From: Takakia lepidozioides
Taxonomy: Eukaryota > Plantae > Bryophyta
Assembly (NCBI GenBank): GCA_030704615.1
Contig: CM060732.1
Span: 42,656,001-42,720,000, forward strand
Direction of reading: 5' to 3'
Length of the DNA stretch: 64,000 nucleotides
Shown: positions 1-64,000 of the stretch, piece by piece
How the letters are laid out: every line of letters begins with the position of its first letter
Numbering within the stretch: position 1 is the stretch's first letter
Notes under the pieces: generated by a model
Databases searched by the model: none
Seen by the model: only the letters and a program-made list of their open reading frames with translations
What the model was told of the DNA's origin: nothing
Made by a program: the position numbers and the translations under genes

Positions 1-859
1 ATATTCCGCTACAGTCATTCTATTTTTCCTATTTATGTCTATCAGTAGAGACTAAGGATCGTTGACATTCATTTCGACGTTCTGTCTTTTTTCGCAATGG
101 ATTCCTTATCATCTGGTCTTAAAATCTTTCTCTGTCACAAAACGTCGAGGGTTGTAGTTGCAACTGGCAACTGCCTGAATGTGACTAGTCTTCTCAGTGT
201 CATGGGCGTCCATGACCTCATCAACAATTAGTGTGATAATCACTATATTTGATAATGGCTATGAGACGATGCAATTGCCAAATCTTCATATGGATGTAGA
301 CATACTAACTGAGGCTCTTGGGACACCTGTCATGTGGGATTTGTGTGACATCTCTTTGGACTATCCTACCTCTAGTCCAGAATGTCTTTTCTCGTCCGAA
401 GATGGAAATGGATCAGAAGAATCCGTGGATGGAGAAAATTCTCAGAGCCCTCTTGGAAGAAGTAATTGGGAAAATTGTATGTGTATCATCTTAACGGAAG
501 AAGACGGTGACATCTACGAGAGAAGAATACACGAATGCATTCCGGACGAGGTGATACTTTGTGACAAACTCGGGGAGGATTATGTTGGTGTTCTCATTAC
601 CAGGGTGCTAGTGGGAGGATGTTGATCTCTCATGTCCATTGTCAAGTGACCTTTGATTAGAACAAAATTCTTGCAAAATGGAAGGTCGCTTTCGAAATAT
701 CTACAAAATTGATGGCTAATGAGCCGGAGGATGGTGAGTATGGTATCAAAAATGTTACTCTCGTTATAAGAAAGCTCTTGACAAACATTTAAAACATCAA
801 GAGTCTTGCCGGAGATTCTACCATAGTTGGAGGAATGAATCAGTTATGATGCCAACATA

Positions 860-2470
860 ATTCTTATGCATCATTCATGATAAGATGGATCATCGAAAAA
901 CTGCTCTTCCACGTTTGTAAACAACGAACAAGATGATTTCAGGCTTGGGGCAGCTTCCAGTGTTTATGGCGGGTATCGTTACTCACGGTCACGGAGATGA
1001 CGCATACGCTCAATATTTGATGGATTTTTGGCCAGCAGATCCCAACTTCGTTATATGATCTTTGGCTAGAATTTTGCGACAATTGGAGAAACCAACACGT
1101 CGTGAATCAATGGCCCTTTTTGACAACCCCATGCAAACTGATTTCTTTGAAGTCATAATGAGAGGAATATCCAGGTGTTTCGATGTTTTGAAGTCTTGTT
1201 CTGAAAATGATAAGAAATGAGCGCTTCCATTACCACGAAGATTGTATCTACAAATGGACAATTGTGTCAAAGACAACAAGAATATGTGGATGTTAGCGTT
1301 CTTATTACTGCTTACTGCAAGAGGGATGTTCGAAGAAATTCAACTTGGTTTCCTCATGGTTGGCCGTACGCATAAGGACATTGATGCTTATTTTAGTTAC
1401 CTTTTGAAGAAATTGAAAGAGAACAGCACCTATGTTCTTTCCGATCTCATGAAAAAATTCATGGTATCTCAAGACCTACAGTTCATTCCGCAAATAATTC
1501 AAGAAGTTCTAGAGTTCAAGGATTTTGTCGATGGCTTTATTTTGGAGGGGAATGAGGCTTTGGTTGGAGCTACGGAAATGTACATTTTTTTCGGTTTTTT
1601 GTTGATTCGGATGGTTGGCCTCTAATGCAATACAAAAAATCTGCAACAGATTCCGATTGGCTTCCAAAAAATGGCAATGTCAAAATGTGGAAAACCAAAG
1701 ACGATGGTTCTCCAATGCTTCCAGTTTGATAGCCGAAACCGCTCCGTAAGAGACATATTTGGGGAAATGGCGAGGAAGCATCGGAGAAACAATCTTGCAT
1801 CAAGTCCAGTATTAAAAAGTACATAGATTTTTGGAAAAAATGGACGCTCTTCGATGATCAATATGGAAATATCATGAAACAATATGATCAATATTGGGCG
1901 GATATTCTTGAAGAACTTGACCTTCCGTTGGAGGAGCCAAATGACGAACTTATCGAAGGATTTTGGCCAGTAACAAAATGGGTCGAGCACCACAGGAGAG
2001 GCGGTGTTCATCGACAATCTCAAGACGCATTGTCCAATAATGAAGATATTGTGGAACCGTATTGTGGGCCGAGATGTGACCGTCCGAAAATACCGTTGAA
2101 TCCATTCAAGGATATTGAGAAGAGATTCTTTGTCCTTGTTCCTCCAAATGATACGGAGACTTTTCCTGTTTGGATGTGAATGACAATATCGGATGTTGTA
2201 CGAGATAGAGAAGATCACAATTACAAAAAGCTTCTTGTAGAGTGGTGAGACTGAAGAAATGAGACAATCCTATATATGCGGATAGATACAAAGATTGTTA
2301 GTCCAAAAATTGGGAGTAACCCAATGGATCCCGCTCAATGGATTCATGTTGACAATGTAGTGTGGACAATGTCACTGAGAAAAAATAAGCAAGCACATAA
2401 AAGATAACTGCTCGAGAGGCGGACAATGCTAGAGCAAATTTGGAATTAGCAAATCATCAAGATAATGAAA
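860..2470 (+). mobile_element. Degenerate DUF7869/Sola-like DDD transposase relic
   Basis: Manual translation gives LCIIHDKMDHRKTALPRL...HGHGD (~865-1010), LQMDNCVKDNKN and FLMVGRTHKDIDAYFS (ORF 1242-1625). These match the D..DNC..NKN..GHTH.D pattern. Multiple stops and frameshifts. The upstream ORF 197-625 probably belongs to the same element. Confidence 0.65.
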
Positions 2471-2819
2471 ACTAAAATGGTATGAATGCAGACAACTCTC
2501 CAACTTTCTTGTTTTCTTGTAATGTTTTAAATCTCAATGACTTTGACTGATGGATAAAAAATAATTGTTTTACTCAATTATAATGTTGTTCATTCTTCTA
2601 GCCAAATTTGGACCACCTTCAATAAATTTTGTATGAATAAATTTTGTTACAGTGGTTGAGATTTAAAAAAAAACCTTTGCTTAGTAATACTTGCAAGTTT
2701 CTATATAACCTCATAATTTTATTTTATTTATTTTATTTATTTATGGATTGGTTTGGATTTTTTAATGACATTTTTATAGGTCTCTTTTTATAGGTACTCT
2801 TTCATACTATTTTTTTATT

Positions 2820-4870
2820 ATCTAATATACTTTAGCTTAGCCTAAGCCCAATACCACAAAAATATCTTTGTAATGTTTGAAGCTTGAGACTCGGAATTAA
2901 TTGTTTTTCTAACTTTGAGGTTGCATACTAGAGTGGTTGGAATATTTAATTGAAAATTTATATAGGTCCTAAATACTCTCCCATCACCCCTATCATTCAT
3001 ACTTTTGCCGGAGACTTAAACCTATAGTCTTAACCCTGTAGCCTAAAACGTAATTGCTACATTTGAAGCTCAATTAATTGCATTTTCCAGCTTACATGTC
3101 TGACAAAGTCATCGAGATATTTACTTGGAAATTCTTACTCTTCCATATATATTTTTAAATTTGAAGTACTTTTGTTTATCCGAAACCCTAGTATACCGCA
3201 AAACTTCATTCAAATGTTTGAAGTTCATTCAAATCAATTTTTGAGCTTTGGGTATAATACAAATTACAATGGCTAGAATATTATATTGATTTGATTGTTG
3301 AATATTTTTAAAAATTATAGGTCCTAAACATTCATGCATATTTTTATGTGGTTCATACTTTTATTTCTTATAAACTTTATGCCCCTAAAAACTTATATCC
3401 ATGTTTGAAGCTTCTTAAGAAAACAAATTTCTACTTTGGAATACAATGCATTCAAGGTTGGGATATTTGATTGAAAGTTTTTATAGGACCTCGTACACAA
3501 ACTATCTCTTCCATATTAGCTTCTTATTGATAATTTTGTCCACCTCATATCCATGTTTGAAGCCCAAGTCCCGTTTTTGTTTTTTTGTTTTGTTTTTGTT
3601 TTCCCTCCCATTTCTCAAATTTTCAGCTTTGGGATACAATAGAGTGGGGACGTGGTCGGAATAAATTTTAATCCCAAAATGTATAAGATTGAATTAGCTC
3701 ATTAAAATAATTGCTTAGTACTACTTGATAGCAATTTTCCTTATAAGCACTTTTCAACGCTTTGTTATATATATATATTTGGCTAGTACTAAGCTTTGGG
3801 GACTTAGTCCATAGAATTTTCCGATATTTAATTGAGAGATTTTATATGTCTTAATTACTCTTAATTTGTTTGTCATTGAATAGTAGTAACTTTGCTTACC
3901 CTAAATCCTAGTATGTCACCCTAAAAATCTTTTTTGATTGTTTGAAGCTCATTATTTTTTTTCCCCCATTGACTCATTTTTAATAAGATAAAGTGGTCTA
4001 GATTTTTAATTGAGATTTTTGTAGATCATAAGTTCCATTCTTTTATATTTGTTCTTACCTATACTTTAGCTTAATAGCCTAAGCCCAGTACCCCAAAAAT
4101 ATATTTGTAATGTTTGAAGCTCACTCAAAAATTTCTTTTCTAACTTTGGGGTTGCATACTACTAAGGGTTGTTGGATATATTTAATGAAATTTTGTATTG
4201 GTCCTAAACAGTATCACATTATTTGTATCATTCACACTTTTGCTTGTTCTAAACCCTAGTATATCCTAAAACGTCATTTGAAGCTCATTGATTCAATTTA
4301 TTCTAGCTTATATGTATGATAGAATCATTGGGATATTTACTCGAAAATTCTTATATGATCTACACACTCGTCCATATTTTGTACTTGATAGTACTTTTAC
4401 CTCTCCAAACCCCTATACCCTAAACCTCATTCAAATATTTGAAGTTCATTCAAATCATTTTTCCAGCTTTGGGTATAATACAATTATGGTTAAAATATTA
4501 CTTGATTGAACGTTTTTATAGGTCATAAAATTTCCTGCATATTTGTGTGATTCATACTTATAATTTTTCTAAAACTTTATGCTCATAAAACCTTATATCT
4601 ATGTTGGAAGCTCGTTAAAAAAACACATTCTTACTTTGGGATACAATGTATTCAAAGTTGAGATATTTGATTGAAACTTCTTATAGGTTCGATGCACTAT
4701 TGTTTTTTTTTTCCCCCTCTTCATATTTTTTTCTTATCCTAAACCCTACAATACCTCGAAACCTCATATCCCAAAGCGAGTCATTGAAAAAATAAATGTA
4801 CTTAGCTTTCAACTTTGGAGTACATTGATATTTTGGTTTGGAAAAATTATTTCGATTAAAAATGTCTAGA
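2820..4870. repeat. AT-rich degenerate satellite (~170-bp unit) with a ~1.23-kb higher-order duplication
   Basis: Recurring AAACCCTA...TGTTTGAAGCTC...AGCTTTGGG motif; 2830-3480 aligns by eye with 4060-4690. Confidence 0.7.
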
Positions 4871-5634
4871 AGTTCCATAGGTTCCATACATTTTTTCACA
4901 TTTTATTAATGTTGATTCGGATTTCTCATGCGAGTAAGACTTTTTTATTTCGTTGTACCGTTTTGATTTTGAATACCTTTTAGTTCGCCTTCGGGCCTTG
5001 TATTCATGTGTTAGTATTAATAAATTTATATCCGTGGTTACTTTTTTGCAAGAGTCAATTTGGATTTGAGACCGACATTCCTTTTTTTTACAAAACAAAG
5101 TATTTTGTCTAAGTTCGAGTCTTCATTTTTACAAGCTACCTATCTACGCGGAGGCATTTGCAAAAACATATCTTCGTGCGACGCACACCCAGTCTTCTCA
5201 ATGTCAGCCTTATGTGTAGATATTCTAGTTTCAGGGCTAGGGTGTTTGTGGACTATATATAGTGTTTTAGTATTGGGGATAGCAGATTATTTGACAACAT
5301 GTACTGGGTAACGATGTCTCATGGATACTTGTGTTAATTAGTATATATCCTTTGCATTGGCTAAATTTGTATATCGTTCGATTTTGATGTCGACGTTTAA
5401 TGAATTGGAGTGATGCAAATTATGTTATTAATATATATCATTTGCATTGTCTGATGTATATCATTCGACTTTAATGTCGACGTTTAAGGAATTTGTAATC
5501 ATGCACAGTCACTTGAAAACTAAATCTTGATTCATTGCTTCATAATATTGTACTTATTTAATTTAAATTAAATGTAACATTATATTGAGTTTTGTCCAAA
5601 TTTAAGCCAAAAATCCAAAATTAGTTAAAATTGA

Positions 5635-6020
5635 GTTCAGTTAGTTAGTTAGTTAGTTTTGTTTTGTTTTGTTGCGTTGAGATGTCCCAAACCGCAAGGC
5701 CCCAACCCTGGGGCATCATTGGAAAGCCCTTGCTGAGGAGTGGTGCACCGGCTTGGTCTCATGATTTTTGGAACTGGAGTGTGGGAGATGTGGCATTTCA
5801 ACTACTTTTGGTCATTGGAAATTCGAGCACATTAGCATGTCTTAAAATGAGCAATATTAGACCTTTAACATAGAGAGAGCTCTCTCTCTCTCTCTCCAAT
5901 GGCCACAAGGCTACAACAAACATCGTCTTAGGAGTATATTCTCTCTCTCTCTCTCTTCAATGTTAATGGCCACAAGGCTACGGCAAACAACGTCTTATGA
6001 GTACATTCTCTATCTCTTCT
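5635..6020. repeat. Non-autonomous repeat: (TTAG)n head, (CT)n runs and a duplicated ~60-bp AATGGCCACAAGGCTAC unit
   Basis: (TTAG)n at ~5640-5657; the unit appears at ~5898 and ~5965. Confidence 0.4.
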
Positions 6021-7069
6021 CCCTGTCTCTCCCTGTCCTCTAGGAAGCCTATTGCCAAATGGGTGGACTTGATGCAGGAGTACATAAATGTCTCTATGAC
6101 TAAATGTTGGCCGTGCCCCCGTGTCTTTGTTTGTTTTGACCTGAAGCACTTTGCTTTAGGTAAGGTAGTGCATTGGATTTAGTTGGAGAGTTTGGGGCCT
6201 TTCCCTCTTTAGAATATGCCTACGCGGTCCATTCCCTGCAGCTCCCTGGGGTGTGATCTCTGAATGGTAACAAGCGGACCCCTACCGCTTGAGGGCAGCC
6301 CATCCGCCCAAATTGGGAGGTCGGATGCTCTGTCCAGCATACTCGGCTAGGGTTGGTCCTTGTGCCTTAACTAACAGCCTGCGAACTCTACCAATACGTT
6401 ACCTCTTATCAATACTACCACTCCCTAGGGTGATTCCTGGGAATTGGTTACTTATGCCAAACCTAGGGCTTCAGTGTAGTTTTTGGTGTGAATCCCAGGA
6501 TGGACGATGTGTCCTTTAAAACCACATGCTCCAGCTTAGGCTTGGATTATATGGCTAATGGTTCCATCTCGAGACTTGATAACAGAGGTACTTTGAAGGT
6601 TGCAATGCCCAAAAATGCTACTAATAGAGTCTCGCATCAATTCAATCACAGAAGTTCGTCCCTTGACTGGCTGGAGAGCAGTCTTAGACATTGGTGATTC
6701 GATGAGGTGCTCTAGGATGACAACCAAGGGCAAGGACTTCAACTTTGATGCTCTGTATGAGGTTGATTACAAGCAGTCAGACAGACAAACTGACCCTAAG
6801 TGTGCTGAGCCTGAGCATCGTGTAACTGAAGGATTTGGTACTCTGAATGGTTTACCAATCCTTAAAGTTTACACAATACAAGCAAATTCTACACATGGGG
6901 TAATTGTTCCCCCTTTGCAGACTGGTTGGCCGTCCAGGAGCAACCATAGGCTACATACAGAAACAAACAATTCACATGCAAAGGGCTGGCTTGCGGCTGG
7001 GCACTTTCAATTTCTCAGGGCTGACTAACCAAAGGAAACAACTCAAAGTGGGACGAGTTCTTCGGGCAA

Positions 7070-8210
7070 ATGATATTCTTGTCATTACAAGAAGGGCGAC
7101 AGAGAAGAACCGGGGAACTACCGAGGTATCACGCTCCTCAATGCAGTTGGCAAGATATTTTGCAGAGTTATAAGTACTCGTCTCGAGGTTGATCTGCAAT
7201 CTAGAGGTTGTTTCCATGAAGGCCAAGCTGGCTTTCGGCGAAACAGGGGCTGTGTGGATCATATGTTCACTCTAAGCCAGATTATCTAGGGAAGGAAAAA
7301 AGAAGGGAAACCCACTTTTGTTTTCTTCTTGGATGTCAAAAAGGCCTATGACACAGTGTGGAGAGACGGTCTATGGCTCCGACTCTGGTCATGTGGGATC
7401 AAGGGAAAGATGTGGAGAGTTGTCCATAACTTGTATGCTCATACCAAAAGTTGTGTCACTGTTAATGGACAGAAGTCTAACTTCTTTGACATCGACCAAG
7501 GTGTAGCTCAAGGATGTACCCTCTCCCCCCTGCTTCTCAATGTTCTCATCAATCAACTCCTCGAGGATGTGGAAATTGAGGGATTTGGGTTAAGGGTGGG
7601 TCATGCCACCATACCAGCCCTTATGTTTGCGGATGACTTCACGGGCATAGGGGAGACTCCTTCCAATCTCCAGGAGTTCAGTGTCAGTGGGGCAGCCAAG
7701 AGATTCCAGTCCTCCCTTCGTACACATACGTGGGCGTTGAGTTTTCCTCTAACTGTAATTGGGATGCACATATCAGAAAGTTGTTCAAACTGGCAAGCGC
7801 AGAGCGCTGGGTCTCACTAAAGTTTTCCACTGCAGAGGGATCAACTCTGAGGTCAAGAAAACCATGCTTTGTCGCGTTATTAGACCTGCCTTGGAGTTCG
7901 CATCTGCAATACGGGTTGATAACTCCAACCAGGCTAAGTCTCTAGAATCCATTCAAGTGGGGGTGCTTAAGGCGCGCATGTCAGCATGCTCGAGTTTGGC
8001 AACCCTTCCTTAATCTCCCGACGAGATGAATTCAAGGTCAGATGGTGGGGTCAGCTGCAACATATGTCCACCATCAGATATCCTAAGTTAATCGACTCTA
8101 TATTTCGGAAACAGGATCGCCCTATCAAACAGGCTAAGTCCTGGCAGAAGAGAGTAGAAGAGATTCTCAAGGATCTGAATCTGAATCCGCAACTCTTGCC
8201 ACATCTAGCT
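7070..8210 (+). mobile_element. Non-LTR retrotransposon (RTE/RTEX/L2-like) reverse transcriptase, degenerate
   Basis: KKGDREEPGNYRGITLL...EGQAGFR...FLDVKKAYDTVWRDGLW...GVAQGCTLSPLL...LMFADD, with stops and frameshifts. Confidence 0.9.
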
Positions 8211-8795
8211 AAACTTAGAGTAAGAGTCCATCACAGGCCACGAGTGCAGTACCTTTAGTGATAGCTCCTTAATCGGGCTCCAGGCATTCTAGGGTAAGAG
8301 GGAGAGATCCCAGCTGCATGCGGGAAAGGGGGTCTCGAATCTCGTCCAAAACCTCCCGCAGGTTAAAAACAGATCAGCAATCCCCAGCAAAGCGTGTGAA
8401 CCTCCTCCAATGAGGGCATTGGCGTCCACCACCAGCGTGCCCGCTTCGTGACCTCACGGCATTTGTAACGACCCGCGGAGGCACTGGTTGCGCGTCCTTC
8501 CGAGCAACGGCCGACCACGCCTCAAGCGCAGCAGGGGCCTCGTTCGCATCCGCCATAGCTGCTACACATGCAAACAAGAGACGGAACAACCCACAGCGAA
8601 CCGATAATTTGCGATCCTGGGCCCACAGCATTGGGGCCAGGGCATTCAACTCCCCGGGTATGTACTTCTATTACTTGGCGTAACAGGCAGTCCGCGCTCA
8701 GCATGCATAACTGAGAGTTTTGGTACTCTCAGTGGGGTCCTACAATTCGCAGCCACTCTCGTGGCAACTTGTACAAAGAGCAGCAGATCGGAGGT

Positions 8796-10773
8796 ATGGT
8801 GATGGACGGGAGATGGCCGGTTTCGGGGGGAGCGAGCTTGCCACTGCAACCGGGCAAGGGGCCCTCACCCCCAGGGGCAGCCAAGGCACATTCCTCTGGC
8901 CACGGAGAAACAGTCCCAGAAGTCGCGAAGCGGGCCCGCTTTCCTTTGAAGGCTGCTCTGACTGCTAGTGGTTTGGCCACCACTGGTGACACTGCTGCCC
9001 AGCTGTGGGATCGCTGGAAGCGACAGAAACCCCTGCAAAAACAGTCATCACTGGACCTTCCCCCTGGCAAATTGAAGCAAGTGAGTGATGAAGAAGCCCC
9101 CGTTGTCTTTTGGGTTGATTTCAGACTGACTGACCTGCAGAGATGCATTCATATGCAGTGGCGAAGAAGAGCTATATACATGGGTTCCTTAATTTCATTG
9201 TATTGATCGAGGGGACTGCCCTTGTTTATTGCTTTTCATATCTGAACCAAGTTCCTATGCATGATGGTCTGATCCTACGGAGTGACCCTCTTTCTGGTGT
9301 GATGAAAGGTATAGTAGATTGTGACTGGGTTAGCAATCAAGTGTTCCTATTTTTTGAGTCCAATGTTGTTTTGAGGTGGACCTTGTGCTGAACATGTTGG
9401 TCCTTACGTGTGCAGCCAGTGGAGGAGGCAAGTTTATTAGACCATGATTGGCAAAGGGCTCTACGAATGGCAAGCTATGGCTTTTTAATCTATGGACCTG
9501 GGTCGCAGTTGTGGTATGAAGTGTTGGACCACTTTCTTCCACAAAAGACCTTGACAAATCTGTCAGTGAAGGTATGTCTTGTCTGGGCATGAGTGGCTTG
9601 CACACTAGTGGGAATCATTGCAGCTAGGATGCATTAGGCAATGGGTATCAGAAGTTTGGGGTGGTGAGTAGTGAGTATAAACGCACACTTGTGCGCTTTA
9701 TGGGTTGAACAGCTCTGGGTATCCCGACCTCTGGGCATCTGAAGCTACTCAGTTACGGGACTCTCACATTTTCTGTCTCCTCTCTCTCCCCATGTCCAAC
9801 AGTGGCTTAGCTGTAGTCTGCTAGGATACACAGATGAAGGAGCAAGGAGGACATATAAAACACAGCAGTGTTGAGTTGTGGAATGTGTGCAGGTAGTTGC
9901 GAACCAGTTGGTGTTGGGCCCATGCGTGATTATGTTGGTGTTTGCCTGGAACAGTGCATGGGAAGGCCGCCTCAAGCACTTGCCAGAACTCTACCGCACC
10001 CGTGCTCTCTCAACTCTCCTTGATGGTGTGTATAAACTGCAAAGTTAACGGCTTTGTACTCATTTTGTAAGCAAAAATTGCTTGTACTTGGTTTAGTGTC
10101 TTGGAGTCGTCATTCTGCCTGGTTACTGTCAATGTTTCAGGAGCGTTGTTTTCCAAATGCATTGCCACTTAGAGATTACACCTGGCTTTTGTCTCAATTG
10201 GGGCATTCAGCCTAGTGTAGTTGCAGCAGCTTTAAGTGCCTATGTTGCTAGTTTAGAAGTCAAAGTTTACCAAAGATTGGAGTGCTCTATACCTGTGGTT
10301 TCAGTTGCACAAGGAGTGCTATGGGCAATTCATTGTTGTATGTTTGATGTAAGCAGGTTGGAAGTTTTGGTTCCCAGCAAGCGTCGTCAATTTTGGGTAT
10401 GTGTTCTGCTCCGATCAAAGTCCACTTTAGGTGCCATGACATCTTTCTTAGCAAAGGGTGATGAGGCCTCAATATTCCACTACTAGGCGGAAAAAACATT
10501 TTCATTTACTGTCCTCTGTCAGCTTGCTGGGCAGTAAGTTGAGGTTGGGTGGGAGCATGCAGGGTCTTACCTCTTCAAATGCGCGTAGCATTTATGTCGA
10601 CATGCTCAATATTCTGGAATTTTTACCTGTCAAACACAATGACAGCAAGCAAATCACAAGACCCAGGTTTGCATCTTATGGCACCTGAAAATTCTTCCAT
10701 TGATTTATCTGAAGCTGCTATTGGTATCTCCACATTCCTCAATGGTAAAGTAATTTCCATATTGTGCTTCTGA
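8796..10773 (+). CDS. Mpv17/PMP22 family membrane protein (At2g42770-like). Exons approx. 8796-9080, 9416-9571, 9893-10025, 10357-10396, 10563-(10666/10773)
   Basis: RFPLKAALTASGLATTGDTAAQ | HDWQRALRMASYGFLIYGPG | VVANQLVLGP..FAWN | GWKFWFPASVVNF | LPLQMRVAFMSTCSIFWNFYLS. GT-AG junctions keep the frame. The start codon and last-exon end are uncertain. Confidence 0.9.
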
Positions 10774-11503
10774 TGTCTTGTCACTGGGGGAATCACAAGA
10801 TTTTCAGTGAATAGTTCAGATATATATCAAAATTTGCATTCTGCAAATGACATGATTTTCAGAGTCAGACTGATTATAGGGTTGCATGCATGCAGGATGA
10901 GCTTTTTTGAATGGAGCATGGAAGGAGTTCAGGGCCCATTGTCAAGAGAAGCTTGGCGAGTCGACTGCATTACACTCATCATCTGAGCCTGAAGTAGTTT
11001 GATCACAGTATTCGTTGTGACAGTCAGCATGAAGGCCTCCTGTTAAACTGATGATAGAGCATGCAGGAGAATTCAACCACTAGTGCAACAGAGTTTCTTT
11101 CAAACAGCGTACTGGGAGAAATAAGCTGCCTCTTCAAAATGTAATCAGACAAAAACTCTGACATTGCATGTGTTCCAAAAATATCAACTTTGGCAAGAAA
11201 ACTGGTTGGTGATGATCAGTGGACTCCCCTCATCTCGAGATCCACTTCCTTTTCAATTGGTACATTTGCATTCGTACCTTTTCAGCACAGCTCAAGCACA
11301 AACTGCAGAGCCCTATTTATAAATTTGCATTCACTGAACTATTGCTAGTATACTGAAGTTAGGCTATCAATTCAGTTTTCTTGGGCTCAGTCAAATTAAC
11401 TGCCTCCATGTAATGGTTAGGAATTATGGTGTGCAATCCAATAGATGCGAGTAATGTACACAAAACTCCAAATGTTGCCTCTCTGCATACTAGACGTTAA
11501 CAC

Positions 11504-12784
11504 CAGTGTTGGGTGGGTATTACCTTTTTTTTTTAATACCAGCCTGTTCCAATCGTAATACCAGCCGGTTATCAACCCTGATATGAATAATTGAAATTAC
11601 AATTAAAGTAACCACCAAATCATTAATATGCCTTTAATGTAGAGGCATGCATACTTGATTTCACAAAGAAATCAAATATTCTGCTGCAAAATTCAGACTT
11701 TGCATTACATTGGTGAACGGCCAACGCCCTTTTATTAAAATAATAATAATGTTGCACATTGGCTGGTAGCTTAGCTGGTAAGTGCACAATGTGTCGCCCT
11801 GGTGGTTCGGGGTTCAAACCCACTGCCATACCCCGTGTGTGGGATTGTTCTTGATGGTATGTCTGGGCATTGATCGTCCTGTAGGTCTCCATGGCCCATA
11901 AATGAAAGGGGGTTAATTTTCCCCCTCCTCGAGGCCCTGAATTGTGGGTTGCCGCTCCCAGGTGTCCTTTCAAAAACAAAACAAAACAAAACAAGTTGCA
12001 AATCGCTAGAGGCTTTGTACATTGAAGCAACAAAGTGGTTTATAATTAAGAGCTTTTGTAGACCAATCATATTCTTGACACAGTGTAAGTTTGACCACAT
12101 TTCTCCATTGACTTCAACATGATGCAAAGTCTATGCTCTTAAGGGAGAGAGCCAACAAACAAACAAACACATACAAATACAATGATTTTTTTTAATAAAA
12201 AAATTGCAGATTTTAGTACGCAATGTGAAGCGAACTTTGTTAAAAAAAAACTGTCTGCAAGCCTCATTATCAAACATGCCAGCATCATCAATCGTATTGC
12301 CTTCTAACAAAAAGAAATCCCTGATCCCTTCCTCAACAACCTTGCAATCCGTCCGCACATCATCAGGCCAATTCTTTAAAATTAACACTAATTTGTCCGA
12401 GGTTGTTAATGCCAGGTCAACATTGCCCTACCCACATGTGCCAAAAAATGAAGTTAATGTCAGGTCAACATTGCCCTACCCACATGTGCTAAGAAATGAA
12501 AAATAGTGGCGGGCCCTTGGGGCTGGACATGCCCTGACAATGACTTGTGCACCAGCCCCCAACTTCATATGTAGATGCTATACCGCGTGTATAGTCCTTG
12601 TTTTTGCCCATAATATGGGTATTGCACGGGTATTGCCTTTGTCAACAACAGCCTATGTAGGGTATTGACCTAGGTATTGGAATTGTCAATACCATGCGGT
12701 TTGGTTATTAACCCTAGTGTTACAACAACCAATACCAGCCGGGTCGGTTATTTAATACCCTAGTTGATACCCAGCCAAGCCCTA
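11504..12784 (-). mobile_element. hAT-like non-autonomous element with a transposase C-terminal remnant
   Basis: Imperfect TIRs CAGTGTTGGGTGGGTATT / GATACCCAGCCAAGCCCTA, subterminal AATACC/GGTATT repeats, and ORF 12131-12388 LILKNWPDDVRTDC resembling a hAT C-terminus. No clean TSD. Confidence 0.55.
11761..11994 (+). mobile_element. tRNA-derived SINE nested in the hAT relic
   Basis: A-box TAGCTTAGCTGG, B-box GGTTCAAACCC, (AAAAC)n tail, and a TSD-like GTTGCACAT / GTTGCAAAT pair. Confidence 0.75.
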
Positions 12785-14769
12785 CATACCAAGTCCAACA
12801 CCTTCCAACAGTATCATCAACTATATTCTGGATAAAAAAATGTGTGCAGGAGAAGAAAATGGTCAAGCTAAAAGCAAGACTTCATATAATACAAGTGTTT
12901 GAGATTGTTTCTATCCAAAACCTAAACCTTCCGATTCATCAGGCATCCCCCCATCATCAGTGCTAAACTTGGACTGGCATTCTTGATCTTCTCATCTGAT
13001 TGGGGTCTCTTGGATCATCAGTGTCAACCTTTGGACTGGAGGCCTCAAATGGCGATAGGAAACCTGGTCTCATTAACTTCTGAGCAATCTTCGGATCTAA
13101 AGTTCTTTCATGTAAAGTCCAATACCGCCAGACTTAGGGTGTTGCTTTGTTGTTTTTTATCATTTCCCGAATTTCGTCTCCTGAAGGCGGGCGAGGTCTC
13201 TCTGGTGGATACACTACGTATGACCTCTGCCAATAATCACACAGAACATCTCACACTTCGAAGGGTTGGTGGGTGAACTGGGATCTAGTCTGATATATGC
13301 AACAAGGCAACCATGGTCTGACCTCCCTCCATCTCTTCTAATATACCAGTGTGCCTCACTACTGTGGCGAGTCACCCTGTATACTGCCCCCGTCCCCCCT
13401 TTCTCCAATCTGATTGGAGTGTATGGCAAAGCAACGCTAAGGCCAAGAAAATTCCCCCTCGTCACTACTTTCTGTCTCTTTCACCTGAAGTACAGTGGTC
13501 GCTTAACCCTGACCCTCACCAACATTATGCACAGCTCTGCGCTATGAAACCTAACACTAGGATTTTAGCTTTTTCCACAAGACCTGACATGTAACCCTGC
13601 CACCTGCTGACGACACAACTAACCCAAGGTGTGGCTATACACTTTGAACGCTCCTCTTGAGTCTTCATTTTCAATACAGTGGTGCGGAGGGATTGGTTTC
13701 GAATGGCTTCAAGCCGATTGCAGGGCAGTGTAGACCAGTAGAATATGACCACTTGTATGGAAAGAGGAATGAGTCCAAACTGGATGCTGGGGTCTATGGC
13801 CACAGGGCTACAGCAAATGTCTCATGTGAGTACATTGTCTCTCTCTCCGTCCCTCACACACAAACTTTTGGTTTCCCCTTTCTCCTGGGCTGGCATGCAA
13901 CCGCATGCACATGTCACATTCTGCTGCAATCTATGGGCAAGTGCAGCGGTGCTTGTCAGATTTCATGCTCTCTATTAGGAGGGCACTGCCCAGGCCCCCA
14001 CTGGCTGCTGAGGTTGCCTGGGAATTTGTTGTGGGGGCGGAAATGGTTGCCCATTAAAGCGCAGAACGCCCAAATTGTTGCAATTGGGGTGGTCCAAAAA
14101 TGGAAAGCCCTGGCCAGGGAGGGTAGCTGAGGCTGGCGCTGGTACACCAGATCCATGGGATGGACTGCATTTTGTAGCTTTGTTGTGGCTGCAGTGGCTG
14201 ATCATGCTACAAAACAAACCTCTTTATCCTTCTATCACTTTAGGGTAGGCCGGATCTAATCTTGAATGAGGCCCTGAAGGAAATTTCCTAGCAGTCAACC
14301 TGACGGAAAAATGCTCAAAGACGTGGGAGCAGGAGAGGAGGAGGAAACCCGGAGAAGGAAACCCTCCTTGCTCGCTCTTCCTTTGTTATCTGCAACACAC
14401 CCCAAGATTGATACACAGCTTCCGTCAGATACGCAATCTTCATTCATGTTGCCTCTTCGCACCTGCAGATGTTTAATATTGTTCATTCATTCATTCATGG
14501 AAAAATCTGGAAATATTTTTCTTACTATTCTCATTTGGGCAGCAGTATATATAAGTAAACACTTGCTAATATTCCATGGAATGAGAGGGCTCTGAAATTA
14601 AGGCCAGGGTTGAATTGCTTTAGGGTTTTGGATGCTCCTTCTGGAGCAAATCGAGGATGTACTCCGCAATTGCTTAGCTCGATGATGCAACAAGATCAGC
14701 ATTCAGTGTTGGTTCGGTAATCAAAGGACGCTACTCGGATTCATCAAACCTTGTGTGTTATTACAATGG

Positions 14770-15970
14770 AGGAGTCAACTCCCATTGTACAGACAGCTCC
14801 CTCAACGGCTCTAAAGCTGGATACAGCGTTTACCATGTTGTTATGAACCAGGGTGTGGCCCTTAGGCTTCCCGGCCCTGCCACCATACTACATGCAGAGC
14901 TTACGCCGGCCATATTCGAAGCACTCTCCCAGCTGGTTTCCTTCTCTCCCCCCACCATATTTTTACCGATAGCCTTATCTCACTATTTCTTATCCGAACC
15001 CACCTCTCATGCCCATCCTCTCACCACCATCACCCTGACCGTAACATCATCACCGCCATTGTCAACCTTGTTGTATCCACTTTCTCAAAGTTCGATCACA
15101 TACCGGTATAAGCGGCAATGATGCGACTGACCTCCTTGCCCAGGCAAGCACTTCCCGTCCCCCGGTTGACCCTGCAGACGATCCCATCCACATCGCTCGT
15201 GCCCACCCCTTCTGGCTAATACACCCAGTTCCATGCCCCCCTAATACCCAACCAATACATAATCTGATGACCATTCAGCTCACTCGCGAAGTGAACAAAC
15301 AAGCCATGGCGTCTATCAGTCACACCAAGGTCCATATTCGAAAATGGACATAATCCACCGTTTCCCACCATAAGCTATCAAACTACCTTTGGTATACCAA
15401 AACTGCTACCGATGCACAAATAAGATAGACACTCAAATTCAAATACACTCAATATATGGGCCACCATCGCAAGAACATCGTCTGGCCACGCCTTGTTCCA
15501 TCCCCACATTGCTCACTCTGCTCACACACGTCCCACTAGGTGCGTGACACCTGGCCTCATATTTTCAGTTAGTGTACCCATCCTGTCATCTACGGACTTC
15601 GCATAACTCGCCACAACCATGCAGTCTGGCACATTCATAAACTTCTCATGCACAGCACTGAAACCAAATGGTTCTTAGTCATTAACGTCGATACCTACCA
15701 GGATAGATCCCCAGAGCATATTGTCCCACCGTGGCTACTTCCTTGTATTTGGCCCCATTCGCCCTGTACGTCCTGCCCAGCCAGACTCTGCCTAGACATC
15801 TTGCTTGTCCAAGGCTTACCCATAACCGTCCCCCGCCCTCTACCCTGTCCCCAAACCTCACCGTCCACTTTGTTGAATTTACAAACTGCCATGATCGTTA
15901 CCCCAGCTCCTCCACCATCGATAAACGACAGAAATACGACCCGCTCATCCTCGCAATCCGCCAACAAGGC
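14770..15970 (+). mobile_element. Dualen/RandI-like LINE fragment A (RNase H, zinc finger, RLE)
   Basis: TDSSL..LRLPGPATILHAEL, GNDATDLLA, CSLCSH..DTWPHI..C..ITRHNHAV, RLCLDILLVQG, HFVEFTNCHD..DKRQKY. Confidence 0.7.
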
Positions 15971-17140
15971 GAGTATGTGATCGGACTTTGAGAAGGTGGA
16001 TAGGGCGGTTTATGGAGATGGCGAGATTGACAAGGCAACAATGAGATTCCGGTCTAGGTGGTTATGGTGGGGAGTGGGTCAGGAAAGGTGGTTGCGAATG
16101 AGAAAGAGTGAGGTCAGATTATCAGTAAAAATATAGTATGGAGGGGGAAACGCGTCTAACTGGGAGAGAGCTTCATAGATGGCCATAAGCTCAGCACGTA
16201 AGATATTGGCAGGGCCAGGGAGTCTAATGGTGACTCCTCGGTTAGTGGCGACATGATATATGCTATAACGAGCGCGGGAGTTAGTGAGGGAACCATCGGT
16301 ATAATGTGAGTTGGCTGGAGGGTATTTGAGGGGTATAAGCTGTTGGCATAAGGGGGGGGGGGGGCTTTGAGAGCAGAGGGTAAGTTGGGGGTGGATGGCG
16401 TGGTAGTGCCTTTATCCAGGCTTTGCATGGGCTGATCCTGGGATTAACTAGGAGTAGTAAGGTGGGGTGTGACCCCCGTGGGCAGTTTAAGAAGAGGGTG
16501 TTTGGGGTCTGGTAGAGCTTTTTGTTGCGTGAGTAAGATGATGGTATTGATAGATGGAGAGGAATGGGCCGCAATATGAGCCCATTGAAGAGCTTCTTGT
16601 GCAAGGAGACTTATACCACATATACATGTCCTTATCATCAGTTGCATAGCAAAAAACATACTGAATGGTGGCCCATTTGACAAAGTTAAAGCAAGTTGGT
16701 TGAGCTTCAAAGACATCAGCTGTGCATTGGAAGTAGTGAATAGTAAAAAGTACGGCGGTGGGAGAGAGAGAGAAGACTTCGGTCGAAGCCGATGTAACTA
16801 AGCCTCCACTAGTTCGCCTCACGGCTACTGCTCTTTTTTCGGGGGTGGGCCCTATTAAGACAACATGTTGAGCCTACAAGTGTCAAGGGGGCACCAGGTA
16901 ACTTGGGGGCATGGGTGTCTAGGGAACCTGTGGGTAGGGGTGCCTAGGGAACCAAGGGGAGGGTGGATTGAAGTTTCCATTTTATTAGTGATAATAGCTG
17001 TGAGGGAGCGGAGCGCCGTGAGGTGGATGACCTTGAAGCATTTATGAATGGGGGAGAGAGGAATATTAAAGTTATTGCATAGTGCGGTAATACTGACGTT
17101 GTGAATTCCACCTCTAGTATCAGCAGTGAGGACAGTTAGT
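15971..17140 (-). mobile_element. Inverted block holding the 3' end of LINE copy A with its (CT)n tail, then the 5'/RNase H part of copy C
   Basis: Minus strand reads PLTVLTADTRGGIHN...NK, a 3'UTR homologous to 18470-18570, then YTDGSLTNSRARYSIYHVATNRGVTIRLPGPANILRAELMAIYEAL..YIFTD. Confidence 0.7.
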
Positions 17141-18571
17141 GGATGAGGTAGCCGACCTCCTTGGCCCAACAAGGGGCCGCCCCTCATTCACAACCACCTT
17201 TCCCGACCCTCTTCCCACCATAACCACCCAGACCGGAATCTCATTGTTGCCATTGTCAATCGTGCCATCTCCATAGACCGCCCTATCCACCTTCTCAAAG
17301 TCTGATCGCATACTAGTATTACCGGCAATGAGGCAGCCGACCTCCTTGCCCAACAAGGGGCCGCCCGGCTCCCAGTTGATTTTATGTCGGATCATCCACA
17401 TTGCACATACCCACCCATTCTGGCTCATATATCCTGTACCAGACCCCCCTGATCCCAGACCAATCCGTAACCTCGTCAAAACACTTACTCGGGAGGCTAA
17501 CAAAAAAGCCGCGGCCTCTATAAGCCACACCAAGGTACATATCCAGAAATGGACACAATCCTCAGTACTACACTATAAATTGTCAAACCATTTCTTGCAC
17601 ACCAAGTCGCAACCAATGCAAAAATGTGACAAACTCTCAAATTCAGATATGCTCAATACATGGGCCATCAACGCAAACACACCTTCTGGTCGGGCCTATT
17701 CCCATCCCCAAACTGTCCACTATGTTCACACACCCACACAGAACGTGATATCTCCAGCCCCACCTCCTCAGCCAATGTACTCTCCCTGTCATACATGGCC
17801 TCCGAATTACTAGACACAATCATGTCGTTTGGCACATTCATAAACTTTTTCTAAACCGCATTGAAACTAGACAGTTCTCACTCATTAACGTTGGTACCTA
17901 CCAAGGTAGACCCCCAGTTCACACTGTCCTACCCTGGCTTCTCCCATGCACTTGTCAACCCCACTCTCTATGCACATGCCCTGCTAGAGTACTATGCCCG
18001 GATATCTTGCTAGTCCAAGGCCTACCGGTAAACGCCCCCCCACCAAATACCCCATCACCAAACCTCACCATACATTTTATCGAGTTTATATACTGCCATG
18101 ATCAATATCCCAGCTCCTCTATTCTTGACAAACGACAAAAATATACTCCACTCATCCTAGCTGTCCGCCAAAAAAGATGGTCCATTGGCCCATTAACTGT
18201 CGTCACCGCCGGTACTAAAGGCGGCATTCACAACGCTAGTATCTCGGCACTCCACACAAACTTTCGCATTCCCATCTCTCCTATCCACAAATGCTTTAAA
18301 GCTATCCACCTCATAGCACTTCGCTCTCTCACAACTATTATTACCAACAAGCGGCAACTTGAAGCTGCTCTCCCATCAGCCTTCTAGGAACCCTCGGGGT
18401 ACCCGAGGGTACCCATGATACCTCAGGCACCTCCTTCCCTCGGTTACTTGGTGTCCCCTAGACACCGGATTTATTCATAGGGCCCACCCCCGAAAGGGGG
18501 CAATAGCCGCAATGCAAAGTGGCTATTAATTATGCCGGTCCACCGACCGGACTCTCTCTCTCTCTCTCTCT
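17141..18571 (+). mobile_element. Dualen/RandI-like LINE fragment C with intact 3' end and (CT)n tail
   Basis: GNEAADLLA, PNCPLCSH, CPDILLVQG..IHFIEFIYCHD..DKRQKY..AGTKGGIH; 3' hairpins followed by a (CT)n tail. Confidence 0.75.
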
Positions 18572-19684
18572 AAATCCTGGGGAATTTTGATTCAAGTTCT
18601 GTGATTTTCTGATATATTAAATCTGAAAAGACGAACGGAATCTGGATGCAAATTAATGTCCTTCAATGTCATTCCTGCCAGCAGCATTTACTCCTAGAAA
18701 ACCTAAGTTGATTGCCATGGCTATAACATGAGAAATTTTCTCCTTTACTCGCATTACCTATTTTTTTGCTTCGTATCGCAAGTGGGATCAGATGGCTCAA
18801 GTTGCATCGCTTGCACAAGTCTTAAAGGTTGTAGTGGTTGCACAGATCTTTGTTTGCTTTCCATAGCATGTTTGACAGCGATAGCAAGCACGCATACCCG
18901 CTGATACCTGATGCATCCTCACTAACTGGCACCTTTGTGGTAGGTTCTTGGGACGAGCACAGGTAAGGGTACTGCGATTTTCATGATATGTTCATTTGTG
19001 ACCACCAGAAGTCGTATATGCCACTTGTACCTCCGCCACATCAGGATCTACGGTCAAACACGTTTGACCAGATAGGGGAAGATGGTAGATACAACTAGGA
19101 GTCATGGCCAAAACTGCAACAGGATGATGTGGGCATGGGAATGTATGACTGCTAGTATTCGCAACTGCACGTGGCGATTGCCGGCTGCCCAAGGAGTGTC
19201 TACGTGGATGATGCAAACATAAATGGATAAAACAAATGCAGGACATTATTACAAATGACGACGTGTCAATCTATCATTGCTCGCAGGGTTGGACATGTAG
19301 GTGCATTGGATGCAAGTGCATCTAACGGCTGCACACGATGCATGTTACTAACATGTGGGCTTGGTGGAGAACAGAGACAAGTCCCGAACATGCGTATGAG
19401 AGGCGACCATGCAGGTTCTATGATGGTTGAAGCGGTGCACTGCATTTTTGGAGAATTGGCAACACAATTGAAAGACAAAGACATGAGAGAAGACGAAACG
19501 ATGCATTCAGTGGATACACACCCTGATGCAAAACACCGGCCACTCATTCACATTCACAGTGATGCAAAATATGTGTAGACAAAAAGACCCAGTGGGTAGT
19601 TCAGGGCACCTAGAAATGATTGGTGTTTGTTATACCGCAATCTGCAAATGCACTGGCCTACTCAGAATCATGGCACATTCCTGC

Positions 19685-20245
19685 TGTCAAGGACAAGAAC
19701 ATGACTAAACACAAACAAGAGATCAGACTAGAGGTACAAGACTAGACAAGAAGTTAAGGTCGGCGTGGTTGAATGCATAGTGGGTAAACATGAATTAAGA
19801 TGATCTTTATAACAATGGACAAGAGTACAAGATACTGGAACTCAACTCGAATACATGAATGCTGGAAACTGGACTGGGGTACCAGATACTGGAAACTGGA
19901 CTAGAGTACTGGAAGTTGGACTGGAGTACTGGGACTGGGAACAAGAGTAGCTTGAACTTGTGTTGGCGAAACTGAAGAGTGTCCAGTCTCGTCTCTTATA
20001 TATACTGGCTACTAGAAGGTTCCCTAAGAGGCTTCCCCAAATGAGGTTTCTTGATGGAGAAGTTTCTTTCAAATGAAGGTTCTTTAGCAGTTTCCCAAGT
20101 TACTCTTAGTAATTTGATAAACTCCTGGTAACTTGATAATTAATGGTAAAACATGGTAAATCACGATAAGTCATGATAACTTTCAGTATCTTGGTAACTT
20201 ATGGTATTTACTCATGGTAAGTTTTTCTCGACTACGTCCGTGACA
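19685..20245 (-). repeat. 3' LTR of the chromovirus
   Basis: Direct repeat of 33440-33997, adjacent to PPT TAGAGGAGGGGGTGA on the minus strand. Confidence 0.95.
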
Positions 20246-20820
20246 TCACCCCCTCCTCTAGTGCCGAGTTCCTCGAGGAGTGATAAAATCTTGGACTTGC
20301 TTAGAGTTGGAGAAAATCCAAAATCCGACGAATGGTACTTGCCAAGTATTCGGCTCTTCGTTCTTGACTCAAATGATTTATAGGTCCATGCAACCATCGA
20401 TAGTGCACAACACCTTGAACTTGGGACCACGCAGTGATTTGAGTATTCTGATTTTCGAAGCTGGCTTCAAACATGATTTCGTTGCCCTCTGGGTCCGAAG
20501 CCTCAACCTCCAATAGAATTATCAGACTTCGAGTAGGCTCCACTTACCGTCGTATGGGGTCCAGACATCATCTCGAGAGCGTCGGCGTGATGTTGAGGGT
20601 CGTGAGAGTCGAAACGGCTGATCTGGTAGTTGGGTAAGCGACAACTCCAATGTATTTGGTTCCTGTGACTCCATGCTACCAGTACAAGATGCAAGAGTGC
20701 TGGAAGTGTAGCTATATATACTAATGTATGGTGCTCCTCCCTCCTTAGCGTGTATCAGGTACATTGAATGTAGAGTCTTCACCTTGAAGCTAACTTGGCT
20801 GACATCATCATTGTGACATC

Positions 20821-23415
20821 TTATTGACATGTAGCTGGGGGCTTAGCTAGATATCGTTGATGAAACTCTTGGACTTTGTCAGATGCATTGACGAGGTTGG
20901 ACGAAGGTTCCCACGTTCGTTCGTTGATGTCGTAACCTTTCCAATGTACGAAATACTCAAGACGTTTATACTTGATGCGAGAGTCTAGGACTTCGTCGAC
21001 TTCATACTCAATTTCCTGATTGACTTCGATTGGTGGAGGTGGTACGAAGACTCTCCCTAGAATATTCGATGGATTATACAACTCCAATAATAAAACATGA
21101 AAGACTAGATGGATGCACATACTTCGTGGGAGTTCAAGCCGAAAAATGATCGGATTTATTTGTCGAATAATTTTGAATGGTCTCAGGCGTTGATAATCCA
21201 ACTTCCTTGATGGACGCGAGGTTTGTATGTCATGTCGAAGAAGCCACACACGATCTCCGACCTTGAACTGGGGTTGGAGTTGGCGATGTTGATCTGCATA
21301 CTCATTGTATTGTTTTTGAGCTTCTTGCGAGGTGGAATGTAAGCTCCTTGTGAATCGTAGCAAGATGAGTAGCAAGGTTTTCTACAGCAGGGCTTCCAAC
21401 AATCTTCATGTGGAAAGGGTTTGCTCGAAGATGATGACCATAATTGGAGAAAAATGGAGTTTGTTTGGTCGAAGAACATATAGTGTAACTGTAGGCAAAC
21501 TCAGCCAATGACAGAAGGTTCGTCCAATTATCTTGGTGATAATTTATTGTACAGTGAAGATACTGTTCCAAAATATGGTTTACACATTTGGTTTGACCAT
21601 CAGTCTATGGATGATTAGCTGTAGAGAGGTTGATCTTAGTATCCAATATGTGAACTGTGGTTCTCGATCAGATATGATGTCTTTCGGGAGTCCATGAATG
21701 CGGTAGATATTATTGAGGAAGAGTCTTACAGTTTCCTCGCCGGTAACCGTCTTATTACATGGAATAAAATGTGTCATCTTCGTAAAACGATCTACAATAA
21801 CAAGGATTGAATCGGTGGTCTAGGAAATTGGAAGGTCCGTAATAAAGTCCATAGACACGGACGACCATGGACCCTTGAGAATGGATAATGGTTGAAGAAG
21901 GCCGTAAGGTCGATGTCATGGTCATTTCGCTCTAGCACACGTGTCACAAGATTTTATAAATTCTTTCACGAGTTTTCACATCTGCGGCCACCAATAGTCC
22001 CTGGATATCAATTCCATTGTTTTGTTGAAACCGAAATGTCCCACAGCCGGAAGATCATGACATATTTGAAGAATTCGAAGTCGTGTAGGTCTTGGAGCTA
22101 CATAGGGAAGTCCCTTGAAATAAAGTAAGCCGTCTTTGAATTCGAAGTTGTTTGTAACACGTGGGTTGTCTCGAGGTCGATTTAGTTGACTTCGCAGTGT
22201 CGTAGCAAATTGGTCATTCTTCAGTGCTGCCTGAATCTTCTTTATGATCTCTGCATTATCATAGGTGGACATGGATAGCATATTCAATTGGAGATTTGTT
22301 AGTTTCAAGATGATGGATTTCTGTTGGTCGAAAGCTGTCTCATTTTTTTTCGGTGTAAGATACGATCGTTGAGAAAGAACATCGGGTTTCCCTTGAAGAT
22401 GTCTGGGGCGATATGTTATAACAAAATTAAACCTTGCTAGTGACATACCCCATCTGGCTTGACATCGATTCAAAACACGAACACTCATAAAATATTCGAG
22501 GTTTTTGTTATTGGCGTAGACAATGACTTGATGTTTAGCTCCCTCTAGTAGATGACGCCACTCCTCAAAAGCATCAATGATCGCTGGAAGTTCTTTGTCA
22601 TGGATTTCATAATTGATCTCTGTAGCGGAAAATTTGTGAGAACGAAAACCAACAGGGTGAAGTCGGCCATCCGTACCGTATTGAGAGAGTATAACGTCAA
22701 GTGCAAATCCGATGCATCTGCTTCCAAGAAGAATGGTTTAGATGGGTCTGCATGTACTAATATTGGAGACGTTGTAAATGTCTGTTTCAGCCTTTCAAAT
22801 GTCTGATCAGCCTTCTCGTCCCATACAAATTTGTCCTTGCATGTGAGTCGTGTCAATGGTGCAGCAATTTTGGAATAGTCATTGATGAAGATTCTATAGA
22901 TGAGGCAGTTTTCGACCAACAGAAATCCATCATCTTGAAACTAGCAAATCTCAGAAAATATTGTACATCTCGGACCGAAGTTGGTTTAATCCACTCGATG
23001 ATGATTTGTATTTTCTTCTGATCCATAAAGATGTATTTGTCGGAATAATGTAGGCCAGAAATTCGACCTCAGATTGATGGAAAAGACATTTTTCCAACTT
23101 GGCATATAGTCCTCTTTCTCTTAATTTATCAAGGACAAGGCGTACATGGCGGCCATGTTCTTCTTCATTATGTGAAAATATCAAAATGTCGTCCAAATAG
23201 ATGACTACAAAGTCATCTAAAAATTCTCAAAATATGTCATTCATTATATGTTAGAAAATTGTTGGAGCATTTGTAAGACCGAAAGGCATAACACTGTATT
23301 CAAAATGTCCATACCTTGTTCAAAAAGTTGTTTTTCATTCGTTTTTTTTTTTAATCCATACAACGTTATAAGCTCATCTCAGGTCAATTTTGGTAAAAAT
23401 CTTCGCTCGTCCCAG
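20821..23415 (-). pseudogene. Chromovirus pol remnant: RT, RNase H, integrase, chromodomain
   Basis: [45 protein letters not shown], and chromodomain YEVDEVLDSR..YFVHWKGYDINERTWEP; many frameshifts. Confidence 0.93.
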
Positions 23416-25545
23416 CTGCGGAGGGTAGCATGGCGGAGGGGTATACGTTGCAAGAAGCTATGTTCTATTGCACGGAGTACATGACAAGGGTGGCTGAAAA
23501 AGCCCCTTGGATGTGGAAGGAAGAGGAGGATGCACGAACCAATGACATCGTTTTGCCCAAAAAATCGAATAGGGTAAAATTACCGACCTTGGTGATTGAG
23601 CAAGCGCATGACTTCATACTGAAGAACACCCAATCCATACATGAGTAGGAGGCAAGATACAATAATCTTGTTCAGCAACAAAGGAGGAGACGCTTGCATG
23701 GAGGCGGAACCATCCAAGGCCGGTTACTAGACGCCCGCCGGAATGTTCCTTCACAAAATTTGCCCATGGAATTGCAGCCTTTAAGTTCATTCCAACAGTG
23801 GCTTCGGACGTCTGTTTATGACGTCGTTGCTCAAGGAGAGGTGGTTTCAGATTTGGTGCAAGACATTACAAGGGGCCCCTCTCAATTCGCGACCTCATAC
23901 ACGGCGATTTGGGTTCACGGTCGTCATTTCCGCATTGGTGCTCTTGACATGAAGCGCAAAACAACCTTTGATTCTGGCTTGTGTGCCATATATTGGCAAG
24001 ACTCCGTATGGGGCAAGGGACATACACGACTAGCTATGAGCAAACTTGAGTACATTGGAGAGCTTGAGAGCATACTCCAACTTCAGTATACAAGGTACCC
24101 GCCTCTTCTCTTCTAGGGAAGGTGGTTCCAGCCATATCTTGTGGGGCCCTCCGCAACGCTATTGCAAGATGATTGTGGTTTCATGCGCGTCAATGCAGAT
24201 AGGCTCAACCCTACTCATCGTCCCTCCGATGAGCATTTTTCATGGCCTTCAGACATGGAGCAAATTTTCTTCTCCGATGATAAAACAAGAGGGGGGGAAT
24301 TGGAACGTGGTTGTGCATGCTCAGCCAAGAGAAAGACATATCTATCATGGTCTTTGATCTCCATGGGGTGAGGCAATTGCGGTGGACAGAGATACTGGTC
24401 ATAATGATGTTGATGATAGAGGTTGGGTAGAGGGGGTAGAAGAGGATGATAACGTCCCGGACAATGCATCCCGGACCCTATATGATGAAGCTCCTGAAGA
24501 TACGGATGTTGGAGAATGAAACGAAGACACGACCATTGACAACGAGATGGAGGATGATTCGGATGTGCCTTTTGAGGGCCGGACCATTTATGACGATGAC
24601 TCCGATGACTCCGATGACCAAGAAGACTTGCAGCTTGATGAGGATGAAGAAGCTCCGGATGATGATGTTCAAGTTGATTATACACAAAATCAAAGCTACA
24701 TAACAATTCTCGCACCGAACTGTACCTATCCCTTTGATTGATTGTACATGTACATGCATATTGTAGCTTATTTCTATGATTGATCAAATAGGGCTGTGGC
24801 TGGTAGTCTTTCAAGAAAGAAGGCAGAGGCAATGAATATGTTGGAGAACCACATACAGATGTGGTATCAAGAGAATTATCAAAATGTTCGGACAACACTT
24901 ATGATGGCTATCACTTTCTTGTATTCCTCTTTTGTCCATTGCCAAGGTGCGCGCCTATACTTCCACCGTACAACACCCTTTGGGTCCACACCATTTTGTT
25001 CTAGATGGCGCATGCGACCCTGCTCCTCAAGCTCTTTTCTAACACCGAGAGAATCTCCTTTTGCAACCACTCAATTCTTTGCCGGCGTGCCATGAAGAAC
25101 CCGAAAAAAGGGACGAGCAGACATTCTTCTCAATATGCATGGGATCTAGAAGATGGCAAATCTTCAGGTCCTACATATATTCCCACCCACAAATACTTAC
25201 ACAAATTTTTTTACGTGAAAGTGATAATGCAACGCATACCCAAATGTGCAATATCACATGCATGCATAGGGATATTGACGGTGTTTTTGTGGAATATGTA
25301 CCGCCCAATATGACAACTCGTAAAAGATTGAAAGTCGTTTCATGCCGGGCACGTCCACTTCACCGTCCGTGCCCGCATAGGCCTCCTTCCATTGGTCCTC
25401 CCAAAACTGCCCGGACGGTGTCATAGGGGGGGGACGTACTTCCTCTTTGTCATCAAACAAATGTTTCTCTCTTCTTCTCCATCGATGGCTCATAGGAAGA
25501 AATTTGCAGTAGTTGGGATACACCATCTTGTGAAGATGGCAGGAG

Positions 25546-26365
25546 CAGCGTCCGGGAAATAATTTCAGTTGAACCAGCCAGTAGCCGCTCATTCCCAGCA
25601 GCAGACGGCTAAGTGGGTTGGGCAGTCGGTTGCTGCCCCTTAGTGGTAACTATACCCGGTCAATTTCCGAGATAATTTCTTTACAACCGGTAATATTCCT
25701 AATGATTTATTTTGTGTTCAGCTATAAATCCGGCCCTTATAAATATCAACCGGTTGACAACACAAGTGTCAAATGCACAACAATAAGTAAATAATAATAA
25801 TAATAAATAATCACAACCAGTTTTAAGCAATTCAAACAAGTGAAGAACATTGTATCCTTATAGAAGTTGGACCTGTCAATGCCTTCAAACCACATGGAGG
25901 CCAAGAATTGAACCCGCGTGGACAGGTGAGCTGTGATAGCAGGCAGCGAGTGCAAGCAGGCGTGGGGCTGGGGCTGGGGCTGCGAGAGCAACGTCCAGAC
26001 TTAGTAGGGTTTGCCCGCGGGCCCGCCCTCTTTGAGTTCAATATTTTTCACCTAAACGCCCTTCCTTGGATGTAACCCGGCCTGGCACGTTGGATTTCTG
26101 CCATGTGGTGGACTTCGACGGCCATTTCCATTTTTTGTAATATAAGAAGGGCCGGAATCCGTCCAGGCCTTGCCAACTAAGGCAGATTTCCTGTCTGTAA
26201 TGAAATGGAAAGGCAAATATCCTTCCTAAAAGTAGGGCCCGGTTGATTTCCACTTCGGCCATTTTTTTCCCTCGGATCCATTTCCTGAGGTTTCATATTT
26301 CATTCGGAAATTCTGGAATTCAGTCGGCTAGCATGTAACTGGCTGCCGGTTCTCCCCGGACTTTG
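25546..26365. mobile_element. hAT-type MITE inserted in the CACTA transposase
   Basis: TIRs CAGCGTCCGGG / CCCGGACTTTG and 8-bp TSD GGCAGGAG / GGCGGGAG; the transposase frame resumes across it. Confidence 0.75.
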
Positions 26366-29282
26366 GGCGGGAGCTATGTGCATCAAGATCATCGCCACAA
26401 TGCAAGCATACATGGTACCCTTTGGTGTTTAGCCCCGAGCAAATAGTTAGTCATGTACTACACATCCCGTCATATTAGCAAAAATAAAACATTGTCATGT
26501 GCATGTGCCATCTACCCCACTGCGGTGCACAAGACTGTCGTCGCTACTTCAGTCAATCCCAATCCTCATCGATATTATCCGGCATTGACAAGTGAATGTA
26601 CGCAGGTTGTTCATGGGGAACATAATATACCTGGATAATCATGCATTGTCCAAAGCAAGATGCCTCTCATCTGAAAAGATTGTCCGGCCATAGGGTCAAG
26701 TGAAGCATCCAATGTCGGGACACCCCTCCATAGCTCCTTAAGTTCATCAACAAGAGGTCGCAAGTACGTGTCCATGTTTGCCACTTGTTTTTTGCCTATG
26801 AGACATTCACATCATTATTTCAATGCTCCACCAATATGCAAATTATATTACGAAATGAATTACACGTCTTATTCCATGATTATGTCACTCATCAATCTTG
26901 CATCTGAATTGCGTCAGAGATCAGAAGTTTAATGTAAAGTCCAAGGCAATAATAAACATGAAATGAGTACACTCACCTGGCACAATGGCAGCTAACATGA
27001 TGTGGCCTTTTTTAATTGAAAGATACGGAGGGATATTGTAATTCACCATGGTCACCGGCCAAGTGGAATGACTACATGACTGGACAAAGAATGGGTTGAC
27101 CCCATCCGAGGAGAAGCCGAGGTGGACATGTCATAAGTCTTCCAAGAGAAAAGGCCACATCTCTTCAATATGCCTCCATGCTTGTGAATCTTGTGGCCCG
27201 TACACCTTTCCCGGGGGGCTCCGATGCGAGGCGTGCTATCTCATGAGTCTGGCCAATTCGGGGCTTTGGTACTGTGTCCTCAATAGCGGGATGATCGGAA
27301 AGTAATGCATTTTATAGGATAAAATACCCCACGCCCCCCACATGTAATCATGATCCCATTAGCACACATAATACAACACCCTTATGCCTTTCCTTTTATG
27401 CAGCCTCTCCCTCATTTGGGCATGAATGGTCAAAACCGAACGTCGCTCCTTCCACTCCTCACTCACTCCTTCCAAAACCACAATCAGATCTTGCATGAGT
27501 ACTACTCTCTAAACCCTAAACTTTGTGGAATACACTTTACATGCATTGAGAAGATTAAAGAAAGTAATCTCCATGCGAGGGGGAATGGCGCTTATATCTT
27601 GCGTGGTATTTTTTTCCCTTGGACATCATCCCGATATCAGTCTTTCTAGCGCTCTGGGCACTTGGTGAGACGCGAATCATCTCCGTAGTATAGGGTTTTA
27701 TCACATGGACATGATGAAAAATCTTATAGCCCATCCCCAAGAGTCCAAGACTTCGCGGGGCTCTTTCCGCGACCGTGGCATCTTAGGTTTCAAGTGTGGA
27801 GCAAGAATATTGTCCGCAATAATTCGCATTATGGCAGACATCCCAACATTACTTATGCCAAATCGAATTTGAAGATTGAGCAAAAGTAAGATTGTTGAAA
27901 GTCGATTCACTTTTGCCCCTTCGTACAAGAGAGTTCTCGCCTCCCTCTCCATATCATTTGAAGGGGCCATTTCATGATCATCGATTGGCCGGGTTCCCTC
28001 TCCATGGGATGCATCAGCGCCCACATGATGCATTAAGAGATCCTCCATGGCTTGCACATCCTCCTGGTTAATTTCATGCTCATTGTTGTTGTCACTATCA
28101 CTGTCATTGTCATCGTCATCATCGTCCGGTACTGTGGGAGCGGCGTCTTGCCCACGGCTCCCGCCTGATGTACTTGGGTTGTTTTCGGATGGGGTGCCAA
28201 GAGAAAGGACGGGAAAGGATGGACAAAGTTCTGATACGAACATACGGACATATATTATAATGTGTCATTGCAATCATACAACTCATTATAAGTGAAATGC
28301 AAACAACAACCTTCAATGTGTGTGTGCATCAAATATGTCATTCAATAATTACATGTTTGTGCGCAACGTACACGCATACAAAGTTTCAATCCCAAACAAA
28401 ATCATTTGCCCCCAATGACGCAGTCACCCTACCAACCAATTTTTGTTTATTAATGTGAAAGAAAATCCTCTCATGCCATTGCACCCATCAAACGGATGTG
28501 GCTCAAGCTTCAACTTTTCCTACATTTGCTTAAATATGTGTGCAACGCCTGTATAAAGATCCAGCAGAAAAAAAAAAAAACATTTGCCTCCCCAACGATG
28601 CACTCACCTTTGCACCAATTTAGAATTAAATCGAATTTAAATAATTTTAAAATAAATATTTGCATTTAGAAAATATATGATTGCGGTTTTGAAGGGCGTA
28701 ATGATTTTATTCTTAGCTCTATTTTGTTCAGTGACATTGGGCTTTGCACCACTACATCCATGCAAAAAACTGGACAAAAGAAAAATGGAAAAAAAATAAG
28801 TGTGTTTCTAGGGTCACTTTTGCAAAACTCTCTATAAAGAGTGCATGAAGTTGAAAATAACTCAATTTTGGAGTGCAAATGAGAGAACAAAATCTGGTTA
28901 TGGGTCCAAATGACTTTTGTTTACTCCCAAATTTTGCATGCACATTGCATATGCTATCATTAAAGCATATGACTTGAAGATGGAAAAAAAAAAAAAAATC
29001 ATGTGCAGGTGAAATGTAATTTTCCGTCTCTACGACACGTAGCTGCGTTCCACACTAGAATGACCCATTGAATCAACTTGGTTCAAGCTCATATTTGGTC
29101 CACATGTGCATAAGTATGTTTAGATCACATATGCAAAGATGCAACCTACACGAGCAACAAGAAAAATATTTACATCAATCGATTAATCGGATGTATACAA
29201 AGTACATCATGAGAATATCTACAATGCCCCTCTACGCGATCCCTGTCTCAAATGAACCCTATTTCTATCATACACATCCCAC

Positions 29283-30205
29283 TCACGCTGTAAAGGTCCC
29301 AATCATCCGGGAGAACTCGTATGATGCAAATAGTTCGCTGTCAGCCCTAATAGTCCTACTAGCACATGTCATCACAAACATGTGCATCCCCTCACATTAT
29401 ACCGACGTATGACCACAAAAGCTCTCATGCCCATCGCTTCGTTCGTCCCATACTACATTGGTTCTCCTAGGATGACCAAAAGAACTGTTGACCAGCCCGG
29501 CAACATTGCCAAAGATGTCGGGGTCACCATCACAAAATCTGATCTCAATGGGAGACAACCCCCGTCTACGTACATCCTGTCCGTTGACACACAAAATGTA
29601 GGGTAGGATGTATGGGGCTTCGAGGCGTAATGTACGGAACTCCGCGGAGGTGTAGTATGGACCGTAGTAGGGAAACAAGTCCACCATGTTGTTTCTCCGA
29701 GGAGGAACCACAATATCATTGACCGTGAATAAACCATAGCAGGGTCTGTAGCGGCTCTCATAACATACCGTCTCCCCCAATACTCGAACTCCACATTTTC
29801 TCGGATGGGTGTGGAAGGGTCGAGATGATTCCCCCAACAGCCGAAGGGGAGGAACCTAGGGTGAAGCCGACCCCTCCTAGGGGTTCGGGGGGCACATGCA
29901 CGTGGAGGTGGAGGTGGTGGAGGTGGTACTGCTGGCGGAGGAGATGAAAGTGGAGGTGGTTGAGGATGTAATGCCGAAGGTACAGCCGGGGGTACAATGT
30001 CCGGATCAGGCAAAGAAACAGACGGGGGAGGCCACAATCAGGGGGACAGCCTGAGGAAACTGGAGGGGGGGGGGGGGGTTGGGCCTGCTTGTCGCCGGCC
30101 ATAACGCCTACGACACCTACGATACCCCTCAACCCTACGCATCTCATCTACATGCTGCTGGGGGAACTAACTGGTCACATCGGACACATCATGTGGTACA
30201 AATTC
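29283..30205 (-). pseudogene. Pro-rich linker plus SET-domain-like coding exon within the CACTA
   Basis: CYGLFTVNDI...FPYYGPYY...DGDPDIFGNVAGLVNSS...[TAA]...FVMTCASRTIRADSELFASYEF matches the ordered SET motifs GxGLF / YxG / (RF)xNHS / ELxxxY. Confidence 0.65.
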
Positions 30206-30412
30206 TGCAAGTAGACCGGCGCGAAATGCCTCAAGTGCAATGTGATTGCGAGCTTGGGCATCAAGTCATGGCTGCAATATGAGTAGTGAACGACGCATCA
30301 ATACTTATGTCGTAATTTGGATTCATGTATGCTTACCAATCATACTATATTATTAGATAAACCTAAATGTACCTTAAGTGAATGTTAATGAGACGGGTGG
30401 GAAAAACACTCA

Positions 30413-30805
30413 CCTTTGCTGCATCCGCAATATTGTTCTTATTGTGATTTTTTCAACAACATGCGGTCGCCGCCTCGGTGGTCTGGTGCCGCCGGCGGGT
30501 CCGTTCCAACACTTAGTGCACCAACACTCAATCCTATCGGGGGGGTCAAAGGTGGACGTGGTTGGACGGGGTGGCCCGCGAGGGGGCAACACACGGCGCG
30601 CCCGACTCGATCCTGGAGTGTCAACATCCTCCGCATCAACTAAAATTTGGTCCCGGTCCCTTCTACGATTGTGTTCGGCAGCCTGTGTTGGATTAGGTGC
30701 AATGGGTGGCTCCTCGCCACGAAAAATGGTCGCTCTAGGGCCACGATCGATATGTGGTACTACCTCCCCATCCTCAAGGGAGACGGGTTGATGTTTCCTC
30801 ACCAT
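30413..30805 (-). CDS. Putative first exon of the CACTA transposase gene (CxCxxC transposase-associated motif)
   Basis: ATG-started ORF with IECWCTKCWN, ending at an AAG|GTGAGT donor near 30412. Confidence 0.5.
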
Positions 30806-31965
30806 CGCATCCTAATTAACACACACCACCAGCACTTTCATTTCTCAAAAACCGTTGGCGAAAAAACCCTATGCCTCAGCCTCGAGGCTTTCAAAATTGG
30901 TAACCAAAGACGGAGCATCCCTATGGTGCTAGAGAGCCCAAGACAATAAATCCTTCCTCATGTTCTATCTTCAGGATCATGCCCACACCATGGAAAAATT
31001 TGTTGAGACCCAGCGCTTTGCGATTATCAGATTGAACCACATTTAGGGTATGTGAATCCTAATTACATCGTTTATCCTTTTAGCCCCAAGACCCACAACC
31101 AAAACTGCCAATCCAAAACCCAGCACCATAAAGAAAAGCAAAAACCCTAACCTAGGACCAAATGACCAAAAAAAAAAAAAACTAAGAAACCCAAAAGGCC
31201 CTAAACCCTAAACCCAGAAAGGCCAGCCGTTGCCTCCTGCGACACCCTCGCGTCGCATTTGGCAACGCATTTTTTTTCAAATTTCTACCTGGGGGTCGCA
31301 CCCCGCGACGGCTTTCCGTCGCGGGAGGCGACGTGGTTTTTTATTTATGGGGGTGGGGGTCGTAAGCAGCGACGGCCCGCCATCGCAAATACAATTTTTA
31401 ATTTTCAAAAAAATGGCGGGGCACAGGCGTGCGACGGCCGAGCGCCGTGCCTTTTTTTTTTCCCTAAGTGCTTGAAGCACCTATTTCCCCTCCCGTTTTC
31501 GTTTGTTCTTTGGGAGAGAGGTAGTTCAGAGAGTGGGGTTTATGGTGGAGGAGAAACGCACCTGCTGCTAAGCCCGAGGTGGTCGCAAGGCCCCAAGGAG
31601 TCTGCCCCAACGCCGCTCCAACACCCAAGGTAAGCACCACCTCCTCCCTCATTTTCTCTCTTGCTTTCTTGCCCTAAGCATGGGCTGATGTCTCTATCCC
31701 TTGTGTGGTAGGAACGCCGCGCAGAGGCACGATCTAAACGAGCTGAAGAGAAAGAGAGCCATGGTGAGTGGGGGAGAGACGCCCTGCAACGGCGAGGACC
31801 CGTGCCGTTGGTAGCTGCGACAGCACCGCAGCAGCTCACCTGAAGCACCAGCAGCCGCAGCAGCAGAGGTAGGTCAGGGTGGGGAGATGGTCTATGGTCT
31901 GTCTTGTCATGTGGGATCAAGGGAAAGATGTCGAGAGTTGTCCATAACTTGTATGTCACATCAAA

Positions 31966-32000
<35 letters not shown>

Positions 32001-32469
32001 GAAACAAAAAAAATAAAAATAAAAATAAAAATTGGGGGGGGAGGGAGTTACTGAGCAGAAGGGGCTGGGCTTTTGGCTCAGTTTCAAGACTTTTTAAAGT
32101 TGGTAAACAAAGGTACATGCACAATTCCCTTGATAGATTTGAAGAGAGCGTCTCTTTGGTGTGAGAGAACCTCGGACATTAGAAAATGAATATTGTCTTC
32201 AAATTGCCCACACAACGGGCAATTGCACTCTCCATTTCCTCTTTGCTTCTGTTTACTGTTCAAAGGTAGTCTTTATGCTTTGAGTTTAAGTTTCAGTCTA
32301 ATGTCGTTGGGGCGGGGGCTCGCGACCCCCATACCACACATTTTTGCGACGTCATTTTGGCGACGCCCATGCGACTGCCGGGCGTCGCAAATTTGGCGCT
32401 TGTCGCGTGCCCGAAATGCACGTTTTTCCGACGCTGGGGCATGGCCGATGATGCCCAGGCGTCACAAAG

Positions 32470-33401
32470 GCCCCCTTTTTCCTGTGATCTTCTTCTCCGC
32501 AATAGAGGCATAATCCATTCGGGCGCCATCTTTGTTTTTCTCGTGGCCTCAATGGTTTGAATCGGACAACATCAATCTGCATAGGATCACTACCGGATTT
32601 CTGATGGATCATTGTGTTTGGTGTCGTAGTAGCAGCGGCATGATGCGTCGTGGACCATCTAGATCGCTTCTCTTGACATCTTTCGAACAAACGATTATCG
32701 CATGCAATGACTTGGGTGATGAATTCACTCAGTGTACTCACGTTTGGCATTGTCAGCAACAAATCTTTTACATCATTTTTTAGCCCACATTAAAACTGAC
32801 TAATGAGGCTCTTCTCATTCCAGTTGAGGTCGCACGCAAGTTGTCGAGATTCGGCAACATAAACAGAAGCAGAACGTGCTCCTTGTCGAAGATTTTGCAT
32901 CTTTGTCTCTGCAACTCTCTCTCTATCATTCTCTCCAAACGTTTCAGTGAACTCGGACATGAATGCTTCAAAATTATATAGTAAATGCGAATTTTTTTCT
33001 AATAGCGGTACAAACCAAGATAGGGCAGTGCCTGATAGAAGGGTGCCCACAAATCCCACTTGAATACCTTCATTGGGGTAGCGTTGTGGATGTAGTCGTA
33101 GGAACAGTCGTACTTGTTGAACAAAACCGCGAAATCTTGATCTCGTCCCATCAAATTTCTTGGGAATGCCGATCTTTGATTCTCTTGTAATCTGTTGAAG
33201 ATGAACCGTTGCAGTAGGAGCTGTTGCCATAAGGACTCGTATGGTTGAAGATCCATTGTTCGACTCTTTTAACTCTAAAATTTGTTGTTGCAAATTGTGG
33301 AGAGCGTTGTCAAGATTTTGAGACTGATTAGCTTGAAGTTCTTGCATCTGGAGCTGAAGACTTTGCAATGTGACGACCATTTCGCCAAATGTGCCTTCCA
33401 C
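32470..33401 (-). pseudogene. Chromovirus gag with zinc knuckle
   Basis: PKKFDGTRSRFRGF..LLSGTALSWF..LRQG, DPMQID, and CLYCGEEDH truncated by the CACTA. Confidence 0.9.
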
Positions 33402-33439
33402 CTTAACTAACTAAGGAATAAATTTCAGTCTCACCAAAT

Positions 33440-33997
33440 TGTCAAGGACGAGAACATGATTGAACACAAACAAGATATTAGACTAGAGGTACAAGACTAG
33501 ACAAAAAGTCAAGGTCGGCGTGGCTGAATGCATGGTGGGTAAACATGAATCAAGATGATTTTTATAACAATCGACAAGAGTACAAGATACTGAAACTCGA
33601 CTCGAATACATGAATACTGGAAACTGGACTGAGGTATCAGATATTGGAAACTGGACTAGAGTACTGGAAGCTGGACTGAGTACTGGGACCGGGAACAAGA
33701 GTAGCTTGAACTTGTGTTGGCGAGATTGAAGAGTGTCCAGTCTCGCCTCCTATATATACTGGCTACTAGGAGGTTCCCTAAGAGGCTTCCCCAAAGGAGG
33801 TTTCTTGATGGAGAAGTTTCATCCAAAGGAAGCTTCTTCAGCAATTTCCCAAGTTACTCTTGGTAATTTGATAAACTCCCGGTAACTTGGTAACTAATGG
33901 TAAATCATGGTAAGTCATGGTAACTTTTGGTAACTTGATAACTTGGTACCTTCTGGTATTTACTCCTGGTAAGTTCCTCTCGGCTATGTCCGTGACA
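33440..33997 (-). repeat. 5' LTR of the chromovirus (TATA at ~33751-33758)
   Basis: Direct repeat of 19685-20245 with TG..CA ends. Confidence 0.95.
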
Positions 33998-35379
33998 CCT
34001 GCTATCCTAGTTGCAAGTGTTAGGATATGAGATTATATAATGCCTTCACACAGAAGAGCAGCAACAAACTTCATGACTGACATCCTGTCACAACTCCTCT
34101 ACAGGGAGAAGCCAATTGGACAAGGAAGCTTAGTGATATGGTACCACACCGCGTAGCCATATAGGTAGGGGTACCGACACCCACAAGTGTCCAGCCTTTT
34201 GCTGCAAGCAGATAAGCAGAAAAATTGGGGCACGGGCTCCCTTCTGTGAATGCCGCTGGTTCCAAGCCAGTGAAGCACAATTAAACAAGCCTCTTCTGCA
34301 TGACGGCTAATTCGCCGTGCTTCTGCCTGCTCTGCAACAATGCATCATGCATGCTACACTCACATAGTCGTAATTCGTCTTTGTACACAAGTCATATCCA
34401 TGGCGAACACTGGCTGTAATCCATCGTTAGGCTTGTAACCAGTAGCCTATTTTGTGGCCTAAACTCAGAATCGTGGACATGCAAGGTGGTCAGTTTGCCT
34501 TATCAGGAAGGCTGGAAGTCGGTTAGCCTGATTCGGAATTTTTTTCCCTTGTGTTTTCCACCCCCTAAAACTTGCAGTCCATGGCAGTTTGATGATGCAT
34601 TGATAGTGAGGCTCGCAACGATGCCCCCGTTTTGTCACTACATTCGAATTTGGCGAGAAGCAGGTTGGCGGGAGCGCAAATTATATCTCCACTTCGCTCC
34701 ACTTGTTCATTCGGTTTGCTCTTGCTCACTCTTCATCGCTCTTGCTTCTTTGCAGTGTCTACGTCGTCCCTGTTCACTTCGTCGTTTGGCAAGTTGCCCC
34801 TGCATCACACGGTTAGCATGTGAACGCATTTGCTATGGTCATCGTTGTGGGCCAACTCGCCCCATCATCACACGACTACCATGCGATCTCGCTTTAGGAG
34901 AACTGCACACACAGCTCCATGGCACCGCAACATGGAATGCCTTAAGAATTTGCAGATTGGTTCTTGTGAAATTTGAAGTAGAACTTGTTCACGGTTTGGG
35001 AAGCCCGCACCGACTTTCAGACCTGCAAAGAAATGTGTAGTTCTCTCATTCAGACTCCCTTCAAGGGTGTCGACCTTCGTTGACAGTTGGCCACCGACTA
35101 TCCCAATCCCACATACCACACCATATGCGGATGCTCATGTGAGCGGCATGAAGGCACAGTGCACATGCTCATGTGAGCAGTAATATTGCCCATGCGATTG
35201 CATACCGTCCTGACATACGACCCGAGTTGCGCATAGCGGAAAGTCCACCATGACAGCCAGCTGTCGAGCGCTGCCACATCCTTCTCGGAGACAGCCCCTG
35301 ATGATATCCACCATGCCCGAATTGTCAGGAATGCTATCTGCGCCTCATCCTCCGATTTCGCCGCCCGCCACTATGCACA

Positions 35380-36560
35380 TATTTTGATGTGAGCCGCTTG
35401 CAGATCAGGTCGTATGTAGTCATTTGTGTGCCCATGCAGGCTCTGTGCCTAGTGGAAACTGCAAGTCCGCTCCCTCCCGGACATTGGGCTGTCGTCACCG
35501 TACACCACTCGAACCGTAGCCCAGTTTGCATTGGCATTGTCCGCCATAAATCTGCGGAAATTGGGGAGTCGTTTGTCTGCTCTTACCATTTGCTGGTTGA
35601 TGCTCTCCCACATTATCATAAGTGAAGCCGTGTCCTCCGATTTCATCTCGCGAATTGCAATGGTCATTAGCTTCTGGTAGTTGGGCTCGTACACATGGCA
35701 TGCCATTGTACTCCATCCATTTATGCGCTTCACGTGGTCAAACATAATCCAGCTTCCCTCCAAGTCCCCGCCAGTATTCATCCGCTCCACCAAATCCACT
35801 CCTGAAGTGACACCAACAGTGGACATCTTAAATGAAACACCGCTCGTGGTCGCTGCCTTGTCCTGGGAAATGACTTCCATGTATGTAGTCATAGCCACAA
35901 CTGGATTTCATTTTCACCAAAGACGACATCTCATCGCCACATCCCATTTCATTTTTCATCTTCTGCACAGATTGTTTGGTGACGGAGCTACCAAATGCTT
36001 CCACAACGTCTAGAAGATCCTCGAACTTGGAGCTATCCAACTGGCTCCGCTGTCCACCATCGCGCGACATTATCCGGTCCATGATGATGCTTCAGCGCGG
36101 ACAACAACTCCACAGCTTTCAGACGTGCAGATGGGGACCTCCTCACCTCCTCCTCCAAGACCATTTTCGCTTTCGCCGATGCATCCCGTGATGCTCCTGT
36201 TGCGATGTTGCGGTTGTGGTAGCCTACATGGACAACGGCTCTTGTCATGCTTGGGGGAGCCATTATGTAATACATTTTTGCGGGGCACGACTCGATACAG
36301 AGGGGGGGGGGGGGGGGGGGGGTGGGGGTGATTGCATATCCCGCAAACAAAGGTATTGTCTGGGACTTTGCTTTGTGCTCTGAATTTGGAGTCGGATGTC
36401 CCCGACCAGTACCTGTCGTTATGGTACTTCTCCCTGACGTAGAAAGGGCAGTCCAATCGGAGACATCGTAGACTTCCAACACATGACACATATCTGTCAT
36501 CATCAGAATAATTTTGTCAGGACTGGCAACCCAACCCGCAAGTCGTTGCGGACCTCCGAA
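35380..36560 (-). mobile_element. Degenerate GCM-domain Mutator (MULE) transposase, copy a
   Basis: SCVGSLRC..DC..FVCGIC..C..HVGYH (GCM/WRKY-like); FPGQG, MFDHVKR, TMACHVY, FMADNANANW, RERTCSFH. Confidence 0.75.
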
Positions 36561-36597
36561 GTGAGCAAAAAATGGATGTTCATTTTCGGAGATGAAC

Positions 36598-37052
36598 ATG
36601 GGAAGTCGGGACAAACTTCCCTCATCGTGAAAATTAGACTGTAGATGTAGGGGTGCCTGAAGTCGGCACAGACTTCCAAACCGCGAGCAAATGCAACAAA
36701 AATGAATGCAGAAGGACACATCGGAAGTCGGCTCAGACTTCCCCTCACCGCAAAAATTTTACTGCAAATGTACGAGTGCCTGAAGTCGGCACAGACTTCC
36801 AAACCGCGCACAAACGCAAAAAAAAAGAATGCAAAAGGACTTGACAACCAACATCTAGCCCAGTGGTAAGGGCACTCTTACGAGTAGTTCTGGGTTCAAA
36901 CCACCCTGTTCGTTGTTACAAAGGTGTCCACCTTCCTACCGAAAGGCAGTAGCCCTTCTGGTTCAAGTGACACCATAAGTTATGCTTGCTTCGACAATGC
37001 GTCCACCTATTTTTTGGAAAAGGGACACATCGGAAGTCGGCACAGACTTCCC
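36598..37052. repeat. Array of palindromic GAAGTC-N6-GACTTC repeats (123-bp higher-order unit)
   Basis: Copies at ~36602, 36658, 36724, 36782 and 37033. Confidence 0.85.
36853..36910 (+). other. tRNA-derived Pol III promoter fragment (SINE head)
   Basis: A-box TAGCCCAGTGG and B-box GGTTCAAACC; no full cloverleaf. Confidence 0.45.
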
Positions 37053-37069
37053 ATTAGCAGGAAAATTAC

Positions 37070-38250
37070 ATAGCAAACGCAGAAGTGGGATACTTGGACA
37101 GTTGCTACAAGATACAGTTTCTGGCGATTTCATGTCGACTCGCCTTATGGCTGTGTCTTTCCTCTCAAGCAACGGCAAAGCCACGTTTGTGGTCTTTGTC
37201 ACGTTCCACGGGTTACAGTCGAACTTGCGGTCCATTCCGTCCAATTGACCGGCCGAACTTCCACTCACTGCAGGGGGCAACTCATACACAATATTGCCAT
37301 CCACGCGATGGGGCAAACTATCCACCTTCACGACTTGCATATGAAGGAAGTCAATTTTAGAAAGTTTGCTTCTTGCAGTCGAGCTGACCGAAAGAAGCTA
37401 CAGATTGTTGACTATGGACTTGGGAGCCCTATGCAATGCTGCCTGTGATGGGGTTTCTCTGGGAACATGGGATGTGCTGTTGCTTTTGGATTTGGCAGCT
37501 GATGGGACATGGACCCCTGTCGATCCGACGACATCATAGTCGTCTTCCTTGCCATTGGAAATGTCTATACTATCTGTCTTCACTTTAACGCCGGGGGCGA
37601 CCCCGGACGCCCCTGTGTGTGGTGTGACTGGCGTCAGTATCGTGGAAGATTCAGGAGATGCTGCAGGAATCCCAAAGACACGATACCCACATTCCCCTTT
37701 GTAAGGAAGGACCCAGGCTTTTCCAACATCGTCTCGCAAGGGCTCCACAATACGCGTTTCTAGAATATTGCTGCCCTCCATAACCTCCTCCACTTTGAAG
37801 ACCACCGAGTCCGGGAGTAAACCCCATCGCGACCTGAGGAGTTTGTCTGTAAAACGAACCTCTCCATCCCTGGCATAAACTGAGACATAAGTCTTGTGGG
37901 GGGGCGCGACACTCTAACAAACCCAGACATCTTCAGCAAAATGGGAGGCGTCCAGAAAGACGCTTTCTCATTCCCCTTCTGAATGCATGGCAAAAGACGT
38001 TCCACCCGGGTGCCACCCTTTTGGCCGTAAATCGTGGAATTTGCATGGTGTCCGATGTTGTGTGCGTACTGCATTGAAGTCAACGCCGACTCTCAAATGT
38101 CCGCCTTCCTCATCATGACCATGACATGCTCATCCCCATTCCCGGGTGCTTGGGAACTTGTGTCGAGTACCGACATATATTTCATAGCGAAGTCATGCGG
38201 AGTGTTCAATACAAGTAAGTCTATGCCGACTTCCCAGATATGTCTGTGGC
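37070..38250 (-). mobile_element. N-terminal fragment of a second GCM-MULE transposase, copy b
   Basis: VDSLPHRVDGNIVYELP..GMDRKFDCNPWNVTKTTN..SCSNCPSIP, paralleling the N-terminus of copy a. Confidence 0.55.
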
Positions 38251-38946
38251 AAGTGATTGAAAACGTCTTGTTCTGAATAGGAACACAAGTAAGCCGCAAC
38301 GACGCAATGGCGTGAGCGTTGCACGTGAGCGCGCGAGCGTACGCTCACGCAGGAGTGACGTGGCGTGAGCGTACGCTCACGCCAGCTGACGTGGCGTGAG
38401 CCTGCACACATGCTGACGTGGCGTGAGCGTCATGTCAGCATGCTGATGTGGCGGTAAATGATGACGTGGCACTGTCCGTCAACTGCCACGTCAGCATTAA
38501 CATGCGCCGCCTATAACCGTGGATGGTCCTATGACCGTGGAATTAATGCAGGGAATCTTGCCTAAATAGAATCAAGACGAGCGTTGAGGCCTACAATTGC
38601 AGCATCCAACATTGTGCAATTACAAATGTTTGTTTCACTTTTACAATTACGAAGACGACAAAATATCCTCACAAAGTGTGCGCCATAAAGGCTGCCACGA
38701 GAAGACTTCCTCCCTCCTCAAATAACAATGAGAGTTATGATCATCTTCAAAAGATGATTGTAGTGCATAGCGACAGCAAGACATGTAGACTTCGAACGGT
38801 GCAATGACAAATGTGCACTACCTAAAAGTTGTCACTCAGACCTCACTCCGTATAGTTGGAGGCCATATCATTGCACAGCCGACGAATTGATGTGAATTAC
38901 ACATTTCAAATCATGGTCATCCACATACCACATTACATAGTTCATG

Positions 38947-41450
38947 CTACCCATGTGTTGTATCCCGCTGCAAAAGAGTATCGACCTCGTTGAAACTCAT
39001 AGTGGCCTGGTGAATGAAGTTGTCACGTTTGGGATCGCAAACCATCCTCCTCAAAAATATGAAATACAAATGTTTGTAGGGTATGAATTTACCTCTCTTG
39101 CCCAAACTGGTTGATAGCATATTCACAAAATCAGGACATGTGCAATTGGGGAAATTGGAAACCGTGATGTCGTAGGTCCTGTCATGAACAGCAGATGTGG
39201 AAGTGATGATTGTGAATACCCGACCATATCCTGGATCGGGTACTTCCGTGGTGCTTCCGACACGAGCTTGGAGCATTCTTGCGGACTCCACTTTGCCAAA
39301 GTGTTCAGCGGTTGGAGGGAAACGCCGAACGAGCTTTCCATCTCGTTTGGTTGGCCACAAGTCAGGATTTGCCGGGGGGACCCGGGAGGACGCAGGGAGT
39401 AGTAGCACATGCATGGAGTTTGGGGTTGTCTCGCAAGGGAAAAAACCTGCCTCCTCCAGCATTTCAATCTCCTGAAAGCTGAGATGTGTTCCCACCTTCA
39501 CGGGCCAAACGGTTGGAGGAGATGGCTTCATCACTACGGAAGGACGCACAGTTCCATGCACACATCTGGCACAATCATCTGCGCAGAACCAGAACTTGTG
39601 GTTCTTGGCTTCTGGTTGACCGTATGGACGCATCAAGCCCGTGAAAGTCGGAGCAGGAGTTCGGGCACCACCTCTGGATATAGATGAAGTGCACTTCTCG
39701 AAATTAGTTGCCCTGATCGCTGTACATTTCACACGAGACCCGACACTTGTGCGTTCTATGTGCCAAACGTGGTCGGGGCATGCGGACTCAAGCACATCAA
39801 GGGGGTGTTTCTCTCCTGCACCATTTCAGTGGCACGGTTTGATGCTGGAGCTTGCCGTCGTGTTGGAGGTTCCTCCACAATGGAGGTTCCGGACACGGAG
39901 CTGTCATGCAGGGGAACACGAGGCTTCGAGAAGTTATCACGGTCTGCCCTGTGGGAATCTGAATCCGAACCAGGTGGAGTGTTCAATTTCCTCTTACAGG
40001 AGCCGAATCTCTCCTTCCCTTCAAGATGTGGAACTCTAGAAACAAGTGGCGTTCCCTGGGCATACATGCTCACCGCCCGTGCTATCTTGATTGGATCCCC
40101 AGATCTGTTTGCAGCACGCAACATCAACTCCGATTTGTCCGGACCCTTGCCACCAACCCCACCTCGTAAGAAATCACGGTATCGGGTTTGTTGTTGCAAG
40201 GCACGTATCAAATCATCTGTTGTTGCCACATACAAATCCCGACCTCGTTTCCCAGACTGCTGCAACCATGCATTGTGCACAGTTTCTGCCAAATTGCAAG
40301 ATGGCATGTCTGCCATTTCCTCAATGGACATGTTCTGCAAAGAGGATAACCACACTTCAGAATAGTGCACAGGAAACAACATAAAGAAAGCAATGAGTCA
40401 AAAATATGGAAAGCAAATGTATGAATAAAGCATGAAATAGAAGCCTCGTACCATTGTCATGGCTGCTCCCCACTGTCTATACCGGAAGTGCCAAAACGCC
40501 AGCCAATCTTCCAATGCTCTCATACTCTCAAGTGATGCAGCTCCAGAAGAGAACCACCAGGCACGAATTGTCTGGAACAAAGTGTCCGCCTCCTTCATTG
40601 TTCTAGCATCTTTGTACTCTTTGCACAATTTACGGTGCTGAGTCTGCATCTCTGGTTTGATGTCCGACTTTGTATGTTTTTCCAGAGATTGTGTCCAATG
40701 GAATAGACATGTACGCTCTCTTCCTGGCATAGGCACTTTTGGGTCGCCCGATCCGAAGACAATACGAATAGCATTGAAATTTGCTTGAGCACTATCCGCC
40801 ATGAAACCTGCGAAATTTGGAGATGGCAGCCCATGGCAGCCCATGACACGTACCAGGGAATTCCACATGAGCTTCTGGGATTCCGTATCCTCGGATTGCA
40901 TGTCACAAACTGCAATTGTCATAACTCGTTGGTACACTGGATCGTAGACATGACAAGCCATTGTCGTCCAATCCTTCACTCGTTTCACATGATCAAACAT
41001 AAGAAAATAGTTCTGCAAGTCCCCAGTCTTCTGCATCCGCTTCACGAGGCTAACCCCACTGCCCTCCCCAACAGTCGACATTTTGAAAAGAAAAACTTTG
41101 ATGGCACCTTGACCTGGGAATACATTGTCCTGGATGTAATCGTACTTGCTCAGTCGTTTCAATTCCAAAATATTGTCTATGTAGCCTCTGATCCCAGAGC
41201 CCATTCTCAATGCATTGATCTGATGCCGAATGTTAGGTGAACTTAAAGTGGAGAAATGATCCATGACCAGGTCCAATGCTGCACCGTCAAGTTTAGTCCC
41301 CACAGAATCTCCTTCACTCAAAATATGGCTTTCCAAGAAGGATTCATATTCGAAATGATGACGATCCCGAAGATAAGCAGGTCGACAACGACTTTTCATG
41401 TGAGTAAGTGCTAAACCCTCTTTGGGAGTCATACTCAATTTCTCGATAAC
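38947..41450 (-). mobile_element. MULE transposase copy c: DDE core plus SWIM finger, intron ~40336-40451, one frameshift
   Basis: MFDHVKR (D), FMADSAQ (D), RTCLFH (CxxH), CNLAETVH (E), and CTCPDF...IPYKHLYF (SWIM-like). Confidence 0.85.
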
Positions 41451-42429
41451 ATCAAAGTTACAATAATAACTTTTTCAGGCTGTCTTTCAGGAAAGCCAGC
41501 GGTGGATCTTCAGGAGATACAGTCATTTCTGGCGAGTCTGTTTTCGACAGCCCCCTTTCCAATTTTCTGCTCCCTGTTTATGCCGAAGCAATGGCACTTC
41601 ACGCGTCCGAGTCCCTATCCCCTGACTTTTTAGTGGCCAGCCGTAGGTGTATCCAGCGTGGATCCGGTGTTCTTAAATACTTAGACTTAGATGCAGAGGA
41701 AGAGGGGATACATTGTACTGACTCTGAGTCAGACTGAACTGTATTCTTTTAATATTCATTTTCATATTATCTGGTAAACGTTGAATCCCCTTACTCTACC
41801 GTAGTTGTTCCTTTAGAACAAATAATAATCACAGAATCAACTTTCGTTTAAATTGCTATATGTATGAATCCATCTCACAAACCTTCCTGACTCTTCTCAT
41901 ATCCATTGTGCATTCATCTACACTGTATTCATGCGTGCTCCATTCATGAAAGCTTCCTTTGTACAACATCCATTGTACATTCATCCTCTGTACTCTTTAA
42001 TCCACCCCACAAACCTTCCACACTCATTTCATATACTTTGTGCATTCGTCAAAAGATTTGGTCATGCATCTTCCTGTCATGAATTTTTGTCATTGCTCAA
42101 CATCCATTATACATTCATCCATTTTACTCTTATCCATCCGTCATTCATCCATCTACATAGATTTTTCAAACTCATCCATCTGTTTATCATCCAACTGTAC
42201 ATTCATCCATCATTTATTCAATGCCTTTTATTATGTCGTCCAGCTTGTTTCCGCGGTAAAGGGTGCCAATCCGCGGGAATACACTCCACTTCTTTCTGGG
42301 TGCGTGGTGACTCGGCCTCCACGTGTGATGACGTGGACTGAGCCCCGTGACGTGGCATTTGCGCAAGGTGACGTGGCGTGAGCGCAGTCGCGCTCACGTG
42401 ACCAGGCTCACGCCGAGGCATCCCTGAGT

Positions 42430-42662
42430 AAGCCGCAAGTCTGTGACAACTCCCGAGATGTGGTTTGGGAAGTCTGCACCGACTTCCGGGTTCGGGCTCG
42501 AGAAGTCTGTACAGACTTCCGGGATCTGCTTTGGGAAGTCGACACAGACTTGCGGGTTCGAGTATGGGAAGTCGACACAGAGTTTGGGGATGAAGACTTC
42601 ATGGATCTCATGGCCCTGATGCCGACTTCTTTGCAGGGTTTCGGAAGTCGGCACAGACTTCA
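42430..42662. repeat. Second GAAGTC-N6-GACTTC palindrome array (~33-bp period)
   Basis: Copies at ~42436, 42469, 42501, 42535, 42568 and 42644. Confidence 0.8.
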
Positions 42663-43519
42663 GATGTATAGCATATAGCTACTGATCGGAAATAGGGGAT
42701 ATAATGTCTATAACCGCGGACAGAATCAGAAAAGACCTTAAAGGTGTCGACTTTCCTATTCATTTCCGCATGCAGTCCCAAACCCAAACCTGCAGCCTAG
42801 CTTCGGGATTGCTCCGTTTCAGGTTCGGTGGGTTCTGCTCATGGCTCATGAGAATTTGCTCATGGCTCATGGAAAATACAGACCCCATATTTTAGGACCA
42901 TGCTCTCAGTTGGGCTACTGAATGACAGATTTGTGGGCTGAGATTGGTTATACCCCTTGATGCTGACTAAGGGTTTCTCTGTAGGTGAGCCATTGGTGTT
43001 CATTGAAGTTGCACTCACCAAGGATTTCGAAGGCTCCATCTAGGTCTGGTCTGTATCTAACAAATCATGCTTTGGATTTGTGAGCTTTTTTTTCCTTGCG
43101 ATTCTACTCAAAGCAACTGTATTTGATGAATTTGGTTACTATTGTGTACTGCATCTTCAAGAAACTGGGTGTTTGAAAGAGTCACACAACGATGACGGCG
43201 ATGTTATCTGCGGCGTTTGTAGCAAGTGACAAAAGTTTGTGGTTGCGGTGCATTTCAGAAAGTGTTGTTCGACGAGCCCCCATGAGGCCACTGCTGTTCT
43301 TTTCTACTCAATCTCCTCTACACAGATGCTCCTCAAAACTGTCTTCTCCCCACATAACTTCATGAAATTGGACTGTATTCATGAGGGACTACATGATTGG
43401 TACATGGTGAGTTCTATTGCAGTTTAGGCTTTCATCTTTCCTGGAATTCTTGTTGTGCTGCTGATTTTACAATTTTAGCAATTACGAGAAATTGGACTTT
43501 TGTGTTGGATTTACTGTAT

Positions 43520-44340
43520 CACAATGTAGGGGATGGGAAGCTGATGCAATAATGTGTCTGGTGTGCGTGTGGACTGGTATGGATGATCAATGTGGTGGGT
43601 GAGTGGTATGCGACCGACGGTGTCATGGCCCTTTGCCTTGAGGGCGGGGGGTTGGGACACAAGAGGGGCTGCCCTTGTGGTGGGGGCAATGGCAGCAAAT
43701 AGGAAAGGGGACTGAAGCACCTTTGAGTGCTGAAGGCACTCAAGGAGGCGGTGGCGCTCACTAGAGCCCCACAAACCGGGTGGCGGTGGTGACGAGGGGT
43801 GGTGGTAGTGTAGGGAGTCGTAGTGGGGGTGGCATATGACTCACCATGAGGCTGAGGCCTTGTGTGGTGGGAGTCGTGGGGAGTCTTGGGATTCACCACG
43901 GTCCATTGGGGCCGTGGTGGGTGGGCCAAGACTCACCGTGGCTCACCACACGGACGATCGAGGGTCTAAGTGGTGGTGCACCAGATGTAGAGGGTGTTAC
44001 TTTTGGAACCCCCATGGACACCTACAGAAGTATATATAGGGAGTAGTAACCCCGAGAATGGTGCAAGCCCATTGGCCTCCCATTGGTGACCAAAAACTAG
44101 TGAGTAAGCATGCGAGCCAGAAAGCGACCAAGGTGTGGGAGCTGTTCCGGACTGCCATCTACCAAAGGGAATTTCCACTGAGCCCAACAGGTCGAGGGTC
44201 GAGTGGGAGTGTGAGAGGGACCGTTATGCCCCGGTGAGTATGGATATGTATGGAAGAATGCTAACATGATTTTATTGAAGTGGGGAGCTTTGCATCTGAG
44301 ATTCGTTGGGTAGACCTCTGCAAGAGTCAGTGTCCTTTCA
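43520..44340 (-). mobile_element. Possible further RNase H / zinc-finger LINE relic
   Basis: Fragments SHAYS..GHQ..AANG and LLCPNP..GHDTVG..H resemble the 14.7-18.5 kb architecture; heavily decayed. Confidence 0.3.
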
Positions 44341-46729
44341 AGACTCTTATGTTGCAGCACAAATTACAAGAGGAATGTGTGTTGAAGCATGATCCTTTTG
44401 AATTGAAGATTAAATGCGTTCATGTCAATTGAGTATCTGGTAGCTAGGCTGGAGCATGCGAGTTGAAAACACTTGCAGGGCCCTAAGGTAGAAATTCCAA
44501 ACTTTGTAAGCTGGTGGCCTTGCTGTTAATTTAGTAAGAATGGAAATTTTTGAAAAACAAGACTGACCCAGACAAGGACTTAATGCATGCTACAGTAAAT
44601 CGAACAACACAAACCAGTATGGTATGGCCAAGGTATGTACTAGATGTAACTGCTTTTTGTGTGGATTGATTGATGATATTTGAGCCCTCCCAGGCTACAG
44701 TGGTTGTTGCCGAAATTGATCACAGTCCAAGCTTATGGGGGATGAGGGAAATGTGTCCATGTCCAGTCAGTTCAAGGAGGACTTGTTACTGTCCATGGAG
44801 GAGAAATCCTTGAAAGCGGCTTGTGGGTCAGACAAGTAATCAAGGTTAATTTAAGGATTTCAACTCTTGAGTAATATATGTGCTAAGGTGAAAACAACTG
44901 GATAGACTTACCAATTGTGTCCAACCACTTATCTTTCAACAAGTTCTAATCTACATTCCTGAATATGAATCCTCGTGTGAGGAATAGAGACTGTGAAACA
45001 TACCCAGCTTTCATTTGTGCTCCTTCTAATGGAGCAACGGTTTAAAAGATTGTGCTCAATATTGTTGTTCGTGCACTCCTTCACATTCTATGCCCAAATG
45101 GTGATGTTGACAAAGAGAGGGATTGTAGGGATGCTGGCAAAGAGAGGAGTGTTGTGGGAATAATGTATCTTCTTCTCTCATAATCCCAACATGAGTGTCA
45201 CAAACACTGATTGCATCAATAGAGAAAGCATGTAGGAGAAAAGGTGGCGGGGAAGGTGGTTGGGCGTACCAGTTAGAAAAGGGTAAGATGAACACACCCG
45301 GGCGTTTTGTTGCTAGTCCATGGGGCCCGCTCGGTGATCAGTGACGTGGTCCATAAACACGTCTGCTGGAAGTGTTGCTAATTCTGGCAATAGAATGTCT
45401 GACTTGGAATGTGACTAAAAAATTGTTAATGTTTCCAAATCTGCACCTGCTGCATTCGTGAAATGCTTTGAAATTTTGCAAATCAGTGAGGAATCCCACA
45501 TGGCACATAATGATCATCGAGAATTCCAATTGTGATGTAGATTTCAGCCCCCATGGCCTGTTTTCTGTGACAGTGTACTTGGATGTCATTTTTCCCACCC
45601 TAATTTCACATACAAAGGAGTCCCCTCAACTATTTGGATTTTGCTTCTGAAATTTGGTGACAATGTCACATAGATGGCAAGGGTACTGAAAGTGATGAGC
45701 ATTCACAGAAGAGTTGGTCAAACCATTTTTTTATAACCCAATTTTGGGTGGACTTGCAAAATGAGGCAACTGGTTTTGTTATATTCTCACAGATTCAACG
45801 GTCAAAACTTTGCTACATTGTGGATGAAGCAGATAGGGATGGATTCATAAGGTTCATTTCGATGGATGATTTAGGGTAGGTAGATACCTCATGAATGAGG
45901 CTATATACTCATTTAGGAATAATGTGTAAATAAGGAGTAAAAACTATTATAATTAAAATTCATAATCATCAAATAAAATAAAATATGTTGTACTTTAAAA
46001 ATAAAATAAAATATTGTGTTGTCTTAGACTGTCTATTGGATTGTTTATTTCATCCACCAACCTATACTTTTATGTCAAACATCGTTATTTTTCTGTTCAA
46101 TATGTAGCACTAATAATTTGACAAAAGAAATTCCGTATTTCTTATCACAAAAATTCATCCAATACATTATGTTGCATTTGATGGCAACAAGATCCTCCAA
46201 GTTAATACAATCCGTCCATTTCGTCGTTACTTATGTATTTTTATTTTTTTATGGAATTATGCATAGTCAAGACGAGATTACCTACTTTTAACGTTAAGGT
46301 CCAAGCTATTATTAGCGTTAAGGTAGTTGTAGACCAAAATGAATGTGTAATCATTCCCTTAAGGCATCACCCAATAAAGAGGAGTCTTTTATAAAGTATA
46401 GATATATATTATATATTGGAATCATTAATTTCGATTCATTTCAACATCATTGTCTTATTGCAATGTTGTCTATTCAATTGGACAATGCAATGATCATAAT
46501 ATGACGATGGTATGTTGACATTGTAGATTTGTCTCCATTGACAAATGTTTGATCGACATCGAACCTTTGAAAATGTCTTGACATTCTATCAATAGTTTTA
46601 AAATAAAAAATCAGAATAGTTTGTGTGTCTTACTAGTAACTTTCATTGAATTTTTATTTAACGTGATTGTCACAATATGTAGGAGCTCAATTAGACCTCA
46701 ACTTCTTTCGTGAAGCATACAACAACAAT

Positions 46730-47212
46730 ATGGATGCCAAAAGTGTGTTGATCAAAACGGTGTTGATACTTCTATGTCTCATAGTTTCCATAATCCCAGC
46801 TAAGAGTGCTGATTGTTGTTTTCCAAATACCAACGGGGGTTGTTGTTTATATCAATCAACCAGCCTAAATAGTCAAATATACTACCTAAGTAGTCCGTCT
46901 TCGACATACAATCTTGCCATGCAAAGTGACTGCAATTTGGTGTTATACAAGATAGCTACTGGGCAAGCACTATGGAGCAGCGACACATATGACAAAGGTT
47001 CCAACTGTTACGCTTCTATGCAAGGTGATGGAAATTTGGTGGTTTACAATGGAAACGGAGGTGAGCTTTGGAACACTGGTCCACATACTTGTCCACAAGG
47101 AAATGTACAAGAATTCATTCTTGAGATACAAGATGATGGGAATCTTGTTATTTATTGCGTTAGTCCCTCAATGAACAATCCTGTGTGGAGTACTGGAACA
47201 AATGGTGAATAA
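46730..47212 (+). CDS. Secreted GNA-related (bulb-type) mannose-binding lectin, intronless
   Basis: Signal peptide MDAKSVLIKTVLILLCLIVSIIPAKSA; three QxDxNxVxY motifs (QSDCNLVLY, QGDGNLVVY, QDDGNLVIY); WS(S/T) motifs. Confidence 0.93.
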   Translation: MDAKSVLIKTVLILLCLIVSIIPAKSADCCFPNTNGGCCLYQSTSLNSQIYYLSSPSSTYNLAMQSDCNLVLYKIATGQALWSSDTYDKGSNCYASMQGDGNLVVYNGNGGELWNTGPHTCPQGNVQEFILEIQDDGNLVIYCVSPSMNNPVWSTGTNGE

Positions 47213-48119
47213 TAATATTGTAAAATGACTTACAGATGTTAGCTCCAAATGCAATAGCTCAAAAATATGCTACTCGATGATGATGATGATAATGGTAACA
47301 TTTGAGATTTTTACGTCAAATAATTTATGGATTCATTGGAGTAAGATCATACTTTCAAATAAAGTGCACTGTAATTTTGGAAATCTGATGTTTATATGTG
47401 TTGTTAGGCCTTGGCTACAATTTCTAACAATGTTGATGTTTGTCCTAAAGAGCCATCTCAGATTCATCTCCCATTATGATTTCATCGTCATAAGTTGGTC
47501 ACTATTTTACTGGTAACCTTAGAAACTACTCCATCAACTTGTATATAGATTCTCAGACTTCTTGTGATGTGTGAACTTTGAAGGAGAACCATATAGGAGG
47601 TTGATGATTGATGATACTGATTCGAGTCTCTCAATGATTTAATCTGCCTTTTACCTATAGTCAGACAAAGCTACTTGCCTTCATATTTTAGTTCATTGTA
47701 ATATATTGTAAACTGTAGCTCATTCTAGCTCATTATAAGAGCATATCATGTAGAAGCAGACAGATTGCTGAGATACATTGTTTTATTTCTACCTCACATT
47801 GTAAAATTTTGTCGATAATTGAAGACAAAGACATCTTGAACTACGTCTGTGTCTGATCAATTGTAAAGGTAGTTGTATTTGCTTTTGCAATTCAGTTCAG
47901 AAAGACGTCTTAAAGATGCTGGAAAGAAACGGAAAAAATCTAGAAAGATGCCACATCATCAAACAACATTAACCCTCGAGCAGACGACATCTTCCTGGTC
48001 ATATGAATTTTCAATCTAATAAAATACAAAGAGAAATGATGGTAATTTCTTACTGGCATTTAAGGATACTCGAAAACAATTAAGCATTCATGTGGAGTCT
48101 ATGCACAACAACCTCACAA

Positions 48120-48783
48120 CGTAAGGGTTGAAGAAGAAAGTAGGCTCTCCTAGCGTGGGCTAAGGGCCAAGGAGTCTGGCTCAATAGAACACAATGGGAA
48201 CAAGAGATGAGATGGACGAGTTAGACAACCATCTTATAAGTGTACAAGAATTAGAATGTCTATGTTGTGCACCTAAGCATCGTGCCACAACATACATCGT
48301 TGTCCAACCACACTTCCTAGCATATAGTCCTAGAAAGCCACGCCACAATGATACGGAAATGGTGAAAAGAGGATAAACCACTCTATTATGTTATATAAGT
48401 CAAGCCAATGGCACCTTTGCTAAAGGACTCCACCATACAGACCTCACCCACTCTCCATCTCAAGTACTAGAGCTATGGCGGCGAGAGATGCCTCGGAAGG
48501 CTCGACTAAAATAAGACGATCCTGCCTACGTCTCATGTGGAGATAACCTCCCCACGTCCCAAGTGAGGTTCGCCACCTCACTTGGCACATGGAACCAAAT
48601 GAAGTCCCAATGCCAACAAAATACAAATATAAATGTATAATGTCCTAATTAGCTAGAAATAACTATTTCTAACTAATCACAAACAAAACCATGACAGCTG
48701 TCGTGCACCTAAGCATCGTGCCACAACATACATCGTTGTCCAACCACACTTCCTAGCATATAGTCATAGAAAGTCACGCCACA
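48120..48783 (-). repeat. Putative 3' LTR region of the DNMT-gypsy with an 85-bp internal direct repeat
   Basis: Repeat at 48263-48347 and 48699-48783, both TG..CA; PPT GCTAGGGGGGCGAT abuts on the minus strand. Confidence 0.6.
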
Positions 48784-49046
48784 ATCGCCCCCCTAGCTGG
48801 TGATTAAGTCCCTCTAACATCGGATAGCTTGCAAGTATCCACCCCAATAAGATCATCGCTTGGTCTTCAATCGCACAAGTCCCAACACCTGAAATCGGTA
48901 GATCAAGAGGCCGGGTGCAAATGTAGCCCCATCGTTAGTCGCCTTCATGCAATCCATGATCTTCAGTTGAGTATCCATGGCATGGAAGCCCCACTAACTA
49001 GACATTGGATCACTTGTCCGCCTCACCATTGTCATGCCCACTACCT

Positions 49047-49200
49047 CTATCCAAGGCATCGTGGACACAACCATTCTCCGATAGAAACCTCCTCAAGTGG
49101 CGGTGTCAAGCATCCCATGTGCCACCCCCTTGAGCATTTGTCACATACCAACATGGTTGCGGCGCCACCAGCATGCCCACATAGTATGCAACGCAACCCT
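49047..49200 (-). other. PHD finger at the integrase C-terminus
   Basis: CILC..MLVCDKCSRGWHMGCLTPPL..GEWLCPRC, a canonical C4HC3 pattern. Confidence 0.92.
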
Positions 49201-52200
49201 GCAGGTACCACTGCAAGGTTGAGATCTATCATCCCATCCACATGTGGAAGGTGACATGGCGCACATGGTCCTTCAATACCATGCCATCTCGATCCTCCAG
49301 AATCAACACCTCTCTGACCCTTAGAATCACACGTCCTGTTGTGACATCCAAGGTCGTAGGTGCTGTCTGCTGCAGATACACATAGTCCCCAGGGTGGAAA
49401 CGCCGAACACTTGGCCAATATCCCCCTCCACGTATAGTGACGTACCTCAATGTGTCTCGATGTTGGGCAATAGCAAGGTTCTCAAAAACCATAGGCATGA
49501 CTCTCTTGAACAACTTTGCCCGCTGGGCACATGCTTGTATACACATCCGGATCATCAAGATTGAGAACTATTGCAGCCTCCTTGGAAATAGATGCAGGCA
49601 AATCCGGCTCTCGGCCGAAGAGAAGAAAGTAAAGTGAGAAGGAGGCAAGTGAAGCTTGTTTGCTGAACCTATAGCCCATAGCTAGCCAAGGCAGTTGAAG
49701 GTCCCAATCTCCTAGGTGTCCATTCTGCAAACCGTACTTGCGCAAACCTCTCTTGACTGTCTGAACAATTCTCTCCGCCAAGCCATCAGCCTCCGGATGA
49801 TCCCAAGAAGTAGTGCGGTGATATATCAAGGCTTGCTCACACAAAGCCTGAAATTCCCCCAAGAATTCTCTCCCCTGGTCCGTGAGTACCTTGGCTGGAG
49901 CACCAAAATGGCTAAGCACTCGATCTAATAATGCATACGCAGCCCCCTCACTTCCCTTGTCAGGCAATGCCACCAGTTCAATCCATTTGGAGAAATGTTC
50001 CACCATCACCAGCACATACTTGTTATGGCGAATTGTCAGTGGCAATGGGTCTGCGAAGTCAAGACTCCAATGATAGCCCAAACCCATAATGGGTAAATGA
50101 TGCAATTGTGGAGTAGGGGCGTTGAAAGAAGCCTGCACTCTGTCACACACCATGCACCTTGCCACTAACTGTTGCACATCCGTATGCATGCCCCGCCACC
50201 AATACTGCCCTTGCAGCAAACTATGAGTGCGTCGCACCCCAAAATGTCCCAACTCCTCATGGGCATGGCGTACCAATCGCGCTCGTTGTGTTGGATGAGG
50301 CACAATCCTCACTCGTCCATTCTCCCATACCCGGAGTATGTGAGTCCCTTCCCACTTGAACCTCTTGGCTCATTGTAGGACCCGATCCCTCTCCTTAGCA
50401 GTCACAGTGGCTGCTGTCTCTCCGGTACAAAGGTATGCCAACACTGCTGCATCTTCATGCACATCCTTAGCACCACCAAACTCCTTATTAGTCTCTGGAT
50501 TGTCATGCACGCTATCTACATGACCAATCGCATGGGATGAACCAGCTTGAGCTCCCATTGCTAGAATGCACAAAAAGGCCGATGCATGCCATCCTGGCAC
50601 CATCTCCTCATCCGTCTCACCATGCCACCGAGCTCCAGTATCATCATGCTTGCTCGTGCATGGATTATGACTCAATCCATCTGCATCCCCATTGACAATA
50701 CCGGCTCGATGCACCACCTAGAAGTCGTACTCTTGAAGCATAAGTGCCCACCGTGCAAGCTTCCCTGTAAGCTTGTCTGACTCCATCAACCACTTCAATG
50801 GTTGGTGATCCGTGACAATGGTGAAGAGATTGCCATAGAGGTAGCATTTGAAATGTGCCACTGCCCATACCGCAGCTAGACACTCCCCTTCATAGGAACT
50901 ATACTTCGTCTCGGCATCATTGTTCGAGCAGCTAACATATGTTACTACGAACTCTCTTCCCTCATCATCCACCTGTGTGAGCACTGCTCCAATCCCCAAC
51001 ATACTCCAATCCGTATGTAGCTGGAAAGGCCGCTCCCAATAGGCCGCCTCAGAATAGGTGCAGAAGTCAATCGAGCCTTGAGTTCCTCAAAGGCTTCCTC
51101 CTGCTCCTCCTCCCACTGCCACTCCTCACCCACCTTGGTCAACTTGGTAAGAGCCTTTGCAATGCTGCTAAATCCCTTGACAAACCGTCGATAGTAGTTT
51201 GCCAATCCCATGAAAACACGAACTCTGCTCACATCCATGGGGTGTGGAATGCATGCAATGGCGTGCACCTTTGTCTATTGAACACCCAATCCTCCAGGGT
51301 ATATCATGTGGCCCAGATACTCAATCTGATTGTGGAAGAACTTGCACTTTCCGGGGTGCAGTTTCAACCCGTGCGCTCTCAAGTGCTCAAACACCACCTA
51401 AAGGTGTTTCTCATGCTCCTCAACCGTAGCACTAAAGTCAATGATGTCAATGTAGCACCGGACAAAGTCTAGCCCCGCGAGAATCCTATCCATGACTCTC
51501 TGAAACTCTGCAGGAGCATTCTTCAACCCAAACGGTAAGAACTGCCATTGGTACAAACAATCATTCCCATGTTGGTCAATCCCCCAAAATGCCGTCTTTT
51601 GCTTGTCAGCCTCTTTGATTGGCAATTGGTGGTAACCGGATCGCAAATCCAATGTGCTAAACACCTTTGCATGCCCAATGGCATCAAAGATCTCCTCTGG
51701 AGTTTGCATGGCATATCTATCGGACTTAGTCTGACGGTTCACAGGACGATAGTCCCCACACATCCTTCTTTCTGTCCAATTGCCATAGATATCCTTCTTA
51801 GCTGACATCACCGTTGCCGAGGCATACTCCCCGCCTGACAACTCCACCAATCCAGCTTCGAACAACTCCATAGTCCGTGATTGGATCAATGACCTCTCCA
51901 TGTCACTATACCGGTAGGGCCTTTGAAAGATTGGCGTGTCACTTGCCAAATCAATACGAATCTCCTGACCCTTCAAACTCCCCAAATCCTTCAAATTGAA
52001 GGCAAAACAATTTCTATAAGCCCTTAGAAATCGCTGGATCCTCCGTCTCTTTCCTCCAGTGACTGTAAGTCCAACATTTGGTTCCCAATTGTCCTCAGTG
52101 ATTGCAACCTTGGGTACACCAAGCTTGGAGGTAGGAGACGAATCCTTTGGTTGCTAGATAACAACCTCTTGGGCCTTGTCCGCCCAATCTGACTGTGGCG

Positions 52201-52509
52201 TAGCCTCCACTTGCTCCGCCATAGCCACCTTGAGAAATCCTCTGAGCAAGAAACATTCTCAACCTCTTCAAAAATCTTGGCCACCTTGGCCTCCAACTGA
52301 TCCTCAGTCCATGGCTCTCCCCACTCCTCATACTACTGCTTGAGAGATCCAATGACTATCTCTTTGCGCATATCATCCCACTTTGCTATGGGTGTTTGCA
52401 ACCCACGATCCTGTGCTCACCCCCACTCACTGCCTCAACCGTCCCGGTTGGCAGGGAGGGTGTACCATCCAATGGGAGTGCAGAAGTAGCCATCAATGCT
52501 TGCAATCTC

Positions 52510-53500
52510 CGTTACTCAGCCATGCATAAGCCAATGACCCATGTCAAGCAATTTAGATCCATTGCTTGACCCAACACTTGGCGGCGTGATGCCTCTAACA
52601 GAGCTGGCACATCTGTAGTGCCGGTGGCAAATCCCATTGTCTGCTCTCGCTCATCCGCATTGGGCTCCACCAATTGCTGTAGCACACTGTCCCAAATCAA
52701 CCCAGGACCATTGTCTCGGAAAGCATGAGACGAGGGGAAGCTCATGAGTGTAGGTAAGGCCATATGTGGCTGCCCCACTCGATTGATCACCGCCAGAGGT
52801 GGATGGTCATCATGTCGCACCCTCTTTGGTTGCCTCCCTTGGTCCAAAATGCCCTCAACCGTGAGATTGGGTGGCCGTTGAATGGAATCATATGCTCTCT
52901 TGAGCAGCTCTGGTGGTGCAAGATTGGTCCACCATAATCGAGGTCGATGCGCGCGTGATCCCACCGCTGCTGCATCCAATAGCACCGCCGATCCAATCCA
53001 AGACCGCACCCGATGCACACTGGCCATAACCCCGGCCCGAGAATCCCCCATAAGAGGAACACTCTCCAAGATATAGCCTAGAGGTTGCACTTGCCTTGTC
53101 TGCAAGTCCTGCAACACTCGCAACATCTCCCAAAATAAATGCGATCGTGCATCATGCAAGCCATTCCCATGACCTGCGGGAGAGTGTCATTGACAAGGCC
53201 ATCCGGCTATCACCAAGTCAATGACACCATGCCAGTCCAAATCATCCGCCCCCAACAAGGTAATGTCTGCTTGCAAGGCCTTTTGATACCCTTGTATTGC
53301 TGAGAGAGGCAACAAATCAGGATACCGGTGTGTGAGCAAGGTAATGTGGCACATGGAAATACGCCGAACAATCTTATCATTCTCAATTACAAGTACTTGC
53401 GTATTCTAATCCCTGCTTGCAACACTCCCGTAAGCCCAATGCTCATGCCTCCAAACAAGTCTAGCAAACAAATCCATGAGTTAGGTAGTTGCCAGGTAAT
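52510..53500 (-). pseudogene. DNMT3/DRM-like cytosine-5 DNA methyltransferase domain inside the gypsy pol
   Basis: Motif I LLDLFGG, II IEND, III ADI, IV DLVIAGWPCQ, V LFWE, VI YILESV, VIII AHRPRLWWTNL, IX EREQTMGF, X RRQVLGQAMD. One frameshift and one stop. Confidence 0.9.
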
Positions 53501-56500
53501 GGGCCTGTGTCCTAAGGAGCTAATTCAGGAGGTCCAAGTGATGTCACTGAACTCCCCTCACTCACCAATGGAAAGGCCTCCTGCCATGCTTGGTGCATAC
53601 ACTCGCCTGCTACTTGATGCAAATTCCCAACCATACCCCACAGTGGAATATGCATAGGCACATGAGGAAGCAAATCAGCCTTGTATGCCAATTGTTTGTG
53701 ATCATCAGGTGATGGCCTATCATCGACATGACTATTGCCCTCCAAGAGCTCACCACCCCAAGCCACCACCCCTGAAAATGTAGCAAATGTGGGCATCATG
53801 TTCCTATGATCCACCACTATATTCCCAATAAACTACACTGGAAGCAGTGCATGTCGGCCATCTCCTGACTGCCATTCTGGCCTGTATGATGCCATTTCCT
53901 CTCCCAAAAGTCCAAAGTAAATCCCATGGGGTATAACATCCCCCCACCAACAAGCACATCATATGACATCGCGTCCGTAGCAATGGCTTTAGCTCTTATG
54001 ATGGAGCCATCCGTAGGATGATCCGGCTGCAATCGAATGAAGAGCTCATGGCATGTAATCCCTCGCGTCTTTTCTGAACCACCCAAAGATGGGCAAGGCT
54101 CCAAATCTGCCTCTGTAAGGCCCAAGCCTGCAATTGCTGCTTTCCCCAACATCAATGGTTGTGCTCCCGAGTCCAACAAGACCTGTAGTGGCCTATACCT
54201 CCTCCCGGCTGGGCCACCTAACTGAAACATACTATCATGATTTTCCACCAAGACTACCCCAGGAATCACCATACTGCACAATGGCTGGCCTAGCTGGCAA
54301 CTCCTGCAACCTTGCAGCTACTGCTTGCCATGGCATAGTTGTGGCTGTCTTCACCCTTGAATCCAGGGCATTCATGCATTGTACCTTATCCGCTATCCCC
54401 ACAGATAGTGCTGATGCATCACCACTCTCACAGAGTGCAGCTGCCAGTCTAAACACTGCAGCTGGCCGCATCCCTGACATTGCAATTGTCGTGGCAGAAA
54501 ACAATGGAGCTTGGCAAATTGCCATAGCCGCCCCCAACAATGTACTAGCTGCACCTTGCTTTGCAGCACCACCCACTGGCATTTCCCGAGCCATACCAAC
54601 TTTCCCCAATGGTACTCGTGGCTCTACCTATGACACACTTTGGCGAGCGGGTGCCATCGATGGCGTAGTTGACAATGTCTCAGCCAATGTAAAGGACTGT
54701 GGAAGCCTTGTCTGACGACTTGCTTCCCCTTTTTGTGGATCAAAATCCACATCCGCTCTTCTTGGCTCAGGAGTACGAGTTGCTGCTCAAGTGACAACAG
54801 CTGCAGAGTCCACATGCAATGGTCCTGCAAGTGCGGCTCCACACATGAAGCCCATACCAATCTGGTCTTTCCTAGGCATAGGAGGTTGTGCAGGCGGGGC
54901 TTGAACCTCAGGCCTTGGAGCTGATGCAATACGAGTAGTGGCCATGGTAGCAAGACGTTGCTCTAGCTGGGCAAGCCTATCCACTATGCCTTGGTCATGA
55001 CCTTGACCTTGACCTTGTGCTCCTTTTTTGGTTACGACCTCCACCGCGACCTCTGCCTCTTCTACCTCTCTGGACTACATTGCCTCGTCCTTGGCCATAC
55101 CCTTGGAACTGGCCTGGCCGTAGCTCAGGATGCAAGTCATAACAATGGGCATTTTCATGCCCATACTTGCCACAATGCCCACACTGTAGTTGTGTAGGCT
55201 GTGCCTGTGCCGGCCCTTTGCCTCTCTCCGGGCAGTCTCTCTTAACATGGGGTCCTCCACAATCCCAACATGTCACACCCGACTGTTGTTGGCTTGAGAT
55301 TGAAGGAAGCGACCTCTGCAATTGAGATCATTTCTGTCTTTCCTTGGGCTTTGCCTGAGCCCCCTTGTCGCCTTGAGCACGTTGGGGTAATGGTTGTTGT
55401 TGGCTAGAAGCTCCACTTCGTTGTGTCTCCTTACCAAACCCTACCATGACCACTCGCTCCTCTACCATATTGAGCTGTATCCGCTCTGCCAGCAAAAACA
55501 TATTTGCTAAGGTGGGTTGGGCCACTTGTAGGAGAGTTGCATCCCGTACCCTTCTACTCAACTCCTTGTCGAATATCCCATACCAGAAATGGACTGCTTG
55601 AGTTTCCGTAACCCATTGGGTTATATTTATCAATCGCCTCATGCGCGTGTAAGCCTCCCTCAAACTCTCAGTAGGCTTGCACTGGAACTCTTGCAAGCTC
55701 CGCAATTTCACCCTCGGCGAGAATCCTCCTAACTCTGAGTCTGAACCTCCATCAGAAGACACTGAAGGTGAAGGTGGCCTAAACCGCACACCTCGTCTTG
55801 TATACCTACTAGTATCGCTGGTGCTCGTACCGACATTCTCTTCAGCAACTGGTGGCACCTCCGTGATGAAAACTCGCACTCAAACCAGCTATCAACTTGT
55901 TTCTAATCCCCCTTTCCAGAAGTAAGGTGGTAGAGAACCTGTTGCGGCTTATGGTTTGGAATACTAGGTTTCCTAACCTGAACCTGCACCTGCACCTGCA
56001 TCCACCGCAGACACTTATATGGTCTGCTGGTCATCAACCCAGCCTCACCATAAGAGAAACAATGATGGTCTGCTGGTCATCACCCCAGCCTCACCACCGA
56101 CAACACGCTCTAGGATTGGCCGACCACAATATTTCCGGCACAACCACCTATAAAAACAAGCGCCCAAACCAAACTAGCATGACGCACAGTCAAGCATGCA
56201 TGTGTGGGAGGAGGATCCAAACACAAAAAACTCAAACAACAACACATCCCACAGCTTAAATCAATCGATCTCCTTGTGGCTTCAATAAACTTGCAAGATG
56301 GCCAAGTCTCTATCCAAACTAGCTTTGCCTCCGCTTACGGAAAAGCTTTGGCCTACAAGAATGATGTAAGACTATAGAGAAGGGAAGCTAAAGCAATCTC
56401 TAAGCCCAAAATGCTCTCATCCCATTACTCCCCCTATCGTCACACTCACTCTTGCTCAAGCAATAGATAAGACTATCCTTAAAGAACCTCTCAAATAACT

Positions 56501-56559
56501 CTCAAGAGCCCTCAAATTATTGCCATGAACGTCTGAAATCTGCCCTCAATCAGCCCCTA

Positions 56560-57235
56560 ACATAGACCCACCGAGGTTCAAGAAGTTCGCAAACTTGGAC
56601 TCTAAACAGTCCACCAAAGGCCCTAGGCGCCCGCCAATTAGTGGCCTCCAAGGTCTCCAACCAGCCCTCACAATGGCTCCAGAAGCCTGCCAAATATGGC
56701 CTCCAATGACCTCCAATAGTCCTCCAAACAGCCCTTAAGAAGCTCCACAAATCTGCCAAGTATTGGCCTCCAAGGACCTCCAATAGTCCTCCAACAGCCC
56801 TTAAGAAGCTCCTCAAATCTGCCAAGTATTGGCCTCTAAGGACCTCCAATAGTCCCCCAAAGAGCTCTTAGAAAGCTCCATAAGTCTGCCCAATATGGGC
56901 CTCCAAGGACCTCCAATCGTCCTCCAACCAGCTCACAAGGCTCCACAGGCCTGCAAAACATTGGCCTCAAATGACCCCAAATAGTCCTTCAAATAGCCCC
57001 AAGCAAGCTCCACAAGCCTGCAAGATATTGGCCTCAATAGACCCCAAATAGTTACCTGCAAGATATTGGCCTCAATAGACCCCAAATAGTCCTCAAAGCA
57101 GGCCCCAATACATGCTAAGATATTGGCCTCAATAGACCCCAAATAGTCCTCAAAGCAGGCCCCAATACCTGCAATATATTGGCCTCAATAGACCCCAAAT
57201 AGTCCTCAAACAAGCCCCTTGAAGGCTCAAAAATA
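56560..57235. repeat. Tandem repeat of ~55-65-bp units (TATTGGCCTC.A..GACC.C.AATAGTCC)
   Basis: About ten visible copies upstream of the DNMT-gypsy gag. Confidence 0.85.
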
Positions 57236-57244
57236 TCCACAGTC

Positions 57245-57690
57245 AGTCGATTTTTCATCCGTCATTGACCAAATTTCATCCAAAACCGCAATTTCTCATC
57301 CGCAGGTCCGATATTTCATCCACCACGATAGTTCATCCGTTAGTGCGATATTTCATCCACTGGCGCAGTTTCATCCATCGCCGTGATTTTTCTTCCGATG
57401 GCACGATAGTTCATCTGCTGCCATGATTTCATCCGCTGACGCAGTTTCATCCATCGCCGCGATTTTTCATCCGATAGTGCGATAGTGCATCTATTGATGA
57501 GATTTCATCCGCTAGCGCAGTTTCATCCACTGCAACCGATTCTCATCTAGGAGCGCCTACTGTCATCCACTCGCTCAATAGTTCATCCGATGGGACAATG
57601 GTGGTGCTCCCAACTCTAAGATTGGTGAGTGGATGAATGATGGATGAATGTGATATGATAAAAATCTGGATGAAAGTAGAGTGGATGAAT
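57245..57690. repeat. TTTCATCC minisatellite, followed by inverted GGATGAA copies
   Basis: ~18-22-bp period at 57250-57590; GGATGAA cluster at 57630-57690. Confidence 0.8.
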
Positions 57691-57973
57691 GTAAAATGTC
57701 GATTCCAGTTCACTTATCGCGTACGCAAGGTAAAAAGTTTGAAGAGGGAAGAAGTTGCTTTAGAGAAGAGAGGAGGCAATGTTGCCTTCCGTGTACAATG
57801 GCCAATAGGTTTCATCTGCAGCAATCTCACAAGAGGGTTCATTCTCGGTCGCACCCCTTTCTGTGACCTTCCTATGTTGCATCTTGTGTTCCATCTCCAC
57901 TTAGTGAATTTGCTCGACCACATCACAGAGAGTCATTGCAATGGTATGTCTGAATGGCTACATGTCTAATTCT

Positions 57974-58320
57974 GGACTAAGATGGCGTTGACGCCAGCTT
58001 AATCTCCACCCCTCTAAGCTCAAGAGAATTGGCCAAAAAAAAAAAAAAAAAAAAAAAACCACTCAAGTCCTACCGTCTGTTTGTGTATCTGTCTGTCTGT
58101 TTGTTTGTGTACCTATCTGTCTGTCTACCTGTCTATCTGGGTTTGGATTAAGATGGCATTGACGCCAGCTTAATCTCCACCCCTCTAAGCGCAAGGAAAT
58201 TGACAAATAGAAAAGCATAAACCACTCAAGAACCCTCTCTGTCTGTCTGTCTATCTGTCTGGGTCTGGGTTTGGATTAAGATGGCGTTGACGTCAGCTTA
58301 ATCTCCACCCCTCTAAGCAG
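57974..58320. repeat. Three tandem units, each a 30-nt hairpin plus A-run and (TCTG)n
   Basis: GATTAAGATGGCGTTGACGCCAGCTTAATCTCCACCCCTCTAAGC at ~57974, 58145 and 58273. Confidence 0.85.
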
Positions 58321-58819
58321 AAGGATATTGAAAAATTCAAGTGTCATAAAGAAGCTCAATGGAGATTGTATGTGTTGTTGAGTTTAAATAAGTGTATTTT
58401 AATTTGGAAGAAGCTTAATTCCAGCCCATAAGACCAACGAACGTTACCTTGATCTGGCATATTCGGGAAAAAAAAATCAGAAAAGAAAATCAGTTTTTTT
58501 TCTTTTTCTTTTTTTTTTTTTTTTTTTGCCTCGGAATATACGAGAATTAATGTGGTTGACGCCACCTTAATATCGAGCCTGTTTCCCTCTACGAACATGG
58601 CTCCTCGCCAAGGCTTTTATTCATTTTTATTTTGATTTTTGATTTTGGGGTGAATTGTCATGTTCCTTGTGACTGCAGATGATGATTGATACAGACGTTG
58701 TTTGGAAAATTTGAGAGAGAGAGAGAGAGAACGTCCGCGAGTGTGATGAAACACAGGAGCTTGCTTGCTTGCTGACATTAATCCAAGTAGGAGCTGCCAT
58801 GGAGTACCAAGCAGGCAGG

Positions 58820-61665
58820 CATGGTACTGCTACTGCCATGGAGTACAGCTCGTCGATTCCTTACCATGGCTATAGAAAGTGTCTGGAAAATCCTGTGCTT
58901 GCGCGAGCTTAGCATTCCCGCTGTTAACGTGGAGTCTGAACTGAGCTGGAGAGGTCTATATGCCGTAGCACATGGTATGGAATTGCATACAATTTTGCAA
59001 TAAGTTGGATTCTACAATTTGGTTTGGAAAATTGGCTTCGCTATCAATTATGGAGCCTAATGCAAGTATTGAGTAGAGCGTTAAATGATCAAATGTCATT
59101 CATAGCAGCTTCTTGTACGCATTTCTTAGCGGGATTTTATACTATTTCAGATGGCCACTCATACAGCTGTCACCAACCTGAGAAGCATATTGGGAGCTTT
59201 CAGCCAAAAAACATATTAATATGTAATAGAATAACTTCTACCTCTATGTTGATTAGAGAGGGACTGTCAAGCTCGCGACTGATGTAAGTGAATTCTCTGC
59301 ATTGAACGAGTCAGGCGACGGGAAATGCAAGTGAAAACATTGATTTGCAGAGATGCTGTCAATTCATTGGAACAACTGATCAGCTGATTTATAACACACT
59401 CTCTCACGATAACCTTGTGGACTCAAGACAACCTCAGAGAGAATTCCATTTACCAACAAATGTCTTAACAAGTTCTATGGGCCCCGGATTTATTTTGCTT
59501 GTTGTCAATGCTGAAGCTTGCTTTTCGTCATCTGCAGACTGGATGAGAATAGGGGTATTCTGTCTTGAATCTGGAGAAGCAGTTGTGACTGGGACTTCAC
59601 ACAGTTTCGACATACAAGAGTGCGTGGCACAAAAGTTCGGGCCCAGTGAAGCTTTACGTTGTTTCCGATGTTAACCCTTAAACGCCCAGTGCCATAGTTT
59701 GACTTTTTCGGAAAACATGACCCCTTAAGTGAAAAAAACGTGTAACTTTCAGAAAATTAACTTTTTAAAGAACTTGACCGCACATTAGGTGCGTACCTTC
59801 CTCCTGCATCCACCCGCCGAATTTGAGGCCAATCAGCCTCAGATCCCAAAAATGCCACCGTTGAATGTGGGCCCCATTATTGGGGCCCTTTTGAGAAACA
59901 TATCCATTTTTGTTAAATATTTGAGTGACGGGATCAAATGGGATTGAGGCGAAATTAGCTGGGTTTCATTCCCTTGAGATCCCTCATCCAACAAGCCAAA
60001 AAGTATCCAATTTGGCCAATGCATGTGATGTTGCCACTTGGTCAAACTTGGGAAAATCCCATGTTTCTCTCCCGCTCTCACACGTGTGAAGAATGAAACA
60101 ACGAGAATTACCTTTATCAAATCGGGACCCCCCTGCTTGCGTGATGAGACCTCTTTGCAACTTGGCAGATCCGAGGCAATGGGGCAATGAATCTTGGTGT
60201 GCCAGGTGCCCAAGAACACTATATTTTTTTTTCACACAATTCCATGGAGAATGCAAAAAGTTATTCAGATTTTTCTAAACCCAAAGCCCCAAACGGGTTA
60301 CTGGGCGTTTAAGTGGCATATGGATTGCAGGTAAGTGATAAGGAACCAGATCAATATTGATGTGTCTTCAAATTCAAAACCTCACACAGTTTGAGATCCT
60401 GCTCCAAACTGTTACTCGTTTGAACCTTGATTCCACCATATGCTCCTGTTCTTCCTGTGTGGCTAAAGGTGTTCTCAAGTCATTTGGTAACCAGACAAAT
60501 TGTTCTCGTGATCTTTTTCCACATCTGCATTTAGTACTTTGCCCAGTTTGCAACCTCACAACTTGTGAAGGTGAGGTTTTCCTTAATCAGCTGTCACGAA
60601 AATCGTTCTCCACATGTATTCTCTTGTCTTTTAGCAGCACACATTGTTTGGTGTGAGGGTTGGGTGAGAAGATATTCTGATACCATCAATTTCCATTTCT
60701 TGTAGTAGGGACAATGCAAATACTTGATGTTCGCGATTGGAAGCTTTTCCAACACAACGAGTACAAGATATCCCATTGGGAGTTTGAAGAAGCAGGTGAG
60801 CACACTATTTCAGGCCACTGCACTCAAGTAGCTGCAGGCGACACGGGCCATTATGTCAGCAAAGGAACTCGCGGTACAGTTATCACCCACAATTAGAGTC
60901 CAGTATTCTTAATATTTGATACTCATCTGGTCATTCCAACATCCAGTCTAGGAAATGTTCTTGCATTCTAAGGAATTACAGCTTCCCTATAAACTTAACC
61001 AGAATTGCTTTCCCTGGGACCTTCCTTGGATAATGACCAAAACCAGTCATACCCGCGGTCTATCACATCCAGTCATGCATGTACATATTGCTGCTAAAGG
61101 CTTGCACAATTAGCTGGGCATATTCTCAGATTTCTGATAAGTTGTTATGCCTAGCAGATCTACTGGATCTGAAATCCTGGGTTGCACCATCTGAGAATGG
61201 GCAACCAGCAGGCAAAGCATCAGCCAGCACCAATCTACAGGCAAATCAGGGTAAATATGTACCCCTCCTTCTAAATCACTCAAAGAGCCATTGGGCTAGA
61301 AAACTCTCTTTACAACAGATTCTGCTTTCTTAGCTTATGCACAGATTGAAGGAGAGAAGTCTCCCAGTCTCTGTGGCTGCTGTGACGTTTCCTACATCAG
61401 ACAGATGCCTTGCATTGCTGTGCAGTCATGGCTTTTCATGATCACATTTCTAAGAATCTTTTTCCATATTTTGGGTTTTGATAGGACCAGTCAACCTGGT
61501 CTTTCCTTGCAGACAGGTTTGCAAGTCAAGATCCAGATTATGAGGGCAGGAGTTGACGGACCCGTAGTTGGAATCCACATCTCTCAGCAGCTTGTGTGTC
61601 GTCTAACCGGTGGTACTGTCTACAAAGTTCACAGTTCACAGTTGTCACAAATAAAAAATCCATAG
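58820..61665 (+). pseudogene. RMF1/2 (At3g61730)/ZYGO1-like F-box gene, apparently disrupted
   Basis: WKILCLREL..W..LY | DGHSY..EKHI | DWMRIG..GIWIA | LHLVLCPVCNLTTCEG | TMQILDVR..W.FE..GEH | LDLKSW..TNLQANQG | LQVK..MRAG.DGPVV.I.ISQQL. A donor reads GG (~59192), an acceptor reads AC (~60523), and a MITE sits in an exon. Confidence 0.8.
59675..60314. mobile_element. piggyBac-like MITE inserted at TTAA in an F-box exon
   Basis: Left end TTAA|CCCTTAAACGCCCAGT, right end ACTGGGCGTTTAAG; the terminal GG and right TTAA are missing. Confidence 0.6.
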
Positions 61666-61772
61666 AGGCCATCGGAAAGCCTAGAGTCCGTGCACCTCCA
61701 CTGTTTGACACAATGTAAGCCCACTCCAAGATGATATGTAGATCCTTCTTATTAAGAGCAGGACCTGATATT

Positions 61773-62394
61773 TCAGATCTTCAAGTCTGCGGTCCAAGTG
61801 CCTTGGATGCTAGGGCGCTGGGTAACATGGCGAGTTTTGAGCTTCACGACCTTACAACCCGTGGAGTTGCGCAACCGCATGGCCTGCAGCAATATCTCTT
61901 CGGGATTCTTGTTTTTGACATCCACAACTCTCTCATTTCTGTTCACTGCGACCCCACCCGAAACAGAACACACTCACAGCTCTGTTCCAAAGCAGCGGAG
62001 TAGAAAACTAAGAAAACTGCACACAAAAATGGAGAAGTTACCGCTCTTGCTCTTAGGAAGCCTTGAAGACTCACCAAAGCAACCTTTCAAATAAGGATGA
62101 TGACCGCGCAATAGCTCAGTGGCCCCCTCCAATTGTGGGTTTTGACTGCGCAACCTCGGCAATAACTTCTCCACAAACTCCCTGCAAAATACCATGAAAA
62201 CCCTAAACTTCCAGCCCCCAAAAGCTTCATTTGTGAGAGAACCCTGCGTCCGTAGGCTTGAGGAACACATGCAGACAGCCCATATACAGAGAGAAGAAGA
62301 GAAGTCACACACACCTGGCGCCGATGCTACTGCCAGAGTGGTCACAGAAACAGAGCGCAAGTTTTTTGAGCTGCCACACTCCCCTTACCGCCAT
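61773..62394 (-). CDS. MRPL43: Mitochondrial ribosomal protein mL43 (L51/S25/CI-B8 family). Exons 62315-62394, 62075-62181, 61773-61945
   Basis: MAVRGVWQLKKLALCFCDHSGSSIGAR|EFVEKLLP..NPQL..RGHHPYLKG|VNRNERVVDVKN..RLRNSTG..PSIQGTWT; GT-AG introns in frame. Confidence 0.95.
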
Positions 62395-62737
62395 GCTCCT
62401 TGGCCACTAGACTCTGCTTGTTTTGTTTTGTAATTTTTCAGTTTCTTTGCAACAGAGAGCCACGTCAGAGGAATCCAAAGCTGCACTCTGATTGGGCAGA
62501 GCCCTCAATTCCTCCTTTCAAAGGACCTCTAACTTGTCACCGGAACCTGGGGTGCAAACGACCCACAATAGCCGGTCGCATGGCAGAGCTGCAAGATTCA
62601 GAAGCAGGGCGAAGGAAGCAGATTCTGGGGCCAAATCTTGCTACTTGACAGGTGTGCTATTCTCTTCTCCCCCTTCCCCGGGCCGGTGTCCCACTCATAC
62701 GCCTTCATGGCGCGGTTATTGTGAAATTATTGATTTC

Positions 62738-64000
62738 AGTATACCCTGAGGGTATAAGTAAATTATTTTTGTCAAATCATTTACCCTCCCCGGGTATGGA
62801 TTTTTTTTTTTTTAAATTTCTTTGGAGGAACAGGGAAGGTCTGGGATAAATTGAAATCTCAAAAAATTATTTACCTTCCGGGTATGGGTAAATTAACTTG
62901 TCAGATTTCTATATAACCCCCAGGTATAGATATATATGCCAAAATATACCATGAGGATATGAACAGTTGTCTGGGTATGGATAGTTATTTCAATTAATAT
63001 ATAATTTAATGGTTTTAAAGAATATATAATGTTCTTCAATATGTACAAAACCAAAAAAAAAAACACAATCTATGGTAAAAGAGAAAATTGATAAGATATT
63101 GCATAATATTTTGGTTTTAATTCCCAATGCAAGATGGAGGAGGTTTGAGATTCAAAAAACAATTTAAAAAAAAAATCCTCCCCTCAAGGGCCTAAAATGT
63201 CAGTTGTTGCTCCTTATATATATGCCAGATCTGAAGAGGCATCTTTGGGTTATATGACATTTTAGGAATGATGTATATAGCATTTGTCTTAGCTGTGATT
63301 GGAGCTTTATTATAGCTCAAGGCTCCCTAACAACACAACAAAATGAGAAAAGACCTAGCACCTAAAGGCTATGAAGGCACATAAAGGCCCTTATATACCC
63401 TGATTAGATATACCCTTCATTTTAACAGAGCATACCACGCTTACCCGACGAGTTAAGCGAGATCGTCGCTACGCTCCCCTGTTCCCTCTGTCCCCTCCTT
63501 GTTCCCAGTCCCGCGCCCCTATCCCTATCCCTTGTCCTCGTTCCCTATTCTTGGTCCCGCTCCCCTTCTCGCCTTATGGAACGCGGCTTGTTCCCCTGTT
63601 CCCGGTCCTCGCTCCACTCCTCGCTCCCAGTTCCTGACCCTGCTCCCCTACTCGCCCTGTGGAATGCGGCTTGCTCCCCTGTTCGTGGTCCCCACTCCCC
63701 CACTATGGGGAGCAAGGATCTTGGACCGGAACAGGGGAGCAAAATTGGAGAATGTTGGGGAACATGGTCCTAAAAGTGGGGAGCGTGAGGAGGGAGCAGG
63801 AGGTGCGGAGCGCTCCCCACCTTCACAATGGGGGGAAGACATTTGACAGGAAGTCTGCTGGAGCCTCCCCGCTCAGGCCAGCGCCCTCACGCGCTTGCCT
63901 TGAACTCCTGGGAACGTAGTCCTTGCCCATTTTAACATATACCCTTCAGAAAAGTAGGGTATATTGAGCGTCTGGATAAGGGTATATCATAAAAATATAC
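62738..64000. mobile_element. MITE-like region with TACCC..GGGTA palindromes, containing a GC-rich repetitive insert (63440-63930)
   Basis: TATACCCTGAGGGTATA-type motifs at 62740-62980, 63395-63415 and 63940-63990; GCTCCCC/TGTTCCC repeats in the insert. Confidence 0.4.

Follow-up and report, generated by a model that had tools for sequence, protein, structure and literature searches.

The window, a stretch of 64,000 nucleotides of Takakia lepidozioides DNA, was confirmed to contain a Ty3/gypsy retrotransposon on its minus strand from 48263 to about 57800, which encodes Gag, a protease, a DNMT3-like methyltransferase (DNMT), reverse transcriptase (RT), RNase H, an integrase and a PHD finger. 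The initial annotation had located the element at 48784..55900; it does lie there, but its true span is wider. On one side, a single-copy flank contig joins the element at 48269. On the other, read depth stayed far above that of the single-copy flank up to about 57800, which gives an approximate left limit. All features described here are on the minus strand. The 5' leader (55880..57800, boundary approximate) contained tandem arrays of about 66 nt at 56690-57228. The Gag region (54280..55879; 36-49% to the predicted protein P0001) possessed two zinc-knuckle-like motifs (about 55085-55279) and had no Pfam match above cut-off. The aspartic protease (53904..54269; 49% to P0001) contained LLDSGA at 54180-54166, and its Asp_protease_2 score was 18.2 bits, under the cut-off of 24.3. 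Beyond the DNMT domain were RT (51101..52003; PF00078), which was broken by stops and whose YIDD motif reads YIDI, RNase H (50721..51050; PF17917, 124 bits) and the integrase (49232..50366), which consisted of an H2C2 zinc domain, a DDE core and a C-terminal module. In the window translation, rve, Integrase_H2C2, RT_RNaseH and RVT_1 were each above their Pfam cut-offs. The structures nearest to the window RT were 4ol8 and the Ty3 Gag-Pol 7q5b (E 1e-25 to 6e-25, compared with 1e-6 for HIV), and that nearest to the integrase was also Ty3 Gag-Pol (E 6e-19). No tRNA genes were found within the 64-kb window.

The order PR-RT-RH-IN with a DDE integrase is that of Ty3/gypsy elements. Moreover, the relatives possessed TG...CA ends and 4-bp target duplications, of which the window copy keeps the right end only. 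However, two complete direct LTRs with a purine tract before the TG of the 3' LTR were not present. The element is enzymatically gypsy-like without canonical LTRs. Compared with intact relatives, the window copy is heavily decayed; the frameshift, the stop and the change of ENV to ESV noted initially are real, but that list was incomplete, as the count came to 12 stops and no fewer than 6 changes of frame.

The DNMT domain (52515..53524) was identified by PF00145, profile comparison and a structure model. The C5-methyltransferase motifs claimed earlier were all in place, with LDLFGG at 53464-53446, GWPCQ ending at 53190, ESV at 53066-53058, AHRPRLWWTNL from 52952 and GQAMD at 52571-52556. Its lesions were a frameshift near 53400, a stop at 53189-53187 and the ESV. 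With the broken stop read as X, PF00145 matched 52515-53405 with 40 bits (cut-off 22, E 4e-10); what follows the stop, taken alone, scored 13.6 bits, below cut-off. Motifs I, IV (PC), VI (ENV), VIII (RxR), IX and X followed each other in linear order, as in DNMT3, and the structure model (pLDDT 93) had a TM of 0.70 to DNMT3A. Of the earlier designation as DNMT3/DRM-type, only the first half is retained: the profile score was 76 bits to DNMT3A and only 37 bits to DRM2, and the circularly permuted motifs expected of a DRM were not found.

The C4HC3 PHD finger (49053..49199) matched PF00628 with 41 bits (cut-off 24). Its nearest solved structures were those of CHD4, KMT2D, PHF12, KDM5B/A, DPF3, PHF21A, ATXR5, UHRF1 and AIRE, and none of ING, BPTF and TAF3 was named among the 60 PHD structure matches listed. 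PHD fingers of the ING/BPTF type, which read H3K4me3, carry a Trp at the second position before the zinc His. This position was Gly in the window; among 55 related PHDs it was Gly in 49 and Trp in 1, which does not fit the ING/BPTF type. Membership of the window PHD in the class predicted to read the unmodified H3 tail is thus supported. The proposed resemblance to the ADD/catalytic pairing of DNMT3 is reduced to an analogy, because DNMT and PHD are separated by a stop codon and by likely protease sites.

The repeats of the family are arranged in the order A-coding-PPT-B-NN-A-B, in which the terminal repeat is split. In the window, repeat B2 (48263..48349) forms the right element end, terminates in ACA and was 97% identical to B1 over 87 nt. 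Repeat A2 (48350..48696, 347 nt) starts with TGT and aligned weakly to the peat-moss-type A, with a score of 66, where shuffled sequence reached at most 59, in an alignment that included the putative self-priming site. The spacer GC (48697..48698) lies between the CA end of B1 (48699..48785) and the TG start of A2, by which two attachment-like ends are abutted. A G-rich run (48786..48796) adjoins B1, is kept before B1 in related loci and presumably serves as the polypurine tract. The same CA-NN-TG layout was found in L002, L009, L012, L052, L054 and L060/L070; a further family, represented by L050, also had it. Among 15 loci with a mapped 5' A (about 13 independent insertions), none showed the alternative layout A-B-A-coding-B. 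By sequence matching, the window lacks the 5' A copy, any primer-site remnant and the left target duplication, and the similarity of its leader near 57930 to the moss leader was no better than chance, scoring 42 where shuffled sequence reached 58.

Among relatives, 4-bp target duplications flanked all five independent two-ended insertions (L011, L038, L054, L060/L070 and L077). Troyka, considered first for the split repeats, has CG...CG ends, a 3-bp duplication and animal hosts (PMC12440569) and was ruled out by the TG...CA ends and 4-bp duplications found here. Phygy of REXdb is described as preferring NCGN targets (PMC6317226) and was not matched either, as NCGN occurred in 0/5 target duplications, the only feature by which it was judged. 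The A|B joints were flush in 4/5 elements, and L054 had a 19-nt filler at this joint. In L052, B1 and B2 shared 6 rare states, compared with at most 2 between elements, which fits the expectation that B2 would be remade from B1; any rare state common to B1 and B2 was found in only 2/5 elements. L038 (B only) and L052 (B-A-B) have one common flank; at least one of them therefore arose by later recombination between B1 and B2, and one-repeat circles are no longer supported as the origin of repeat-less A-coding-B copies.

Base pairing of 10-12 of the 12 nt that follow A with a site inside A, 31 nt behind TATAAA, was possible in 7 of 13 main-family copies, whereas 0 of 1480 control 12-mers matched with at most one mismatch. 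The site was lost in 4/13 copies and degenerate in 2, and it doubles as an arm of a local hairpin. Self-priming was not found in the L057-type family, the second one examined, whose copies are rearranged. Similar pairing of the RNA's initial ~11 bases beside the 5' repeat is described for Tf1 and Tcn1 (PMC7175516, PMC6317226); here it is deduced from the sequence. Different from the permuted repeat here, however, those elements have ordinary LTRs with terminal TG...CA, and Tcn1 belongs to the chromovirus clade, whereas the reader here is a PHD (PMC7175516, PMC6317226). Probably, the 5' end of the RNA primes its own copying at the site after A, the plus strand is primed at the purine tract before B, and standard LTR replication would then yield a linear cDNA flanked by B-NN-A, the natural ends of which would not be attachment sites. 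Given the split ends and the CA-NN-TG abutted within the repeat, integrase would therefore need an internal junction, probably that of a circle. If the linear cDNA were end-joined to a two-repeat circle and cleaved at the primer-side junction, B would shift to the right end and the observed layout would be rebuilt, a route that we consider plausible but fall just short of calling likely. Both junctions of a symmetric circle would be open to cutting, but a single permutation was seen, a bias that the model leaves without explanation. DDE enzymes act on abutted circle ends 2-3 bp apart in IS3/IS30-type insertion sequences and in the cleavage of foamy-virus LTR junctions. Those cases are bacterial DNA transposons or a retroviral side reaction, whereas junction cleavage would be the required route here.

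DIRS/Ngaro elements use a tyrosine recombinase instead of a DDE integrase and are not known to make target duplications. The rve integrase and the 4-bp target duplications of relatives rule out that the element is one of them. Their mode of replication could nevertheless be shared: in the same family, with the same leaky stop, RNA would run through A2-B2 and template the A/B joint, the internal B/A junction would merely be the template that rebuilds both cDNA ends, and integrase would act in the ordinary way. That the layout equals that described for DIRS-type elements (PMC5890265), that a single permutation was ever seen and that four of the five A/B joints are flush would agree with this alternative. 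It leaves unexplained, however, why a purine tract stands right before B1 and a primer-like site right after A1, and the homogenised B1 and B2 of L052 also speak against it; we regard it as unlikely.

At the boundary between DNMT and RT, an in-frame TAG is followed by CAA CCA (52148..52156). This stop (52156-52154) is the state of the family and not a product of decay. Of 55 loci aligned, 5 distant rows were misaligned and left out; in the remaining 50, a stop occupied the same codon in 49 (38 TAG and 11 TAA) and was directly followed by CAA CCC in 46. The window and L001 read TAG CAA CCA, and a fourth family reads TAA CAA TCA/TTA in 6/7 loci. Hence CAA-YY after the stop was retained in four divergent families, compared with a background of 258 CARYY after 37,263 stop triplets, and the reading frame was maintained across the stop. 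In the host's own family, no variant reached 3% at the nine stop-context bases (277 and 181 contigs, one sample). Consistently, the predicted proteins P0001, P0002, P0004, P0005, P0007 and P0010 terminate 78-83 residues past the DNMT, and P0229, P0230, P0233 and P0234 are standalone, uninterrupted RT-RH-IN-PHD proteins of 1033-1083 aa. The single Pol frame expected earlier for PR-DNMT-RT was thus not found in the clade of the window, where the frame closes behind the DNMT; the DNMT is placed at the end of the Gag-protease frame, outside Pol. The stop is not universal, since DNMT and RT share one open frame in the more distant relatives P0214, P0064 and P0039.

UAG-CAR-YYA is the type I readthrough signal of tobamoviruses (PMC3542737). 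Given that the conserved stop with CAA-YY corresponds to this signal, the DNMT is likely made at the level of Gag, and programmed readthrough from the DNMT frame into the RT frame appears highly probable. The type I signal is also used for the envelope-like gene of SIRE1. The element shares with tobamoviruses the six-base signal, the in-frame continuation and the lack of significant 3' structure (z +0.2 to -1.6 in the 4 sequences folded here); the difference is that its stop separates Gag-PR-DNMT from RT in a retrotransposon. The peat-moss-type family, with CAA CCC, is one base off CARYYA and has an ATG two codons past the stop, which would permit reinitiation. The stop could also be a true one, with RT-RH-IN-PHD made by reinitiation, splicing or from a subgenomic RNA and the DNMT acting mainly in trans on host chromatin or competing elements. 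An ATG stands 2-4 codons past the stop in 2/4 families, a stop-separated gag-pol is described for Tca2, and no conserved RNA structure lies behind the stop. The window family and L001 have no ATG behind the stop, however, and the CAA-YY retained in 4/4 families and the frame maintained across the stop argue further against a true stop, which we consider quite improbable.

The DNMT is a family trait and not a one-off insertion. The catalytic motifs were intact in Marchantia and Calypogeia proteins and in most of 80 metagenome loci (PC 53/71, ENV 65/78, FGG 54/64). In loci found using a DNMT query, RT lay downstream in 64 of the 71 with room there and a protease upstream in 36 of the 52 with room there. 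dN/dS of the DNMT was 0.09-0.18 in 6 between-family pairs, indicating purifying selection. That the domain is a passenger, a recent single-copy fragment of a host DNMT3 or DRM gene, is hardly conceivable: nothing but the broken state of the window copy was found in its favor, and it is contradicted by these neighbors, by the dN/dS values, by relatives that extend to Closterium and Klebsormidium and by database searches in which 0 of 41 and 0 of 29 matches named a host DNMT3 or DRM.

Those searches, in which a host DNMT3 outgroup was sought, returned retroelement proteins only, and the DNMT tree contains none from hosts. The tree was built with FastTree, is unrooted and includes 119 of 191 proteins, after those with less than 75% DNMT cover or without a neighboring domain were dropped. 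One side of 36 rows (SH support 98) contained the window, Marchantia, Calypogeia, Closterium and the K. nitens protein P0132. Close relatives of the abundant family occur in liverworts and peat moss. The proposed bryophyte lineage was thus upheld, with bryophytes as the nearest named relatives, and it is the same lineage as the charophyte elements. From its place on the same side as the Klebsormidium protein, the window element is the apparent land-plant branch of KnitGypsy-Dnmt3, described from Klebsormidium nitens (de Mendoza et al., 2018; PMC5890265), although P0132 is not necessarily of the published family. Similar to the window element, KnitGypsy-Dnmt3 is described as a gypsy element whose DNMT3-like domain is unpermuted, lacks introns and is under purifying selection, and whose repeats have a DIRS-like layout (PMC5890265). 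Furthermore, K. nitens has both the protease-DNMT protein P0132 and an RT-RH-IN-PHD protein, P0292. Different from KnitGypsy-Dnmt3, however, the hosts here are land plants, and the DNMT, which is in the Pol frame there (PMC5890265), closes the Gag-protease frame here, ahead of a conserved stop. Neither a PHD nor any analysis of target sites or priming was found for the gypsy element in the accessible parts of PMC5890265.

Taken as a whole, the model of a leaky stop, a DNMT at the level of Gag, methylation of the cDNA and an integrase that cuts the internal CA-NN-TG junction is one toward which we lean slightly. The first frame would give Gag-protease-DNMT, and readthrough would add RT, RNase H, integrase and PHD. 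Each particle would then hold the methyltransferase at Gag-like numbers, by which its own cDNA would be methylated. Perhaps, though we hesitate somewhat to expect it, new cDNA is marked by the DNMT and is already methylated like host repeats on entering the genome, while the PHD makes insertion at H3K4-methylated promoters less frequent. The retro-DNMT of Klebsormidium gave no methylation in yeast, a result that its authors themselves judged inconclusive (PMC5890265). More tentatively still, these elements might form a distinct gypsy-like lineage of green plants, from chlorophytes to bryophytes, with a permuted LTR and buried attachment sites, IS3-like circle-junction integration and, in bryophytes, a leaky stop that loads capsids with a de novo DNMT at Gag numbers. 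If so, incoming copies would be methylated beforehand and guided by a reader of unmodified H3, and at over a thousand copies per genome they could contribute cytosine methylation to Marchantia and mosses as a source so far unrecognized.

According to an opinion paper, land plants such as tracheophytes have no transposons that encode DNA methylases, these having disappeared on land (PMC6338049). The named relatives, which come from Marchantia, Riccia, Calypogeia and Sphagnum, show that bryophytes, one of them a genetic model plant, have retained such elements. No account of the bryophyte elements, the stop or junction integration was found in the literature searched; subscription journals, Repbase, theses, figures and bioRxiv supplements may hold some. 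If the junction model holds, its integration route is one not found for an LTR-type element in that literature, and software for finding LTRs will have missed these elements because they are without paired LTRs. Two other groups of gypsy elements are described with a chromatin reader, either a PHD or a chromodomain. Gypsy-7a_cRei of Chlamydomonas has ordinary LTRs and a PHD listed before integrase, with no DNMT named in the available text (10.1101/2022.06.16.496473). EpiLTRs also encode a cytosine methyltransferase, but their DNMTs are reported as sister to DNMT4 and occur alongside an adenine methyltransferase (10.64898/2026.05.21.726589). For the elements studied here, the position of the stop predicts the amount of methyltransferase per particle, by which the role of a retro-DNMT becomes testable.

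The element occupied positions 48263 to ~57800 of the window on the minus strand. Its domain order, from motif reading and a Pfam domain search, was Gag, two zinc-knuckle-like motifs, aspartic protease, C5 methyltransferase (DNMT), RT, RNase H (RH), integrase (IN) and PHD finger. Each motif listed in the initial annotation was found in the sequence, and the methyltransferase scored above the Pfam cut-off for PF00145 (40 bits) once a broken stop was read as X. The nearest solved structures of RT and integrase were those of Ty3. With 12 stops and at least six frame changes, the window copy is dead. The element is nevertheless real and is a land-plant branch of the known DNMT3-gypsy kind. In the available text of the sources, DNMT3-carrying gypsy elements were described for Klebsormidium (PMC5890265) and were cited in a 2026 preprint as 'streptophytes (Gypsy-DNMT3)', with a similar mention in PMC12344493. 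According to an opinion paper, land plants such as tracheophytes lack them (PMC6338049). Bryophyte copies, the stop and the end-structure mechanism described below were not found in the open-access article text searched.

The first protein search gave 41 matches, among them numerous Marchantia models, with identities of up to 66%, as well as Calypogeia and Sphagnum; an integrase search added Riccia, Closterium and Klebsormidium, and the representative library held 197 clusters at E ≤1e-30. Among 80 metagenome loci found with DNMT as the query, RT was downstream of DNMT in 64 of the 71 with room for it, protease upstream in 36/52 and PHD downstream in 25/33, while all three were present in 14 loci. 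The exceptional loci inspected were truncated, nested or inverted. DNMT is thus a family trait and not a one-off insertion. The main group of loci was named peat-moss-type, because past DNMT it was nearly identical letter for letter to the Sphagnum fallax model P0027. Contig depth summed over the coding region, which is not a copy number, was ~70,000–560,000 in the source species vs. 69 on the flank, a gap of three orders of magnitude. Six loci of a fourth family (L057, L059, L069, L072, L079, and L080) were rearranged head-to-head copies whose flanks ahead of the A repeat were identical; these copies were probably amplified inside another repeat.

An unrooted FastTree tree of 119 DNMT domains, all of retroelement type with no host DNMT3 among the rows, divided according to domain position. 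One side (36 rows, SH support 98) had DNMT before RT and included the window, Marchantia, Calypogeia, Closterium (P0063, P0075, and P0102) and Klebsormidium (P0132), in agreement with the proposed land-plant lineage of charophyte-type elements. The other side, a large sister group, comprised 82 rows with the order RT-RH-DNMT-IN-PHD, such as P0028, P0029, P0037, P0153 and P0065, the last named from Scenedesmus; no published description of this group was found. Since most proteins of this side start just ahead of RT and have no protease motif, their sequences hint that a break before RT may predate the position of DNMT.

A profile built from 25 relatives scored 76 bits against DNMT3A, 71 against DNMT3B, 39 against HhaI and 37 against DRM2, and the predicted DNMT structure (pLDDT 93) had a TM score of 0.70 against DNMT3A. 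Thus, of the DNMT3/DRM type suggested initially, the DNMT3 part held and the DRM part did not. The catalytic motifs prevailed among the 80 loci (PC in 53/71, ENV in 65/78). Between families, dN/dS of DNMT was 0.09–0.18 with dS near saturation, close to the 0.06–0.09 of RT (unsaturated comparisons only); within the dead family it was 0.6–0.9. Of the source-species depth at the ESV codon, 99.5% differed from the window copy; the family therefore carries the canonical motif, and ESV reflects decay of this copy, as first read. P0171 (1053 residues) carried a Trp-type PHD ahead of a related DNMT, with no retroelement domain detected, and is possibly a host or domesticated gene.

Two features alter the mechanism expected of such an element: a stop that is likely leaky, and split ends whose attachment sites lie internally. 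One check proposed at the outset was whether PR-DNMT-RT is one ORF. In the relatives, DNMT and RT shared a frame, but a stop lay between them ~80 codons past DNMT in 49 of 50 reliably aligned loci (38 TAG, 11 TAA; 55 were aligned, and five distant, misaligned rows were left out). CAA CCC directly followed the stop in 46 of them, whereas across all stop triplets of these loci CARYY came next in just 0.7%. The fourth family had TAA CAA TCA or TTA in 6/7 loci, with RT at equal distance; nine other distant loci gave no clear case of the stop context. In the host's own family, all variants were below 3% at the nine bases of stop and context (contig sets X1 and X2, from one sample, and X5, 13 contigs from a second study). 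Predicted proteins also break at this site. The window and L001, a separate family, had TAG CAA CCA, which matches the type I readthrough motif, given as UAG-CAR-YYA in the text available (PMC3542737). Because a conserved stop of readthrough-type context separates DNMT from RT, DNMT belongs to the Gag-protease product and is likely produced at Gag level, far more abundantly than RT and integrase. Three points speak against this reading: the main family has CCC where the motif has YYA, an ATG comes after the stop in two families, and P0214 and P0064 have open frames. For both P0016 (Gag-PR-DNMT) and P0234 (RT-RH-IN-PHD), the longest contig given is one of 8955 nt from NCBI, and the two proteins may be the two frames of one uninterrupted element. 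P0132 (marked partial), P0142, P0164, and P0305 end 12–13 residues past DNMT with similar C-termini, so a stop after DNMT may exist there too.

These elements have no paired LTRs. Loci L054 and L060/L070 had the layout A-coding-B-A-B, where A and B are the two parts of the split end repeats; the figure legend for KnitGypsy-Dnmt3 gives the same layout (2018, PMC5890265). A starts with TGT and B terminates in ACA; where B meets A internally, the joint read ACA-NN-TGT, both in the window and in six related insertions. All five insertions having both ends showed 4-bp duplications (TACA, TGTG, TCTC, CATA, and TGTT). A G-rich tract lay immediately before B1, the first right-end B. The window retained B1-GC-A2-B2 and the purine tract, and its 5′ A was lost. 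In 7/13 copies, the 12 nt past the 5′ A paired with a site within A that lies 31 nt past a TATAAA box, compared with 0/1480 control words. The priming arrangement proposed from this pairing resembles that of Tf1, whose self-priming is described as working by the same kind of pairing (PMC7175516, in part); self-priming was not confirmed in the second family examined. Standard LTR replication from the 12-nt site and the purine tract would yield a linear cDNA flanked by B-NN-A, in which the TG/CA pair would sit inside the repeat. The integrated form corresponds to this cDNA with its left B shifted to the right end, as would result from end joining followed by a cut at one inner junction. Support for this junction model comes from homogenised B1/B2 in L052 and from filler sequence where A meets B in L054; against it, the mirror permutation was not seen among related insertions, and three insertions were A-coding-B alone. 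The right flanks of L038:13482 (single B) and L052:8171 (B-A-B) were identical, so the A-coding-B copy sharing its flank with a full-form copy is a product of later recombination. This pair is the split-repeat equivalent of solo-LTR formation.

The nearest structures to the PHD finger were CHD4, KMT2D, PHF12, KDM5B/A, DPF3, PHF21A, ATXR5, UHRF1, and AIRE, most of which we take to be readers of the unmodified H3 tail. H3K4me3 readers have a cage Trp, which was absent in 54/55 related PHDs. We infer that the PHD may target insertion of this element. PHD-carrying gypsy elements have been described, among them Gypsy-7a_cRei, which is reported to insert mostly between genes (10.1101/2022.06.16.496473); PHD fusions with mobile elements are described as common (10.1101/2021.11.30.470311, in part).

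The window also contained a second gypsy element (19685–33997) with ordinary LTRs 90–92% alike and 13.75 kb apart, other sequence nested within, and a chromodomain plus SH3 at 20821–21381. An RT fragment (PF00078), presumably LINE-like, and long transposase-like frames were found at 7290–7820 (+) and 38947–41474 (−); the single transposase-like frame searched had no Pfam match. Finally, a gene for a B-type mannose-binding lectin was located at 46730–47212 (+), ~1 kb off the right end of the element; it has no introns, and the N-terminus of its product is signal-like.
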